DNA of 64,000 nt from Methylococcales bacterium. Lineage in GTDB: Bacteria > Pseudomonadota > Gammaproteobacteria > JABHGC01. The position numbers were made by a program, and so were the translations under genes. Location of the stretch: assembly GCA_018672285.1 (NCBI GenBank), contig JABHGC010000225.1:7153-71152 (forward strand). The letters are read 5' to 3'. The first letter of the stretch is position 1. Each line of letters begins with the position of its first letter. The notes under the pieces are model-generated. The model made no database searches. It worked only from the letters and a program-made list of their open reading frames with translations, and had not been told where the DNA came from. Shown here in pieces: positions 1 through 64,000 of the stretch.

Positions 1-229
1 TTTGGGTTTGGTTTGCATTCCCTTCTAACCATGGAATCATCTTCGCCAAATACACAGGCTCACCACCGAGGACTAAACAGCGTAATGAGGCCAATTGTGC
101 CATTTCTGCTGTCGTCACAATGTGCTCATCGACCATTGAGTAAAAACTGCTCGGTGTAATATTTAAAATCGTGACATTGTGTTGGCTGATAAGTTGCAAC
201 ACACTCTTCGCTTTCGCAATTTCTTGTAA
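1..229 (-). other. Mid-A-domain sequence (post-A4, pre-A5) following the A10 motif directly with no T domain; continues off-window
   Basis: Translated ...SKEKHSLQEIAKAKSVLQLISQHNVTILNITPSSFYSMVDEHIVTTAEMAQLASLRCLVLGGEPVYLAKMIPWLEGN, which has the shape of the A4-to-A5 region (...ITVLNxTPS...LRxLxxGGE...) and not that of a PCP. Confidence 0.5.
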
Positions 230-3200
230 TGAGTGTTTCTCTTTAGACTGCTCACCAGGTTTTGGTAATGCTTTAAAATCGACTTTACCATTGGCCGTTA
301 AAGGCAATGACTCCATAACGACAAAGGCAGAAGGCACCATATAGCTCGGTAATTGTTGCTCTGATATCGCCCGTAAGTCTTCTACGCGCACCACAGAATC
401 ACTGACCAAATACACCACTAAACGTTGATCACCCTCGACATCTTCACGAATGATCGCCACATTCTCTCGAATACCAGGGTATAGCCCAACCACACTCTCA
501 ATTTCACCCAGCTCGATTCTAAAACCACGTAATTGCACTTGTGAGTCAATCCGGCGGATGTACTCCAGCTCACCACTTTCTAAGATTCTGGCCAAATCAC
601 CCGAGCGGTATAATTTACCGTCTGCAAAAGGATGCTCAATGAAACGTTCAGCCGTCAGCTCTGGTCTTTCTAAATAACCATCAGATAAACCCGCACCCGC
701 GATACACAGCTCACCAGGCACCCCTTCAGGCACAGGGTTAAGATTTTCATCTAGCACATACAACTGCAGATCAGGAATTGGCAGTCCAATGATACTGTTC
801 ATCCCCTGGCCTCTAACGGCAGAGCTCACATCATCAATTTTAATGCGGCGATAGGTCACATGAACGGTCGTCTCAGTAATACCATACATGTTCACCAATT
901 CAGGGCTGGCATCACCATGGCGTTTCACCCACGGCGCTAAATTACGTAAATCTAGTGCTTCACCACCGAAAATAACCTGACGTAATTGCAGTTGTTGGGC
1001 AATATCCGGGTTGATATTCAAGTGATATTCTTCAGCACGAATCAACTGATAAAATGCTGACGGGGTCTGGTTTAAAACAGTGACCTTCTGGTCTATCAAC
1101 ATCTGGTAGAACACATTCGGTTCGCGAGCGGTTAAATAAGGCACAACCACAATTGAGCCACCGTAGAATAATGCGCCCCATATTTCCCAAACAGAAAAAT
1201 CAAACGCATAAGAGTGGAACAAGGTCCAAACGTCATGTTCATCAAACTTGAACCATGCTTGAGTTGCAGCCATGAGCCTGACCACATTCTGATGATTAAT
1301 CATCACCCCCTTCGGTTTTCCAGTCGAACCTGAGGTATAGATGACATACGCTAAGTGTTCAGGTTTAACCGCAATATTCAGGTTCTCTTTGTCATATTCT
1401 AATAGTGCTTCCCGCTCTTGGTCTAAAACAAAAACCGAATCAATGCCGCCTTGAATTTGAGCGGCCAAGTTTGAATGTGTGATCAATAATACGGCAGCGG
1501 CATCTTTAACAATAAAGGAGACTCGGTCTTGTGGGGCACCAGGGTCTAATGGCAGGTATGCGGCCCCTGCTTTTAACACCGCCAAAATACACACAACCAT
1601 ATCCACGGAACGGTCTAAATAAAGCGCAACCAGTTGATTGCAGCTCACCCCTTCATTAACCAAATACCGAGCCAACTGATTTGCGCGCTCATTCAAGTCA
1701 TAATACGTAATATGGTTGTGCTCATACCTAACGGCAACATGGCTTGGGAAAGCCTCAGCGGCAGCTTCAAACTGGCTCGCTAGAGTAGCAACTGACTCAA
1801 ATTTCTGCTGCTTAGACACAAGATTCAAGTAATCATCAAGCTGTAACGCCGACATTAAACGAAGTTGGCCTAATTGTTTGCCCCCTTGAATAATTTGTTC
1901 AGAGAGTGCCACCACTTGTTCTAAGAATTGAAATTGCGAGAAGACCCTTGGGTGGTAATGTAAATTCAAGGTGAGCGATGACTCATCTTTCTCGATATAC
2001 AGTAAAACCTGATCTTCATCGGCTAATGTTTGCTGAGTTGAAACAACCCCCGCATCAAAAAACTCATAGTCATTTGACACACTTAAAAAGTGATAGTGGA
2101 AGGTTAATCGACCACTTTGCAACACACTACTTTGCAAGAACTCAAGTAAAGGTTCATTCGAGACAATATCGTGACGATAACGGGCAAAATACTGAAGCAA
2201 CTCTAAAACACCCGATTGCTGACCCAGCTTTTCAACCGGTACTAAGGTTGGCAAACAATCCCGGTTGTTACTAGAAGATGAAACAACCCCTAAAGCCCTT
2301 GCATCTAACTGCTCATGAATCACAAAATCTGCTTCTGGCCGGCAATATTGGCTGATCAGATACGCATAAATACTCTTAAAGTAATCATCTGGAAAAAGGT
2401 CATTTAAGCTACAAAATTCTTTAATGTCTAGTGCATGCTCAGCGCTAACCGCTACTTGGTGCTGCTGACGATAGTTACGCTCTGCGGTAAGTGCAGGGTA
2501 ATCCAACACATCCAATTGATTGATACGTTCTTGCCAATGCTTAAACACACCGGCACACTCATCACTTGGGCATAAATCATCACCATTACCCAGCAGAACC
2601 AAGTTTGCACCAACAGAGAACGTCGCAAAGAAGTTCTTCTGGCTTAAATCAAAGCAAAATGAACTTGCTAATAGCACATGATCATCGGCATTTAAATCAC
2701 ACGTTTTGGTATACCAATGAATCAAATTCGACAAGCTACGATGCGTGACTTCCACCATCTTAGGCTTACCAGTACTGCCTGAGGTATAAATAATATACGC
2801 AGGCTGACTTGCTCCGACTTGGCTCACTAAGTTAACCGAAGGCTCAATGGAAATGCCCATCCAATCGGTATCGACACATAACAGTCTGCAAGGCAAACTC
2901 ATGGGAATGTTATCCAGCTGCGACTCTTGGGTCAGCAATATGGCAGACTCGCTGTCTCCAATAATGTAACCAATCCGTTTTTCAGGATACGTGGGATCAA
3001 CAGGGACGTAAGCGGCTCCCGCCTTCAATACAGCATAAATGGAGATCACCATTTCTAATGAAGGTGACATGCAGATCGCCACATTAGAACCCCCATTAAC
3101 ACCCAGTCGTTGTAAATGATGCGCTAACTGGTTTGCCCGGCTATTCAGCTCGGTATAGGTCAATGATTGATTATTCAACGTCACTGCAGGTGAATAAGGG

Positions 3201-6200
3201 GATGCAAACACCTGTTTTTCTAGCATTTGGTGAACAGCAAAATGGCTTGGATAAACCACTTCTGTTTCGTTCCACTGATCAACCATTAAGGTCCACTCTG
3301 TCTCACTTAACATCGGTAAAGTAGAAACAGGCTGCTCAGGATCGGCGACCATGCCAGACAATAAATTATGATAATGACCAACCATATTCTCGATGCTGGA
3401 TTGATCAAATAAATCGGTATTATATTCCCAATGGAACACTAAGCCATCTGGCGTTTCATTGATCATGATGGTCAAATAAAATTTGGCCGTTTTAGTATCC
3501 GCTTCAATTGGTGAAAAGGTAAAATCACCCTGCTCCATATTCATCTCAGGCATGTTTTGTAACACTAACATCACTTGAAATAACGGAGACACATTCTGCC
3601 GACGTTCGGGCTGAATGTCGTCCACGAGTTTTTCAAAGGGGGCATCTTGATGGGCAAATGCATCTAGCGTTACTTCCCGAGCATTACGTAACAACTCTGA
3701 GAACCCAGGATTACCCGTTAAGTCACCACGGAGTACAACGGTATTCACAAACATACCAATCAATGCTTCGGTATCGGTCTGTCGACCCGCAACCGGTGTA
3801 CCAATACAAATATCTTTTTGACCCGAGTATCGTGACAACAACACTTGCAGCGATGACAATAAGGTCATAAACAGCGTTGCACCTTCATTCTGGCCAATCG
3901 TTTTCAGTTTATTCACCAAGCTTAATTCCACTTTATCGTGGCATGTTTGGCCTCGATAACGCATCACTTGTTGCCTAGGACGATCTGTTGGTAAATCTAA
4001 TATCTCAGCATCAGCAAGCTGCTCAGACCAATACGATAACTGTTGCTCAAGCACGTCACCGACCAGCCAGTTCTTTTGCCAATATGCATAATCACCATAT
4101 TGAATGGATAACGGTGGCATAGAGGTTTCATGGTTGTGAATCACCGCTTGGTAAAAATACCCAAGCTCTTTAATAAACACATGGCTGGACCAACCATCTG
4201 AGATAATGTGGTGCATATTGATGATCAACACATGCACATCATCATCCGTCTCCACTAAGGTGACGTTAAATAATGGCAACTGAGTTAAGTCAAAGGGCTT
4301 TTCAACCTCATGCCTAACCAGCTCTTCAATGGTTTTATCGGAGCTAATATCTTTGGTGATGACAGTTAATGGCACCGACATCTCGGCGTGAATTTTTTGT
4401 ACTGGCGGCTGGTTAGGCTCAACAGAAAACGTCGTTCGCAATATTTCATGACGCATGATAATGGCAGCAATCGCGTGTTCAAAGGCCTCTCTTTGCAAAA
4501 CGCCTTCCACTTTAACAGCAGCAGGCACGCTATAAGCGACATTTCCAGGTTCTAATTGATCTAAGAACCACAAACGCTCTTGTGCAAATGACAGCGGGAT
4601 CGCTACATCACGAGAAACGGCGGTAATTGCTGGTGCTTGTAAGGTTTTTTCTGTTCTCAAAACCACATCAATTGCTTGGGCAAATCCGCCGGCTGTTTCA
4701 GACTCAAACAACGTTCTTAATGGAATTTGAACTTGATATTGTTTAGATAATTTTGACACCACTTGGGTTGCCATCAATGAATGGCCACCTAAAACAAAGA
4801 AGTGATCATTGACACCGACTCGCTCAATGTTCAACGCTTCAGCCCACACATCACACACTGTTTGTTCAATACTGTTGCGTGGTGCGACATAAATCGCATC
4901 CCGATCAAGACCGGGTTCTGGTAACGCTTTACGGTCTACTTTCCCGTGTGCATTAAGTGGCATATCTGAGAGCGCCACATACTGCATAGGCACCATATAA
5001 TCAGGCAATACTTTAAGCAGAGACTGACGCGCTTGTGCCGGATCAAAGTCATCGGAAACCACATACGCCACAAGCTGATCGTGTTTGACTAAGACCGTGG
5101 TATCCGCCACGCTTTCCAGCTGACTTAGTGCCACTTCAATTTCACCAAGCTCGATACGCAAACCACGCAACTTCACCTGGAAATCGAGCCTGCCCATATA
5201 TTCTATAGTGCCATCCGCTAACCTGCGACCTAAGTCACCGGTTCGGTAAGCACGGATACTTGGCGCAAATGGTAAACTGATAAAGCTCTGTTCAGTCAGC
5301 TCTGGTTGCCCCATGTAACCGGCACCCACACAAACACCTGCGATGACGATCTCACCACAGACCCCATCAGGCACTAATTGTTGCTCTGCATTCAAGACAT
5401 ATAACGACACATTGGCAATGGCACTACCGATAGGCGGTGATGCCTGCTCATACGCTTGCGGTGCTGTAACCGTGAATGCAGCAACAACATCGGTACACTC
5501 TGTTGGGCCATAACTATTCACAATTTGAGCGACACAGCCTTCTTGTTGTAACCAACTCAACAACCGAGGCATTTGGATCGCTTCACCACCAAGCACGGCA
5601 TAACGTAGACTGGATAACTTCTCTGAATATGTTTCAGCTAACGGATACAACATACTCGGCGCACAGTTAACCGACTGAACTTGGTGTTGCAGAATCAAAT
5701 CTGCAACAAGCTCTGGCTCATAATGGGACAGCTCAGGTAATACCAAGCTACCACCGTGGCAAAGGTTAGCGAATATATTTTTCTGCGTTAAATCGAAACC
5801 AATCGAACTAATCAAGATAGAGCGGCTACTGCCATTCATATCCAAGGCATCGGCATACCAGGCAATTAAGTTAGAAAAGCTGTGTTGATACACACTGGCA
5901 CCTTTCGGCTTCCCTGTAGAACCTGATGTATAAATCGCATAGATCAACGCATTCTTCTGTGCAGAATCCACAACCACAGGTTCCGTGGTATTTACCGCTG
6001 CCTCTTCGACAATGATGACCTGTTGATCTGCAAAAGAGATGTCTTTAGCAATACGGGCTTGCGTTAACACAATCGAGACATTGGCATCGGCCAAAATATA
6101 GGACAAACGCTCTTCTGGGTAGTCAGGGTCTAATGGGATATAAGCGGCTCCAACTCTCAGGGTGGCAAAGATGCTAGCAATCATATCAACCGACCGGTGA

Positions 6201-9200
6201 CAACACACACCAATCCACTCTGGCGTGCTGTCTAATGCCATAATCGTATGAGCAATTTCATTCATACGATCATTTAATACTTGGTAACTCACCTGCTCAT
6301 TACCGGCAATGAGGGCCACTGCATTCGGAGACCGTTTCACATGCGCTAAGAATTGGTCATCTACCGATTCATATTCATCTAATTGACTAACCACTTGCTG
6401 AGAAGCAATTTGTGCTTGTGCCAACTCTGATTCTGTTAACCAGTTTAGTGCCGACACTTGTTCGGTGCCGCTTACAATTTGTTGGGCAACAAACTTAATC
6501 CGCTCTAGTAAATCTAATTGTTCAAAATGATCCGAGAATGACAATAAATTCAATTGCCAACCTGCATCCATAACCTTCACAATCATTTGTACTTGGTCTT
6601 CAGCAACAGGGGGAGAGTACTGTTGCAGTGCCTGATCCTGACCTAAGAAAGGCATTGTTGCTGCAAAATGGTAAAAGTTATAAAGAAAGGTCGTTCGAGC
6701 AGCAGGCAATAGCTGTTGCTGTACCATGACGGACAGATGACCGCGCTTTTTATCCATTTTTTGTAGCTGACGAACTTGATCAAATAATTCCGTTAAATTT
6801 AAGCTGCCATCAAACATGGCTTTGCTAAACAACACAGGCATTTGCTGATAATAACAACCCGCAGTCGCTAAGTGACCACGAGGCCTTCCAGAAAGCACTT
6901 CTGTGATGACAAAATCGTCTTCACTCCGACAAAAAACGGCCAGTGACAGTGCATACAATGATCGGAAGAACATGGTTGGTGTCATTCTGTTTTTACGACA
7001 AAATCGCTTAATGTCTTTAAATAAAGCACCTTCAATAACCAGATCAGATGCTTGATACTCCGATACAGCCGTACTGGTTGGAAAATCTAAGCGCTCTATC
7101 GTTTGTTTCTGCTGCTGCCAAAAATCGATGGCTTGAATTTTATCCACATCGTCGGCCGCAACGGTTACATAATCAAAGAAAGAGGTTGCTGACAACGGTA
7201 ATTCACAGCCCTCAGACAACGCCGTGTATTGAGCACAAATTTCTGAACAGACATGGGTCATGCCCACACCATCTAGAATAATATGTTGTGCCGCTTGCAA
7301 TAAATAATACTCATCGTCCCCTATTGCGATCACATAAAACTTAATCAGTGTCTCTTTATCAAGCTCATAAGCACGATAAGTAAATGCCTCAATCATTTTA
7401 TTGGCTTGAGCGTGTGAAGCATCACCTGCCGGTAACTCAATCACCTCAAACTCAATAGAGCGTTGCTTAGGAATACATTGATAAACAGGCTCAGCATAAG
7501 GCTGATCACAGCGTAGCAAGCGTGCACTTAAAATAGGATTATTATCCACTACCATCTGGCAAGCGCGTTGCCACACACTGGCACTAAATTCACCCTGTAA
7601 TTTCACCGCAAGACCAAGGCAGTTACGCGTGGTCTCTGGATTCACAACCGTATGAATATACAGATCCCGCTGTGTTGGCGTCAGCGGATAAACACCCAAA
7701 TAATCTTCTTGATTAAGACCAAGCACTTCATGTAAGGAGTGTTCGTTCAGCAAAGAAATTGTATTCAGAGGTTGCTCAATATTACCGACCATTTGCTCTA
7801 ATACAAACTGATAGTGCTGCATCATCACTTCAATGGTTTCAACATCGAATAAATCCGTATTAAATTCAACCAAAGCATTAAGCTGTTCACCATACTCAGA
7901 TACAGATAAAATCATATCGAACTTGGCTGTAGCCAACTCACTTTCTACCATCTCAAAAGACAACCCAGCCAGTTCAAACTCGGTATCCACAGAAGTTTCT
8001 AACGTGAAGCCCACTTGTGCTAATGGCGGGTATGACATTGAACGATCTTTGACCAAATCGTTCATAATCATCTCAATAGGGATATCTTGATGACCGTAAG
8101 CGGCCAGTGCACGCGTCCGAACAAGTTGTAAAAATTCAGATAAGGTTGGGTTGCCTGCCAAATCTGCTCGCATCAACACCACATTCACAAACATACCGAT
8201 CAATGGCTCTAATGATGCATGACTACGACCTGCAACCGGGGAGCCAACCACAACCGTCTCTTGACCTGCATATCGGCTCAATAAGATCTGATATGCCGCC
8301 AATAGATACATATACAGGGTGACACCATTGTCTTGTGCGTTTGCTTTAACCTGCTGTGAAAGTTCATCAGGCAACTGCAACCGATAACGCCGACCAATAT
8401 AGGTTTGAATATCGGGTCTTGGCCGATCAGTTGGTAAGGTCAGCTTCTCTGGTGCCCCGTCTAAAGTCTCTCGCCAAAACTGCAACATACCCGCAAGTAC
8501 ATCATCACTTAACCAGTCTCGTTGCCATATTGCATAGTCAACATACTGTACGGACAACTCAGGCAACATCGGTGATTGTTGCTGTGAATACGCTTGGTAA
8601 GCATGGCTGACCTCTTGAACCAAAACATTCACCGACCAACCATCAGACACAATGTGGTGCATGGTCAACATAACCACGTGCTCTTGTTCTGACAGCATCA
8701 CCAGTTTTGCCCGTAACAATGGGCCTTTGGTCAAATCAAAACTTAAAGCGGCATATTGCTCAGTAATGTTTTTAAGTTGTTGCTCTTTTAAATAGTCAGG
8801 CTGATCGGAGATATCTTCAACCGGAATGGTTTGAGACTTATAGTCATCAATGATTTGCACGGATTGGCTGTCAACCGTCGCAAAACGCGTTCTCAACGCA
8901 TCATGGCGTTTAATGACAAAATTGACTGATTTTTCTAACGAGACAATGTCTAACTTACCCGTTAAGCGGATGGCAGCAGGCATATTATAAACCGCATTAC
9001 CCGGCTGTAGCTGGTCTAAGAACAAAAGTCGTTCTTGAGCAAATGACAGCGGTATATTACTCGGTAATGTTTGCCTTTCAAGTACAGGCATGGGTACTTG
9101 GTCTACTTTTGCCAAAGCCAAATCAAGCTCATGCGCCAACTGTTGGATGGTTGGTTTTTCAAACACTTGGCGAACACTGAGTTCGACATTAAATCGCTCA

Positions 9201-12200
9201 CGTAATAATGCAATCATCCGTGTCACTAATAATGAATGCCCTCCAAGCTGGAAGAAATCATCGTTAACGCCAATCCGCTCATGTTTTAACAATTCACCCC
9301 ACAGGCTCGCGAGCAATTGCTCTGAATGGCTTTGAGGCGCAACAAAATTGTGCGCTTGTACTAGCGCTGATGGGTTGGGTAGTTTTGACCGATCTACTTT
9401 TCCATTCGGCGTTAATGGAAACTGTTCCAACGCAACACAATGGCTTGGCACCATATAATCAGGCAGTTGCTTGGCAACACTCAGATTAATCTCGTTCTCT
9501 TCTGCCGTGCCCACGGTATAAGCAATAATTTGCTCATCCCTAATCAGCACCAAACATTCACTCACACCCTCAATTTGGCCAATAACGGATTCAATTTCAC
9601 CTAATTCAATACGCAAACCACGCAGCTTAACTTGATGATCTGCCCGACCAACAAACAACATCTCCCCACGTTGGTTTTGTAGTACCCGGTCACCTGTTTT
9701 ATACATCTTACCGTGGCCGGTAATGTGGTTCTCAATGAAGCTTTCAGCAGTGGCAGCAGCATCCCCTAAATAACCACGCCCAACACCGAGACCTGCAATC
9801 ACCAACTCACCCACAACACCCATGGGTACAGGATTTAAATATTGATCCAACACATACAACTGAACATTATCATTGGGCAAACCAATTGGGATCGGCCCGG
9901 TTGCTGCCAACTCGTTGTCAGTCAACACATAAAATGCTGCGATATCCGTACACTCGGTCGGACCATAGGTATTCACGAGGGATACGGATTGCTGTGCTAA
10001 CCAAGGCTTAAGTTGGTTTAGCTGAATAGACTCCCCCCCTAAAAAGACCGTTTTCACAGTGGCCATTCGAGGCCAATACATTGGCTCGACGAGGGGGTAA
10101 AAAGCACTTGGCGCACTATTAATTCGTGTGACGCTATGCAATTCAATGGCTTGAGTGATTTGCTCTGGGTCGTAGAACTCTGTATCCGTAAAGCAAACAC
10201 AACCGCCACACCACAGTAACGCAAACAAGTTCTTTTGAGTTAAATCAAAACCAAGCGCACTGATGATTAACGTACTGTCGGTATCGGTAAAGGCAAACTC
10301 ATGACAATACCAGTGTAATAAATTCACAGCGCCCGCATGCTCTACACCAACCCCTTTTGGCTTGCCAGTAGAACCTGAGGTAAAGATCTGATAAATCAAT
10401 TCAGACCCGGTAAACACCAAATTGGGGTTCTCAACAGAGAACTCGGCAATATCGGTTAAACCATCTATTGCTAACCAAGCAGTTGTTTTATCCAGCTTAT
10501 CAATAACAGATTGGTCACTTAATACTGTTTTTATCGCCGCATTATCTAAAATATACTCAATTCGGGATTGTGGATAATTAGGGTCAATCGGCACATAACA
10601 ACCACCTGCTTTTAATACCGCCAATATCGCAACCAACACATTGGTTGAAGGAGGCAGACAAATGGCCACCGCTTGCTCAGGGTTTAATCCGTCCTTAATG
10701 AGCTTATGCGCTAATTGATTGGCACGCTCATTAAGCTGTTGATAGCTCAGTTTCGTATTCTGATAAGCGGTTGCAATATGATCAGGTGTTTTTTCGACTT
10801 GCTGCTCAAAACCTTGGTGCACTGCTGTGTAGGGTGCATCGGGTTGCTTTTCAGTCGCATTGTAGTCTGTGGTTAATGCCGCTAAAGCCGACTCACTGAG
10901 CATGTTGATTTGGCCAATAGAACCTGCTGCGTTATCCACCATCGCCTGCACTATATTTTGCAAGTGTTCAACCATATTGACAATGGTCGATGCCGCAAAT
11001 AAATCAGTGTTGTACTGTAAACTCCCCGTGATCTGGTCATCACTTTCAACAAGATTCAAGACCAACTCAAACTTAGCAATTCCCATGTCTAAGTCATACG
11101 GTTCTACCACAATATTCGGTAACTCAACGCGTTCATCACCTAAATTTTGCATTGAAAACATCACTTGGAAGACCGGCGACCGCGCCATATTACGTGGCAC
11201 ATTTAACACATCGACTAATTTATCAAACGGTAAATCCTGGTACTGGTAAGCGTCTACTGAGTCCTGTTTTAACTGCTGTAGTAATTCGCTAACACTGGGG
11301 TTAGCCGTAAAATCCGCACTGATCGCTTGAGTATTAACAAAGAAACCGATTAAAGGTGCCACTTCAGGATAATGCCGACCCGCTATGGGTGTGCCAACAG
11401 CAAATTGGTCTTGGTCGCTATATCGATGCAATAAAATTTGGAATGCGGCCATTAAGGTAATAAACAGCGTGCAGTCGTTATCCACAGCCAATTGTTTTAG
11501 CCCAGCGGATAATGATTCTGGCAGTACAATCGCTTGCTCAGCCCCATTAAACGTTTGATTAACTGGTCTTGGGAAATCAGTATTCAGTTCTAGCGCAGGC
11601 ACATCGGCGAGCTTTTGCGTCCAATATTGTATCTGCTCAGCAAGCACCTCCCCTTGTAACCACGCTCGTTGCCAATGTGCAAAATCTTTAAATTGGATAT
11701 CTAATGCGGGTGGCACACTTGGTATGCCTTGTACATCTGCACTGTAATACTCTATCAATTCTCTAACGAGCACACCAACAGACCAACCATCTGACACACT
11801 GTGATGCATGGTAACTAGTAATAAGACTTCATCCTCACCTGAACAGACAAAAGCACGAATCAAAGGCCCTTGTGTGAGTGAGAACGGTTTACTCGCTGCA
11901 GAGATGACCTGAGACTGATAGAACTGAGCGGCATCACCTTCCACATTCACACTAACAAAAGGAATATCTAGCGTTGTTTGTACCCGCTGAATCGGCACCC
12001 CATCCAGTGTGGTAAACGTGGTACGTAACACGTCATGACGAGCCACAATTGTATTTAATGCCCGCTCAATGGCCGCAATATTGACATCCCCTTTGAGCAT
12101 GACGGCAGCGGGAATATTATAAGCTGAGCTATTGGGCTCTAATTGATCAATAAACCACAATCGCTCTTGAGAGAAAGATAGTGGCGCATCCACCCCTTCA

Positions 12201-15200
12201 GCTAACGGTACAATTTCAGGTATATCTTGAGTATCGTTTTGATATTTGGCCACCGCTAATGCTAAAGCTTTAACCGTGGTCGACTCGAATAAGACTTTAA
12301 GTGGTATATCTACTTTGAACTGCGTTCTAATGGAAGCGATCAGTTGCGTCGCCAATAATGAATGGCCACCTAACGCAAAGAAATTATCTTCAATGCCCAC
12401 TTTACTGACCGATAATAACTGCGACCACATTTGACACAACTGAGCTTGCAGCTCATTTTCGGCCGCTACATATTGATCATGACTGGCTGAATCTGGTTTT
12501 GGTAATGCTTTTCGATCCACTTTACCATTACCCGTAAGCGGTAAAACAGGCAGTTGTAAAATGGATGAAGGCACCATATACGCAGGTAACTTATCGCCTG
12601 CAATGGTTTTTATTTGTTCAATATCCGCATCATGATTGGCAACCAAATAAGCGGTTAACCGTTGATCACCCGGAATATCCTCTCGGACAATAACGACAAC
12701 TTCTTCAACGCCTGCAATCTCAGCAATAACAGATTCAATTTCACCTAACTCTATCCGGAAACCACGAATCTTGACTTGAGAATCTATTCGACCTAAATAC
12801 TCAATACCACCATCTGGTAAATGCCTCGCTAAATCACCCGAACGATATAATTTACCGTCAGTAAACGGGTTCTCAACAAATTTCTCAGCGGTAAGCTCAG
12901 GGCGGTATAAATAGCCCCGTGCCAGACCTGCCCCGCCAACACACAACTCACCAGGAATGCCGATAGGCACTAATTGCAAATCACTATTGACGATATACAC
13001 TTGTAAATCAGGAATTGGCACCCCAATAATACTGCTGACAGCAGCCCCTTGTTTTGCCAGCGCCACATCTTCTGCGGTAACAACACGATAGGTCACATGT
13101 ACAGTAGTTTCAGTAATACCATACATATTCACTAAGGTTGGGAACTGATCACCATGCACATCAAACCAGCTGTCAAGCTGTTTAAAGTCCAGCGCTTCAC
13201 CACCGAAGATAACATAGCGTAAAGCCACCGCGTTCTCAGTATCACAATTGCTCAGCAGGTGCTGCTCAGCTCGGATTAGTTGGTAAAATGCTGATGGAGT
13301 CTGGTTGAGCACGGTGACTTTTTTATCCACCAATAACTGATAAAATGCCTCCGGCTCACGACTAATAAGGTAAGGCACCACAACCACTTCACCGCCATAG
13401 AATAAGCCACCCCATATTTCCCAAACTGAAAAATCAAACGCATACGAATGGAACAACGTCCATACGTCAGTCTCATCAAACTCATACCACTCATGCGTCG
13501 CATCCATTAAGCGAACAGCTTGTTGGTGCTCAATTTGAACACCTTTCGGTTTGCCAGTGGAGCCTGAGGTGTAAATCACATACGCGAGGTGTTCTGGTTG
13601 AATTAACAGATAGAGCGGTTCTGTTGATAACCCGCTTAAACGGTCGTCATCTAGCAACACAGTGTCCACTGATGATGCCAGCTGATCTTGTAAATCTTGC
13701 TCAGTAATCACGAATACGGCTTTCGCATCTTCAACAATAAATGCAATTCGATCATTAGGCGCACTAGGGTCTAATGGCAAGTAGCCTGCACCTGATTTGA
13801 GCACCGCTAAAATGGCAACAACAATATTGATAGAACGATTACAATACAAGCCGATCAAAACATCATTTGTTGCCCCTTTTTCAACCAATAGGCGAGCGAG
13901 TTGATTTGACTGTTGCTCCAGCTCGGCATACGTTAATTGGCCATATTCATCACTAACCGCAATGTTACCTGGGAAACGCTTGACACTAGATTCAAACCGA
14001 TCCACCAGTGTATCTGCCGTCGGATATGCTTGGTATGGGTATAAATGATTGATTTGATCACTTTGTTCTTGAAGTGTAATCCAAGGTAAATCATGTAACC
14101 TTTCCGCACCATCTAAACAGCGTTCTGTCAAAAGCACCAGGCGATCTAGCAAGCCTAAGTCATTAAAGTAATCACTATGGTAATGCAGGTTGAGTACCAC
14201 ATCGTCATAACCGGCATTAATGACGAGATGCACTTGGTCATCAAAAAATAACGGAATTTGTTGTTCTAATTCTGTTTTTTGACCTAAGAAATCTAACTCT
14301 GCTGCAAACCCATACAGGTTGAAGAAGAAATTAATTTTATCCGATGGCATGAGCTGGCGTTGTTCAAATACAGAGAAATTTTTATGCTCGCCCAAGGCCC
14401 GCTGATAGCCTCGTATAAAAGTGAAATAATCGGTTAGTAAAGTCTCACTATTGACTAAGTCTTTCGGAATAATAATCGGGGTTTGCTGATAATAACAGCC
14501 TATCCCTTTGAGGTGCTCTTTAACCCGGCCACCGACAATTTCATAAAAGCCGTAGTCTGAATCGGGTAAGCAGTATTCTTTTAATAATAAAGCATAGAGA
14601 GACTTCAATAATAACGATGGGGTTAACCGGTTTCGGCGACAATACTTCTTAATCGCAGCCCATTTTTCTTTATCAATAGAGGCTTGTACATGCACTTTTT
14701 CATGCTGGGTATTCGGCAACCATTGAAACGATAATGGCTCCACGCTGGCCGATTTTTCGCGCCAGTAGGTTTTTGTGTCCTGCAAATCAAAACTTTCAAT
14801 ATTATTTTTGACATAGCTTGGGAAAACATTCGGCAGTGGCTCATAGTCTTCATTAGCGAGCAAGCTACTCATGACCTTATTCAGCTCTAGCGCATGCAAC
14901 GTACCTGAGGTGCCATCCATTAATAAATGGTGTGATGAAATCACAAAGACATAATGCTCTTGGCTGATTTTAAGTAAGGCATTTCTATGCAGTGGGTCAA
15001 CATCAATGGCATACGGCTGATACACAAATTGATGAATCATATCGTCAACTTGCTTAGAGGTTAATCGGTCTTCTAAGTAGTCTATATAGGTAAAATCGAC
15101 TTCGTAGTCTTTTTTGTGCGCTTGATATACCGGTGCTAAATACGGTTTATTCACAGCATGTAACGTTGTTCTCAAGACTGGATGTGCATCGGCTAATTTT

Positions 15201-18200
15201 TGTAACGATTGTCGCCATACATCAGGGTCTGTTTCTTGATGGATGTGCAACACATAACCCAAACTGTTCATGGTGGTTTCTGGATTCATTTTTGAATCTA
15301 GATACAAATCACGCTGCGTGACGGTTAACGGTAAGATGGCGTCAAAGTCAGTCTCATCAATGCCTAATTCAGCGCACAGTTGCGCTTCTGGCATAACGGC
15401 TAACCAGTTAATATGAGAATCAGGTGTTTCTATGGCCGCATCCAGCAAGTGCAAATACGCTTGTGCCATGGTGGCAATGGTCTGTTCATCGAATAAATCG
15501 GTATTGTATTCCCATAACCCGCTATAGCCTTTCTGCCCTTCTAACACCATCAAGGTCATATCATATTTAGAACCACCTGCATCTAGCTCAACCGGTGATA
15601 ACACTAAGTCTGCTAAGGTAACCGTTTCAATTGGCGTATTTTGCAAAGCAAAGCCTACTTGAACAATGGGGCTATAGCTTAAGTTACGCTCAGGGCTTAA
15701 CGCTTCAATCACTTGTTCAAACGGCACATCTTGATGAGCAAGCGCTTGCAGAACAACGTCTTTTTGGCGTAACAACAACTCGGCAAACGTTGGGTTATTA
15801 TCCAGTGACGTTCGCATCACCACCCCATTAACGAAATAGCCCATTAATGCTTGCACGGCTTCTTGTTGGCGCCCTGCAATTGGGCTACCAATGACCATAT
15901 CGGTCATCCCAGAATACCTAGACAGCAAGACATTATAAGCAGCCAGTAACAGCATATAAGGCGTAATATTTTGTGCTTGACAGAACCCACTAATTTTATC
16001 TTGCAGCTGTGCCGGCACGTCAAAACGGTGCTGACACCCATTGAAGGTCATCTGTGCGGGTCTTGGCCGGTCTGTCGGTAAGTTCAGTAATGCCGGACTG
16101 TCTTTTAAGGTCTCAGTCCAAAAATCCAACTCTTGCTGCAGTCTGCCCCCAACCAACCATTTCCGCAGCCAAATAGAATAATCAACATACTGGACGGGCA
16201 GTGTGTGCAATTCAGCGGCGGTGCCTTCACTGAATGATTTGTACAAACTCGCCACTTCAGCAACCAGCAAACCAATAGACCAGCCATCTGAAATAATATG
16301 ATGCTGGTTGATGGACAGAATATGTGACGTTGCAGTGACTTTAATTAAACTAATGCGATACGCAAGCTCTGAGTTTAAATCGAAAGCGGTTCTCGCATCT
16401 TCAAGTACGGCTTGATTAGCGTCTACTTGAGGCTGCTCAGATTCACTTAAATCCAGGCTAAACCAAGGCAACTCAACAGTGTCTTGCACCAAGACTTGTG
16501 GAACCCCCTCATCATTACCAAACTGAGTGCGAAACACTTCATGCCGCTCAATGATGGCCTTAAAGCTGTTTTGTAACCATTCAACATTCAGTTGGCCAGT
16601 TAATTCAACGGCAAAATGGATGTTATAAATGGCCGACTGCTCATATTGCTGCACAAACCATAACCGCTCTTGTGCATACGACAGAGGCAATGCACCTTCT
16701 CGTTCAACAGCTACTAATGGTAATTCATCAACCCCCTTCTCAGACAATTGCGCGCAAAAATCGGCCAATACTGGGTGGTCAAAAATAACCCTAAGTGGTA
16801 ATGCCACATCAAAAATCTGCTTCACTTTAGCCGTCAATTGAGTCGCCAGTAATGAATGACCACCAAGCTCAAAAAATTGATCGGTTAAACCCACTTGCGC
16901 TTGCTGCAAAAGCTCCGACCAAAGCACTGCCATTTGCTGCTGTTCATCGGTTTCAGGTGCAACATAATCTTCGTTTGAACGCACTTGAAATTCAGGTGCA
17001 GGTAATGCTTTACGGTCTATTTTTTCATTCGGTGTGAGTGGAAACTCCGTCAAGCTAACAAAGGCAGCCGGCACCATATAATCCGGTATATCTTGCTTTA
17101 ATTGATTTCGCAGTTCATCCGCTGCAATATCCTCATTGTCAGGGATCACGTAAGCCACTAAACGCAGTTCGCCAGATGCGTCTGGGCGAGTCACAACAAC
17201 CGCTTCTTTTACACTGGTTTGCAGGCTTAATAACGCCTCAATTTCACCCAGCTCTACTCGGAAGCCACGCACTTTCACTTGGGTATCACTTCGTCCTAGG
17301 CACAACAAAACGCCATCCGGTAAATAACGTGCCAAATCCCCCGTTTTATAGATTCGGCCCGCCTGAGTAAACGGGTTATCAATGAAGACTTCTGCGGTTA
17401 AATCTGCACGGCCATGATAACCACGGGTAACACCGTCACCACCAATATACAGATCACCCACTGCACCGAGTGGTACAGGTTGTAGCAGCTCGTCTAAGAT
17501 ATAAATTGAGGTATTACCAATCGGCCGGCCAATGGTAATTTGCTCACCAGCAACCACTTTTGCAACGCTTGACCAAATCGTTGTTTCCGTAGGACCATAC
17601 ATATTCCACAGCTCGATTAATGGCTGTGCGGTTAATTGACTGGCCAGTGCCTCTGGTAGTGGCTCACCACCACACAGTACTTTAAGTGATTTTTTCACCT
17701 GCCAATTGGCATCCAATAACAGCTTCCACGTTGCAGGCGTCGCTTGCATAACGCTAATGGCTTGCTGCTCTATCGTTGTCGCCAGCAGTTCTCCATCCAT
17801 TGCCAAGTCCCGGTCAGCAATATAAACAGATGCCCCCGTAATTAACGGCAACCACAGCTCTAAGCCTGCAATATCAAATGACAATGAAGTCACAGATAAC
17901 AAGCGATCTTGTTGTTTAAACCCAGGTGTCTGGCGCATACCATACAAAAAGTTAAGCAACTGCTGATGCTCAACTTCAACCCCCTTAGGCTTACCGGTTG
18001 AACCGGACGTATAGATCACATACGCTAGGTTATTTGGCTGTACAGGCCAGTCAGAGTCAGAAATAGTCTGATCCAACACCTCATCCCAATCGGCATCGAT
18101 AAAGACGCGAGTTAAATTGTCTGGTCCTAATGTTGGCAAGTGCAGTTCGGTAACCAACACCGAGACACCACCATCTTCTAGCATGTAATCTAATCTGTCT

Positions 18201-21200
18201 TGTGGATACAGAGGGTCTAGAGGGACATAAGCACCACCGGCTTTAGCAATGGCAAGCATCGCAACCAACATACGGACAGAGCGCTCCACACACAAACCGA
18301 CCAATTGATCAGGCTGAACCCCAAGGCTCATTAAACGACTGGCCAATTGGGCACTTTGTTCATCAAGTTGACGATAGCTAATTGAAACCTTTGCATCAGC
18401 CGCAGCGATCTCTTCAGGGTATTTAAGTGCCTGCCCTGAAATAATTTGGACGATGGTTTTACTGCTAGGGTAATCTAACGACGTTTCATTCCAAGTCTCC
18501 AGCAACAAGCTTTGTTCTGTGCCAGTCAACATGGGTAACGCATAAACAGACTGTTCTGGCTGTGCTAAAAGGTGCCCTAACAGCTCAACAAAGTGCGCTG
18601 AAAAACGCTCGATGGTTTCCCTTGAAAATAAATCGGTTCGGTATTCAAAGCTGGCTTCATACACCCCTGATTTTTCTGCCAGCTCCAAGCTTAAATCATA
18701 TTTTGAAATTTTCTGATGAGCAGGTACTAACTTGACCTCAACATCAGACAATAACTGACTCACATCCACTTCTGGTGTGTTTTGCAAGGTAAATAAGGTT
18801 TGAAATACGGGTGTGTAACTTGTATCTCGTGTGACCTTAAGTGCATCTACCAATTTTTCAAATGGAATATCTTGATTGGCATACGCATCTAATGAAAACT
18901 GTCTGACCTGTTGAATTAAGGCATTAAAGCTCACCTGCTTTGCGACATCACCCCGGTAAGTCAATGTGTTAATAAACAGACCTAACATAGATTGTGTTTG
19001 CGCTTGTCCACGACCAGCAATCGGGCTACCCACGCAAATATCGTCCTGTCCGGCATAACGTGCCAGCATCACCATGTAGGCACTCATCAAGACCATAAAT
19101 GGCGTTGCCTCTTGCAGCTTAGCATGCAGGTTAATCGCATCATGTAAGCTTGCAGGTAAGGTAAAGTGTAACAACTCACCTTGGTACTGCTGCACTGCAG
19201 GTCTTGAGAAATCCGTGGGGAGATTTAACGTGGTACTTCCTGCCAACGCTTTTTGCCAAAATGCAATTTGCCCGGTTAAACGCTCACCAGACAGCCAGTC
19301 ACGTTGCCATAATGCATAATCTGCGTACTGCAACTCAGGCATTTCAAGCGCCTGCTCACCTTCAGTTTGCTTCTGCTGGTAAAGTGAAATCCACTCTGAA
19401 ATAAACACGCCTAAAGACCAGCCATCAGCAATAATATGGTGCATCACAAACACCAACACGGACTCTTCTTCATCTTCTGACATCAGGTAACGATTCACAG
19501 AAAATAAAGCTGGTTGCTGCAAATCAAAGACTTGTCGTGCACATTGATCAATCCGACTGCGTAGCGTTTGCTCAGGCAGAGCCATTGCCGACAGATCTTC
19601 AGTCGCAATGGTTACGCTCAGTTCAGGATAGATCACCTGCATTGCAACCCCATCAACGGATTCGAAGCCCGTTCTGAGCACTTCATGTTTCGCGATTAAT
19701 TGGTTTAATGCCCAAGTTAAATCTGCAGTATCAACCTTGCCTCTCATGCGTAATGCACCTGGCATATTGAACACATGCCCATCGTCATTAAAGTTTTGCA
19801 AGAACCACAAACGTTCTTGTGCAAATGACAATGGGATGCTGTCTGGCCGTTGCTGGTTGGCCATATCAACAATCGCATCTGCGGATTTCGCTTGTTCTAA
19901 TGCTCTTGCAAGTGCTTCAACCGTGGGATTTTCAAACAATGTCCGCAACTGAATTTGAGCGTGATAGTCCGCTTCCACTTTGGCAATCAGTTGTGTGGCT
20001 AACAAGGAATGCCCACCTAAGGTAAAGAAATTATCCAGCAAGCCTACTTTATTAACTTGCAGCAACTGGCTAAATAACGTAGCAACGTCTTTCTCCAGTG
20101 CTGTTCGTGGTGCCACGTAGCCTTGTCCTGAAGCCTCAGGGTCAGGTAGTGCCTTACGATCCACTTTGCCATTAGGTGTGAGTGGGTATTTTTCCAACAC
20201 AACAATATGATTGGGCACCATATATTCTGGTAATGCTTGGCGACAAGCTAATGCCATATCGGTTGGGTTTGCACTGCCGATGACATAAGCGACTAATTGG
20301 TCTTTCTTAACAATAACCAAGCTCGCATCAACACCCTCACCATAGCTGATGACGTTTTCTATTTCCCCTAATTCAATTCTCAACCCACGTAATTTCACTT
20401 GGTGGTCAATTCGGCCAACAAAGATGATTTGCTGGTCGACATCCAAACGGACTAAATCACCCGTTCGGTACATTTTACCTTCATTGCGGAATGGATCAGG
20501 TATAAACACCTTATCCGTTTGCCCATCATCATTAAGATAACCTCGGCCAACCCCTCTTCCGGCAATATAAAGCTCACCAACCACACCACGAGGGACCGGT
20601 TGACGAGCGGCGTTTAAGATATAGAGGTACACATTGTCATTTGCTTGGCCAATAGGCATGGGTTGATTGGCGTAATCATTGGCGTTATTCAGGGTAAAGC
20701 TAGCGGCAATATCAGTACACTCTGTCGGCCCATACATATTCACCAATTTGGCATCATGGGTCGTTAACCAGACTCGTAGCTGGTTCATTTGAATCGGCTC
20801 ACCACCAAAAAACAAGGTACGCAGTGAGTTAAGTTGACCTGCTGTTTCTTGCTCGACTAAAGGGTAAAAGGCACTTGGCGCACAATTTAATAAGCTGATA
20901 TCAAATGCCTTAATGGCACTCAGTATCGCTTTAACATCATAATGGGCAGACCCGGTGAAACACACTGAGCCACCTTGCCATAATGCCGCAAATAAATTCT
21001 TTTGCGTTAAATCAAAACCTAAAGCACTGATAATTAAGCTGTGGTCAGTGTCTGACATTGCATATTCACGGGTATACCACTGGAGTAAGTTCGTCATACC
21101 AGCGTGTTCAACGCCCACACTCTTCGGCTCTCCAGTCGAGCCTGACGTAAAGATTTGATACAGCAGTTGGGTATCGAGGATATTGCGATCTGGGTTACTC

Positions 21201-24200
21201 GTATCGCCATTTAACCATAACGCGGCATCGTCCATGGCAAGCCATATATCATTATCAGATTGAAAAACAGCTAACGCACTGTGACTCAAAACGGCAGACA
21301 TGTCTGACTTATCAATGATGTATTGTATTCTTGCAGCAGGGTAATTCGGGTCTATCGGTACATAACACCCACCCGCTTTAAGCACCGCTAAAATAGCAAC
21401 AAGTACATCAGGTGATGGCTCAATACAAATGCCCACAGCAGACTCTGGCTGCAACCCCTGATTCAGTAAATAATGTGAGAGCGTATTGGCCTTCTCATTT
21501 AAAACAGCATAGCTATAGGCAACCCCAGGCATTTGAGTGGCGATGGCATCGGGTGTTTTTTGAACCTGCGCTTCGAACCCTTGATGCACGGTTGCAAAGG
21601 TAGAATCTTGTGGGTTGATACCGCCATTCCAAGACCATTGCTCAGGGGTGGCTTCATCATTGAGCAATAAATCAAAGTCACCCACGGTTGTAACACCGGC
21701 CACGAATTGTTCTAGCAACTGTTTAAAGCGAGGTAATAAGTCTAGGCTTGAGAAGTTCGCATCATTAAAACGCAAGCTTAGCATCAAACCATCGTCCAGA
21801 GTTTTGATAATGAAGAGAATATCTTGTTCGCCAACTTGTGCATTACGCTGAATCGTTTTAATCGATACATCACTGTGTTTCAGTTTAATATCGTCAGCTA
21901 GCTCAAAAAAGTTATACGAAAACTTCAAACGCCCTTGCGGGATAGCTTGCTGCTGGGCAAAGTTTGAAATATCTTGTTTGCTTCCCAGTGTTCGTACGAA
22001 TTGCTTAACGTGGGTAAAGTAATCCCCTATGGGCGTATCGTCTTGTAATAAATGATTGGGGAAAATGACCGGAACTTGCTGATAATAACAGCCTAATGTT
22101 GAGTTGTGCTTTTTCACTCGCCCACTGAGTAACTCATAAACCACAAAGTCACTACTGGTTCGGCAGTATTCTTTCAAGACAATGCCGTAAATGGCTTTCA
22201 ACAACAGTGCCGGTGTCATTCGCTGGCGACGACAGACTTTTTTAACCTCTAACCAAAACTCACCATCGATTAGCTGTTCTTCTTCAACCGTTTTACCCTG
22301 TTCCACTGCCAATGGTACAAAATCCAATGGCTCAACATTCGCGGTTGCATTTTTCCAGTAGCGTAATGTTTCTTCTCGGTCGAAACGTGCCGCATTTTGT
22401 TCAACATATTCACGGAACAAACAGTCGATAGAGTGATATTGTTTGCCTTGCATTAAGGCTTCATACGTCCAGCATAATTGCTGAGCATAAACACGAACAC
22501 CAATACCATCGAGCATCACATGATGGATGCCCATCGCGATAACCGTGCGATCTTTTAACAAGTACACTTGATGACGTATTAATGGCCCTTCACCTATCGC
22601 ATAAGGGCGATAGATAAAATCACTGGACTGCTGATAAATTTTGTCTATATCGGCACTGCCACGACGGCAGTCAAATACGTCATACTCAAACACCGAATCG
22701 TTACTGACACATTGATAAGCCGTTGCCAAATAAGGCGCCGTTGAGGCTTTTAGTTGAACTCGGAGGACGGGCTGATCATCATGAACTTGGGCAATGGCTT
22801 TTTTCCAGGTTTCCTCATCAATCGCCATCGGTAAATCCAGGATGTAACCGATGGAATGGTTGATGTTATCAGGTGCCAAAGTACATGCGACAAAAATATC
22901 TCGCTGCATTGTCGTTAATGGCATTGCCGCCATATACTGTTCAGCTTCAATGCTTAAATCTTGGTACAACTCATCGATAGAGACAAAACGATATTGCTCA
23001 ATTTCAGCTTCAGGCTTGTCTACAAAATGTTGTAACAGTCGTTCAAAGTGCACCATCATCTGCTGCACTGTTTCAGGCTTAAATAAGTCTGTGTTGAATT
23101 CAAGCTCACCAACCAAACCTTCTGATTCAGTCAGCATTAAAATCATGTCGTATTTTGCCGTGCCATTGTCAAGCTTCAGTGGTTCTACTTCGACACCAGG
23201 CAAGGTTAAGTCTGCAGTCGGGACATTTTGCAAGGCAAAACCCACTTGCGCGATGGGTGGGTAGCTTAAATTACGCTCAGGCTGAAGTGTCTCAACCAAC
23301 AGCTCAAAGGGTATTTCTTGGTGGGCAAACCCAGATAAAGCGGTATCTCTGACAGATTTTAAGAACTCAACCCCTGTCATGTTGTCATTGATTTTTGAGC
23401 GCATCACAATGGCATTGACAAAAAAGCCAATTAAATCTTCGGTTTTATCAATGTTGCGCCCTGCGATTGGCGAGCCAACACAGATATCTTCTTGCCCACT
23501 ATAGCGATACAACAATACGTTGAAAGCAGCCAACACAGCCATATATAAAGTAATATTTTGCTGTCGGCATAATTCATGTAAATTATCGACCAACTCGGTG
23601 CCAATTTGGAAGCGGTACACTTGACCATTAAAGGTTTGTACAGGTGGCCTGGGGTAGTCCGTAGGTAAGCTTAAAAATGCAGGCGCACCCGTGAGCTGTT
23701 TCGTCCAATAAGCCAGCTGGGTTTCTAAAACCTCTCCTTGATACCAAGTCCGCTGCCAATGTGCGTAATCTGCATACTGAACGGAGAGTTCAGGTAGTTT
23801 TACGGCTCTATTATCATAAAGCGCACTGTAAATTTCTGTGAATTCACGGATAAATAACCCGACTGACCAACCGTCCGAAATAATATGATGAAAGTTCACG
23901 GCGAGAATAAAGTCAGCGTCTGAATTTTTAACCAACATGACACGAACTAAGCGGTCTTGTTCTAGGTTAAAGGGTTGCCGTGAAAAATGTGATAACTGAC
24001 TGTTTAATTCATCCTCAGACGCTACCTCAAGGTGCTGTATGTCTAACGAACAATGATCATCAATCAGTTGCTGAGCGGCACCATCTACAGATTTAAACCG
24101 GGTTCGCAAACTTTCTTGCCGAGTCAGTAATGCATTAAAGGCTTGCTGCACTAGGTCAACATCAATGTCACCTTTGATGGCTACCGCACCAAACATATTG

Positions 24201-27200
24201 TAAATAGGATTTTCTGGTTCTAATTGGGATAAAAACCAAAGCCGCTCTTGTGCAAATGACAATGGCAATGCTTGATCTCTTTCAATCACTTCAATGGGGG
24301 CAATTGCGGTTTGCTCACCCGTGAGATCAATCACTTCTGCTAACGTTTCTAGTGTCGATGCTTCAAATAATTTATGTAACGGAAGTTGTACCGTAAACTC
24401 AGTTTGAATTCTTGAGATTAACTGGGTTGCGATCAGCGAATGACCACCAAGATCAAAGAAATTATCATGCCTGCCTACTTGGTTTGCATTTAAAACTTGT
24501 TGCCACAATACCGACAGACGTTTTTCCGTATCCGTCACGGGCGCAATAAAATCTTGCTCTGATAATAGGTTCGCGTCTGGTGCCGGTAAAGCTTTTCGGT
24601 CAATTTTCTCATTAGGTGTGAGTGGGAACTCATCCATGTACACAAAGGCTGATGGAATCATAAAATCAGGTAAGTTGGTTTTCAGCTGTTTCTTTAAATC
24701 ACTCGCAGTGATTTCATCGGCACCTTCATTCACCACTAAATAACCAACCAAGCGTTGGTCACCGGGGGTATCTTCACGGGCAATCACAACCGCTTCTTTA
24801 ATATGTGCAATGTTACCTAATAAGGTTTCAATTTCACCCAGCTCTATTCGGTAACCCCGTAGTTTAATTTGAAAATCAGCACGGCCAACACATTCTAATA
24901 CACCCCCAGATAACCAGCGAACCAAGTCACCTGTTTTATAAATACGGCTACTACCACCATCAAAGGGGTTTTTGATAAAGACTGAAGAGGTTAAATCGGC
25001 ACGGTCATGATAGCCCGGTGATAAACCTAAACCACCAATATACAGCTGGCCTAATGCACCAATGGGTAATAATTCTAATTTATCATCCAGTACATAAACT
25101 TGGGTATTGTCAATTGGCTGACCAACAGGGATAACTTGACTCGCATCGTCAATACATTGAATAGTTGACCACACAGTTGTTTCCGTTGGGCCGTACATAT
25201 TCCACAGTTCAACGCCAGGTTGTTCAACCAGTTTTTGCGCCAAATTCTGTGGCATGGCTTCACCGCCACAGAGTACTTTTAAGGGTTTTTCTTGCTGCCA
25301 GCCACCATCGAGTAATAACTTCCACGTCGCAGGCGTCGCTTGCATTAAGTTGATTTGTTCATTCACCATAATTTGCTGAAGTTTCACACTATCAACAGCG
25401 ACGCTACGATCAACCAATATCAATTCACCACCGACAAGCAATGGCAACCAAATTTCAAGGCCTGCAATATCAAACGACAGTGAGGTAACGGCTAAGAGCC
25501 GATCACTCGCACTAAACCCTGGCTGACGCTGCATACTACACAAAAAGTTAATGATGTTTTCATGGGGAATTTTCACCCCTTTAGGTTTGCCTGTTGAACC
25601 GGAGGTATAAATCATATAAGCAAGATTTTCACCACCAAGACCTGCAATGGCATTTTTATCACTGCGTTGATCTATTTTTTTCCAATCCGTATCTAAATGA
25701 ACTTTTTCGATACCTTGGGTGTTCAACCCTAAATTAAGTGATTTCTCTGTTACCAATACATCCGCTTTGGCATCCGACAGCATAAAACTTAAACGATCTT
25801 CAGGATACAAAGGATCCATCGGCACGTATGCACCGCCGGCTTTTAAAATACCGAGCAAACCAATCACGAGGTTAATAGAGCGCTCAACACACAACCCCAC
25901 AAACACACCGGGGCCAACATCACGCATTCGTAAATATTGTGCCAATTGGTTGGATTTACTGTTTAATTCCGAGTAGGTAATGCGGTCGTCACCACATTTT
26001 AATGCGACTTTATCGGCATTTTCAGCACACACCACTTCAATGAGTTGATGCAGCGTTTCAATTTCTGGCAGTGTAACGGTGGTCTGATTCCAATCATACA
26101 ACAAGATGTTTTTCTCTTGCTCTGGCAACATCGGCAAATGGTCAACATCTTGATTTGGGTTTTTGACAATACTTTCTAACAAGGCGACATATTGCGCCAA
26201 ATAGCGATCCACAGTTTCTGGTTTAAATAAAGCGCTGTTATATTCTATAGACGCATCTAAGCCGTTATAGGACTCTGCAAGTGATAACCACAGATCAAAT
26301 TTTGCGGTGCCGTTATGGCTTTCAAATAAGCTGACTTCCATTTCGGGTAAGTCAAAATCTTCCATCGGTGTATTTTGCAAAGTGAACATGATCTGGTATA
26401 ACGGATGACGACTTGGATCTCGCTCAACATCCATGCTTTCAACCAGCTTCTCAAATGGGACATCTTGATGAGAAAAAGCTTCAAATGACGCGGTTCGAAC
26501 ATTTTCTAATAATTGCTCATAGCTATCATTGGGGTTAATTTGGGTTCTAAAGACCAAGGTATTGACAAAGAAACCAATCAGGCTTTCTACTTCCGTTCGC
26601 GTTCTGTTCGCGACAGGAAAACCGACTGACAAATCTGTTTGCCCGGTATGCCGGAACAACAATATTTTAAATGCGGATAACAGCACCATGCTTAAGCTCG
26701 CACCACGACGCTCGCTTAATTCTTCTAATGCCACCACAAGTTCAATGGGTATGGTTAAGCGCCTAATCCCACCTTGGTACACCAATACTGGCGGCCTTGG
26801 GTAATCAGTACTTAAGTCAATCAGTGGTAAATTGCCGTTAGACAGCTGTTTATTCCAGTAGCTTAACTGCTCTTGTAAATTATCCCCTTGCAGTGCATTT
26901 TGTTGCCATGCGGCATAGTCTAAAAATTGGGTCTTCAATGGTTTTAAGGGAGATGGCTCGCCCAATAAAAAGGATCGATACAAAGCCATTAACTCTGAGC
27001 TTAAAATCCCCAATGACCAACCATCAGACGCTATATGATGCATGGTGACTAACAACACATAATCTTGACTACCAATTACCACGACTTTGGCTCTCAGCAT
27101 TGGGCCTTTATCCAGCTCGAAAGGAATTTTACCCTCTTCGTCAGCAATCTCTTTGGCAGCAGCTTCTCTGGCTTCAAGACTGAGTGTTTGGTCAATATAT

Positions 27201-30200
27201 TCAATATTTAATTGGATACTTTGGTTATCTGATATCGTGGCTTTTGCAACACCATCAGCTTCTACAAATGTCACTCTCAATACTTCATGACGTGCTAAAA
27301 CGCCATTAAGCGCTTTCTTCATCAATTCAATATTTAAATCCCCACGCATTCTAAGGGCGGCAGGAATGTTGTAGACGGATTTATCGGTTAAGAACCGATC
27401 CATAAACCATAAACGTTGCTGTGAAGATGAAATCGACAGCGTTTGCTGGCGATCAACAATGTCAATGTTATCTTTACTGACGGCACCCGTGGTTTGCTGT
27501 TGTTCGATTAATTCCGATAGTTTTGCAACAGTTGGGAATTCGAATAGATAGCGCACAGGTAACTCAACAGAAAATTTATCTTTTACCCGTGAGATCACCT
27601 GGGTTGCCAATAAGGAGTGACCACCAAACTCAAAGAAGTTATCGTCAATACCAACTCGTACTGCACCCAGTACTTCCGACCAGATATCAACCAAGCCCAA
27701 TTCAATAGGGGTTCTTGGTGCTGTATAAGCATCCGTCATGGTCATGCCGCCAGGTGCTGGCAATGCATTGCGATCTATTTTACCGTTGGGTGTTAATGGA
27801 AAGGCATCTAAGAAGACATAGTCCGTAGGTACCATGTAGCTCGGCAATTGCTCTGCCAAAAATTCTTTTAAGTCTTGGGTTTCAAGTGGGGCAAATGATT
27901 CGGACACCACATAACCGACCAATCGTTGATAACCGGGTGTGTCCTCACGAACCAAGACCACAACTTGTGCCACATCATCATGTTTGGTCAGTGACGCTTC
28001 AATCTCACCTAATTCAATACGGTAACCACGCAGTTTAACCTGATGGTCTATTCGACCTAAAAATTCAATCGAACCATCATGTAAAAATCGGGTTAAATCC
28101 CCTGTTTTATACAGCCGCTCGTTGGCTGCAAATGGGTTGTCAATAAAACGTTCAGCGGTTAATTCCTCTCGTTGCCAATAACCATCTGAAAGACCTGCCC
28201 CACCAATGTGTAATTCACCTGGCACACCAACAGGCACAGGGTTGAGTGCTTTATCTAAGATATACACTTTGGCATTGTTAATTGGCCGTCCAATCGGCAC
28301 CAATGTCCGTAAATCATCAGGGTCACATTCCCAGAAGGTTGAATCAATTGCCGCTTCCGTTGGCCCATATAAGTTATATAAAGGCACATCAAACCGGTCA
28401 TAGTACTGTGATTGTAAGTCTGCAGGTAATGCTTCACCACCACAACACACCCGTTTCAATGAAGACAACGGCTTATTCTCTGGCAACATATCCAAAATCA
28501 TGCGTAACGCGGAAGGGACTAATTGCAGCGTGGTAATGTTATGTTCGTGAACTGCATCGATGAGGTACTCACCATCAGTATGACCACCCGGTTTGGCCAA
28601 CACCAAACAGGCGCCACTTAACAATGGTGCAAAAAATTCCCACACTGAGGCATCAAAACTGAATGGGGTTTTTTGTAAAATTCGATCACTTTCATCTAAG
28701 CCAAACGTTTCTAGCATCCACTGCATGTGGTTGCATATCGCTCTATGTGGAATCATGACCCCTTTCGGATTGCCTGTAGAACCTGAGGTATAAATCACGT
28801 AAGCCAAGTCATCTCTGCTTGGTTGTGGCAGGCTAATATCATTACTGAAAGAGGCAATATTGCGCCAGTCACTGTCTAGCTGAATAACGGTTCCTGTAAA
28901 TTCAGTTAATTTCGACTCGCGCTCGGCTTGGGTTAATAAAATATTAATCGCCGAATCATCCATCATGTACTGAATTCGATCCAATGGATAACCAGGATCA
29001 ATGGGTAAGTATGCGCCACCCGCCTTTAGTACACCGAGTATCGCTACGACCATTTCAACAGAGCGATCAGCACAAATACCGACCAGTTTATTAGGCAGCA
29101 CACCCTTCACAATTAAATAATGCGCTAATTTGTCAGACCGAGCTTGTAACTCTGCAAAGGTTAATGACTCATCTTGATACACTAAAGCGGTATTATCGGC
29201 ATATTTTTTAGCGGTTTGATCGAACATCCCGACCAATGTGTCTTTCGGGTAATCCACCCGAGTGTCATTCCACTCAATGGTGAGCAAGTCCCGATCCGCA
29301 TCGGTCAGTAGTGAGACATCATCTAAAGGCTGATCTGGTGAATCTAAAAGTCGTAACAATAAGGTATGAAAGTGCAGCGACATAATGGCCACTGAACTGT
29401 GATCAAATAAAGCAGAGTTGTATTGAAAGCTACCATGATAGCCGTCTTCACCTTCGGCCATCGTGAGCATAATATCAAACATGGCCACTTGATGGTCTAA
29501 TGCAATGGAGTGAAGGGTCACATCTCCTAATGATATCTCACCACCCGTTTCACCTAAAACGAAGCCAGTTAAGTCTTCATCTTTTTTCTGATAGGCTTTT
29601 TGCAGTACAAACATCGCTTGGAATAAAGGTGAACGGCTGGTGTCACGCGTTGGTTGAATCTGCTCAACCAAGTTTGCCATAGGGTAATCTTGGTGTGACA
29701 ACGCCCCGAGCACATCACTTTTGCACAGCTTAATAAAGTCATTAAATGAACGGTCTTCATCAAATTTTGCGCGCAGCACAACAGGGTCAACAAAGTAACC
29801 CACAATGCCCTCTAAACCGTAACGTGAACGCCCCGCAACCGGCGACCCCACTAAGATATCTTCTTGCCCTGTATAGCGATGCAATAACACTTGGAATACC
29901 GCTAATAACAACACAAATGGCGTCACATCTTGTGCCTTGGCAAACTCATTCACCCGCAGGCTGTCTTCCAAAGGTATTTTCATACTCACGGTTGCCCCTG
30001 CATACCCTTGCACGGGTGGACGAGGGTAGTCGGTAGGTAACTCTAAAACAGCCTGACATTCACTTAAGGCATTCTTCCAATAGGCACGTAATTCACCGCC
30101 CCGCTCACCCATGAGTACGCTATTTTGCCAGTTCACAAAATCTGTATAGCGATACGGTATTTCAGGTAGCTCTATAGAGGTACTTGTCCGCATTGCAGGG

Positions 30201-32905: not shown

Positions 32906-33181
32906 AATTATCCAGTAACTTATTAATTTTTAAAACATAGTTCCAATATATAAAATAGTCGAATATCTACATTGGGTGGGGGGACATACTTAGAAATTCG
33001 CCAAATTTAAACATAAGCAACTGTTTATTGGTCTTATTTTTATATCATTATGATACTGCTGACGCAGATAAAATACCATCGCAAAAACACATCAAAGTTG
33101 CCTATTTTCTATGTGTTTAGGTAGCAATTTCTCACAACGATGGCCATACTCTATAGTATTTGCGCCATAAAGTGACTTTGC
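32906..33181. promoter_or_regulatory. AT-rich divergent intergenic region between the NRPS start and the kinase-like gene; promoters not mapped
   Basis: 277-bp non-coding AT-rich spacer between divergently oriented start codons. It contains a short palindrome, atcattatgat, at about 33047-33057. Confidence 0.3.
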
Positions 33182-34153
33182 ATGACCACCGATAAAGAAA
33201 GATGCCAGAAAATCACCAGTATGCTTTCCACGCTAACCGAAAATAAGCAACGCAGTGAGGTGATTTTACAGAGCATTATCCAAGATTTATCTCAGGTCCA
33301 AATAACTGCTAACATCCACACTATGCAATTGGAAAAGCAAGTCCAATACCTGACTCGCGAGCTCACCAAAAGTAACCTCACCTTACAAAATAAAGTCATT
33401 GAACTTGAAGACACCCGTGACAGGGCCATCAAATCAAACAAAGCAAAAAGTGCCTTTATAGCAACCGTTAGCAGACAACTACGCATGCCACTGGATGCCA
33501 TTATCGGCTACAGCACACTACTACTCGAAGGCCAAGGAAACCCTGAAGAGTTGCACGACGATTTACAGCAAGTGAATGTTGGTGCAGGACAAATATTAGA
33601 TTTAATCAATGACATTCTTGAACTCTCTGAGCTTGAATCTGGCCAAAGAGAACTGTCCATTGATGACTTTGTGGTCGAAGATTTTGTCAACGAAATCGAA
33701 ACCACAAGCCGCAAGGTGACTGACACCAATAACAATAAACTGATTATGGAGGTCAAGGCGGAACTCGGTGTCATGTCGACAGATATGAAAAAATTACGCC
33801 AAGCTCTGCTACATTTAATCAAAGCAGTCTCAACCAGAAACCATGATCACGTCATCCATTTTTCCGTTGAAACTGAAATCAGACACAACCTTTCGTGGTA
33901 TATTTTTAAAGTATCGGACTCATCTGAGATGAAAATGCCCGGAGAGAATTTTGAACATTTATTTGACCCATTTATTGATGTACCGATGACCAATGCACAT
34001 ATCTTAGAAGGCTGCGGTCTTGGCATGGCCATTACCAAACATATATGCAATATTTTACATGGGCGCTGCGGCATAGTGCATGACCCTGATTATGGCCCGA
34101 CTTTTTCTATTGCAATCCCGGAAACCCACCAACTTATGAACATGAATATTTAG
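33182..34153 (+). CDS. Cytoplasmic histidine-kinase-like protein (HisKA-like + HATPase_c) lacking the phospho-acceptor histidine
   Basis: No transmembrane segment and a coiled-coil N-terminus. The H-box position reads ATVSRQLRMPLDAIIGY (agc aga caa cta cgc atg cca ctg) where SHELRTPL is expected. An intact ATP-lid/G-box region is present (...GCGLGMAI...). Confidence 0.75.
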   Translation: MTTDKERCQKITSMLSTLTENKQRSEVILQSIIQDLSQVQITANIHTMQLEKQVQYLTRELTKSNLTLQNKVIELEDTRDRAIKSNKAKSAFIATVSRQLRMPLDAIIGYSTLLLEGQGNPEELHDDLQQVNVGAGQILDLINDILELSELESGQRELSIDDFVVEDFVNEIETTSRKVTDTNNNKLIMEVKAELGVMSTDMKKLRQALLHLIKAVSTRNHDHVIHFSVETEIRHNLSWYIFKVSDSSEMKMPGENFEHLFDPFIDVPMTNAHILEGCGLGMAITKHICNILHGRCGIVHDPDYGPTFSIAIPETHQLMNMNI

Positions 34154-34171
34154 GCTAAAAGGTAGCAACAG

Positions 34172-34474
34172 ATGGCAAAAATTTTAGTGGTTGATGATGC
34201 CGAAATGATTCGCAAACTCATGTCCGCATTCTTTTCCAAACACGGCATTACTGTCACCACAGCAGTCGATGGCATGGACGGCTTTAACAAACTGAAAGCT
34301 GACCCTGAAATCAAATTGGTTTTTGCTGACGTCAACATGCCAGAATTAAATGGGCTAGCTATGGTTGAAAAAATTCGCAACGAACTTGAAACCGAAGCGG
34401 TTATTTTGATGCTCACCTCAGAAAACAGCAACGAAATGAAAGAACGAGGAAGAGCGCTTGGCGTCAAAGGCTGA
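34172..34474 (+). CDS. CheY-like receiver domain protein, ended by an in-frame TGA before the conserved KPF lysine. The reading frame continues to 34534.
   Basis: MAKILVVDDAEMIRKLMS...FADVNMPELNG...LMLTSE...GVKG then TGA at 34472-34474. The same frame continues as VVKPFNDPNVINLVKKIVA and ends at a TAA at 34532-34534. Confidence 0.7.
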   Translation: MAKILVVDDAEMIRKLMSAFFSKHGITVTTAVDGMDGFNKLKADPEIKLVFADVNMPELNGLAMVEKIRNELETEAVILMLTSENSNEMKERGRALGVKG

Positions 34475-34704
34475 GTCGTAAAACCCTTTAATGACCCCAA
34501 TGTCATTAATTTAGTGAAAAAAATTGTTGCATAAGCTGCAAACACAGCCTAAAAAAAAGCGGCACTCTCATGTTACCTCCCCGGCGCCACACCAAGTTTT
34601 AGCACGCCATGCACGCGCTTCAGCCAACATCAACAGCATTGCTTGATATACCCAGCTGTAGTAGTTTAAACCCATAAAAAAACGACATTGAGCACAACGC
34701 CGCC

Positions 34705-36717
34705 ATGCTAAAACTCCTTAAAAATCACTTAGGCTTATTTTTCAGCTTACTCACCTTACTCACCTTACAATGGTTTATGGTGCGAGAAAGCGGCGCAGGC
34801 ATGGCTTACGACCACTTACTTGCATTCGCCAACTTATCATTGAGCTATTGGCTGGTATTGCTGTTTTGGTTTATTTATCGTTTTTTTGCAATAAAACCTA
34901 GAGCCTGGTTTTTCCCTTTATTGATTCAAGCGACATTTACCGCCCTATTATACTCAAGCCAAGCGCTGTTTTTAAACCTTGATTCAATGCAGTACCTGCT
35001 TTTTTATGCCCTAACTTCCTTACCGTGGCTGCTCTGTGCAGCACTCATTGGCACAACCATCTCTCGCTTGTTTGTTTACCAAAGCATTCCCTTTAAAACG
35101 GTTATTTTCAGCGGCCTCATCATTTATTTTGTTGCCCCTATCCCGCAACCTAACAGCAACACTGACCCCAGCGCCACTGTGCCGCTCGGTGAGCTATCCG
35201 TCGATAACTACCAGTATGGGAGTGGCACGATACAGCGCCAAAGCCTGTATGAGACACCATACTGGAAAAGCAAAACAATAGACCTTGCCCAGTACATTGC
35301 ACCTCACCTCTCTAAAAACACAAAGGCCAGGGATCAATTTTGGCAGTTTGATTTAGCCCGGTTCCCACTCAATGCAGAGGTTTGGCTACCGAAAACCAGC
35401 CAACCGCAACCATTAGTTATCATCAGCCATGGTGATTTTTTCATGGAAAAATACTCCGAACATGGCTATGCCTACTTAGGCCAACACCTTGCCAGCTTAG
35501 GTTATGCAGTAGTATCTATTGATGCGAATGCACTGAACTGGAGTGCTGATGGTAATTACTGGAGACAAGAGGATCTTGCTCGAGCACAGCTTATTTTAGC
35601 GCATATCAAACAGATAAAAGCCTTCTCCGAACAAAGTGAACACCCTCTAGCCAATGTCGATCTTAACCAAATCGCTTTAATTGGCCATTCCCGTGGGGGA
35701 GACGCCATTATGCTAGCTGCAAAGCTCAACTTAGAAGGCCCTCAGTTTAATCTTAAGACATTAATTGGTTTAGCACCCGTTGACAGTATTGGCCTACCAA
35801 ACCATGAATCCCCAATCGCCTTAAACAACATCAACTACCTAGTGCTTCAAGGCGGGGTAGATACAGAACTGCCTTATTTCCAGGGACAAAATCATTATGA
35901 CAACGTCCATATAAGTGCTCCGGGGCTTCACAAACTGAGCATTTTCGCCACCAGGGCGGATCATAGCCAGTTTAATCAAGATTGGAGCGATGCGGCCAAA
36001 AAATCTTACCTTAGACCGCTCTATAATACCGCCAACACCATGCCGGACTATGAGCAGAGAAAGTGGGCAAAACTTGCCGTTACCCACTTCCTAAACCTGA
36101 CATTACGAGACAAATCTATTTGGCCTAAAATTTCTACCACCGCATTTTGGCAGCAACAGTTCGCTGCAGAAACATTCATTACCCAAAGAGCAGATTCGAG
36201 CCATGTCAAGCTCAATCGGTGGCCTAAAATCAAACCTAAAATCACCGATGCCAAAGCAAGAATTAGGCCGATCAGCCAACAAGGTATGCCTGAAATACAG
36301 CAGCAGGAAGCACTCAGCATCCACTGGAATGGTCAAGCAAAAGTCGACTTTTCCCTACCTTACAAATTAGACCTTCGCTACATGCAACTCAACTTAACCA
36401 CGCTATGCATCGCTCAAGCTCAAAATACCTCACTCACTGTGGTACTCATTGATAGCAGCGGCAAACAATCCAGCCAAGCCATTGACAACGCACTCTGCCG
36501 AGCATTACCGGCACAGCACTTTAATAGTCAATTGTTAAACGCTGCAATTCAAACCTTAGCCGAACCAAAACAACAGCAACACATCATCCCACTAGGCGCA
36601 TTCTTTAAAAACAGTGAAATTGCCCCTCTCAAAGTGACAAAAATACGCATTGAAGCGGATGCCAGCTTGCCGAGTGACCTAACCATTGTCTCAGCATCAC
36701 TTTCAGTTGAAGATTAA
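34705..36717 (+). CDS. Membrane-anchored alpha/beta-hydrolase (lipase/esterase-like, GHSRGG nucleophile elbow) with a C-terminal domain of unknown function
   Basis: The N-terminal roughly 150 aa contain several hydrophobic helices. A GxSxG elbow appears in ALIGHSRGGDAIMLAA. Overall resemblance is to PAF-acetylhydrolase/chlorophyllase-type hydrolases. Confidence 0.7.
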   Translation: MLKLLKNHLGLFFSLLTLLTLQWFMVRESGAGMAYDHLLAFANLSLSYWLVLLFWFIYRFFAIKPRAWFFPLLIQATFTALLYSSQALFLNLDSMQYLLFYALTSLPWLLCAALIGTTISRLFVYQSIPFKTVIFSGLIIYFVAPIPQPNSNTDPSATVPLGELSVDNYQYGSGTIQRQSLYETPYWKSKTIDLAQYIAPHLSKNTKARDQFWQFDLARFPLNAEVWLPKTSQPQPLVIISHGDFFMEKYSEHGYAYLGQHLASLGYAVVSIDANALNWSADGNYWRQEDLARAQLILAHIKQIKAFSEQSEHPLANVDLNQIALIGHSRGGDAIMLAAKLNLEGPQFNLKTLIGLAPVDSIGLPNHESPIALNNINYLVLQGGVDTELPYFQGQNHYDNVHISAPGLHKLSIFATRADHSQFNQDWSDAAKKSYLRPLYNTANTMPDYEQRKWAKLAVTHFLNLTLRDKSIWPKISTTAFWQQQFAAETFITQRADSSHVKLNRWPKIKPKITDAKARIRPISQQGMPEIQQQEALSIHWNGQAKVDFSLPYKLDLRYMQLNLTTLCIAQAQNTSLTVVLIDSSGKQSSQAIDNALCRALPAQHFNSQLLNAAIQTLAEPKQQQHIIPLGAFFKNSEIAPLKVTKIRIEADASLPSDLTIVSASLSVED

Positions 36718-36725
36718 ATAGCGGC

Positions 36726-37466
36726 TTATAACACAGACACAACTGAGGTTTTCCAGCAGCACACATTCGCATCATTCATTTGGCGCTCATATGCTAATGC
36801 GGCTTTAAACCCCAACGACCCCATATCAATAGAAGCCATTCCCCAACGCTGCGTCTCCTCAGGGAACTCAGCATCATTCAGCAATGCAGCGTCTACACCC
36901 ACTGACACATCAAAACTTTCCAACCCTCTCATCAACCCATCACCATGTGCTTTTACATAAGCCTCTTTACGCGTCCAACAGCGAAAAAAGGCATTTTTCT
37001 GATCATCAGGATCGCACGATAGTATCGCTGCATGCTCTTGTTTTGAAAAAAATCGTTGAGACAAACTAGACCATTCCACCCGCCTATCTTGCTGCTCTAA
37101 ATCCACCCCTAACCGCCTATCTAACGAAAAAGCAAACAAAGCTTGCCCATGTGAGTGAGACACATTAAATTGCAGCGCATTATTCACAAGAGCAGGTTTA
37201 CCCTGGCTTAAATATGAAAACTCAACAGATTTCGCAGGCATCGCTAAATAGTGACCAAGCAAACTACGCAACACGCCTCTGGCTACGGCAAAATGCATTT
37301 GATCTTGACGCCGGTAAAAGCGTTTAGCCCTAGTCAGCTCAGTCTCGTTTAGCACCTGTAAAAATCGTGACTCAAGCGCCAAATCTACCTCTAACCCCAA
37401 TGACCAAACATGAACCTCATCATCAGCAAGTGTTACAGGAAGTGTCGGTTGTAACCAGTGGGTCAT
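36726..37466 (-). CDS. 4'-phosphopantetheinyl transferase, Sfp/EntD type
   Basis: Signature motifs FNVSHSHG, GVDLE and WTRKEAYVKAHG, about 246 aa. Convergent with the hydrolase gene and about 3.8 kb from the NRPS start. Confidence 0.8.
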   Translation of the reverse strand: MTHWLQPTLPVTLADDEVHVWSLGLEVDLALESRFLQVLNETELTRAKRFYRRQDQMHFAVARGVLRSLLGHYLAMPAKSVEFSYLSQGKPALVNNALQFNVSHSHGQALFAFSLDRRLGVDLEQQDRRVEWSSLSQRFFSKQEHAAILSCDPDDQKNAFFRCWTRKEAYVKAHGDGLMRGLESFDVSVGVDAALLNDAEFPEETQRWGMASIDMGSLGFKAALAYERQMNDANVCCWKTSVVSVL

Positions 37467-37539
37467 GAGTGAATTACCTTAAATTTGACCACAGCAGGTC
37501 AGTTCGTCATTATGGCCTTTTGTTCAAAGCCGCCATCTA

Positions 37540-38403
37540 ATGTTAGCAAATAATTTTATCGAAGAAAAAATACCACAAGGCAGCAGCTTGTATTACAGCT
37601 TCCGCACAACCTCTGGTGATAAAAAACAGGCTATTTTCACGCTCTTCACCTGGTTTAAAACCTTAGAGGACATCATTGATATCCCTGAATACCAAGTGGC
37701 AGAAAAAACCTTCGCCTGGTGGGCAGATGAAACATGCCACTTACAGAGCGATGCCTCACACCCTATCAGCCAAGCCCTAGCTCCAATTCTAAAACAAACC
37801 CAATTACCACAGTCACATCTTGAAAAAATCTGCACAGCTTTACAAAGTAATCTGACAACAGTGCAATACGCCAACCAAAATGAATTAAACCTGTACACAA
37901 CAAGCACCTTATCCAGTTTAAACCTATTCATTGCAACCCTTCTTTTAAGCCAAGCTCCTACACAACAGGAGCGTGGCGCCATAGAGCAACTCAGCATGGC
38001 TATGCAATGGATGAAAATCATCAGGTCACTGAGGGACGACTGCTTAAGAGGTCACATTTACCTGCCACAAGATTTACTAAAACAGCACCAACTCAGCTCA
38101 ACCCAATTACTCTCGTGCCAACAAACGCCAGACAGCCTAAAGCAACTGATCACAGAGCTAAAGGGGGTCATTTACACCCAATTGACAAGCCTTCGTTCCA
38201 CACCTAAAAAGTTCCGAAGAGCACTTGCACCACTCATAACCCAAGCCCTTCTAGACTGGAAAATACTCAACCTAACCATCACTTCAGGCTGTGATATTTT
38301 TGAACAAAGACAAAGCCTCTCACCAGTACACAAACTTTTAAACACCAGTGCTAGCCTTTGGCAAATTCAACTTGGTATTCTTCCGCTGCAACGTATTGTT
38401 TGA
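37540..38403 (+). CDS. Squalene/phytoene synthase family protein with degenerate Asp-rich motifs
   Basis: SSLYYSF...LFTWFKTLEDIIDIPE aligns with the YAFCRxxDDxxD region, giving EDxxD. IIRSLRDDCLRGHIYLPQDLL aligns with ARDIxEDxxxGRxYLP, where the first Asp is replaced by Ser. Confidence 0.6.
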   Translation: MLANNFIEEKIPQGSSLYYSFRTTSGDKKQAIFTLFTWFKTLEDIIDIPEYQVAEKTFAWWADETCHLQSDASHPISQALAPILKQTQLPQSHLEKICTALQSNLTTVQYANQNELNLYTTSTLSSLNLFIATLLLSQAPTQQERGAIEQLSMAMQWMKIIRSLRDDCLRGHIYLPQDLLKQHQLSSTQLLSCQQTPDSLKQLITELKGVIYTQLTSLRSTPKKFRRALAPLITQALLDWKILNLTITSGCDIFEQRQSLSPVHKLLNTSASLWQIQLGILPLQRIV

Positions 38404-38456
38404 GATGAACATTCGTCTTATGATAGAGGTAAGTATACCGACACAAGGCTTAGCGC

Positions 38457-39200
38457 ATGAACTTCTCTGTACCTCCTAACAGCTTAAAAGACAAAGTTAT
38501 CTTAATCACAGGCGCTGGCGCAGGAATTGGCCGAGCAGTCGCCAAGGCACTTGCACTCCAAGGTGCGACCATCATTTTACTCGGCAAAACCATCTCGAAG
38601 CTTGAAAGTATTTACGATGAAATTGAGGCTGCTAATTGCCCAACCCCTGCAATCTATCCAATGGATTTAAGTGGTGCATCAGAACATGATTTAGGTGCGC
38701 TAATTGAGACCATCAATACAACGTTTCATCGCCTGGATGGCATCATACATAACGCGGCCTTTTTTGAAGCACTCACCCCATTTGACCAAGAGTCTGCTGA
38801 GTCATTATTAAAAGCCATGCAAGTTAACGTTAACACACCCTTTATCATCACCCAGCTAGCACTGCCACTTTTGAAACAATCCACCACAGCATCCATTATT
38901 TTTACTACTGATTCTGTTGGCAAAATTGGCAAAGCCTATACCGGTGTGTATGGCATTTCAAAGTTCGCCGTGGAAGGGATGGCACAAATTTTAGCGGAAG
39001 AACTCGAAGGCACAAGCGTTAGAGTGAATAGAGTTGAACCGATGGAGGTTCGCAGTGGACATAGCAGCCGAATTTATCCAGGTAAAGAAATTCAGAAATT
39101 AGCAGGCCCTGAAGACATCACTGCAGCTTACGTATATTTAATGAGCGACGAAAGTCAGGCTGTTCACGGTGAGTCAATCACTGCTGACACCACTCAGTAA
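38457..39200 (+). CDS. yciK: SDR-family oxidoreductase, YciK-like
   Basis: KVILITGAGAGIGRAVAKALALQGATIILLGK Rossmann motif. Length and sequence resemble E. coli YciK. Confidence 0.7.
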   Translation: MNFSVPPNSLKDKVILITGAGAGIGRAVAKALALQGATIILLGKTISKLESIYDEIEAANCPTPAIYPMDLSGASEHDLGALIETINTTFHRLDGIIHNAAFFEALTPFDQESAESLLKAMQVNVNTPFIITQLALPLLKQSTTASIIFTTDSVGKIGKAYTGVYGISKFAVEGMAQILAEELEGTSVRVNRVEPMEVRSGHSSRIYPGKEIQKLAGPEDITAAYVYLMSDESQAVHGESITADTTQ

Positions 39201-39250
39201 AATTCATGACTGCAGGTTAAGGTTAAAAGAAGTCATCACCCTTTGATAAC

Positions 39251-39295
39251 AAAAACGAGCAAAAGCACCTTCGGAGTGTGCTTTTGCTCGTTTTT
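39251..39295. terminator. Bidirectional rho-independent terminator between convergent genes
   Basis: Perfect 13-bp stem cgagcaaaagcac (39256-39268) pairing with gtgcttttgctcg (39278-39290), a 9-nt loop, an A-run upstream (39251-39255) and a T-run downstream (39291-39295). Confidence 0.75.
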
Positions 39296-39307
39296 ACAAA
39301 CTAACCG

Positions 39308-39904
39308 TTAAGCTGCGCCATCTAATAATTCAATTTGAAAACGCAAACTTTCTGGCATTTTTTTGGCTCTTCGACCCAGTAATGGTAATAATTTTTGCTC
39401 AACATAGTCATATTGACCGTCTGATAGAATTCGCTCAATTAACCAGTTGGCTTCCTCATCATCAATCTCATTGGGTGAATCAGAATCTTCAAGCAAATGA
39501 CGAGAGACTGTCCTTGCAAAAAATGCGCCCCAACTTGGATGATTTTCTTCGCTATTCGCCACTTGTTCATTTAAGTCGAATAAAAAATCTGCTAAAGGCC
39601 GTGTAATTTTTTCGGTCGTCGCTTTCACTGCTGGGAAAAGTTTTTTGATTTGCTGAACAAGCTCAGCTGACATACACCCACGATGGGCAACATGCTCGTT
39701 TATTGCAGAAAGTAATAAAGGGTTTGGTATGGTGGCTTTAATGCCATCATTACTGAAAATTTTGGTCAAATAACCAATACTGCTGATGCTCAAAGGTGAG
39801 CTATCGCTAATGTCTACCAGTAGTCGCTTCCGTTCAGCTGGTTTTAGAGTTGCGCTAAACGCACCCTTTTCACACTGAGATTTAATCTTCTTCTTATAAT
39901 CCAT
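39308..39904 (-). CDS. Hypothetical protein, acidic and helical
   Basis: ORF of 198 aa with no recognised family. Confidence 0.5.
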   Translation of the reverse strand: MDYKKKIKSQCEKGAFSATLKPAERKRLLVDISDSSPLSISSIGYLTKIFSNDGIKATIPNPLLLSAINEHVAHRGCMSAELVQQIKKLFPAVKATTEKITRPLADFLFDLNEQVANSEENHPSWGAFFARTVSRHLLEDSDSPNEIDDEEANWLIERILSDGQYDYVEQKLLPLLGRRAKKMPESLRFQIELLDGAA

Positions 39905-40392
39905 GGAAATCCTCCGCCAATGATTTTTTGCCCTCTTGTCAATTCCATAATCCTGAGGGTGTTTTTAGTTTTTTCAACCTCTGCTTATAATTACCTCCAT
40001 TACTCTATGTCTATAAAATTACACATCGTATTCTCAGGCAATGATACTCGCGCCACAGAAACTATCTACTCGGACATTCCCTAGCTTTTACCATTAAATA
40101 ATATTCTACTTTTATTGTGCGCGAGCGAAAAATTCAAATAAAACGTTAATTATCAATTATTTACAGATTAAAAGAAAAAATCATAAATCATTCAAATATT
40201 AACCATTTAAGAACAGACCTTTAATATAAAGTTCAATTTTTTTGCTTTTATTGTTAAAAGTATGCCACTGAATGCAGCTTACATTTCCCTTATGACAGCC
40301 GTATTACAAGACAATGTAAGCTTCTACCTACAAAGGGTCGTTGTGAACACACTCAGAATTCGCTAGCATCACACTTTTAACTTAGGCGAGCA

Positions 40393-41136
40393 ATGATGGT
40401 TCAGCGTGTAGAATTACTTCAGTACTTAAATGACCTCCTCAAACCTGAACAATTTAAGGACTATTGTCCAAACGGGCTACAAATTGAAGGCACTGACACC
40501 ATTGAGCACCTAGTCACTGGTGTCACCGCTTGCCAAGCATTAATCGACCAAACCGCTCAAGCTAAAGCCAGCGCATTATTGGTGCATCACGGTTTTTTTT
40601 GGAAAAATGAAGCACCTCAATTGGTTGGCATGAAACATCACCGAGTCAAAACCTTGATTCAGAATGACATTAACTTAATCGGTTATCACTTACCGCTGGA
40701 TGCACACCCTACCCTCGGCAATAACGCGCAGCTAGCAAGCCAACTTAAGCTTTCTATTGACCAAACTTTTGGCGATCAAAATTTAGCTGTCGCGGGTAAC
40801 ATAGACATTTCAACTAAAGCGCTAAGCGATCGGCTTTGCCAGGTCTTATCACGGCCACCAGAGGTATTTGGGGCGTCTCGACAAATTAAGAGGCTGGGCA
40901 TTTGTACAGGTGCTGCCCAAGGGTTTTTAACACAAGCTGCTGAACTTGGGTTAGATGCATTCATCAGTGGTGAGGTTTCAGAGTCAACTTTTCATATTGC
41001 TGAAGAGTTGAACATTCAATATTTTGCCGCAGGGCATCACGCCACAGAGCGGTTTGGTGTACAAGCCGTAGGCGCACACTTGGCGGAACATTTTGGGATC
41101 AGTCACCAGTTTATTGACATCAACAACCCTATTTAA
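40393..41136 (+). CDS. ybgI: Nif3-family dinuclear metal-centre protein (GTP cyclohydrolase 1 type 2 / YbgI-like)
   Basis: N-terminal ...LLQYLNDLLKPEQFKDYCPNGLQIEG... and overall length match Nif3/YbgI. Confidence 0.75.
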   Translation: MMVQRVELLQYLNDLLKPEQFKDYCPNGLQIEGTDTIEHLVTGVTACQALIDQTAQAKASALLVHHGFFWKNEAPQLVGMKHHRVKTLIQNDINLIGYHLPLDAHPTLGNNAQLASQLKLSIDQTFGDQNLAVAGNIDISTKALSDRLCQVLSRPPEVFGASRQIKRLGICTGAAQGFLTQAAELGLDAFISGEVSESTFHIAEELNIQYFAAGHHATERFGVQAVGAHLAEHFGISHQFIDINNPI

Positions 41137-41137
41137 A

Positions 41138-41686
41138 TTACAACCCTTTTACAGCATAAATCCCGGGGGCATTTCGCCAATGATTTTGATAATCCATGCC
41201 AAAACCAAAAACATAGCGATCAGCAATATCTAGGCCGACATAGTTAGGTCGGTACTCGACTTTGCGGTCGTGCACTTTATTCACCAACACGGCTGACTGC
41301 ACCGAATTGACATTTTCTGATTCACAGTACTCACACAATGCCTTCATTGTGTAGCCTTCGTCGAAGATGTCGTCAATTAGAATGACATTTCTACCCGCTA
41401 ATGCTGTCTTAGGGTAACCATACCAATGCAAATCGCCTCCAGACGTTTCACCTCGGTAGCGCGTCGCATGGACATAATCTATTTCTAACGGAAAAGACAA
41501 GCGCGTTGCTAGGTGCCCCATCATGACCACACCACCGACCATGACGGCCAGCAATAACGGTTGCGAGTCCGCATGTTCTTTAGTGATTTCTGCTGCCACC
41601 CGATCTAACGCTGCGTGCATTTCAGCTTCTGAATGCAATAAATCAGATTCATCAAAAACTTTTTGGTAGTCAACAGGTTCAGACAT
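41138..41686 (-). CDS. Hypoxanthine-guanine phosphoribosyltransferase family protein
   Basis: PRTase type-I motif VILIDDIFDEGYTMKAL with HGPRT-family architecture. Confidence 0.65.
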   Translation of the reverse strand: MSEPVDYQKVFDESDLLHSEAEMHAALDRVAAEITKEHADSQPLLLAVMVGGVVMMGHLATRLSFPLEIDYVHATRYRGETSGGDLHWYGYPKTALAGRNVILIDDIFDEGYTMKALCEYCESENVNSVQSAVLVNKVHDRKVEYRPNYVGLDIADRYVFGFGMDYQNHWRNAPGIYAVKGL

Positions 41687-41758
41687 GATATTTTCCTAGG
41701 GCGCAGTGTCAGTACAATATTCCCCCTAGTGTAGTGCCTTTACGAACCCCGAATCAAC

Positions 41759-42208
41759 CTATGCACTTTTTTGGTTTTTCTGAAAATCAATCACATCTTC
41801 CAGGGCTTGCAGAAGATCAACAGCCGACAAAATGCCCACGAGCTGCTGGGTTTTATCCAGCACGGGTAACGCCCCTTTTTTGTGCTCCTTCATTAGTTTC
41901 ACAGCCTTACCCAACGAATCATAGGTATGCAAAACCATCGGTCTTTTATCCATCACATCTTGACACAACAAATGATCATCTAAGTGATATATGTGTTCGA
42001 CATCATGCGCTTCATCTACCCAGTTTGGCCTTCTGATTTCACGATCACTGATCATTCCAACTAACTGTTGACTGTCATCTATAACGGGTAAGTGTCTAAT
42101 TTTATGCGCTTTCATAAAGAAAAAAGCTTCCCTTATCCCTTTCTCAGCATGAACTGACAATACTTTTTGCGTCATATACTCTGTGACTTTTGTAACCATA
42201 TTATTCAC
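41759..42208 (-). CDS. CBS-pair domain protein
   Basis: Two CBS-like repeats (...VMTQKVLSVH..., ...VGMISDREI..., ...LPVLDKTQQLVGILSAVDLL...). Confidence 0.65.
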   Translation of the reverse strand: MNNMVTKVTEYMTQKVLSVHAEKGIREAFFFMKAHKIRHLPVIDDSQQLVGMISDREIRRPNWVDEAHDVEHIYHLDDHLLCQDVMDKRPMVLHTYDSLGKAVKLMKEHKKGALPVLDKTQQLVGILSAVDLLQALEDVIDFQKNQKSA

Positions 42209-42309
42209 TTCCTCTTACAATGAAGATATTCTACCGGACTACCACAATCTACCGATAAAACCACCCGCTCAGTTATGACCTACGTCAAAAAGGTATTAAA
42301 TAACACGTT

Positions 42310-43473
42310 ATGGACAGTACACCTCACACACCACTCGGCAACCTTAGCCCTGCCAATTTTTTACAGCAATATTGGCAAAAAAAGCCCCTTGTTATCCGCC
42401 AAGGATTTCCCAACTTTACCTCTCCCATTAGCCCTGATGAGTTAGCAGGGCTTTCTTGTGAGGATGACGTTAACGCAAGGCTTGTGGTTGAACACAGTAA
42501 CCCGCCTTGGCATGTTCACTACGGCCCAATAGAAGAATCGCTATTCCCAACATTGCCAGAAACCCATTGGACCTTGCTCATTAATGACGTAGAAAAATGG
42601 CTACCAGAACTTTCGTGGATTGTTGATCAATTTCGATTTATTCCAGAATGGCTCATTGATGACCTGATGATTAGCTATGCACCTGAAGGTGGCTCAGTCG
42701 GCCCTCACCTAGACCGGTACGATGTCTTTATCTTACAAGCACAAGGTCACAGACGGTGGCAAATAAACACCCAGCCTGTCTCCCCTGAAAACCACATCGA
42801 CAACATCGACCTCTGCATTCAAAAGTCATTCACCGCTGAACAAGAATGGGTTCTGGCCCCTGGTGATATTATTTACATCCCTCCAGGGACAAGCCACCAT
42901 GGAGTTGCCCTAGATGACTGCATGAGCTTCTCTATTGGGTTTAGAGCACCTGCACACAGTGCATTACTCCATGATTTTTTGAACCATTTCAGTCGTCAAT
43001 TAAACCCTGAGGATGTATTCCGTCTACCAAATCTCACCAGCCAACCACACCCCTGTGAATTACCCGTAGAAGCCTTTGAGCAAGCACAAGACCTCATTAA
43101 CACCTTCTGCGCCACAGATAATCCAGAGTTTAAACAATGGTTCACGCAGTTTATGAGTGAAAATAACAGCCATATTCCCTGCGACGATGAACACAACACC
43201 ATTATGCAATTGCCAGACATCACAACAGACACTTTGCACCGCAACCCTGCTAGCCGGTTTGTCTTTAGCCGGGACGACAAAACCACTTGGCTCGCTGTAG
43301 ATGGCACTTGCTACCCATTAGAAACCCACTTAACCGAACAACTGTGTTTTGCTCGTGACATCAACCTTTCTAAGCTCACCTCACAAATTAGCGAAGAAGA
43401 TGCAGCAATACTTATTCTACTCCTTAATGCACAGCACCTTTTGCTTGGCAATTGCCCCGTCGCAGTCGAATAG
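42310..43473 (+). CDS. roxA: Cupin-4 / JmjC-type ribosomal protein uL16 arginine hydroxylase (RoxA/YcfD family)
   Basis: Strong collinear similarity to E. coli YcfD (QQYWQKKPLVIRQGFPNFTSPISPDELAGL...HLDRYDVFILQAQGHRRWQI...GDIIYIPPGTSHHGVAL). Confidence 0.8.
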   Translation: MDSTPHTPLGNLSPANFLQQYWQKKPLVIRQGFPNFTSPISPDELAGLSCEDDVNARLVVEHSNPPWHVHYGPIEESLFPTLPETHWTLLINDVEKWLPELSWIVDQFRFIPEWLIDDLMISYAPEGGSVGPHLDRYDVFILQAQGHRRWQINTQPVSPENHIDNIDLCIQKSFTAEQEWVLAPGDIIYIPPGTSHHGVALDDCMSFSIGFRAPAHSALLHDFLNHFSRQLNPEDVFRLPNLTSQPHPCELPVEAFEQAQDLINTFCATDNPEFKQWFTQFMSENNSHIPCDDEHNTIMQLPDITTDTLHRNPASRFVFSRDDKTTWLAVDGTCYPLETHLTEQLCFARDINLSKLTSQISEEDAAILILLLNAQHLLLGNCPVAVE

Positions 43474-43511
43474 ACTGAAGAAACTTCCCCTTATTTTTTA
43501 GGAAACAACAC

Positions 43512-44357
43512 ATGAAAATATCCATCATCGGAACAGGTCACATGGGGCTCGCTATGTTATCTAGGCTCAATACGGCACCCTTTGAATGTATGGCTTATAA
43601 TCGCAGCCCTGAAAGACTAAACGACCTACCTGATGGTGTAGTATCGACGGGTGACATTACTGAAGCCATTTCATTTGCCGAGGTTGCTATCTTCATAGTC
43701 TCTGACGCAGATGCCATACTCTCACTCCTTGATGGCCAAAATTTAACCAACAAAATTATTCTACAAATGGGCACCATTGCGCCAGATCAAAGCCTGCAAT
43801 GCGCGGATACGGTCACCAATATGGGCGGCCAATACCTAGAAGCCCCTGTACTTGGAAGTATTCCAGAATCTGCTGCCGGCACATTGCTGATTATGACCGG
43901 CGGTGACAATGCGACCTTTGAGCGCTGCCAACCCATTTTACAAAGACTCGGCAAATCCGTGCGGCATATTGGCAGCGTAGGGCAAGCGGCAGCCATCAAG
44001 TTGGCTTTAAACCAGCTAATCGCCTCGCTAACCAGCGCATTTTCGCTAACAGTCGGCTTTCTACAAAACAACCAGTTAGAGATAGACCCTTTCATGGAAA
44101 TTTTACGAGAAAGTGCGCTCTACGCCCCTACTTTCGATAAAAAATTACAAAAAATGCTAGATCGTGACTTTGAAAGCGCTAATTTTCCAATGCAACATTT
44201 ACTCAAAGATGTCGGTTTGTTTTTACAATCACCTGCAACAAAACCATTAGATAGCCGCTTTCTAGAGTCCATTCAGCAAACATTAATCGACGCAACACCA
44301 GAATACTCACAGCATGATTACTCAGCACTCTACAATCAAGTCAACCCAAAAGTTTGA
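43512..44357 (+). CDS. NAD(P)-binding oxidoreductase, 6-phosphogluconate/3-hydroxyisobutyrate dehydrogenase-like
   Basis: N-terminal MKISIIGTGHMGLAM Rossmann motif; 281 aa. Confidence 0.6.
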   Translation: MKISIIGTGHMGLAMLSRLNTAPFECMAYNRSPERLNDLPDGVVSTGDITEAISFAEVAIFIVSDADAILSLLDGQNLTNKIILQMGTIAPDQSLQCADTVTNMGGQYLEAPVLGSIPESAAGTLLIMTGGDNATFERCQPILQRLGKSVRHIGSVGQAAAIKLALNQLIASLTSAFSLTVGFLQNNQLEIDPFMEILRESALYAPTFDKKLQKMLDRDFESANFPMQHLLKDVGLFLQSPATKPLDSRFLESIQQTLIDATPEYSQHDYSALYNQVNPKV

Positions 44358-44463
44358 GAGCATGCCATACTAGGGTTATTCTTAATTATATTGGACAACA
44401 GCTTGCATCTATAATTAAGAATATTACAATGCGAACATAAAAATTACCCACTCGGAGTCATCA

Positions 44464-45873
44464 ATGTCCCGTATTTTAGCCAGCTTGATTCTTTGCTTAG
44501 GCATAGCACTTTCACCTGCCCATGCAAAAATCTCACTAGAAGATCAATTTTTTAACAGTACTGAGATTGAACAATACATTGAAGATTTTCCTGTACTCGC
44601 AGATTATGGGTTTAAGAAACAAGTGCGTGGCGCTGCTTTCTCTAAGCTGTTTCCCGCCAATAAAATGAGTAAACTCAAGCGTTTATTTAGATTCCCACAC
44701 GTAGATCAATACAAAGATTTAGCACAAGACAAGCTCACCTCAATGTTTACCGCCGAAGAAATCAAACAAATTGTGTCATGGAAACACTCAGGATTTGGCA
44801 AGCGCTTACAAAGATTGATTAAGTTTTCTCATACGGTTGATGGTATGGATCAAATGAAAACCTTTTTCACTAAGCAACAACCAACCAAAAAGCAACGATT
44901 AAAAGACATAAAACAACTCGCTAAAGATTTACGCGAAGTTGAGCTGTTAATTAATATTTCGGCACAAACCCAAACCACCATTCAAGTTGCTCTAGAAACA
45001 GTCACCAAAGAAAACCCCAGAGAATTCAAAGACATATTTACTATTCTGAGAAAAGTGGCACTTAAAAATCAAAAAAATGCCAAGAAATTTGTTCATGCTG
45101 ACTTGGTATACACCTACCGAACACTGTTAGATCGAGACATGAGAAAATATTTAGAGTTTTCAGGCTCAGCGCTTGGCAAAAAATATTACAAGTCACGACA
45201 ACGGGTCATCACCTGGATCATTTCTAAAATGAGCCATGACCTTTCAGTCTCAATTACCAAGTTAGTCGTTAGAAAAAAGGCGGGAGTGACCACTGAAAGC
45301 AACCCACAAGAAGACTATCAAGAGGACTTTCTCCGTGCTCAAGCACTCTTCAAAAAAGGCCAATATGCAACGGCTGTTCCTATCTTCGAAAGAATAGGCA
45401 AGCAAGGCCATATTCAAGCACAGTATTATCTAGGAAGAAGTTACAACGAAGGCCGACACGTCAATCTTAATGAAATGGTGGCTTATGCATGGTTCAACCT
45501 CGCAGGAGGACAAGGCCATAAACAAGCACGTAAAATCGCCAACAAAATGTTTGGCAACTTCTCGATGGTGACCATTTCTAAAGCCGGTAGAATGTCTCGA
45601 CAATACAAGAATAACTATCATGCAGATGCCGAGAAACGCCGTAAAAAATTAGAAGCTGAACAGAATGAAAAAGCACAATTTGAGGCAGATTTAGCGGCAA
45701 ACAAAGCCTTCTTACAAAAGAAAAAGGCGCTGAACAGTGCCTCTTCAGAAGAGAAAAAGAAACGCCGGCGATTGGCTAAACGTTCTGCCAAACATCGACA
45801 TTTATTACTTGAGCGCTACCCTCTTCCTGAACTGATGGGCAAAGCACCCACCATCATTACAGAGGCGGACTAA
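44464..45873 (+). CDS. Secreted protein with Sel1-like repeats and a Lys/Arg-rich C-terminal tail
   Basis: Signal peptide MSRILASLILCLGIALSPAHA. Sel1-like units (...GHIQAQYYLGRSYNEGRHVNLNEMVAYAWFNLAGGQGHKQA...). Tail KKKRRRLAKRSAKHRH. Confidence 0.6.
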   Translation: MSRILASLILCLGIALSPAHAKISLEDQFFNSTEIEQYIEDFPVLADYGFKKQVRGAAFSKLFPANKMSKLKRLFRFPHVDQYKDLAQDKLTSMFTAEEIKQIVSWKHSGFGKRLQRLIKFSHTVDGMDQMKTFFTKQQPTKKQRLKDIKQLAKDLREVELLINISAQTQTTIQVALETVTKENPREFKDIFTILRKVALKNQKNAKKFVHADLVYTYRTLLDRDMRKYLEFSGSALGKKYYKSRQRVITWIISKMSHDLSVSITKLVVRKKAGVTTESNPQEDYQEDFLRAQALFKKGQYATAVPIFERIGKQGHIQAQYYLGRSYNEGRHVNLNEMVAYAWFNLAGGQGHKQARKIANKMFGNFSMVTISKAGRMSRQYKNNYHADAEKRRKKLEAEQNEKAQFEADLAANKAFLQKKKALNSASSEEKKKRRRLAKRSAKHRHLLLERYPLPELMGKAPTIITEAD

Positions 45874-46481
45874 CTCGGGTAGCGAGACTCTAGAGCCGAA
45901 TACACTTGCTGCTGAATATTTGGCAGTGAGAGATCCATCTCGGCCATGACTTCAACCAAATGCTCGTTGTCTTCTCGCCCTTGCCATTGCTTGATGTAAG
46001 AACCATCTTTGTAACCATGATCTTGACGGAAAAAATTCAACACGTTTTTTCCAACATATTGACGATACAAGTCGTCAAATGTCATCTCTGAGTCCACTAA
46101 CATTACGGCGAAAGCATCAATATCAAACGTTTTCTCAGCCACCGCTTTGGCCGCAAGAGATTCAATAGCAACCCTTAAGTCACCTGATGCTTTGCTGGCT
46201 GCAAACGCATTCACTGATGTTGTTGCTATATCCTCAATTGGTATTTTTGTCTGCAATAAATGGCTCATACCAAAATGCCAAATATCCACCACTTCTAACT
46301 GCACTTGGGGCATATCAGGGTTAAATTTTTTCCACCACTTCCAACCGTAGTGCTCTAACATTTCTGCACTTTCCGTCCAGATTGCTCGCGTCCAATCAAA
46401 ACCTTGATTCATCCAGTCTGCATGCACTTTACTGTTCATATCATTCTGCAAGCTGAGCATGGTTAGCATTTGTTCCTTCAT
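45870..46481 (-). CDS. Hypothetical protein, possibly dimeric dUTPase / all-alpha NTP-pyrophosphohydrolase-like
   Basis: 203 aa. Acidic EsAEmlE and DIWHF motifs are reminiscent of the dUTPase_2/MazG-like fold. Tentative only. Confidence 0.35.
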   Translation of the reverse strand: MKEQMLTMLSLQNDMNSKVHADWMNQGFDWTRAIWTESAEMLEHYGWKWWKKFNPDMPQVQLEVVDIWHFGMSHLLQTKIPIEDIATTSVNAFAASKASGDLRVAIESLAAKAVAEKTFDIDAFAVMLVDSEMTFDDLYRQYVGKNVLNFFRQDHGYKDGSYIKQWQGREDNEHLVEVMAEMDLSLPNIQQQVYSALESRYPS

Positions 46482-46541
46482 TGCTTAATCTCTCCCTTTA
46501 AATTGGATGCACAATATCACGTAATTGAGTGCAGGTTGCAA

Positions 46542-46817
46542 TCAATCTTGAACCCCATGAAGCGTAAGACCATGTTCATCACGCTTTGGATAGCACGGCT
46601 TAAATAGATGCTGTGCTTTTTCTTTACATGATCTGTGGCCTTGAGAAAAGCACAGCATCAAGTACCGACCTCTCAAAACTAGGCAAGCACTCTCGGTATC
46701 TACACCATATCGGTCTATTGGCGCATCAGGGTCCGTCATTGATTGTATCTGGCCAAAAGCATGAGAACTGAAAGCTAGCCCTAAAATCCCAACGCCAAAA
46801 GCCCATCTTAGCATCAC
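46542..46817 (-). CDS. Small secreted hypothetical protein
   Basis: Signal-peptide-like N-terminus MMLRWAFGVGILGLAFSSHAFG. Overlaps the start of the upstream Sel1 gene by 4 nt. Confidence 0.4.
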   Translation of the reverse strand: MMLRWAFGVGILGLAFSSHAFGQIQSMTDPDAPIDRYGVDTESACLVLRGRYLMLCFSQGHRSCKEKAQHLFKPCYPKRDEHGLTLHGVQD

Positions 46818-47692
46818 AAAATATCACTCATGTTACGCCTGGCTCTACGAATGGTCTGCTGAGTAAATCCACGCACTTTATCGGATAACATGCCTTGTGC
46901 TAACGCTTTCTTACTCCAGAAAATCGCTTGCTGATAATTTTTGGCAACCCCATCTCCATCTAGGTACATTCGGCCAAGCATTAACTGAGATTTACCGTGG
47001 CCTAATTTCGCCAGCTTTCGCCAATGCACAACCGCTTTTGCCGGCTGACCAAAGGTATGTAATTTAACGGCTTGTTCATACAAAATACGGGTACTGTGTA
47101 TTTTCGCCAAAGGCAACCAACCTACATCAGGGCTTCCTTTAAGGCTGACCCGAACCCAACGGCCTTTTTTACGAATTTCATAAGCATTTGTATTGGCAGC
47201 TAATCGCCGTAGAATTTTGCTCTTACTACTGGGGGATTGTCGTAAGGCCACTTTCTGAGTGGTATTCAATTGAAAATTGTTTAAATAGCTCAGTAAGATT
47301 TTTAAGTTGGCTGATGCCGGCTTGTAACCCAATTTTTTGGCTTTTTGATATTGATTAATCGCCCGGTGGAAGTACTTCTTTCGCGCCCAAATCCCACCAA
47401 TATTCATCATCGCATCAGCCAACAACTGTTTGGCCGCTAACCGATACCAGTACAACGCTTTCTCATCACTTTGCGCTAAACCCTTGCCCTCATCATACAG
47501 CAGCCCCAAGTAAAACTGTGACTTAGCATGGCCTTTCTTACCCAATTTTTGCCATACTTCTGCAGACTTTGCGTATTGCCCTTCTGCTTTCCAATCCAGT
47601 GCTTGATAAAACTGCTCCATTTCAGAAACAGCCGATGCCACACCTGGCATAAACAAACAATTCAACACTAATAATACATGGCTTAATTTCAT
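46814..47692 (-). CDS. Secreted Sel1-repeat protein
   Basis: Signal peptide MKLSHVLLVLNCLFMPGVASA with several Sel1 units (AKSQFYLGLLYDEGKGLAQSDEKALYWYRLAA; HGKSQLMLGRMYLDGDGVAKNYQQAIFWSKKALAQG). Confidence 0.7.
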   Translation of the reverse strand: MKLSHVLLVLNCLFMPGVASAVSEMEQFYQALDWKAEGQYAKSAEVWQKLGKKGHAKSQFYLGLLYDEGKGLAQSDEKALYWYRLAAKQLLADAMMNIGGIWARKKYFHRAINQYQKAKKLGYKPASANLKILLSYLNNFQLNTTQKVALRQSPSSKSKILRRLAANTNAYEIRKKGRWVRVSLKGSPDVGWLPLAKIHSTRILYEQAVKLHTFGQPAKAVVHWRKLAKLGHGKSQLMLGRMYLDGDGVAKNYQQAIFWSKKALAQGMLSDKVRGFTQQTIRRARRNMSDIL

Positions 47693-47779
47693 TTTTATTG
47701 ACCCAATCCTATTCGAGCGTGACTGTACTATAATTTAGGTATTCATTAATTCTCTTTTGCCTACAGGCTTTGCATTAAT

Positions 47780-50700
47780 ATGCCCATCAAACAAAATGTT
47801 GGCTCCATTGACTCTATCATCCGTAAAGTGCTCGGTATTGGTGCCATATACTATGGTTTTATCTCTCCACAACTCGTTGGAGACCCTTTGTTTGCCAATT
47901 TATTGGGATTTCTTGGTGTCATCGTCATCATCAGCAGTTTATTTCGCTACTGCCCCTTATACGTGTTAGGAGAGTTTAAAAAAATATTCAACGCTAAAAG
48001 CAAAAAAACCGCCAAAGATCCTTCCCTCAGAACCACAAAAAAATATTTTTTTATTACCTTCTCTTTATTAACCGTCACCACCATCATCATTTTTGGCCTA
48101 GTGGCCTATCATAGCGCCGTTGAGATAAGCCAGGAAAGAGAAAATAGTTATACCAATACCCTCTTCAAAACCCATTCTGATTTTTTAGTCAGTAACGCCA
48201 ATGTTGACGATGTCCAATCATTACAAGATGTTGCTGCGAGTTTAAAAGGCTTTTTAGGACAGATTTTTGCCATCGAAAATGGCTATTTAATTCACCCTCT
48301 ATCCATTGGCAGCGGCATGATTATGTCCACTGCAGACATTCAGAGGCTCTCCATTCTCACCAGCAACGCAGGCACCCTCGATTTACCAGAACACCGCAGA
48401 CACTGGCAAAAAATTCCGCTACCCAATAGCCGTTATACCTTATTTGTCACTTACGACATGCCGCTGTATGAAACACAGTTGCTCGATGCATTTAACAGTA
48501 GATTGTTTGTTGCCAGTACCATTTTATTTTATTTTTACGTCTGGGGCACACTCATTGGAACCAGGTATATTTCCAAGAAATTTGACCTGATCAACTCAGC
48601 TCGCATGGAAAGTGAGGCACTGAACACGTTACTGCTTAACTCAACGGCAGAAGCGATTTATGGTGTCGATACCGATGGAAATTGCACTTTCTGTAACCCC
48701 GCGACGTTACAGCTGTTGGGTTATTCGGATGTAGACGACTTGTTAGGTAAAAATGTGCATAATTTAATGCACCATAGTCACCCAGATGGTTCAGAATATC
48801 CCATTGAAGACTGCCCAATGAACCGGGTTTTAAAACAAGGCCTCCCTGTACACGAAGATAATGAGGTTTTTTGGCGCGCCGACAACACCTGCTTCCCAGT
48901 TGAATACTGGGGCCACCCCATTGTACAAAATGACCAAGCACAAGGCATGGTCATGACCTTCTTAGACATTACCAAGCGTAAAGTCGCAGAAGCTGAAAGG
49001 CTAAAACTGTCCAGTGTTGTTGAGCAGTCTAAGGACCTCATTGTATTAACAGACAATCATGCCGTTATCAGCTATACCAATCCTGCATTTAGCGATATTA
49101 CCGGGTTTAGTTATGAAGATGCACTCGGTAAAGAAATTTCAATTCTCAACCAAGCACTGACTGAAAATGATGAACACGAACAAATTTTCGACACCCTAAA
49201 ACAAGGTGATATTTATCAAGACTCGTTTGTTAATTACCGAAAAAATGGTGATGCATATTATTTAGATTTATCTGTATATGGCCTTAAAAATCAACAAGGT
49301 GAGCTTGAATCTATTGTATATACTGGCCGTGATGTCACCGAGAAAATTGACACCGAAGAGACGATTCGCCAATCTGAGAGCGATAAAATAGAAGCTGAAG
49401 CTGCCAATCAATCGAAAAGCATCTTCTTAGCCAATATGAGCCATGAAATTCGCACACCAATGACTGCGATCATTGGCTTTGCCGAATCCTTGTTAGATGA
49501 TGATATTACCGAAATAGAACGAAGAGATGCCGTTAAAACGATTATTCGTGGTGGTCAACACTTAACCAGGATTATCAATGATATTTTAGATCTTTCTAAG
49601 ATAGAAGCTAACCGAGTTGATATTGAATCAATCCCGATAGACCTCTTAGAACTATTGGCTGAAATCAACAAGATTGCCAATATTCAAGTCAACAACAAGC
49701 ACATTGACTTTATTGATGAATACCAATTTCCACTACCAAGAATCATTCACTCAGACCCAACTCGGTTAAAACAAATTTTATTAAATTTAGTCACAAACGC
49801 GGTTAAATTTACCGATAGCGGTCATGTTGAGCTAACCCTGTCACATGACCCGCAAGAGCAATTAATTTTCTTTAAAATAAAAGATACCGGCATTGGGCTT
49901 AGCGACGAACAGCAACGTAAGTTATTCAACCCTTTCTCACAAGCAGAAAGCTCAACAACGAGACGTTACGGTGGCACCGGTTTAGGGCTGCATATTTCCA
50001 AACAACTCTCCGAACGAATGGGCGGCTCAATCACCGTTGAAAGCCAATTAAATGTTGGCAGTACATTTACCTTAAGCATTGCCAGTGGTTTGAAGAGCAC
50101 TCTTGCAGAAGACGAATTAATTACGACCCGCGAACAAGTCATTAAGACGGCGCATGAACATGACCACGTTTATGAGGATGCAACCCACGGTGCCAAGATA
50201 TTAATTTCAGAAGACAGTAAAGTCTCTCAAGCATTATTAAAACGGCTTTTCAAAGACAGCAATATTGAAATTGAAATCGTCGACAATGGAGAGCGAGCGT
50301 TAGAGCGCGCATTCGAGACAGAGTTTGACTTAGTCTTAACAGACATTCATATGCCGATCATGGATGGCTTAGAAGCCACTCAAAAAATGCGCGACAGAGG
50401 GTTTAAAAAACCCATTATTGCCATCACTGCCAACGTCATGAAAAATGACATCACCAATTATTACAGTGCAGGCTGTGATGCCGTTATTTCCAAACCCATC
50501 GAGAAAGACAATTTCTTTACGGTTATCAATAAATATTTAACTGACAAACAATATAAACCGAAGGCTACCACCACGGAGATTCCACAGCTGAGCGGCGAAA
50601 TATTAGTGGCAGAGGACAACCCAGATAATCAACGCCTCATTACGATGGTCATCAATAAAACAGGGGCAAACTTAAGTATCGCTGAGGATGGCTTATCAGC

Positions 50701-51295
50701 CATCGAACATACCTTAAGCAAGGATTACCACATCATTTTAATGGACATCAACATGCCATTAATGAATGGGCTTGAGGCGACTAAGAAGCTACGCAAAGCC
50801 GGTTATACCCTACCCATCTACGCTCTCACAGCTGATACAGATAAAGACAAGGTCACCGCGTTTGAAGAGGCAGGTTATGATGGTTATTTATCCAAGCCTT
50901 TAGACAACAGACAACTCTACAGCGTTCTAGAAAAATATTTACCCTGCAACAGTAAACCTGAAAAATTACCGACATATACCGAAGGGAAATCGGCAGAAAT
51001 GGCTTACGAGGAAGTCGATGAGGAAATTTTGTCGTTGATGATCTTGTTTGCGGAAAGATTACCCCCAATGATTGAACAAATTGACACTGCCATTAAAGAG
51101 CAAGACTGGGAAACAGCAGGCGCCGTCATTCACAATATTAAAGGGACTGCAGGTAGCTTTGGACACCCTAAATTAACACTGTTAGCTGGCGTGCTATCCA
51201 ACATCATCAAGAATGCCGATTATGATGATGCCCCTATTGCTTTTGCCGATGTCGTTGAATACGCCAAAAACCACGTTACGACGACCCCAAGTTAA
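47780..51295 (+). CDS. Hybrid sensor histidine kinase: DUF2892-like membrane N-terminus, PAS domains, HisKA, HATPase_c, two receiver domains and an Hpt domain
   Basis: N-terminus ...LFRYCPLYVLGEF (YgaP/DUF2892-like). H-box ANMSHEIRTPMTAIIGF. Receiver 1 ...DLVLTDIHMPIMDGLEA and receiver 2 ...HIILMDINMPLMNGLEA. Hpt HNIKGTAGSFG. Confidence 0.8.
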   Translation: MPIKQNVGSIDSIIRKVLGIGAIYYGFISPQLVGDPLFANLLGFLGVIVIISSLFRYCPLYVLGEFKKIFNAKSKKTAKDPSLRTTKKYFFITFSLLTVTTIIIFGLVAYHSAVEISQERENSYTNTLFKTHSDFLVSNANVDDVQSLQDVAASLKGFLGQIFAIENGYLIHPLSIGSGMIMSTADIQRLSILTSNAGTLDLPEHRRHWQKIPLPNSRYTLFVTYDMPLYETQLLDAFNSRLFVASTILFYFYVWGTLIGTRYISKKFDLINSARMESEALNTLLLNSTAEAIYGVDTDGNCTFCNPATLQLLGYSDVDDLLGKNVHNLMHHSHPDGSEYPIEDCPMNRVLKQGLPVHEDNEVFWRADNTCFPVEYWGHPIVQNDQAQGMVMTFLDITKRKVAEAERLKLSSVVEQSKDLIVLTDNHAVISYTNPAFSDITGFSYEDALGKEISILNQALTENDEHEQIFDTLKQGDIYQDSFVNYRKNGDAYYLDLSVYGLKNQQGELESIVYTGRDVTEKIDTEETIRQSESDKIEAEAANQSKSIFLANMSHEIRTPMTAIIGFAESLLDDDITEIERRDAVKTIIRGGQHLTRIINDILDLSKIEANRVDIESIPIDLLELLAEINKIANIQVNNKHIDFIDEYQFPLPRIIHSDPTRLKQILLNLVTNAVKFTDSGHVELTLSHDPQEQLIFFKIKDTGIGLSDEQQRKLFNPFSQAESSTTRRYGGTGLGLHISKQLSERMGGSITVESQLNVGSTFTLSIASGLKSTLAEDELITTREQVIKTAHEHDHVYEDATHGAKILISEDSKVSQALLKRLFKDSNIEIEIVDNGERALERAFETEFDLVLTDIHMPIMDGLEATQKMRDRGFKKPIIAITANVMKNDITNYYSAGCDAVISKPIEKDNFFTVINKYLTDKQYKPKATTTEIPQLSGEILVAEDNPDNQRLITMVINKTGANLSIAEDGLSAIEHTLSKDYHIILMDINMPLMNGLEATKKLRKAGYTLPIYALTADTDKDKVTAFEEAGYDGYLSKPLDNRQLYSVLEKYLPCNSKPEKLPTYTEGKSAEMAYEEVDEEILSLMILFAERLPPMIEQIDTAIKEQDWETAGAVIHNIKGTAGSFGHPKLTLLAGVLSNIIKNADYDDAPIAFADVVEYAKNHVTTTPS

Positions 51296-51921
51296 CCAAC
51301 CACATCAAGATGCCGGCGTTTAAATTGAACGCCAAGATTCTGCGCTATGGATTCACAGGCATCAATATCTACGCCCTCTAAACCATCAATTGCGGTTGCG
51401 GTTACATCATCGATATACTCTGGTGCAAGCTTTAAAAATTCGAGCATATCTTGAAAAGACCCCTCTAAACTTGGCAGGCAATGCTGCTGATAAACTTGTT
51501 CATTATGGGCATTCATTGAGACGGATACCGCATCAACCACCTTAGCGAGCTCTGGTAAAATATTGTGTTTGTTCACTCTATTCCCTAGCCCATCCGTATT
51601 CAAACGAACCTTAACCCCTTTAGACTTCACCTCAGCTGCCACGGCCAGCAATACTTTAAGACGGAGTGTTGACTCACCGAAACCACAAAAAACGACTTCA
51701 GAAAATCGGGTAACATCCCCTATTTCGCTCATAATTTCCTGAATTTTGGGCCTATGATCCAGCTCTAAATTGTATTCATGCACGTCCCAGGAGCCGTTGT
51801 GTTTTGGACAAAACTGGCATGACAAAGTACAACGATCAGTAATGTTAAGATAACAACGGTCTTCTATTTGATATGCAATGGTTTGCGACATACTATTCCT
51901 TTTAGCACATGCCACCCTCAT
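51292..51921 (-). CDS. Small radical-SAM protein (CxxxCxxC)
   Basis: NITDRCTLSCQFCPKH (Cx3Cx2C) and a FCGFGESTL glycine-rich motif; 209 aa. Its 3' end overlaps the kinase gene's 3' end by 4 nt, in convergent orientation. Confidence 0.6.
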   Translation of the reverse strand: MRVACAKRNSMSQTIAYQIEDRCYLNITDRCTLSCQFCPKHNGSWDVHEYNLELDHRPKIQEIMSEIGDVTRFSEVVFCGFGESTLRLKVLLAVAAEVKSKGVKVRLNTDGLGNRVNKHNILPELAKVVDAVSVSMNAHNEQVYQQHCLPSLEGSFQDMLEFLKLAPEYIDDVTATAIDGLEGVDIDACESIAQNLGVQFKRRHLDVVG

Positions 51922-52123
51922 TTAAACCCCAGCACAATGACCATGACTTAATGTCAGCAATATAAATGGGTGTACAAATATTTTATGAGTGATGTTAAAA
52001 ACAATTTAGACTTTTGTAACGCAGAAACATTATCCAATGCACTGATACTCATTAACATGACCAAGGTCATAAGACAGAAGGGTTAAGTGGGTTTTACGGT
52101 GCTTCAGTCTCAATAACGAGCAA

Positions 52124-52780
52124 TTAGGCTGTTTTGCAATAATATCCAGACAGCACATCCATAGCCCATCTCACCTTTTGAAACACCTCTATATCTCCCC
52201 CTTTATCTGGATGGTGAATATTCGCTAACGCGCGGTATTGAAGTTTAATGTCGGTAAAACTCACCGGTTCCGACAAGGAGAACACAGACAGTGCTTCTTG
52301 TTTATCATCAGAGGCATGAAATTTTGTCCAAAATTTCCCCAACATGTTGTTAATTTCATCTGTTGACGTTTCAAGGTGACTTAAGTCTAAATAATAAGTC
52401 CGCATCGGGTCTGGCGCCGAAATCGCACCTTGCCCTGATCGATAAGGCAATATGCGTATTGATAGCGGGCCTATCTCCAAGTCACCTTGCTCAGCCAGCC
52501 AAAGTTCATCACGAAATTGATAAAGCACATGAAATAAAACGAAATGAACCGTAAACAGAAAATATTGATCCGTCGAAACGCGCCGATCAGGAAAGGTGCC
52601 TTGCTTTTGCAGCTGATCAATTAAATCAAATTCACTGAGAGCGCCATTAGCCTCCGTTAAAATAGATTCAACAGAGGCCTTCAGTGCCTCAGGTATTGTA
52701 GCCAACCTCATATTCACCATTCTTCGTGACTGTAAAGTCACATATAGACCAGCCTTCTTCCCGTTTGGCATGGTACTCAT
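52124..52780 (-). CDS. DnaJ-related protein with a C-terminal J-domain carrying the HPD motif. The start is uncertain; an internal Met at about 52711 would avoid overlap with the upstream ORF.
   Basis: C-terminal ...DIKLQYRALANIHHPDKGGDIEVFQKVRWAMDVL. Confidence 0.6.
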   Translation of the reverse strand: MSTMPNGKKAGLYVTLQSRRMVNMRLATIPEALKASVESILTEANGALSEFDLIDQLQKQGTFPDRRVSTDQYFLFTVHFVLFHVLYQFRDELWLAEQGDLEIGPLSIRILPYRSGQGAISAPDPMRTYYLDLSHLETSTDEINNMLGKFWTKFHASDDKQEALSVFSLSEPVSFTDIKLQYRALANIHHPDKGGDIEVFQKVRWAMDVLSGYYCKTA

Positions 52781-53006
52781 AAATGTCTAAGAAATGATCC
52801 ATCAATTCAATTTCTTTGTCTTCTGACGCTTGATAACTGGTTGTTTGATCTTCAGGCATAAAGCAGGTAATCAACCAGCTTTGCACGATCTCTTCATCCT
52901 CAAAGCCAACTTCCATGTTGATGTGTGTTTTCAACCAACCTTCTGGCGCTGTATCCGCAACCCAGTAAACTAGCTCTTGGTAAATCACTTCCATTGTTTC
53001 ACTCAT
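52689..53006 (-). CDS. Small acidic hypothetical protein, translationally coupled to the upstream kinase gene
   Basis: 105-aa ORF whose ATG overlaps the stop codon of the Ser/Thr kinase gene by 1 nt (TAATG). Confidence 0.45.
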   Translation of the reverse strand: MSETMEVIYQELVYWVADTAPEGWLKTHINMEVGFEDEEIVQSWLITCFMPEDQTTSYQASEDKEIELMDHFLDIYEYHAKREEGWSICDFTVTKNGEYEVGYNT

Positions 53007-55174
53007 TAGATATTCAATCCTTGTAAATCTGCTTGAAGTTCTTGTATTCCTTGGTATCGATCTTGAGGCTTTTTAGCCATTGCCCGCTGCACAATCAAAT
53101 CAATTTCCATGGGCATTTCAGGATATTTTTCACATATTTTAGGCACTGGGTCTTTAAGGTGAGACTGCAGTAATTCCCTTAAATCAATCGACTTAAAGGG
53201 GGTCGTTCCTGCAAAAATCCGATAAAACACAGCCCCCAACTGATAAATATCTGTTCGCTCATCAATTCCTTGGCGCATAATTTGTTCTGGCGCCATATAG
53301 TAAGGTGTACCAATAATTTTCTTGGTTTCTTGCTCATTATCAACTTGTAACGCCAAACCAAAATCCATCACTTTTAAGATGCCTTGGGATGAAATCATCA
53401 TATTCCTAGGGTTAATATCTCGATGAACGATCCCTTGCTCATGTGCAGAAGCAATGGCTGCAGACATCTGTCTGGCTAAAATCACTCCCAAACGAATGTT
53501 ATCAATTCGCCCACCGGAGCGCTGCAACAAGGTGTGCAAGTCATACCCATGTATATATTCCATAGAAATATAAATTTGGTTATTCACGACGCCATAGTCG
53601 TATGTTCTTAACACATTCCTTGCCGTAATCATTCTGGCCAGCTTAATTTCATGCTTAAGCAACGCTTGCTGATTATCATCAACTTGAAACAATACTTTCA
53701 AAGCGACGGTTTCATCTAGACCGGTGTCATGTGCCAAATACACCATTCCCATTCCGCCCGCACCAAGCTCTTTTATAATATTGAAGCGACCCTCAGCAAA
53801 GGGTTGCCCAATCGTGACTTGGTCTGGCTCTACAGCACTTGCTTTTGCAGACAATGGCTGTGATAAATCCTGGGTGACAAAATGACTAGAATCTTCAGAC
53901 TCCACATCGATAACCAAACTACGGTTTAAGCTATCATCACCACTGTAGTTTGTAATTTCAGTGGCAAATTCTTTCGATAAATTTCTTGAGTACTCATCCT
54001 CAAGCAGGCCCTCCGAGATTTTAGCCAGATAATCTTGCAGATCCTCATTATCACGTAATTTTTCACCCAGTAAATAGATTGAATCTGTTAAAACACAGAT
54101 TTCATCTTTACAGGATGTAGATAACTCCGATTCTGCGATTGAATCAATTTGCTTAAAATCCCCCTCTTTGATTCTTGAGGTGAGCTCAATAAGGTGGTTC
54201 ACAGGTTTGGTAATTTGACCTGAGAAAATCCATGCAAAAATACTCGCTAAAATAAGACTAATGAGGCCAATAATAAGAATTTTGTCTTTAATTGTATCAA
54301 ACGGTTTCATAAAGTCGGATTTAGACTTCATCGCCAACACATACCCAAGCGTACTACCACCACTGCGCTCGAGTGGGTAAACAGCAATATGGTATTGTAA
54401 GCCATTTAACTGTAACCGGCTCATACTGCCTTCTTTCAAATTCTGTTTGATACGTGTAAAAATATCACCTTCTTTAGAAATTAATGCTTCAGCAAGGCCA
54501 ATATCGGTCATAAATTGTAGTTTAGGTTTTACCGTACCATCCACTTTTGCCATTGCATAAATTGCGATATCACTGGTGGTCAGTTTTTTAATTCTTGCGG
54601 CCATATCTGAGGAAACCTGAAATGCTACTGCAATAGCACCTCTGATAATATCCCCTGCATTAACGTCTAAATCATAAACAGGTAAAGAGACAATTTGAAA
54701 TATCTTACCTCGAGAAACCATGAAGCCTCTCGCTTCCTTTCCCGTTAATGCCGTGTCTATTAAATGATGACTTCCTTTAATTCTTGAACCGATCAATGAT
54801 TTTTTATCTGTTCTAGACAAAACATAGCCATCTGCATTGACAAACAATAAAATATCAAGCTCTGATGACTCTTTGAGCTCATTAGATAAATCCAACAAAG
54901 AGTCTTTATCTTGCTCAATGACTAAAGGCGTCACTCTTTGGTCCTCAGCAATGGTTTTAGCAATGTTGGATATGCGCTCAAACCGGTTCAACCAGCTTTC
55001 TTCTAGTACCGCCTCAGTTTGTGTTAATGCAAGGTTAATCTCTGAATTCGCGACATCTTCAGCTTGCTCTCCAACTAGCAAAATCAATGCAGCCAATAAA
55101 AACCCAAAACTCAGAGATAGAATTAAAAAAAGCTTTCTCTTGATCGAGACTTGATTAAAAATCTTCAAAGTCAT
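53006..55174 (-). CDS. Transmembrane receptor Ser/Thr protein kinase: periplasmic sensor domain, HAMP, Hanks-type kinase
   Basis: TM1 LFLILSLSFGFLLAALILLV. A periplasmic region of about 250 aa. TM2 ILIIGLISLILASIFAWIFSG. A HAMP-like linker. Kinase motifs GAGGMGMVY, VALKVL, HRDINPRN, MDFGLA and MAPEQ. Confidence 0.8.
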   Translation of the reverse strand: MTLKIFNQVSIKRKLFLILSLSFGFLLAALILLVGEQAEDVANSEINLALTQTEAVLEESWLNRFERISNIAKTIAEDQRVTPLVIEQDKDSLLDLSNELKESSELDILLFVNADGYVLSRTDKKSLIGSRIKGSHHLIDTALTGKEARGFMVSRGKIFQIVSLPVYDLDVNAGDIIRGAIAVAFQVSSDMAARIKKLTTSDIAIYAMAKVDGTVKPKLQFMTDIGLAEALISKEGDIFTRIKQNLKEGSMSRLQLNGLQYHIAVYPLERSGGSTLGYVLAMKSKSDFMKPFDTIKDKILIIGLISLILASIFAWIFSGQITKPVNHLIELTSRIKEGDFKQIDSIAESELSTSCKDEICVLTDSIYLLGEKLRDNEDLQDYLAKISEGLLEDEYSRNLSKEFATEITNYSGDDSLNRSLVIDVESEDSSHFVTQDLSQPLSAKASAVEPDQVTIGQPFAEGRFNIIKELGAGGMGMVYLAHDTGLDETVALKVLFQVDDNQQALLKHEIKLARMITARNVLRTYDYGVVNNQIYISMEYIHGYDLHTLLQRSGGRIDNIRLGVILARQMSAAIASAHEQGIVHRDINPRNMMISSQGILKVMDFGLALQVDNEQETKKIIGTPYYMAPEQIMRQGIDERTDIYQLGAVFYRIFAGTTPFKSIDLRELLQSHLKDPVPKICEKYPEMPMEIDLIVQRAMAKKPQDRYQGIQELQADLQGLNI

Positions 55175-56036
55175 CTTCTTTCTTCACTGCTGGCTGGTTG
55201 TTTTTTTCGACATCAGAACTATCGTCAAATTCTTCGTCCTCGTCGTCTTCTTCTTCATCTTCTTCGTCATCAAAATCGTCAATCATGTCATAGTCATCTT
55301 GCTCATCATCTTCATCAATTTGGTTCTGTATTTTTGACCAATCTTCAGACTTTAAGCTTTTTTGTGGTGCAGCAGGATAAACACCACTTTTTTTCGGCCG
55401 AGTCCGCTTTGTCCATTGAGTACCATCAACCGAAAGGTCAATGACCAAGTTCGAATTTTTGATCAATACTGTTCTCGTGGTCTGACCTCGCACATGCCAC
55501 GCAGTTAAAGTGTACCGGCCAGGTGCTAAATCACTAATATGATAAAAGCCGTCTTTATTGGTGATCATGGAGCGTTCTTTGGCCATAACCCACACATAGG
55601 TAAACATTTTCTTGTGCACGTTACAGTAGATTTTAACCAAACCGGGATTCTTGAAAGCAACCTCGGGGCTCATGCCACGACGAAAACTGCCAAGATCAAA
55701 ACGATTACCTTCAGATGAACTAAAAACATTGTGCTTGATACGATCTTGATTCGGGAAATAGACAGAGTCACCAACCTGTACCACTAGATGTGACGGGGTA
55801 TAGGTCTTATTACGCATTTTAATTTTAAAGGTTTTTGCCGCACGCGCATTCAAATCGATGCTGCTATCTAATGGCTTTAAAGTCACGATAACGTGCTTAG
55901 GGCTAGTCGGTACTTGCCCCTTTCCGAGTACTGTCACCTTACCCTGGACAGAACCTGTCGTAACGGGCTCAGCAGCGGTCGCATGCCCTGTTATAAAGAA
56001 CAAGAGAAAGCAAAAAAACAGCAAGGAATAGTTCAT
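55155..56036 (-). CDS. Secreted cupredoxin-like (type-1 copper) protein with a poly-acidic C-terminal tail
   Basis: Signal peptide MNYSLLFFCFLLFFITGHATA. HNVF and YCNVHKKMF motifs (His...Cys-x2-His-x2-Met) typical of plastocyanin/azurin-type sites. Asp/Glu-rich tail DEDDEQDDYDMIDDFDDEEDEEEDDEDEEFDD. Overlaps the kinase start by 20 nt. Confidence 0.5.
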   Translation of the reverse strand: MNYSLLFFCFLLFFITGHATAAEPVTTGSVQGKVTVLGKGQVPTSPKHVIVTLKPLDSSIDLNARAAKTFKIKMRNKTYTPSHLVVQVGDSVYFPNQDRIKHNVFSSSEGNRFDLGSFRRGMSPEVAFKNPGLVKIYCNVHKKMFTYVWVMAKERSMITNKDGFYHISDLAPGRYTLTAWHVRGQTTRTVLIKNSNLVIDLSVDGTQWTKRTRPKKSGVYPAAPQKSLKSEDWSKIQNQIDEDDEQDDYDMIDDFDDEEDEEEDDEDEEFDDSSDVEKNNQPAVKKEDDFEDF

Positions 56037-56199
56037 AGTTTAATTTCTGTATACAGTGATGCTAATTGTAACAAAAATTCACAGGAACTGTTTTGACGTT
56101 TCCAACATTTTTAAAGAAAACAGCAACATTTTCAGCCTATTTAGCACTAGCAAACGCCCAATGCTGCCATTTAATACAACTACCCGCTAAAGCAACGCC

Positions 56200-56541
56200 T
56201 TAGCGCTGACGCAAAAAAGATTTAGCTTGTTCGTGTCCAGACTCAGCAGCTTTGATAAACCACTTATGAGCTTCACCCTCATCCCTATGTAATCTGGGTC
56301 CACCGAGGTAAAATAAGCCAAGTTCATACCAAACATTTGAACTGGCCTGCTCAACCTTAAGCTCTGTCTCTTCAATACTCTTAGCTAATCTACTGGCCTC
56401 TACGTGGCCAAATTTCGCCGCTTTGCGAAACCATTTTTTGGCTTCTATTAGATCGTGGGCGGTACGCTGCCCTTGATAAAACATCTGACCTAAACGATAC
56501 CATTTCTCTAAATTAACCGATTGCTGATGCATTATTTCCAT
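56200..56541 (-). CDS. Small Sel1-repeat protein
   Basis: Two Sel1 units (WYRLGQMFYQGQRTAHDLIEAKKWFRKAAKFGH; WYELGLFYLGGPRLHRDEGEAHKWFIKAAESGH). Confidence 0.6.
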   Translation of the reverse strand: MEIMHQQSVNLEKWYRLGQMFYQGQRTAHDLIEAKKWFRKAAKFGHVEASRLAKSIEETELKVEQASSNVWYELGLFYLGGPRLHRDEGEAHKWFIKAAESGHEQAKSFLRQR

Positions 56542-56665
56542 TGCAACACTCCATTTGAACTTGAAGAACCGTGCGTTTTCCCTAACTACTTAGTAGAATC
56601 TTACCACATCACACCTTGGAATATACTGGTTTTTTCTAACTATTTAACGCTCAACTCAGTCGCCA

Positions 56666-57457
56666 CTAACATCGGCTTAAATTTGGCCCAGGGTTTTCGG
56701 TTAAACCCAGCGGCTCTCTTAGCAGTAAACGTCGCTTAAATAACTCAAACACCATGAGATAACTTAAGTCTGTTAAGGCACTGTCGTAGCGATGGCCTTC
56801 ATCTCTAGTGAAGGCATGCTGAGCATTCATTTCGTGCCAATTAAAAAGTCGCTCATGCTTGACTAAAGCATCATAAATTTTCTTACGCCCATCTTGCGGA
56901 ACATGAGGGTCTTGCCTTCCCCATACCATCAACAACTCAGCGTTGATATCAGGCATTCTTTGTAGTGAATTATCGTTTTTGTTTTGCCCTAATGTGCTGG
57001 TATGAATATCCGTAGGATATAAACAGACACACGCACTAACACTGGGGTTCATCGCAGCTCTAAAGCTTAAGTGTCCACCTAAACAAATTCCCATCGTTCC
57101 AAGTGCGCCATTGCAATCATCTAACCCTAACAGGTGTGCCAATACTGCTTTAGCATCATCATCAAATGCTTGAATGGGTTTATCTATTTTGTATTGATTG
57201 CCTTTGTCTGTACCTTCGGCGTCATACGCTAATGCAGTTCCTAATGGCTCAAACTCGTGGTAGACCTCTGGTACAGCCACAATGTAGCCCTCGCAAGCTA
57301 TCTTTCGAGCAGCACGAGCAATTGGCCCCGTCATTTGATAGATTTCAGAAAACAACACCACGCCAGGGTAAACCCCTTTTGCAACCGGCTTAAAAAGGTG
57401 TGTCCGCATTAAGCCCGTTGGTGTATTTAAATCCGTATAGTCTTCTGAAATAATCAT
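56666..57457 (-). CDS. Dienelactone hydrolase family protein
   Basis: 263 aa with DLH-family features (...GVVLFSEIYQMTGPIARAARKIACEGYIVAVPEVYHE...GTMGICLGGHLSFRAA...). Confidence 0.65.
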   Translation of the reverse strand: MIISEDYTDLNTPTGLMRTHLFKPVAKGVYPGVVLFSEIYQMTGPIARAARKIACEGYIVAVPEVYHEFEPLGTALAYDAEGTDKGNQYKIDKPIQAFDDDAKAVLAHLLGLDDCNGALGTMGICLGGHLSFRAAMNPSVSACVCLYPTDIHTSTLGQNKNDNSLQRMPDINAELLMVWGRQDPHVPQDGRKKIYDALVKHERLFNWHEMNAQHAFTRDEGHRYDSALTDLSYLMVFELFKRRLLLREPLGLTENPGPNLSRC

Positions 57458-57669
57458 CTACATTCCCTTTGTTATTGGTTTTATTCAACTTAATTCGAGT
57501 GTAATGCTCACACACGGCAAGGTCAATGCGTGATCTGAGCCATAAAATAGAAAGAGATAAATTTCACTTGCCTTTATCAGTATTTGGTTATATTATTGAG
57601 CTAGAGATAATGATAACCCAATAAGGAAATTTAATGAGATAACTTTAACGACAACGTAAGGAGACGATC

Positions 57670-57801
57670 ATGTATGTCGATACTTTCACACTACAAAGCT
57701 TAATGATGATTATCAGTATTGCAGCCATCATTTATTTGTCTAGAGACAAAAAACCTTTCAACCTTAAGGACTTAGCAAAATATGTTGATCAGCACCACTA
57801 A
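57670..57801 (+). CDS. Small hydrophobic protein (43 aa) with a strong ribosome-binding site; not in the supplied ORF track
   Basis: AAGGAG at 57658-57663, 6 nt before the ATG at 57670. Product MYVDTFTLQSLMMIISIAAIIYLSRDKKPFNLKDLAKYVDQHH; TAA at 57799-57801. Confidence 0.45.
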   Translation: MYVDTFTLQSLMMIISIAAIIYLSRDKKPFNLKDLAKYVDQHH

Positions 57802-57810
57802 ACCAAGACG

Positions 57811-58968
57811 CTAGATCTTGTTCACATCAGGATCTAGCGGTAAGGTAAAATAAAACTGACTACCAACCCCAACCGTACTTTCCACACCCACTTCCCCACC
57901 ATGTGCATCAATAATTTTTTTGACGATGGCCAAACCTAAACCCGTACTTGACTCACCACCGGTGGACTGTGTTCCCGCTGTTTGAAATGAATCAAATAAT
58001 GTTTTTTGAGCAGGTTCATCAATCCCAGGTCCCTCATCAACAACGGCCACTTTAGCAAAGCCATTAGCATGACTAATTGCCACTTTAATTTTCGCATTTT
58101 TGGGGCTGAACTTAATGCTATTACTAATTAGGTTATCAATCACCTGACCGACTCGCAAACGGTCAAAAACAAAGGGGGCATTCGATTGCCCCTCCATTAA
58201 TAGAGAGATATGCTTTTGATCGGCTCTGAAGCGATGGTGTTTGATTTTTTCTAACACCAGCATTTCTAAATCTGCTTCATTTTTAGATAGTTTTAAAGTC
58301 CCGTTTTCAATGGCTGACATGTCAACAAGGTCATTGATTAACAGTAATGCTTCATTGGCCACATTAAAAATTTTATTGTGAATCCCCTCCAACTCATCAG
58401 CTTCATACTGAGCATCCAGCAATAGCTCCATATAACCTTTAATCACACCTACGGGGTTGCGTAAGTCATGAGCGACCATGCCTAACAGCTTGTTTTTATC
58501 CTCATTGAGCCTAGCTTGTTCCTGTAACGCATACCTTAGCTGTAAATGGGTTTGAATCCTAATTCTAACTTCACGCTCATTAAAGGGCTTAGTCATATAA
58601 TCTTTGGCGCCAGCATCAAACCCTTTTATGACATCATCGATATCAGACATTGCGGTTAAAAATATAATGGCAACGTCTTTAAATTCAGGTTTTTGCTTCA
58701 GTATTCGACAAACCTCAAAGCCATCAATACCGGGCATCATGATGTCTAATAAGATTAAATCAGGCTTGAAATGCTCTGCAACTTTTATCGCTCGCTCACC
58801 ACTTTGTGCCAGCGCTAGCTGATACCCATCAGGCCTCAGCGCCTCTGTTAACACTCTGATGTTTTCAGCAACATCATCGACCAGTAAAATTTTAAGACCC
58901 GCTGGATTATAAGGTAGATTAGACATCAGATATTTTACCAATGATGTCAATAATCCCATCCATATCAT
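57811..58968 (-). CDS. Response-regulator receiver fused to a histidine kinase (REC-HisKA-HATPase_c). The start is probably the internal Met at about 58926.
   Basis: REC ...ILLVDDVAENIRVL...LILLDIMMPGIDGFEV. H-box MVAHDLRNPVGVIKGY. G-box ...GLGLAIVKKII. Confidence 0.75.
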   Translation of the reverse strand: MIWMGLLTSLVKYLMSNLPYNPAGLKILLVDDVAENIRVLTEALRPDGYQLALAQSGERAIKVAEHFKPDLILLDIMMPGIDGFEVCRILKQKPEFKDVAIIFLTAMSDIDDVIKGFDAGAKDYMTKPFNEREVRIRIQTHLQLRYALQEQARLNEDKNKLLGMVAHDLRNPVGVIKGYMELLLDAQYEADELEGIHNKIFNVANEALLLINDLVDMSAIENGTLKLSKNEADLEMLVLEKIKHHRFRADQKHISLLMEGQSNAPFVFDRLRVGQVIDNLISNSIKFSPKNAKIKVAISHANGFAKVAVVDEGPGIDEPAQKTLFDSFQTAGTQSTGGESSTGLGLAIVKKIIDAHGGEVGVESTVGVGSQFYFTLPLDPDVNKI

Positions 58969-61150
58969 AAGATTTAGCCATGGCAGCCAAATGATCGGCT
59001 AAACCCTGACCACCGTCAAGTTCTGATATTTGCTTAATCACAACATCTAAATCAGTAATCATACAGAATTCTGCCGCCTCATTGATGGCCATCTTAATCG
59101 CAGGGTCTAAGACAATGGTTGACGTGTCAAAACCATTGATACTCGTGACCGGCACGTCACCCAGCAAATCGTCTTCATATTCATACTCAATTTCAAGTAA
59201 CTTTTGCATACTACTGAAGACTTGCTGTGATTTAAACGGCTTGGTAATAATACCATTACACGCTGAGTCGTAAAATTTTTCTCTGTCATGATCAAACGCT
59301 GTGGCAGAGACAATGACCATTTTTATTTTATCACCATAAATATCTCTAATTTGATTCATGGCCTCAATGCCATCCATTTTAGGCATTCGGTAATCCATAA
59401 AAATAATATCGGGTGGTGATTTTTTTGCTTTTTCAATCGCAACCAACCCATTTTCAGCCTCAGTGACGTTCACCCCAATTTTACGTAAAATCAAACTTAA
59501 TAGATCTCTATTCACCTCAACATCATCAACAACTAAGGCATTCACAGAGAATTCGGGCAATAGCTTAACGACCACCTTAAGGTCGTCTTCTTGAATATTA
59601 ATGACCTTATTTTCTGCTTTCGGGAGAGTTATTTCAAAATAAAATTTTGAACCGACACTCAGTCGCGATTCAATTTGTAAACTCCCACCCATCATATCAA
59701 CTTGCTTACTAGAAATGGCTAGCCCTAACCCTGTCCCGCCTTTTTTCACACCTTGATCGCTCTGTTGAAAAGCTTTAAATATTGAATCTTGATGCGACTC
59801 AGCAATGCCCTCACCGGTATCACAGACTTCAAATCGATACCGATCTGTTTTTGCTTGGCGAAAGATATTCAAGGTAATGGCTCCTGAATCCGTAAATTTA
59901 ACGGCGTTACCTAGCAGGTTAATCAACACCTGCCGCACTTTACCTTCGTCACCATACACGTGAATATCATCTACCGAAAAATTATCATTCACAGACCAAG
60001 CCAGCTTTTTCTCTTGGCAGCGCAAGCGGAACATCTCATCCACGTCATGCGTTAACGCTTTCAAATCAAAATCGGCAGAATTCAGCTTTTGTTTACCCGC
60101 TTCAATCTTAGAGATATCTAAAATATCATTGATTAACTGTAATAAATGCTGACCACTACGCTCAATTGTATTGATCGATTCTCGCTGCTCTTTTTCTAGT
60201 GCATGGTCACGTTTTAATATCTGTGCATAACCCAGAATGGCATTCATCGGTGTACGAATCTCATGACTCATATTGGCCAAAAACACTGATTTTGACTGGT
60301 TAGCCATTTCCGCATCTTGTTTGGCAATTAAAAGTGCCTGCTCTGCACTTTTTCTTTCAGAAATTTCATTCCGCATTTGAGAGTTGAGCGCCATCAGCTG
60401 GGATTGGCTTTCTTCTAATTTATCCATTTTAGCGCGTGCTAATTCCTCTGCATCCGTGACAGCGGCTTTTAACTTTTCTTGTTGCTTAGCAACATTATCA
60501 ACCATCTCATTAAAAAACTGAGCCAAATCTCCAAACTCATCCGGACGCGACGCATCAAAGCGGTAGTCTAAGTGCCCATTAGCCACTTGCCTCGTACCAT
60601 CAACTAATGCTTCAAAAGGCTTAGTCACCACCTTATTCATGGTCCAACTTAAAACCAACCCAAATACCAAGCAGACGGCCACCATTGACCATAACCAGCG
60701 TTTTTGTTGCTGCCGAAAGGATTTTCCAACAGGAGGATGGCACAGCTCAATCAAGACAAATTGTATATCCTGCTCTATTCCTGAAGTTGTCACCCGCCGG
60801 GAAACACACACATCTTTTTTGCCTAAATTCCCCCAACTTTGTTTATTTCCTTCATAAATCAGGTGAACAGACGTAAATTGCTTTGTGGTTAATTGCTGCA
60901 AGAATTCAAAAGCAATTGGCGCATCAACCGCTTGCTGTTCTCTGGAAAACTCAGACCATTGATAGGCTATTCGATCAGCATCACTTTCAACCCCGGTTAA
61001 TAACTCTTTCTCACCGTCCCACAACAAAACAGCAGAAATCACCAAACCAATAATCGCGATCCCCCACAGCACCACTGAGGTAATTTTTATCGGAAGCCTA
61101 GCATTCCAGTTCGTTGTCCAGTCGGAGGTTAAAGACTTGTCAATTTCCAT
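58919..61150 (-). CDS. Membrane hybrid sensor histidine kinase (TM, HAMP, coiled coil, HisKA, HATPase_c, receiver)
   Basis: H-box ANMSHEIRTPMNAILGYAQIL. Receiver ALVVDDVEVNRDLL...DIIFMDYRMPKMDGIEA. Confidence 0.8.
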   Translation of the reverse strand: MEIDKSLTSDWTTNWNARLPIKITSVVLWGIAIIGLVISAVLLWDGEKELLTGVESDADRIAYQWSEFSREQQAVDAPIAFEFLQQLTTKQFTSVHLIYEGNKQSWGNLGKKDVCVSRRVTTSGIEQDIQFVLIELCHPPVGKSFRQQQKRWLWSMVAVCLVFGLVLSWTMNKVVTKPFEALVDGTRQVANGHLDYRFDASRPDEFGDLAQFFNEMVDNVAKQQEKLKAAVTDAEELARAKMDKLEESQSQLMALNSQMRNEISERKSAEQALLIAKQDAEMANQSKSVFLANMSHEIRTPMNAILGYAQILKRDHALEKEQRESINTIERSGQHLLQLINDILDISKIEAGKQKLNSADFDLKALTHDVDEMFRLRCQEKKLAWSVNDNFSVDDIHVYGDEGKVRQVLINLLGNAVKFTDSGAITLNIFRQAKTDRYRFEVCDTGEGIAESHQDSIFKAFQQSDQGVKKGGTGLGLAISSKQVDMMGGSLQIESRLSVGSKFYFEITLPKAENKVINIQEDDLKVVVKLLPEFSVNALVVDDVEVNRDLLSLILRKIGVNVTEAENGLVAIEKAKKSPPDIIFMDYRMPKMDGIEAMNQIRDIYGDKIKMVIVSATAFDHDREKFYDSACNGIITKPFKSQQVFSSMQKLLEIEYEYEDDLLGDVPVTSINGFDTSTIVLDPAIKMAINEAAEFCMITDLDVVIKQISELDGGQGLADHLAAMAKSYDMDGIIDIIGKISDV

Positions 61151-61280
61151 AACGCATTATCTTGGTAAGACCCTCATAACATGATTGCGGTTAGATACCG
61201 GTTTTAGGATGTCCTATTCAGTATAGTTGAATGTAACCAATTAACACGTTTTGCAAATTGACATACGAACGCACTACTGC

Positions 61281-61299
61281 AATAATGAGAATCATTCAC
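61281..61299. promoter_or_regulatory. Candidate Fur box upstream of the imelysin operon
   Basis: aataatgagaatcattcac matches the gataatgataatcattatc consensus at about 15 of 18 aligned positions, 45 nt upstream of the ATG at 61344. Confidence 0.5.
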
Positions 61300-61343
61300 A
61301 TATTGAGACCTATTCTCAATTAACCTTTGGAGACCATTGACCC

Positions 61344-62681
61344 ATGCCACTATCCCGCTCACTCAAAATTGCCTGTTTTTCATTAGCAACGACCCTTTCC
61401 AGTACCTCACTTGCCAATGAGACTAGCTCACAGCAAATTTTACTGAGCTACGCTAACATTGCATCAGATGCGTACACTGCAACACTCGCTGACGCAACTT
61501 CATTACAGAGCGCCATCAACCGTTTTGCCAACGCCCCTAGTGCCCAGCATTTTTCTCAAGCAAAAGCTGCCTGGCTAACCTCAAGAGAATCTTATGGTTT
61601 AACTGAAATTTTTCGCTTATCAGGCGGCCCTATTGATGCAGAAGATGGTTGGGTCGCAACCGCTTATGGCGCACCTGAGGGCCAATTAAATGCCTGGCCT
61701 TTAGATGAAAACATGATTGATTACACGATAAACGATGAGGGTAAGCGCACCTCTGGTAATATTATTGATACGGCTGGGCAATTTAACCCAGGTGGTGAAG
61801 ATGCCACAGCCATTGACGTCAGCAAGATCACAGTAACAGCCCTTGCATCACTCAACGAAAATGGCGGAGATGCCAACGTTGCATCAGGCTACCACGCCAT
61901 TGAATTTCTACTTTGGGGACAAGACCAGGACTACGCCAACTTCACCGCTGACACCGTTACACCAGGTCCACTCACAGCAGGGCAACGTCCTTTAACTGAC
62001 TTCACCAGCGACACATTTGCGAGTAGACGATTAGAGTACCTTCAGGCTGCCAGCACTTTATTGGTTTCAGACATACAAACCATCGCCTCAGCTTGGCAAA
62101 AACAAGCCTCTAATGATTGCACTCAAGACCCAACAGGCTGTTATCGCGCGGCTCTCCTAAGCCAGTTAAAAGGAAAGGACGCTGATAAAAACATACCCGC
62201 AGCTGACGCTTTAAAAAATATCATCATGGGCATGGGGGTGTTTATTAAATCCGAACTTGCCAATGAGCGAATTGCTGTAGCCGTCCTAACCCCCAGTGAA
62301 GAAGACGAACACTCATGCTTCAGCGACAACACGCATCGCGATATCACTTTAAACTACCAAGGATTCGTTAATATTCTTCACGCGAAATACCAAGGCAAAC
62401 ACTATGGCAAAAGCTTGTTCAGCATCAGCGACAAAGCAACTCAAAATACATTATCATCACTCATCACCAGCATCGATGCCAAAGTCAGCAATATGAACCA
62501 GCTGGCAAAAACCACATGGCATTTTGACCACCAGATATTGGCCAAAAACAACGCTAAAGAAATTAAAGCCATGAAAAATGAAATGCGAAAACTCGGTGAT
62601 GTCATGGTAATGGTTGCCAAAGCGGTGGACCTAAGCTTGACCAAAGGTGATGTGACCGACGCAGATGAAACCAAGTTCTAA
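61344..62681 (+). CDS. Imelysin-family (peptidase_M75-like / iron-regulated protein A) periplasmic protein
   Basis: Signal peptide followed by ASGYHAIEFLLWGQD (the imelysin HxxE motif). Confidence 0.7.
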   Translation: MPLSRSLKIACFSLATTLSSTSLANETSSQQILLSYANIASDAYTATLADATSLQSAINRFANAPSAQHFSQAKAAWLTSRESYGLTEIFRLSGGPIDAEDGWVATAYGAPEGQLNAWPLDENMIDYTINDEGKRTSGNIIDTAGQFNPGGEDATAIDVSKITVTALASLNENGGDANVASGYHAIEFLLWGQDQDYANFTADTVTPGPLTAGQRPLTDFTSDTFASRRLEYLQAASTLLVSDIQTIASAWQKQASNDCTQDPTGCYRAALLSQLKGKDADKNIPAADALKNIIMGMGVFIKSELANERIAVAVLTPSEEDEHSCFSDNTHRDITLNYQGFVNILHAKYQGKHYGKSLFSISDKATQNTLSSLITSIDAKVSNMNQLAKTTWHFDHQILAKNNAKEIKAMKNEMRKLGDVMVMVAKAVDLSLTKGDVTDADETKF

Positions 62682-63940
62682 TGCATACCTCTCTACAGCA
62701 GATGGTCACTTTGGCCATCGCAGTACTGTCTCTTTGCCCTTTTCAACTTAATCAAGCACAAGTGCTCTCGGATGAACAACTAGACACATATGCTTTAGGG
62801 CAGAGTTTTGTCAGCAAACCGTGGGTTGCAGCGCCAGCGGCAACAACCGCACGAGATGGTTTAGGCCCTCTCTACAATGCCAATACCTGTTTAAGCTGTC
62901 ACCCCAAACAGGGTCGGGGCAATACTCTGCTGAATAATGATCATATTGACCGCTCTTTATTACTCAAGACCTCTAATCCAGTCACCCGTGTTGACCCAGT
63001 CTATGGCGACCAAATCAACATCAATGCCATCCATGGCGTAAAGTTTGAAGCCACACCTAAGGTACAATTCAAAACCATTGCGTTCACCTACCCTGATGAA
63101 TCTACGGTAGCTTTAAAACAACCGGTGTTCAGCTTAACGAATTTGCAGTATGGCCCGTTACACCCACAAACAACACTTCTACCGAGGCTTGCCCCCGCCC
63201 TCTTTGGCCTAGGTTTGCTTGAAAGCATCCCCGACAACCTCATACTGCAACGATCAGACCCAAACGACCTAAACCAAGATGGCATTTCAGGCAGACCACA
63301 CTGGGTTAATGTTAACAGCACTCGAAAACTTGGCCGGTTCAACTGGAAAGCGTCGGCAACCAGCATCCAACAACAAATCACCCTTGCCTTAAGTCATGAC
63401 ATGGGGCTTACCTCTCCTGACTTAGCCAATGAAAACTGTACAAAACCACAAATAAAATGTAAAAATGCGCCCAAAGGCAGTGCGCTAGACATTAGCCGTG
63501 AACGCATTCAAGCCATGAGCTTTTATATTTCACAACAAGCAGTCCCTAAGCCGACAACGCAACAGCCAAGCGCCTTAGGCCAGCAGCACTTTGTTACTTT
63601 TGGTTGTAACCTATGCCATACAAGCCAATATCAGCTTTCTGAATCAGTCATTATCAAACCCTACTCAGACTTACTTCTGCATGACATGGGACCAGATTTA
63701 TCTGATAAACACTCGAAAGCTGATTCAATGAATAACGAGTGGCGCACACCACCGCTTTGGGGGATTGGCCAAGCTAAGGTTCTGAACAAAAAAGCCGGTT
63801 TTTTACATGACGGCAGAGCGGCTACGCTTGAACACGCGATACTCTGGCACGGTGGAGAGGCAACTAAAGCGAAACAAGCCTTTATTCAGGGTACTAAAGC
63901 ACAACGTAACCAACTCATTCAGTTTTTAAGGTCATTATAA
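62681..63940 (+). CDS. DUF1111-family di-haem cytochrome c enzyme (putative thiol oxidoreductase/peroxidase)
   Basis: Two CxxCH haem motifs (CLSCHPK, CNLCHTS). Its start overlaps the imelysin stop (ATGA-type coupling). This is the usual partner of imelysin genes. Confidence 0.7.
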   Translation: MHTSLQQMVTLAIAVLSLCPFQLNQAQVLSDEQLDTYALGQSFVSKPWVAAPAATTARDGLGPLYNANTCLSCHPKQGRGNTLLNNDHIDRSLLLKTSNPVTRVDPVYGDQININAIHGVKFEATPKVQFKTIAFTYPDESTVALKQPVFSLTNLQYGPLHPQTTLLPRLAPALFGLGLLESIPDNLILQRSDPNDLNQDGISGRPHWVNVNSTRKLGRFNWKASATSIQQQITLALSHDMGLTSPDLANENCTKPQIKCKNAPKGSALDISRERIQAMSFYISQQAVPKPTTQQPSALGQQHFVTFGCNLCHTSQYQLSESVIIKPYSDLLLHDMGPDLSDKHSKADSMNNEWRTPPLWGIGQAKVLNKKAGFLHDGRAATLEHAILWHGGEATKAKQAFIQGTKAQRNQLIQFLRSL

Positions 63941-64000
63941 ATGTTCAAAATATTACTCACCATCACCACGCTGAGCCTGGTATTTTTTGCAGGAGCAATG
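63941..64000 (+). CDS. 5' end of the next gene (signal-peptide protein, possibly a second imelysin); truncated by the window
   Basis: ATG at 63941 immediately after the upstream TAA. MFKILLTITTLSLVFFAGA is a signal-peptide-like start. Confidence 0.4.
   Translation, partial: MFKILLTITTLSLVFFAGAM

Follow-up and report, generated by a model that had tools for sequence, protein, structure and literature searches.

The four genes that lie next to the start of a giant NRPS gene in a Methylococcales MAG probably make up an ordinary chromosomal neighbourhood, a resident mosaic that abuts the NRPS, and not a co-inherited accessory block. The window, that is, the whole 64,000-nucleotide stretch of DNA that was analysed, contains all four open reading frames reported in the first-pass annotation (a pseudo-histidine kinase (HK), a receiver, a 670-aa hydrolase and an Sfp-type phosphopantetheinyl transferase (PPTase)), each where it had been placed, in the following setting:

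2-32905, minus strand: 5' part of the NRPS gene (open frame 2-32929, ATG at 32905)
32906-33181, no strand: intergenic region from which the NRPS and HK-like genes diverge (276 bp)
33182-34153, plus strand: HK-like gene, 323 aa, with HisKA and HATPase_c (Pfam)
34172-34474, plus strand: receiver open reading frame, 100 aa, Response_reg at 65 bits (Pfam)
34172-34534, plus strand: full extent of the interrupted receiver gene, with an in-frame TGA at 34472-34474 and a TAA at 34532-34534
34705-36717, plus strand: membrane-anchored serine hydrolase, 670 aa, with the motif GHSRGG
36726-37466, minus strand: Sfp/HetI-type 4'-phosphopantetheinyl transferase, 246 aa, with AASDHPPT_N and ACPS
37540-38403, plus strand: SQS_PSY gene, conserved backbone (Pfam/NCBIfam families)
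38457-39200, plus strand: YciK-type SDR gene, conserved backbone
39308-39904, minus strand: hypothetical gene, 198 aa, conserved backbone
40393-41136, plus strand: NIF3/YbgI gene, conserved backbone

Only 276 bp separate the start of the HK-like gene from the NRPS start codon, and at the other end the hydrolase and PPTase genes are convergent, with stop codons 8 bp apart.

A related metagenomic contig (L026/L027) carries an AmiC-like amidase gene (minus strand), HK (plus strand), PPTase (minus strand), SQS_PSY, YciK, the hypothetical gene and NIF3. The order and orientation of the last six genes are those of the window, with tblastn identities of 53% for HK, 54% for PPTase, 38% for SQS_PSY, 65% for YciK, 53% for the hypothetical protein and 60% for NIF3, and tblastn with the NRPS, receiver and hydrolase gave no match on the contig. 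The amidase occupies the place where the NRPS would be, and no NRPS lies in the 10 kb upstream of HK, the part of the relative's genome that the comparison covers. In L026, HK and PPTase stand tail to tail, with 3' ends that overlap by 26 bp. A second relative (L029), a sister of the first, has the order AmiC, HK and PHO4, and in both relatives the amidase is directly divergent from HK. The comparison rests on one relative lineage, L026/L027 and its sister, which is fairly distant from the window (53–65% identity).

The HK-like gene and the PPTase gene would thus come from an older neighbourhood that has been inherited vertically and comprises HK, PPTase, SQS_PSY, YciK, the hypothetical gene and NIF3, while the receiver and the hydrolase, a lineage-specific segment of about 2.6 kb that is absent from the L026/L027 locus, would lie between HK and PPTase in the window lineage only. 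Around this segment, a search for mobile-element scars and repeats returned only short matches at chance level. The window lineage may have gained the NRPS, the receiver and the hydrolase, or the relatives may have lost them, and the sequences are compatible with either direction. The first-pass annotation had proposed one NRPS-linked accessory block, to be checked by the co-conservation of its four genes with the NRPS, and had named their presence in relatives lacking the NRPS as the sign of ancestral flanking genes. At the level of this locus that sign is seen for HK and PPTase, which keep the same backbone with no NRPS within 10 kb, and is not seen for the receiver and the hydrolase, which are absent there; the expected co-conservation does not hold for HK and PPTase, which occur without an adjoining NRPS, or for the hydrolase, whose family has neither an NRPS nor a PPTase nearby in any of 80 loci.

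Loss in the relatives has been considered in a stronger form, in which the arrangement NRPS, HK, receiver, hydrolase and PPTase is ancestral, the L026/L029 lineage deleted the NRPS and the receiver–hydrolase pair, and HK and PPTase are the remnants. The 26-bp overlap of the HK and PPTase 3' ends in L026 could be a deletion scar, and the DNA of the NRPS has the same composition as that of its flanks (GC and GC3 are alike in all genes, and the tetranucleotide correlation is r = 0.90), which fits long residence; no sign of recent insertion was found in GC, GC3 or tetranucleotides. Distant gammaproteobacteria have AmiC in a yjeF-tsaE-amiB-mutL array, which is compatible with this history and uninformative on polarity, and the amidase contexts that were checked are either this canonical array or a short contig, giving no outgroup by which to polarize the change. 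However, this history needs two separate deletions, one on each side of HK, and the amidase sits directly divergent from HK in both L026 and L029. Even under ancestral linkage, HK and PPTase have been kept without the NRPS and are not dependent on it. We consider this history unlikely, and the resident-mosaic reading is retained.

The NRPS gene itself is incomplete at the window's left edge, and its product has at least 10,968 aa. Its loading unit consists of a FAAL and an ACP, with the FAAL-type domain first, and the visible part contains 11 Condensation-family, 10 AMP-binding and 8 PP-binding domains (Pfam), in agreement with the first-pass count of 8 or more carrier domains. That annotation had also taken the four genes as the probable right-hand border of the biosynthetic gene cluster. 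The border is most likely better placed at the NRPS promoter region (32906-33181), because the relatives have the amidase, and not the NRPS, divergent from HK at this point. Apart from the PPTase, the window shows no biosynthesis-type gene to the right of the NRPS. A -10-like TATAGT/TATAAT element precedes the HK start in the window, L026 and L029 alike; the remaining sequence between the NRPS and HK gives no alignment with the relatives and is too diverged to place an insertion boundary, and promoter and terminator scans stayed at shuffle level. A search for the left border by way of the relative's amidase returned thousands of matches of about 55% identity, and not one could be assigned to this MAG.

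The Sfp-type identity of the PPTase was borne out: the protein is two-lobed and complete at 246 aa, with AASDHPPT_N (PF22624) at 37 bits (cut-off 27) and ACPS (PF01648) at 67 bits (cut-off 25). Its GxDxE and WTxKEAxxK motifs are intact, and Gly120, Asp122 and Glu124 of the first and Trp164, Thr165, Lys167, Glu168 and Lys172 of the second are invariant in the alignment. It resembles the Sfp-type (group II) PPTases, such as Sfp of Bacillus subtilis, HetI of Nostoc and PcpS of Pseudomonas aeruginosa, in its size of about 240 aa, its AASDHPPT_N and ACPS domains and its GxDxE and WxxKEAxxK motifs. Like Sfp, it is encoded a few kb from an NRPS, and like PcpS, it lies among housekeeping genes and persists where the NRPS is not adjacent. 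Its best NCBIfam match is the HetI equivalog NF042922; although the two proteins are similar, the score of 172.5 bits is far under the 370-bit cut-off, and the PPTase was rejected as a HetI orthologue. Among 185,579 genomes, a collection of species representatives that does not include the source genome or its close relatives, the best match is only 41–43% identical, and the syntenic PPTase of L026, at 54%, is for this reason taken as the orthologue.

Among the 21 distant PPTase homologues, three or four are encoded next to NRPS genes, and the closeness of the PPTase to the NRPS is weak evidence of a link. From its domains and motifs, the PPTase would be a reasonable activator of the NRPS carrier domains, transferring phosphopantetheine from CoA to a serine of each of the at least eight carrier domains in trans, and it probably does so as a resident rather than a cluster-specific enzyme. 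It would be a general-purpose PPTase that serves other carrier proteins as well.

The hydrolase matches its first-pass description as a 670-aa polytopic-membrane protein in size, helices and motif. Five N-terminal hydrophobic or transmembrane helices (residues 1-147) are followed by an alpha/beta core of the cutinase/PAF-AH/chlorophyllase type (residues about 160-490) and a C-terminal beta-sandwich (residues 491-668). The catalytic triad consists of Ser329, which lies in GHSRGG and occupies the nucleophile position of a GxSxG motif, Asp386 and His420. The predicted topology anchors the protein in the inner membrane and places its catalytic part in the periplasm. The protein scores 37 bits against Chlorophyllase (PF07224, cut-off 26) and 26.7 bits against PETase (PF12740, cut-off 28), and its best sequence match in the PDB is 9xg1, 'Protein-asparaginase' (E = 3e-14); a literature search for 'protein asparaginase' returned nothing, and in view of this match the substrate may not be an ester. 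Cutinase, PETase, the lipase of Streptomyces exfoliatus, PAF-acetylhydrolase and chlorophyllase, at about 260-370 aa, are either soluble or secreted; the present protein additionally has the five N-terminal transmembrane helices and the C-terminal beta-sandwich of about 180 aa.

In being a serine alpha/beta-hydrolase with an NRPS gene nearby, the protein resembles dedicated NRPS accessory hydrolases. It differs from them in gene context, its family having no condensation domain or PPTase nearby in any of 80 metagenomic loci. It also differs from type II thioesterases in architecture and matches no thioesterase family in Pfam, and a type II thioesterase needs access to carrier domains in the cytoplasm, whereas this protein is predicted to face the periplasm. 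The closest homologue is 34% identical and lies in an unrelated gene context, and the family is large (650-810 aa), with matches that carry generic names only and no described function among them. The protein would be an esterase or lipase of the cutinase/PAF-AH type, with its Ser-Asp-His triad intact, from a widespread stand-alone family. Being intact and lineage-specific, it may have a recently acquired lipopeptide-related role, while an activity on the product of the NRPS is speculative.

These features bear on the accessory-gene explanation itself, in which the four genes are dedicated to the NRPS and comprise its PPTase, a self-resistance, maturation or lipopeptide hydrolase and an atypical regulatory pair, together marking the right border of the cluster on its inner side. 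It draws on the position of the genes, only 276 bp from the NRPS start, on the intact PPTase motifs, on the distant PPTase homologues that adjoin NRPSs, and on a hydrolase that is intact, lipase-like, predicted to face the periplasm and present in this lineage only. The orthologues of HK and PPTase in the same backbone without the NRPS already refute it in part, and it is opposed by the 80 loci in which the hydrolase family is associated with neither NRPS nor PPTase, by an HK that is incapable of autophosphorylation and by a truncated receiver. Furthermore, HK separates the NRPS from the receiver–hydrolase pair, and the block is thus not evolutionarily contiguous with the NRPS. A dedicated accessory set is therefore quite unlikely, and a resident mosaic remains the preferred reading.

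Pseudo-histidine kinases are HisKA proteins without the phosphorylatable histidine, as exemplified by DivL of Caulobacter, which has a tyrosine in its place. The HK-like protein scores above the Pfam cut-offs for both HisKA (51.1 bits) and HATPase_c (33.1 bits), and its label as a pseudo-kinase was correct: its H-box reads SRQLRMPL against SHELRTPL in homologues, with Arg98 in place of the phospho-acceptor histidine. It is thus of the DivL type, with both domains and a conserved non-histidine residue at the phospho-acceptor position, but the substitute is arginine here and tyrosine in DivL. About 0.9% of HisKA domains are without the histidine (bioRxiv 10.1101/2025.06.23.661182). In the alignment, the orthologues P0122 and P0123 have the same arginine at this site, and a small HisKA clade with a conserved arginine at the phospho-acceptor site can be recognized. 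The window HK is degenerate in its N box (KAVSTRN vs NAAKFT) and its G1 box (DSSEMKM vs DTGxGI); P0122 and P0123 retain the N box (KNAAKFT) and the G1 box (DTGxGI). The G2 box (GxGxG) is present in the window protein. Compensated frameshifts were ruled out as the origin of the lost boxes, the missing motifs being absent from the other reading frames. It is a short soluble protein whose N-terminus is only a coiled coil, with no sensor domain.

The receiver is 47–59% identical to single-domain receivers and resembles stand-alone CheY-like receivers (120-126 aa) in keeping Asp8, Asp9, Asp53 and Thr82, but its annotated product of 100 aa is without the catalytic lysine and helix alpha5. The reading frame ends at a TGA (34472-34474) where 13 of the 14 closest stand-alone homologues have tryptophan, within about two codons upstream of the catalytic lysine of the conserved KPF, so that this fifth active-site residue is encoded only past the TGA. 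The 19 codons that follow continue in frame to the TAA (34532-34534) and encode KPF and helix alpha5, and reading the TGA as tryptophan lifts the Response_reg score from 65 bits (profile positions 1-94 of 111) to 78 bits (1-110 of 111). Contigs from other assemblies have the same TGA, which is fixed in several. An alternative genetic code with TGA as tryptophan was rejected: the NRPS frame of 10,976 codons contains no TGA, and TGA ends SQS_PSY and the gene at 43512-44357. As read from its sequence, the receiver is inactivated by a single TGG-to-TGA change.

Near-cognate read-through of UGA inserts tryptophan, and the receiver might still be functional if low-level read-through by tRNA-Trp restored this residue, yielding a little full-length receiver in a non-canonical module with the pseudo-HK. 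The 19 intact codons, with KPF and helix alpha5 still encoded, and the fixation of the TGA in several assemblies accord with such read-through, but intact codons past the TGA are equally expected from a recent nonsense mutation, no recoding signal was identified, and the adjoining HK, without histidine, N box or G1 box, provides no phosphate donor. Read-through is very unlikely, and inactivation of the receiver is preferred. Both signalling genes look non-functional; together, the HK-like protein and the receiver would allow no working phosphorelay and would be decaying or, at most, non-enzymatic. The first-pass view of two unusual signalling genes thus holds for their unusual nature, and both genes, being degenerate, are unlikely to regulate the NRPS. 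It is extremely doubtful that a functional, conserved-arginine pseudo-HK, retained tail to tail with the resident PPTase, acquired in this lineage a receiver as its partner and an esterase facing the periplasm, the two jointly sensing or processing the cell's own lipopeptide, with the hydrolase in self-resistance or maturation and the receiver UGA as a low-level read-through switch.

The main value of these results lies in annotation. This large lipopeptide-type NRPS cluster is best given a right border at about 32906-33181, in the NRPS promoter region, and proximity alone is insufficient for counting the HK-like gene, the receiver and the hydrolase as cluster genes. The PPTase is best annotated as a resident enzyme that is probably used by the NRPS, and the widespread family of membrane-anchored, cutinase-like hydrolases may merit study in its own right.

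All four open reading frames that the first-pass annotation had placed to the right of the giant peptide-synthetase (NRPS) gene were found, as follows:

33182–34153, + strand: histidine kinase (HK)-like gene with HisKA and HATPase_c domains
34172–34474, + strand: receiver (Response_reg)
34705–36717, + strand: hydrolase of 670 aa with Chlorophyllase- and PETase-type alpha/beta hydrolase matches (NCBI accession MBT7444871.1)
36726–37466, − strand: PPTase of 246 aa with both lobes of an Sfp-type PPTase (NCBI accession MBT7444872.1)

Taken as a whole, the block consists of older chromosome plus a small insert specific to this lineage. In a collection of 5.8 billion proteins, the only close relatives of the HK-like protein are two orthologues, P0122 and P0123 (52–53% identity). 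P0123 is encoded on a 52.8-kb metagenomic contig (L026) and again on a JGI-assembled contig (L027), where the gene order is AmiC-like amidase (−), HK (+), PPTase (−), SQS_PSY (+), YciK-type SDR (+), a hypothetical protein of 197 aa (−), and NIF3 (+). This order and orientation match those of window positions 33182–41136 without the receiver and the hydrolase; tblastn identities between relative and window are 53% for HK, 54% for PPTase, 38% for SQS_PSY, 65% for YciK, 53% for the hypothetical protein, and 60% for NIF3, and no NRPS, receiver, or hydrolase match was found between the relative's locus and the window. The 3′ ends of HK and PPTase overlap in L026, and therefore no space exists for further genes between them; in the window, the receiver and hydrolase genes occupy a gap of about 2.6 kb between the two. 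Upstream of HK in the relative, the first 10 kb encode the amidase, a U32 peptidase, thioredoxin, DsrC, an M20 peptidase, and MotAB. The amidase and HK are likewise divergent in L029, a second relative, where a PHO4 transporter gene comes after HK. The L026 and L029 organisms belong to the samples ERZ27262698 and JGI 3300028031. The first-pass annotation had named occurrence of the genes in relatives without the NRPS as the observation that would refute it; its proposal that the four genes form an NRPS-linked block is thus contradicted for HK and PPTase, at this locus and across the 10 kb that precede HK in the relative, in a comparison that rests on one relative lineage that is not close. In more distant gammaproteobacteria, AmiC lies within the canonical yjeF–tsaE–amiB–mutL array, so these genomes cannot set the polarity, and gain in the window's lineage and loss in the relatives are both possible.

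Two further features were observed to the right of the PPTase. An HpnD-like gene of the squalene/phytoene-synthase family (37540–38403) is divergent from the PPTase, an arrangement kept in L026 despite the lowest identity among the syntenic genes. The convergent YciK and hypothetical-198 genes flank a perfect inverted repeat (18 nt, loop of 9 nt; 39251–39295) that is probably a bidirectional terminator.

Both signalling genes are degenerate. The H box, which reads SHELRTPL in homologous kinases, is SRQLR(M/S)PL in the window HK-like protein and both orthologues. As Arg (residue 98, window positions 33473–33475) replaces the phospho-acceptor His in all three known members, which share about 52% overall identity, the clade fits the published definition of a pseudo-histidine kinase; the His is missing from about 0.9% of HisKA domains (bioRxiv 10.1101/2025.06.23.661182). 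The ATP-binding N box (KNAAKFT) and G1 box (DTGxGI) are kept in P0122 and P0123, which suggests a functional pseudo-kinase in these two orthologues. The window protein has KAVSTRN at the N box and DSSEMKM at the G1 box; these changes are substitutions, a frameshift having been rejected as their cause, and by them the protein has lost ATP-binding determinants as well. Separately, position 33988 is G in the window and T in L002 and L112–L115, which represent this locus in five other assemblies, giving Met (ATG) versus Ile (ATT) at HK residue 269, and this is the sole difference between the window and those assemblies over 2.4–13.8 kb.

The receiver frame ends at an in-frame TGA (34472–34474) situated at a conserved Trp codon. 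Past this TGA, the same frame continues as VVKPFNDPNVINLVKKIVA up to a TAA (34532–34534), and the 19 downstream codons (VVKPF...) are intact. When the TGA is read as Trp, the Pfam match rises from 65 to 78 bits and extends from profile positions 1–94 to 1–110 of 111, and GW(I/V)VKPF occurs at this point in 13 of the 14 closest stand-alone receivers. A code-4 artefact was rejected as an explanation of the TGA, as was an assembly error, because the same base recurs in contigs of at least two further ENA assemblies and in the source sample as assembled by both Logan and ENA. The receiver thus carries a single TGG-to-TGA change, by which the catalytic Lys and helix α5 are lost. As a separate observation, the contigs of two ENA assemblies (L114, ERZ4201021; L115, ERZ23491686) end at one identical base, window position 34487, 13 nt past the TGA. 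The shared end could mark a structural breakpoint between strains or come from a single set of reads that went into both assemblies.

With a kinase that has neither His, N box, nor G1 box and a receiver that is truncated, the pair is predicted to be unable to run a phosphorelay, which makes a role as regulator of the NRPS unlikely.

The hydrolase is an intact serine hydrolase. Ser329 (in GHSRGG), Asp386, and His420 occur without exception in 37 family members; residues 1–147 form five hydrophobic helices, and the distribution of charges in the loops places the remainder, by prediction, outside the cytoplasm. The AlphaFold model (mean pLDDT 77, pTM 0.80) comprises an alpha/beta core (160–490) followed by a beta-sandwich (491–668). 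The best solved relative by sequence, ranking ahead of cutinases and PETases, is 9xg1 (793 aa, E = 3e-14), deposited as 'Protein-asparaginase', for which a literature search found no paper. The enzyme probably acts as an esterase or lipase on the outer side of the inner membrane, and the 9xg1 match raises the prospect that the substrate of this membrane-anchored family may be an amide, not an ester. Type II thioesterase-like proofreading of the cytoplasmic NRPS is ruled out by the predicted periplasmic location; processing or degradation of the exported NRPS product is possible, although without comparative support. The nearest homologue (P0002, 34% identity) lies between genes for a solute-binding protein and an HNH protein, without any gene for an NRPS, a PPTase, or a signalling protein in the vicinity, on a contig from the same sample as L026 and of alike composition (tetranucleotide r = 0.90). 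A profile scan of metagenomes returned more than 500 relatives; the best 80 of these loci (857 kb) contain no condensation domain and no Sfp-type PPTase, an adenylating enzyme in one, a receiver in two, and an HK in one, and no recurrent neighbour family, the most frequent being an ABC ATPase (7/80). The family is thus widespread and stand-alone.

The Mg/CoA-binding residues of the PPTase (G120xD122xE124 and W164TxKE168..K172) are invariant. Across 185,579 species genomes, the closest PPTase reached only 41–43% identity, so the syntenic copy, at 54%, is taken to be the orthologue; only 3–4 of 21 more distant homologues have an NRPS within 10 kb. The intact motifs, together with the finding that the window to the right of the NRPS encodes housekeeping and signalling proteins and has no further gene for carrier-related, transport, or tailoring functions, make the PPTase a sensible activator of the NRPS carrier domains, and it probably serves the NRPS. 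The evidence shows a resident gene that occurs irrespective of the NRPS, like that of a broad-specificity PPTase.

The NRPS open frame runs on the minus strand from 32929 (ATG at 32905) to the window edge. Its visible 10,968 residues include 11 Condensation-family, 10 AMP-binding, and 8 PP-binding domains, in line with the earlier count of eight or more carrier domains. Because it begins with a fatty-acyl-AMP-ligase-type (FAAL) domain and an ACP, a lipopeptide would be the expected product. Tandem Condensation-family domains, probably epimerisation domains, were also observed; no thioesterase domain is visible up to the window edge. The composition of the NRPS matches that of the rest of the window and thus gives no sign that it was transferred recently. 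Signalling genes are dense in the right part of the window (47780–51295, 53006–55174, and 57811–61150): a hybrid HK of 1171 aa that combines PAS, two receiver domains, and Hpt; a Ser/Thr protein kinase linked to dCache; and a receiver-HK gene overlapping a HAMP hybrid HK gene.

Of the first-pass interpretation, service of the PPTase to the NRPS probably stands, and the reading of the four genes as an NRPS accessory block gives way to that of older chromosome with degenerate signalling genes. Every component belongs to a known kind, and the main use of the finding is the right-hand delimitation of the NRPS cluster.

Follow-up and report, generated by a model that had tools for sequence, protein, structure and literature searches.

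A CheY-like single-domain receiver gene, located in a 64,000-nucleotide stretch of DNA from an uncultured, marine-type Methylococcales bacterium (the whole stretch analysed, hereafter the window), was found to be interrupted by an in-frame TGA at codon 101 of 120. Of the three explanations offered by the initial annotation of this stretch (nonsense mutation, sequencing or assembly error, and stop-codon readthrough), the first proved the best supported, since the TGA is real, is fixed in the sampled copies and occupies what was a TGG codon. We consider it very probable that the TGA is a genuine fixed TGG>TGA nonsense mutation, and that the gene is an ordinary young pseudogene or a strong hypomorph.

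An in-frame TGA lies within a CheY-like receiver gene

The receiver ORF (34172-34534, + strand) opens with an ATG followed by 99 more codons, the TGA and 19 further codons, and closes with a TAA at 34532-34534; the features of this region are listed in Table 1. When the TGA is read through, the product continues as ...RALGVKG-x-VVKPFNDPNVINLVKKIVA, and the peptide ALGVKGWVVKPFNDPNVINLVK belongs to this full-length receiver. The read-through sequence, the codon number of the TGA and the position of the TAA are all as the initial annotation had claimed, and its placing of the TGA inside a continuous CheY-like receiver holds as well, since homology to the Pfam family Response_reg (PF00072) runs through the stop.

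Table 1 Features of the interrupted receiver gene and its surroundings (positions are those of the window)
Feature	Position	Strand	Evidence
323-aa histidine-kinase-like protein (coiled coil, HisKA, HATPase_c)	33182..34153	+	Pfam; PDB match; orthologue alignment
Lineage-specific segment (receiver and 670-aa hydrolase)	34154..36725	.	Gene order; tblastx synteny; repeat search
Putative Shine-Dalgarno-like site, AAAGGT, some 9 nt before the receiver ATG	34158..34163	+	Direct sequence reading (inferred site)
Receiver codons 1-100, beta1 to alpha4	34172..34471	+	PF00072 alone 64.9 bits; CheY alignment; model
TGA in place of the ancestral TGG (Trp101)	34472..34474	+	Direct reading; homologue DNA; CheY mapping
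19 codons and TAA: rest of beta5, Lys104-Pro-Phe, alpha5	34475..34534	+	PF00072 +13.3 bits; model; homologue identity
670-aa protein: N-terminal hydrophobic segments and chlorophyllase/PETase-like alpha/beta-hydrolase domain	34705..36717	+	Pfam

Against PF00072, the 100-aa product scored 64.9 bits (profile positions 1-94 of 111) and the read-through sequence scored 78.2 bits (positions 1-110 of 111), both above the cut-off of 30.2, so that 13.3 bits fall past the TGA. Given that 19 open codons after a TGA are expected about 0.4 of the time by chance, it is this homology, and not the bare openness of the frame, that establishes the continuation as real. The tail is open, carries no indels, ends at the normal position of the family and retains both K-P-F and an amphipathic alpha5 pattern, and it would be translated only with readthrough of the TGA. 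A six-frame scan for TGAs with a long open frame upstream found no real gene in the 64-kb window, apart from the receiver, that contains an internal TGA. An antisense ORF (34150-34545) had no family match and was taken as a chance frame, and a scan for promoters and terminators gave nothing above shuffled expectation.

The interrupted codon was TGG

The nearest real homologues of the receiver (P0002-P0005) are proteins of 121 aa with 55-58% identity, which read G-[VI]-K-G-W-I-V-K-P-F across the interrupted position. The codon at position 101 is TGG in all five homologue loci whose DNA was read (L003-L007). Trp was found in 18 of the 19 retrieved single-domain matches that reach position 101 and Phe in the remaining one, with Cys in none, and none of the 19 family matches retrieved by HMMER stops at this position. 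This is the orthologue comparison that the initial annotation had called for, and it bears out the guess of TGG made there. Since Trp has one codon, the change is TGG>TGA, a single G>A transition; judged from the homologues, the ancestral codon is TGG at the aromatic switch position.

An exhaustive HMMER search of 1.84 billion representatives returned no relative closer than about 57-63% identity, and no relative was found between about 63% and 99.9% identity in a word-indexed set of 5.8 billion proteins, the 1.84 billion HMMER representatives and a GTDB scan. A scan of the GTDB representative genomes with a neighbouring gene did not find the species itself.

The best PDB match of the receiver is the CheY4-type protein of V. 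cholerae (4h60/4hnr; E=7e-21, residues 1-118), likewise a 120-residue (beta-alpha)5 receiver. It reads GATGWLVKPFN at the corresponding site, giving a common motif G-x-x-G-W-[LIV]-V-K-P-F-N. With E. coli CheY the receiver shares the acidic pocket, phospho-Asp, Thr and Lys at the positions of D12/D13, D57, T87 and K109. It differs from both proteins in that its aromatic switch codon is a stop, and in that its gene is flanked by a His-less kinase-like gene and a hydrolase gene, outside any chemotaxis or flagellar cluster. The metagenomic homologues with 55-58% identity sit in flagellar and chemotaxis clusters (flhA-flhF-flhG-fliA-motAB-cheA-MCP), as at the L003 locus. No che or fla gene is present in the 64-kb window, so the partners of a functional chemotaxis CheY are missing there.

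In the flagellar and chemotaxis clusters, the gene before the intact homologue invariably encodes a conserved, unrelated protein of about 327 aa without a Pfam domain (...NLIWGAFKSRY...), and it follows cheA and an MCP gene (L003, 8396-9945; upstream genes in L004-L006). This is an uncharacterised chemotaxis-cluster protein.

The stop removes the switch aromatic, beta5, the conserved Lys and alpha5

In an explicit alignment with E. coli CheY, codon 101 corresponds to Tyr106, the aromatic switch residue, and Lys104 corresponds to Lys109, Asp53 to Asp57, Asp8/Asp9 to Asp12/Asp13 and Thr81 to Thr87. The acidic pocket (D8/D9), the phospho-acceptor D53 and T81 are all intact upstream of the stop, and D9 and D53 are invariant in the subfamily alignment. 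An AlphaFold2 model of the read-through receiver (mean pLDDT 91) adopts the (beta-alpha)5 fold; its beta5 spans residues 100-103 and its alpha5 residues 109-119, so the product as written stops at the first residue of beta5. The stop thus costs the receiver its switch aromatic, beta5, Lys104 and alpha5, and both the model and the CheY alignment agree with the earlier claim that the product lacks the beta5/alpha5 segment and the conserved Lys; that the interrupted codon is the switch aromatic had gone unremarked there.

The uninterrupted (beta-alpha)5 ORF of a PF00072 receiver is broken here at codon 101. The sequence is therefore a member of the receiver family by descent and not an intact member, and the 1-100 fragment is expected to be misfolded or dead in signalling.

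The adjacent kinase-like protein is likely a pseudokinase

The receiver gene starts 19 nt past the stop of the kinase-like gene, which is an operon-like layout. The best PDB match of the kinase-like protein is the pseudokinase DivL (E=2.5e-21). Its phospho-acceptor position is occupied by Arg (VSRQLRMPL, compared with ISHELRTPL in HK853 and VSYELRTPL in DivL), and of the marks of a histidine kinase it lacks the H-box His, the Asn of the N box and the DxGxG of the G1 box. Its only close homologues, P0029 and P0030 (52-53% identical; L023-L027), also have Arg, and on alignment the three appear to form a conserved His-less (pseudokinase) clade. In P0029 and P0030 the N, G1 and G2 boxes are kept (KNAAKFT, DTGIGI); the window's copy reads KAVSTRN at the N box and DSSEMKM at G1, so that the N-box Asn/Lys and G1 have been lost in this lineage only. 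Given these sequence features, the product of this gene is likely a pseudokinase. Lacking both the His and an intact ATP site, it would not be expected to pass phosphate to the receiver by the canonical route anyway.

DivL-type pseudokinases act by binding single-domain receivers. The window's protein resembles DivL of Caulobacter and RetS-type kinases in its HisKA and HATPase_c domains, in the replacement of the phospho-acceptor His (by Tyr in DivL and by Arg in the window) and in that its gene adjoins a single-domain receiver gene. It differs from them in having no PAS or sensor domains, in carrying Arg and not Tyr, and in its degenerate ATP-binding boxes; moreover, in the sister lineages the kinase-like protein is an orphan with no adjacent receiver.

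In the syntenic locus of the sister lineage (L023/L024, the P0030 locus), neither the receiver nor the hydrolase separates the kinase-like gene from the PPTase gene. The order there is kinase-like, PPTase, SQS_PSY, YciK-like reductase, a 197-aa gene and NIF3, with the kinase-like gene abutting the PPTase gene, and a tblastx comparison of L023/L024 with the window gave synteny on both flanks and none inside 34154-36725. Neither flanking repeats nor signs of mobile elements were found around this 2.6-kb segment beyond chance, and its GC content is unremarkable. Judged by gene order, the receiver is a lineage-specific addition. The initial annotation had called it the response regulator of the cluster, which is doubtful on two grounds: the sister lineage has neither receiver nor hydrolase at its syntenic locus, and the neighbouring kinase lacks the phospho-acceptor His and retains only a degenerate ATP site, so that no working two-component pair would be evident even without the stop.

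Several other genes of the window were recorded. One uninterrupted frame, at least 10,976 codons long, fills the minus strand at 1-32929 and continues past the left end of the window; its product is 13,010 aa long on a JGI contig of the same organism, and the first 4,000 residues contain four Condensation, four AMP-binding and three PP-binding domains, which points to a giant multi-module NRPS in a Methylococcales MAG. The PPTase gene near the NRPS lies at 36726-37466 (- strand), and L023 has an AmiC-like gene on the NRPS side instead. A dCache_3-linked Ser/Thr protein kinase is encoded at 53006-55183 (- strand). Two intact hybrid histidine kinases are also present (47750-51295, + strand; 58919-61156, - strand), one of them with a YgaP-like TM domain, PAS domains, two receivers and an Hpt domain, which suggests that two-component signalling in general is intact in this organism.

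Possible readthrough of the UGA

UGA is the leakiest stop codon, at which Trp-tRNA(Trp) competes with RF2. Since the lost residue is Trp, any readthrough with Trp would recreate the ancestral protein, and the downstream frame is intact and homologous. The reading that follows, a functional leaky stop at which low-level Trp decoding gives a small, condition-dependent dose of full-length receiver, possibly beside the truncated form, is the foremost rival of the pseudogene reading and in our view unlikely. Published rates leave room for it: UGA readthrough by Trp-tRNA(Trp) in E. coli K-12 is about 2% at 37 C and about 4% at 25 C (PMC10570021), varying with temperature and growth state, and about 12% in another E. 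coli reporter (PMC9481147), and tRNA-Trp variants with 4-bp anticodon stems as well as suppressor tRNAs occur in some standard-code bacteria (PMC13092985). The rate is only 0.08% in P. putida and 0.04% in P. aeruginosa (PMC9481147), so that the published values span 0.04%-12% between species. The case in the window resembles that of E. coli in being a UGA in a standard-code gammaproteobacterium where the inserted residue would be Trp, and differs in that nothing in the window shows elevated or selected readthrough. TGA is also a scarce terminator among the likely genes of the window (3 of 26), which is compatible with a leaky stop.

The stop context is GGC-UGA-G. Programmed readthrough would be expected to keep the stop in diverged orthologues, and all diverged homologues have TGG; the TGA was seen only within a population at least 99.92% identical. 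The only structure 3' of the UGA is an AT-rich 8-bp hairpin, UUAAUGAC-CCCAAU-GUCAUUAA, about 14 nt away. In the DNA it is a perfect inverted repeat, TTAATGAC CCCAAT GTCATTAA (34488-34509, + strand), within the F-N-D-P-N-V-I-N codons. Its fold did not differ significantly from shuffled sequences (z = -1.87), the loop contains no G, and the hairpin is absent from the homologues and is not SECIS-like. No Rfam family matched in the window at gathering thresholds. A functional leaky stop is further opposed by the kinase-like neighbour, which could not donate phosphate by the canonical route, and by the dispensability of the gene in the sister lineage. Of the readthrough proposed earlier, generic leakiness therefore stands as a possibility, and a programmed form has neither a significant structure nor an Rfam element in its favour.

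A more elaborate version, which we regard as quite improbable, would have the UGA kept as a leaky gate whose rate is set by growth state or temperature, possibly via an unusual tRNA-Trp or a weak RF2 in a genome with few TGA terminators. The tunable wild-type receiver, made in small amounts, would then partner the His-less pseudokinase in a circuit of the DivL/DivK type that needs no phosphotransfer and is encoded next to the gene of the 13,010-residue NRPS.

A possible function for the truncated receiver

The 100-residue receiver might itself be functional, for example as a phosphate sink or as a binding partner of the adjacent pseudokinase. The intact D8/D9, D53 and T81, the operon-like layout with the kinase-like gene and the DivL-type mode of action suggested by the best PDB match of the neighbour all speak for such a role. 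The fragment has lost an edge strand, the invariant Lys and the helix that packs on the sheet, which would make a stable fold unlikely; no other family member among the top matches stops there, and the downstream codons are still receiver-like and not drifted non-coding DNA. Taken together, we hold a functional truncation to be highly improbable.

Genetic code and selenocysteine

Recoding of the UGA, either by an alternative code (TGA=Trp or Gly) or as selenocysteine, would agree with the Trp of the homologues at position 101 if TGA=Trp, but can hardly be credited. An alternative code (table 4 or 25) was rejected on account of the frame of at least 10,976 codons (33 kb) that contains no TGA, the three genes that end at TGA and the lack of any other TGA-split gene. 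The 26 likely genes of the window use TAA 17 times, TAG 6 times and TGA 3 times, and the three genes ended by TGA have complete domains and just 1-18 open codons past the stop. In the window, TGA is thus a terminator and is not widespread within genes, as it would be under an alternative code. No tRNA gene is present in the window. At about 44% GC, a gammaproteobacterium would not usually favour TAG over TGA, although the number of genes sampled is small.

Selenocysteine at the UGA is very unlikely: no SECIS-like element and no Rfam match were found, the AT-rich stem and G-less loop of the only hairpin form no significant fold, and the homologues have Trp and in no case Cys.

The TGA is present in every sampled copy

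The same TGA was found in every one of 13 other contigs read at the DNA level (L001, L002 and L008-L017 included), which come from ENA, Logan, NCBI and JGI assemblies, were made with different assemblers and represent at least five projects. Ten of these loci (L008-L017) are 99.92-100% identical to the window over 32930-36717, all with the TGA. Among the copies of this 3.8-kb region (L001, L002, L008-L016) there are three SNP sites in total. Two are nonsynonymous changes in the kinase-like gene, at 33928 (E>D) and 33988 (M>I), and the third is at 35926; none lies inside the receiver gene. The 100-aa truncated protein (P0013) is recorded on at least 26 contigs (NCBI, JGI, Logan, ENA), and is annotated as "response regulator [Methylococcales bacterium]" in two NCBI MAGs (MBT5231607.1 and MBT7444870.1). 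The TGA allele is fixed in the sampled copies, and the population is near-clonal and widely sampled. The TGA consequently predates the common ancestor of the sampled copies and is not a strain-level polymorphism.

A protein search returned one entry with an apparently intact position 101, P0001, which has 120 aa, is 99% identical to the query and carries Trp there. Both ENA contigs that encode it, L001 (ERZ27246003 k141_56625) and L002 (ERZ27237611 k141_28952), match the window exactly and carry the TGA. We therefore rejected P0001 as an intact Trp101 protein and regard it as an artefact of gene calling with a TGA=Trp table (table 4 style). L001 and L002 are both short contigs, and P0001 is the representative of its 90% cluster. 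A second entry, P0015, a 225-aa "double receiver" with the same stop, was rejected as the product of a chimeric contig. In this contig (L017; ERZ27250242 k141_864314, 1-1178), 787 bp of low-GC foreign DNA with another receiver is fused to the window's receiver, and the junction is the AAAATTTTAGTGGTTGATGATGC (KILVVDD) stretch common to both.

The suggestion that the TGA is a sequencing or assembly error and the true codon TGG has the Trp of P0001 on its side, yet it is effectively refuted by the TGA in the DNA of both P0001 contigs, by the TGA in eleven further contigs of various assemblers and projects, and by the 100-aa call on at least 26 contigs including two NCBI MAGs.

Age of the lesion and selection on the tail

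Within the tail, 6-9 of the 19 post-TGA residues are identical to those of homologues. Among intact homologues the ratio of identity in the last 19 residues to that in the first 100 is 0.66-0.88; between the window and the intact homologues it is 0.53-0.76, a slight excess of divergence that is not significant (n=19). This slightly lower ratio, although not significant, would fit early decay. The intact tail fits a young lesion and equally fits continued selection on a read-through product. Fixation is uninformative on selection either way because the population is near-clonal. The searches gave no intermediate relatives and the gene shows no polymorphism, which leaves nothing to date the mutation by or to gauge selection on the tail. 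The description of the mutation as recent, made in the initial annotation, is not supported: the allele does not segregate but is fixed in every copy examined, and there is no close relative to date it by.

Discussion

The most probable account of these observations begins with a G>A transition in the codon for Trp101. The gene, an orphan confined to this lineage, encodes a CheY4-like single-domain receiver. RF2 would terminate at the UGA and release a 100-residue fragment with the phospho-acceptor pocket but without the switch aromatic, beta5, Lys and alpha5. A small fraction of ribosomes probably reads the UGA with near-cognate Trp-tRNA(Trp), which would yield the exact ancestral protein; such readthrough would reflect generic UGA leakiness and not a programmed device. 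Loss of the receiver was probably tolerated, since the module appears to have been no phosphorelay already, its kinase-like member having neither His nor ATP-binding motifs.

Some observations count against a pseudogene. The start codon, the putative Shine-Dalgarno-like site and the upstream catalytic residues are intact, the UGA replaces a Trp codon, and only at such a codon does natural readthrough put back the wild-type residue, and TGA is rare as a terminator in the window. The gene resembles bacterial pseudogenes that arise by a single nonsense change (TGG>TGA): one transition has hit an amino acid with a single codon, the ORF is otherwise intact, as are the homologues, and the gene is dispensable in the sister lineage. 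It differs from them in that the allele is fixed in all copies of a widely sampled near-clonal population and is not strain-specific, and in that natural suppression of this UGA would bring back the wild-type residue.

For those who use the public records, the 100-aa "response regulator" carries no pseudogene flag, and an orthologue check made at the protein level would, owing to P0001, wrongly suggest a sequencing error in the window. A literature search for the sample accessions found nothing.

As a nonsense mutation, the lesion is of small biological significance, one more accessory signalling gene lost by point mutation. Only with substantial readthrough would the gene offer a natural example, and an interesting one, of a leaky UGA that controls dose. 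The His-less kinase-like protein, which is kept in sister lineages, may represent a true family of pseudokinases and would merit a study of its own.

Follow-up and report, generated by a model that had tools for sequence, protein, structure and literature searches.

A Secreted Cupredoxin-Like Protein and a Receptor-Type Ser/Thr Kinase Encoded by Overlapping Genes: A Candidate Envelope Sensing Pair

Genetic Organization of the Locus

The stretch of DNA that we analyzed, referred to here as the window, comprises 64,000 nucleotides from a Methylococcales bacterium. At positions 52124-56036 it carries four open reading frames, all located on the minus strand, to which the coordinates given below refer: gene 1 (55155-56036; 293 amino acids) for an apparently secreted cupredoxin/transthyretin-like protein, gene 2 (53006-55174; 722 amino acids) for a receptor Ser/Thr kinase, gene 3 (52689-53006; 105 amino acids) for a small protein, and gene 4 for a DnaJ-related protein, whose longest reading frame (52124-52780) corresponds to 218 amino acids.

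A previous interpretation of this DNA from its letters (the sequence-only reading) had described the gene junctions as tight, and reading of the sequence confirmed this. The stop codon region of gene 1 and the start of the kinase gene overlap by 20 nt (55155-55174); the ATG at position 55174 falls within the final codons of gene 1 (ATGACTTTGAAGATTTTTAA) and is the sole in-frame start that retains the N-terminal transmembrane helix of the kinase. We read this overlap as translational coupling. The stop codon of the kinase gene and the start codon of gene 3 form a common TAATG sequence in which the A at position 53006 is used by both, and the small reading frame ends at position 52689. The longest reading frame of gene 4 would overlap gene 3 by 92 nt; because its homologues have a length of 190-195 amino acids, translation most likely initiates at the ATG at position 52711, giving an overlap of 23 nt.

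Gene 1 Encodes a Predicted Type-1 Copper Domain Nested in a Transthyretin-Like Domain

In the gene 1 product, a signal peptide precedes a transthyretin-like (CarboxypepD_reg) domain into which a cupredoxin domain is inserted; the tail behind it is disordered. The signal peptide spans residues 1 to ~22 (55968..56036); its hydrophobic segment (residues 3-23) leads into A-T-A/A-E (MNYSLLFFCFLLFFITGHATA followed by AEP), with cleavage predicted after A-T-A. Signal peptides or lipoboxes are present in the homologues as well, and the protein looks like one that is exported to the periplasm.

Four type-1 copper ligands (His102, Cys138, His141, and Met144), arranged in an amicyanin-like CxxHxxM pattern, are predicted for the cupredoxin domain (residues ~59-151; 55584..55862). 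The first of them lies in H102-N-V-F (55722..55733), which aligns with PHNV, a ligand motif in plastocyanin (1bxu), while the loop C138-N-V-H141-K-K-M144 (55605..55625) aligns with YCEPH in plastocyanin and with CTLHPWM in 9cck. The blue-copper-type site proposed in the sequence-only reading is borne out insofar as all four ligands match positions in the solved structures of plastocyanin, amicyanin, and the Nitrosopumilus cupredoxin domain (9cck). Searched at full length, the protein stays under the cupredoxin cut-offs of Pfam and NCBIfam; the excised domain exceeds the Copper-bind threshold (23.6 bits; cut-off 21.2), and its identity was also confirmed by fold comparison. The earlier label "cupredoxin" therefore holds for the type-1 copper domain but not for the entire protein, which by its domain composition is more than a plain cupredoxin. 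From ligands and fold only, we infer that it would bind copper.

The motif HN[VA]F is present at each of the 87 fetched cupredoxin loci (L001-L087) and YCN[IV]HxxM at 83 of them, and CxxHxxM was found in 145 of 148 metagenome family representatives. The single homologue of the set without the axial Met, from Eisenbacteria (YCELHPRE), is also without a kinase; L005 and L077 represent one contig of this homologue that was fetched twice, and L006 is a near-identical assembly.

Behind the folded part, the tail contains the motif K215-K-S-G-V-Y-P221 (55374..55394; family consensus N-K-[YF]-G-x-x-Y-P), a loose form of which, [KR]xGxxx[PS], occurs at ~60 of the 87 loci. It is followed by a poly-Asp/Glu insertion (residues 241-287; 55176..55316); the last 53 residues of the protein include 33 Asp/Glu, and this acidic tail is disordered in the AF2 model. 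The protein ends with DDFEDF (55158..55175), whose final aromatic residue is a family trait: the terminal residue is Tyr at 84 and Phe at one of the 87 loci, with or without a gene overlap, and either of the two in 119 of 148 representatives. In the alignment, the poly-acidic stretch is restricted to the window and the metagenome proteins P0002 and P0003, and none of the 148 representatives carries it. Family-wide conservation of the tail, as judged from these alignments, concerns the K-x-G-x-x-Y-P motif and the final aromatic residue and excludes the poly-acidic stretch; being lineage-specific, the latter, described earlier as a metal-binding tail, cannot be what defines metal binding in this system.

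Gene 2 Encodes a Receptor Kinase with dCache_3 and HAMP Domains

Two transmembrane segments (residues 13-38 and 294-322) of the gene 2 product enclose a dCache_3 sensor domain (residues 50-285; 54320..55027; PF14827, E 3.4e-10, 40.4 bits, cut-off 25.7) that is predicted to face the periplasm. A HAMP domain (residues ~323-372; 54059..54208), a linker, and a Hanks-type kinase domain (residues 465-708; 53051..53782; Pkinase E 1e-46, above the Pfam cut-off) follow, an architecture that Pfam also finds in the orthologues. According to a 2016 census of Cache domains, Ser/Thr kinases made up one of 883 dCache_3 proteins. In an alignment of 65 kinases, the dCache_3 residues Arg64, Asp95, Arg121, and Asp123 are conserved to at least 94%; the HAMP positions Pro324, Gly338, Asp357, and Glu358 are conserved as well, with Pro324 and Asp357-Glu358 as hallmarks of this domain. 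The HAMP match of the window protein is weak in Pfam (13.8 bits, below the cut-off); it is strong in orthologous kinases (E 1e-13 to 1e-15).

The kinase domain contains the G-loop, VALK, HRD, DFG, and APE motifs. Its catalytic loop, HRDINPRN (53402-53425), is atypical; the partner kinases elsewhere have HRD[ILV]KPxN in 65 of 65 cases. Given this unusual loop, it is not certain that the window kinase is active.

The Cupredoxin-Kinase Pair Is Conserved across Phyla

At 64 of 66 informative genome loci, i.e., those with at least 3.2 kb of sequence downstream of the cupredoxin gene, a kinase of the same type is encoded directly downstream on the same strand. The view of the two proteins as a coherent, apparently uncharacterized unit is supported. 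These loci were drawn from the best 80 of 378 genome hits; at an E-value threshold of 1e-10, the family counts ~2,935 cluster representatives, and across these the pairing rule may be weaker. The paired loci span at least four phyla (Acidobacteriota, Gemmatimonadota, Verrucomicrobia, and Pseudomonadota), with 30-44% identity to the window protein, and the cupredoxin-kinase arrangement of the window recurs in three metagenome homologues (P0003, P0004, and P0007). Of five partner kinases chosen to represent four phyla, four contain dCache_3, HAMP, and Pkinase according to Pfam, whereas only HAMP and Pkinase are detected in that of Gemmatimonadales (L037). The stop of the cupredoxin gene overlaps the start of the kinase gene at most paired loci, by 1, 14, 17, 20 (as in the window), or 23 nt in different lineages.

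Stand-alone homologues without a kinase were found at L077 and at L064, the latter being a Planctomycetota protein with an N-terminal CxxCH extension. Neither a phosphatase, an FHA protein, or a regulator recurs beside the pair at the surveyed loci, nor does a conserved protease gene or a redox enzyme that might serve as electron donor or acceptor; the sole recurring extra neighbor is a clade-specific porin gene. In MAGs of several phyla, the pair lies in what look like housekeeping regions.

Genes 3 and 4 Are Local Additions

The sequence-only reading had counted the products of genes 3 and 4 among the members of the system, and here the co-occurrence survey divides its proposal: the cupredoxin and kinase genes stay together, but a homologue of gene 3 or gene 4 lies within 8 kb at none of the 80 genome loci (best 80 of 378). 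At the surveyed loci, neither gene was found beside the pair beyond the window's own lineage, and three JGI samples, all of the window's organism, contain the four genes together. As judged from these comparisons, the conserved unit consists of two of the four genes, those for the cupredoxin and the kinase.

Gene 3 (52689..53006) encodes a lineage-restricted, predicted cytoplasmic protein with two matches in 5.8 billion proteins. In the nearest relative (L094), where the kinase is 84% and the small protein 70% identical, both are kept, and gene 3 has evolved under purifying selection (pN 0.16, pS 0.78). Its borderline full-length matches (PF04634, E 7e-4; TIGR01741, E 1e-3; EsaG in the PDB, E 0.015) all score below the cut-offs, and its fold could not be modeled (pLDDT 53). 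The protein possibly adopts a remote DUF600/Imm36 (YezG/EsaG-like) fold; unlike these immunity proteins, it is ~50 residues shorter and has no adjacent toxin gene. It is a local accessory outside of the conserved module and possibly a kinase-binding regulator.

Gene 4 (52124..52711) belongs to the DNAJ_related family (PF12339, E 5e-32) and carries a YYLD motif and a C-terminal J domain with HPD at 52205-52213. In L094 it is deleted to an 18-codon remnant. Five other homologues adjoin a CbiMQO transporter and an ECF sigma factor (L088), a RIO1-type kinase gene with an 8-nt overlap (L090), peptidase M1 (L092), or a radical SAM gene (L095), or lie near GreA and small ORFs (L100). We regard gene 4 as an adjacent, dispensable passenger outside of the module.

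A Proposed Envelope Sensing Module and Its Alternatives

The sequence comparisons establish how the genes are arranged, which domains they encode, and that the ligands and, across phyla, the pair itself are conserved; together these findings point to an envelope sensing pair for which we found no published description in the literature. Its best explanation, to which we give somewhat better than even chances, is a two-gene, translationally coupled module in which the cupredoxin protein most likely serves as a periplasmic co-sensor that reports copper or redox state to the kinase. This scheme postulates copper binding and physical contact as well as a particular signal and output: the cupredoxin protein would dock onto the periplasmic dCache_3 domain, the complex would change with the oxidation state or the copper loading of the metal center, and the change would pass via TM2 and HAMP to the kinase activity and to phosphorylation of cytoplasmic targets. 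The stop/start overlap would hold both proteins at a fixed proportion. The window lineage would have added the expansion of the poly-acidic tail, the small DUF600-like protein coupled to the kinase, and the neighboring DnaJ-related gene.

Conserved adjacency and coupling are also compatible with a common function without contact. Gene 1 might encode an ordinary electron-transfer or metal-handling protein, as cupredoxins typically are electron carriers, and since dCache domains normally bind small molecules, the kinase from the shared operon may sense a ligand of its own through the dCache_3 pocket and regulate the same physiological process. The CxxCH extension of the L064 homologue suggests electron transfer, and the wider family is large, with other architectures among some members. 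However, a conserved redox partner enzyme is missing beside the surveyed pairs, the tail is without a known role in electron carriers, and pairing and coupling that persist at 30-44% identity in four phyla would not normally be expected of a metabolic gene that is just co-regulated; we consider the absence of a physical partnership unlikely. Rather improbable as well is a model after CpxP-CpxA or ExoR-ExoS, in which the cupredoxin-like protein represses the kinase or reports stress to it: it would keep the sensor domain in the off state until a PDZ-type protease that recognizes the aromatic C-terminus removes it, with envelope or protein-folding stress as the signal and copper or redox chemistry as secondary or merely structural. 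The periplasmic location would fit, as would the terminal Tyr or Phe at 85 of 87 loci behind a variable disordered linker and independent of the overlap, and DegS/DegP-type PDZ domains bind aromatic C-termini. Copper ligands almost invariant across phyla are, however, hard to square with an irrelevant metal center, and the surveyed pairs lack a conserved protease neighbor.

A single signalling system made up of the four genes, in which gene 3 would supply a small adaptor and gene 4 a cytoplasmic partner or substrate that links the kinase to DnaK, is favored by the tight junctions of the window (20-nt overlap, TAATG, ~23-nt overlap) and by the recurrence of the four genes in the JGI samples, and the L090 overlap makes a link between a kinase and a J-protein not absurd. 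It is decidedly doubtful in view of the 0 of 80 pair loci with either homologue within 8 kb, the loss of gene 4 from L094 with retention of kinase and small protein, and the unrelated contexts of the five other DnaJ-related homologues. The kinase domain also matches the PADLOC PD-T4-6 models (E 5e-71) and NCBIfam MAD6 (E 9e-42), which would fit an anti-phage defense kinase akin to PD-T4-6, MADS Mad6, or PglW. Yet these matches are confined to the generic catalytic domain (residues ~460-718), the NCBIfam scores fall far under the cut-offs, the other three proteins match no PADLOC model, and the receptor architecture directed at the periplasm, the conserved secreted partner, and the housekeeping-like surroundings render a defense function barely credible.

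Comparison with Known Systems

The logic of the proposed cupredoxin-kinase module has a precedent in LuxP-LuxQ and TorT-TorS, in which a periplasmic partner protein acts with a transmembrane sensor kinase. Common to these systems are a separate periplasmic protein (here the proposed signal-recognizing subunit), a PAS/Cache-type receptor domain, and adjacent genes. Their partners have a solute-binding-protein fold and their output is a histidine kinase, whereas we find a two-domain cupredoxin/transthyretin-like protein and a Hanks Ser/Thr kinase, and infer the interaction. The pair would be a further form of partner-dependent receptor signalling.

CusS and CopS are histidine kinases that bind Cu(I) directly by their own periplasmic domain and have no cupredoxin partner. 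Like them, the transmembrane kinase studied here is proposed to sense the copper status of the envelope, but type-1 sites of the Cys/His/His/Met kind are redox centers and not the sites that typically sense Cu(I). Compared with the type-1 copper electron carriers amicyanin, plastocyanin, and pseudoazurin, the gene 1 domain sits inside a second, transthyretin-like domain and has a conserved tail behind it, the whole protein falls below the family cut-offs, and it is co-encoded with a receptor kinase instead of a dehydrogenase or photosystem.

PknB (PASTA) and PknD (beta-propeller) are known Hanks kinases of the receptor type whose sensor domain is extracellular. The gene 2 protein shares with them the membrane anchor and the extracytoplasmic sensor; it differs in that its sensor is dCache_3, with two transmembrane helices and a HAMP relay, a wiring that resembles two-component systems. 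The periplasmic CHH (Cache_heme-HAMP) receptor of Pseudomonas azotoformans, another precedent for the proposed logic, signals via an associated Ser/Thr kinase and resembles our pair in its periplasmic redox-cofactor sensor (here a candidate), HAMP-coupled PknB-like Ser/Thr phosphorylation, and operon-linked genes; it holds heme c inside the Cache domain, and a separate soluble kinase binds its HAMP domain (bioRxiv 10.64898/2026.05.25.727664). In the window, by contrast, Cache, HAMP, and kinase domains form one polypeptide, and the candidate type-1 copper resides on a separate secreted protein.

Gene arrangement and limits of the putative operon

Four consecutive minus-strand ORFs of the window, arranged head to tail, encode a secreted cupredoxin protein (55155-56036; 293 aa), a receptor Ser/Thr kinase (53006-55174; 722 aa), a small protein (52689-53006; 105 aa) and a DnaJ-related protein, or J-protein (52124-52780 for the longest ORF; 218 aa). 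Inspection of the ORFs and of the junction sequences confirmed the tight gene junctions that had been described for the 52124-56036 region. The ATG start codon of the kinase gene (55174) is located within the last seven codons of the cupredoxin gene (ATGACTTTGAAGATTTTTAA), so that the two genes overlap by 20 nt, and a TAATG sequence is common to the stop codon of the kinase gene and the start codon of the small gene, whose end is at position 52689. Since homologues of the DnaJ-related protein are 190-195 aa long, its gene most probably starts at the ATG at 52711, which would yield an overlap of 23 nt with the small gene. The cupredoxin gene is separated by 163 nt from the Sel1-repeat gene upstream of it (56200-56541), and 202 nt lie between the DnaJ-related gene and a downstream TatD-linked radical SAM gene (51292-51921). 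A promoter and terminator scan of positions 51000-57500 returned fewer sites than shuffled sequence, and none of them was informative; the boundaries of the operon are therefore drawn from gene spacing only. Rfam and tRNA scans of the window found nothing.

The cupredoxin and kinase genes form a conserved pair

Searching 185,579 species representatives, one genome for each GTDB species, we found 378 relatives of the cupredoxin protein. We fetched the best 80 of these with 10-kb flanks, searched them by tblastn with the proteins of the window, and inspected gene adjacency in these best 80 of the 378 relatives and in a handful of metagenome contigs. All 80 sequences stem from metagenome-assembled genomes (MAGs), with no cultured isolate among them. 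Most belong to the Acidobacteriota or Gemmatimonadota; the others comprise six Pseudomonadota, three Verrucomicrobia, and a single member each of the Planctomycetota and Eisenbacteria. The closest genome relative is only 44% identical; the organism represented by the window, an uncultured marine bacterium seen in the JGI samples 3300072015, 3300024258 and 3300024260, is therefore without a close representative in this genome set.

Among the best 80 of the 378 relatives, 66 loci extend at least 3.2 kb downstream of the cupredoxin gene, and in 64 of these the next gene, on the same strand, encodes a kinase that matches the window kinase in its sensor region, in its catalytic domain, or in both (tblastn). 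The proposed co-occurrence of the cupredoxin and kinase genes in other genomes is hence borne out in four phyla. In most lineages, the stop codon of the cupredoxin gene and the start codon of the kinase gene overlap (by 1, 14, 17, or 23 nt), so that translational coupling is conserved as well. The same pair is present in three metagenome homologues (P0003, P0004, and P0007), the first of which (58% identity) also has the 20-nt overlap and the DLH and HisKA neighbors found in the window.

The two exceptions among the 66 loci, one from the Planctomycetota (L064) and one from the Eisenbacteria (L077), carry no kinase gene, and the Eisenbacteria gene is also the only one whose product lacks the axial Met. 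The gene of the Planctomycetota MAG (L064, 5472-6470) stands alone, without a kinase gene within 5.5 kb, and its product possesses an N-terminal extension of about 140 residues with a CTACH sequence, a CxxCH heme-c motif. This extension suggests an electron-transfer role for the kinase-less members of the family.

The only conserved neighbor of the pair is a Porin_5-type gene, which lies downstream of the kinase gene in 24 acidobacterial loci. The Porin_5-type genes (e.g., 12826-13938 in locus L021 and 12778-13857 in locus L059) share the strand of the kinase gene and mostly lie no more than about 60 nt from it, and their products end in Phe; a three-gene operon may exist in this acidobacterial clade. 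Clustering of ORFs within 5 kb of the pair, noisy from spurious ORFs in high-GC MAGs, detected neither a PP2C phosphatase nor an FHA protein. The neighbor clusters considered as signaling partners (porin, N-terminal-nucleophile hydrolase-like protein, aminotransferase) were rejected as clade-specific synteny.

The cupredoxin domain is nested inside a transthyretin-like domain

The N-terminus of the cupredoxin protein resembles a signal peptide (MNYSLLFFCFLLFFITGHATA followed by AEP; hydrophobic stretch 3-23). When the entire protein was compared with Pfam, the matches to Cupredoxin_1 (23.1 bits; cut-off 27), Copper-bind (19.7 bits; cut-off 21.2) and CarboxypepD_reg all remained sub-threshold, TIGR02656/02657 of NCBIfam scored far under their cut-off, and no model of either collection covers the two-domain protein. 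In an AlphaFold model based on seven sequences, residues ~30-205 are predicted with confidence (pLDDT about 90) and the chain is disordered from residue 211 on; the model contains the Greek-key β-sandwich of a cupredoxin, and its strand order suggested that this domain is inserted into a transthyretin-like domain. Residues 25-58 joined to residues 153-210 gave a contiguous match to CarboxypepD_reg (34.1 bits; cut-off 32.3; profile positions 2-67), and the excised residues 59-152 scored 23.6 bits against Copper-bind, over its cut-off of 21.2. Residues 59-152, the cupredoxin domain, thus interrupt the CarboxypepD_reg/transthyretin-like domain, which is recognized both by its fold and by an above-threshold match to PF13620 that is restored upon excision; the two domains together comprise residues 25-205 (55422-55964, minus strand). 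A fold search found no solved structure that combines these two domains.

HMMER alignments to the solved structure 1bxu place His102 on the ligand His of the plastocyanin HNV motif and Cys138 and His141 on the plastocyanin YCxxH motif, while Cys138-His141-Met144 (CNVHKKM) aligns to CTLHPWM of the cupredoxin domain of 9cck. The predicted type-1 ligands thus fall on the canonical site, and a failure of the ligands to superpose, which the sequence-only reading had named as evidence against its signaling unit, was not seen; the protein is accordingly predicted to bind copper. Its CxxHxxM spacing is that of amicyanin.

The family is large: an exhaustive profile-free search returned 8,237 cluster representatives at E < 1e-3 and 2,935 at E < 1e-10. 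Across the 87 fetched cupredoxin loci (80 from the genome scan and 7 from metagenomes, some contigs being duplicated), HN[VA]F occurs in all 87 and YCN[IV]HxxM in 83, and CxxHxxM is present in 145 of the 148 best metagenome-wide representatives. The sequence N-K-[YF]-G-x-x-Y-P also recurs in the family, ahead of a short, variable linker. Of the 87 loci, 84 encode a protein ending in Tyr and one a protein ending in Phe, which is also the terminal residue of the window protein; Tyr or Phe is likewise terminal in 119 of the 148 best metagenome-wide representatives. This terminal aromatic residue is kept regardless of whether the two genes overlap or lie up to 928 nt apart, and stand-alone genes encode it too; it is therefore a feature of the protein. 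The idea that the terminal Tyr arises from the overlap with the kinase start codon was ruled out by its retention at gaps of 0-928 nt and in genes that stand alone. An outer-membrane β-signal was likewise dismissed, as the residues before the end are charged or polar and no strand is predicted there.

The tail of the window protein contains 33 Asp/Glu within 53 residues, positioned between KKSGVYP (residues 215-221) and the terminal DDFEDF. This acidic expansion is common only to the window protein and two metagenome homologues (P0002 and P0003) and is found in none of the 148 best metagenome-wide representatives. The poly-Asp/Glu tail can therefore not be upheld as the metal-binding element of the system, as had been proposed; from its distribution, it looks like a lineage-specific expansion of the linker and should not serve as a hallmark of the system in annotation.

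The receptor kinase

The kinase possesses two transmembrane helices (residues 13-38 and 294-322) that flank a dCache_3 sensor domain (PF14827; residues 50-285; 40.4 bits, cut-off 25.7; E 3e-10). The HAMP domain (PF00672) scores 13.8 bits in the window kinase, under the cut-off of 25; its hallmark residues (Pro324, Gly338, Asp357, Glu358, and Leu362) are conserved in an alignment of 65 kinases, and the orthologues score 49-55 bits. The Hanks kinase domain is complete (PF00069; E 1e-46), with the glycine-rich loop (GAGGMGMV) and the VALK, HRD, DFG, and APE motifs all located. The catalytic loop of the window kinase reads HRDINPRN (53402-53425, minus strand; residues 584-591), with Asn in the position of the Lys of HRDxKxxN and Arg at D+4, whereas all 65 partner kinases from elsewhere (other phyla) carry HRD[ILV]KPxN. 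This replacement makes activity and specificity uncertain for the window kinase alone, and either property is possibly altered. An Arg at D+4 is also part of the HRDxxxRN signature of tyrosine kinases; the activation segment of the window kinase is Ser/Thr-like (GTPYYMAPE).

A metagenome scan with the entire kinase returned only two distant matches, both to the kinase domain, and no additional close relative. Five partner kinases were taken as representatives for a comparison with Pfam: the four from Pseudomonadota, Verrucomicrobia, and two acidobacterial classes show dCache_3, HAMP, and Pkinase, and the fifth, from the Gemmatimonadales (L037), HAMP and Pkinase only. One acidobacterial subclass of partner kinases carries a Guanylate_cyc domain between the HAMP and kinase domains (Pfam), as in locus L054 (10590-13229), and similar kinases of ~875 aa occur in loci L013, L015, L022, L028, L047, L056, and L070. 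The cupredoxin partners of this subclass have basic tails (e.g., KRGKY, KREKY) rather than acidic ones.

The small gene and the DnaJ-related gene lie outside the conserved core

Judging from its substitution pattern, the small ORF is a real gene: relative to its 70%-identical homologue on the contig of the nearest relative (L094), the synonymous sites have reached saturation (pS 0.78) and few non-synonymous changes have accumulated (pN 0.16). Only two matches to it were found among 5.8 billion proteins. Three independent full-length matches connect it, each at borderline strength, with DUF600/Imm36 (PF04634, 20.2 bits, cut-off 21.7, E 7e-4; TIGR01741, 18.7 bits, cut-off 82, E 1e-3; EsaG of the PDB, E 0.015), Imm36 and DUF600 being equivalent (PMC3482391). 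There is no toxin gene in its neighborhood, and its AF2 model, computed from a 2-sequence alignment, has a mean pLDDT of 53, too low to be of use.

The fourth gene encodes a member of the Pfam family DNAJ_related (PF12339; 111 bits, cut-off 25; E 5e-32) with a YYLD motif (residues 129-132), an HPD motif (residues 190-192) and a short C-terminal J domain that scores just below the cut-off of the DnaJ model (26.1 vs. 27.8 bits). Five homologues (31-45% identity) have different neighbors, namely a CbiMQO transporter and an ECF sigma factor (L088), a RIO1-type kinase (L090), peptidase M1 and a 65-aa ORF (L092), a radical SAM gene of the Radical_SAM_N family (L095), and GreA and small ORFs (L100). 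In the L090 case (1542-3048; Logan SRR11093388), the PF12339 gene overlaps the end of the RIO1-type kinase gene by 8 nt; this unrelated second instance of a kinase gene upstream of a PF12339 gene could reflect chance or a recurring link.

No homologue of the small or the DnaJ-related gene was detected by tblastn within 8 kb of the pair in any of the 80 pair-family loci. The contig of the nearest relative (L094; 922 nt; Logan SRR13131471) encodes a kinase C-terminus that is 84% and a small protein that is 70% identical to their window counterparts. Compared with positions 52124-52711 of the window, its positions 625-730 retain the first 18 codons of the DnaJ-related gene, which are followed by a stop codon, and a TatD-linked radical SAM gene begins 80 nt after the small ORF. 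As read from this contig, the J-protein gene has been removed from the closest relative by a clean natural deletion, with the kinase and the small protein kept.

The neighborhood survey thus upheld the cupredoxin and kinase genes as a unit, and it did not bear out the inclusion as system members of the small and J-protein genes, which are absent from all 80 loci. This absence and the deletion in L094 therefore reduce the conserved core to two genes. By the same sequence comparisons, the small protein is a lineage-restricted add-on to the kinase and the J-protein a dispensable neighbor; neither should be propagated as a system member in annotation.

A proposed periplasmic partnership and its alternatives

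We lean, with some caution, toward a model that assigns the cupredoxin protein to the dCache_3 domain of the kinase as its dedicated partner in the periplasm. An exported metalloprotein with an intact and strongly conserved type-1 ligand set is encoded beside a receptor whose sensor faces the same compartment (signal peptide or lipobox in the gene products; adjacency in 64 of 66 loci); in addition, the conserved translational coupling favors a fixed stoichiometry, and no other partner is conserved. The cupredoxin protein would dock to dCache_3 and would report the redox state or the copper loading of the envelope via HAMP to the kinase, with translational coupling keeping both proteins in fixed stoichiometry. 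Protein contact, signal, and output are all presumed in this scheme, and the specific signal (redox or copper) is held to be less probable than the partnership as a whole. Its logic is that of LuxP-LuxQ or TorT-TorS.

A more specific mechanism, to which we give only a slim chance, starts from the aromatic residue conserved at the C-terminus: carried on a flexible tail and bearing a free carboxylate, it could be a tethered ligand for the dCache_3 pocket. Oxidation, reduction, or metallation of the copper center would then gate the presentation or withholding of the tail, and a redox or copper signal would be turned into the amino-acid-like ligand binding already used by Cache domains. If true, this would connect a redox cofactor protein with a Cache receptor in a new way and supply the first defined input for a Hanks receptor kinase class that is widespread in the Acidobacteriota, Gemmatimonadota, Verrucomicrobia, and Pseudomonadota.

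The same gene pair can be read in other ways. The cupredoxin protein might act as an inhibitor of the CpxP/ExoR type that is removed by a protease reading its conserved tail, which we regard as rather unlikely, and an equally modest probability is attached to co-function of the two proteins without contact, a reading with which the conserved adjacency and coupling would also agree. The four-gene signaling operon of the sequence-only reading draws on the tight junctions in the window and conflicts with the 80 loci devoid of the small and J-protein genes; we judge it distinctly improbable. A defense kinase (PD-T4-6/Mad6/PglW) is barely conceivable: the kinase matches NCBIfam MAD6 with 143 bits (cut-off 460) and PglW with 90 bits (cut-off 990), but these and the PADLOC matches cover the generic catalytic domain only, and an anti-phage role was rejected on these grounds.

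Relation to known systems

The claim that the system is uncharacterized appears to hold for the pair: full-text literature searches gave no result for PF12339 or for a cupredoxin gene paired with a Hanks kinase gene, and the two-domain protein is without a model in Pfam or NCBIfam. The parts all come from known families, and it is their combination that appears undescribed. Very few bacterial Hanks-type receptor kinases have, to our knowledge, a known input signal. The pair offers a compact, genetically defined candidate in which such a sensor is associated with one specific secreted metalloprotein, and it provides a testable input for a widespread receptor kinase class, seen here only in genomes of uncultured organisms. 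It is present in at least four phyla, and most of the carriers found are uncultured soil and marine bacteria. Should the partnership be correct, a blue-copper center can act as a signaling input instead of an electron carrier, Ser/Thr phosphosignaling would be tied to the copper or redox state of the envelope, and a partner would be defined for the first time for a dCache_3 domain. Among published systems, the closest is a heme-Cache-HAMP receptor that signals via an associated Ser/Thr kinase (bioRxiv 10.64898/2026.05.25.727664). In the 2016 Cache census, dCache_3 had no solved structure and a single Ser/Thr kinase was counted among 883 dCache_3 proteins.

Genomic surroundings

The neighborhood of the four genes is rich in signaling genes. 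It includes genes for a 1,171-aa PAS hybrid histidine kinase with two receiver domains (47780-51295, plus strand) and, on the minus strand, for a receiver-HisKA protein (57811-58968) that overlaps by 50 nt the gene for a 743-aa HAMP hybrid kinase (58919-61150); the Sel1-repeat protein encoded directly upstream of the cupredoxin gene (56200-56541, minus strand) has 113 aa. Half of the window (1-32929, minus strand) is occupied by one uninterrupted frame of at least 10,976 codons that extends beyond the start of the window. AMP-binding, PP-binding, and Condensation domains in three sampled segments, with an acyl-AMP-ligase-type starter first, identify it by domain content as a giant nonribosomal peptide synthetase, the product of which is probably a lipopeptide.
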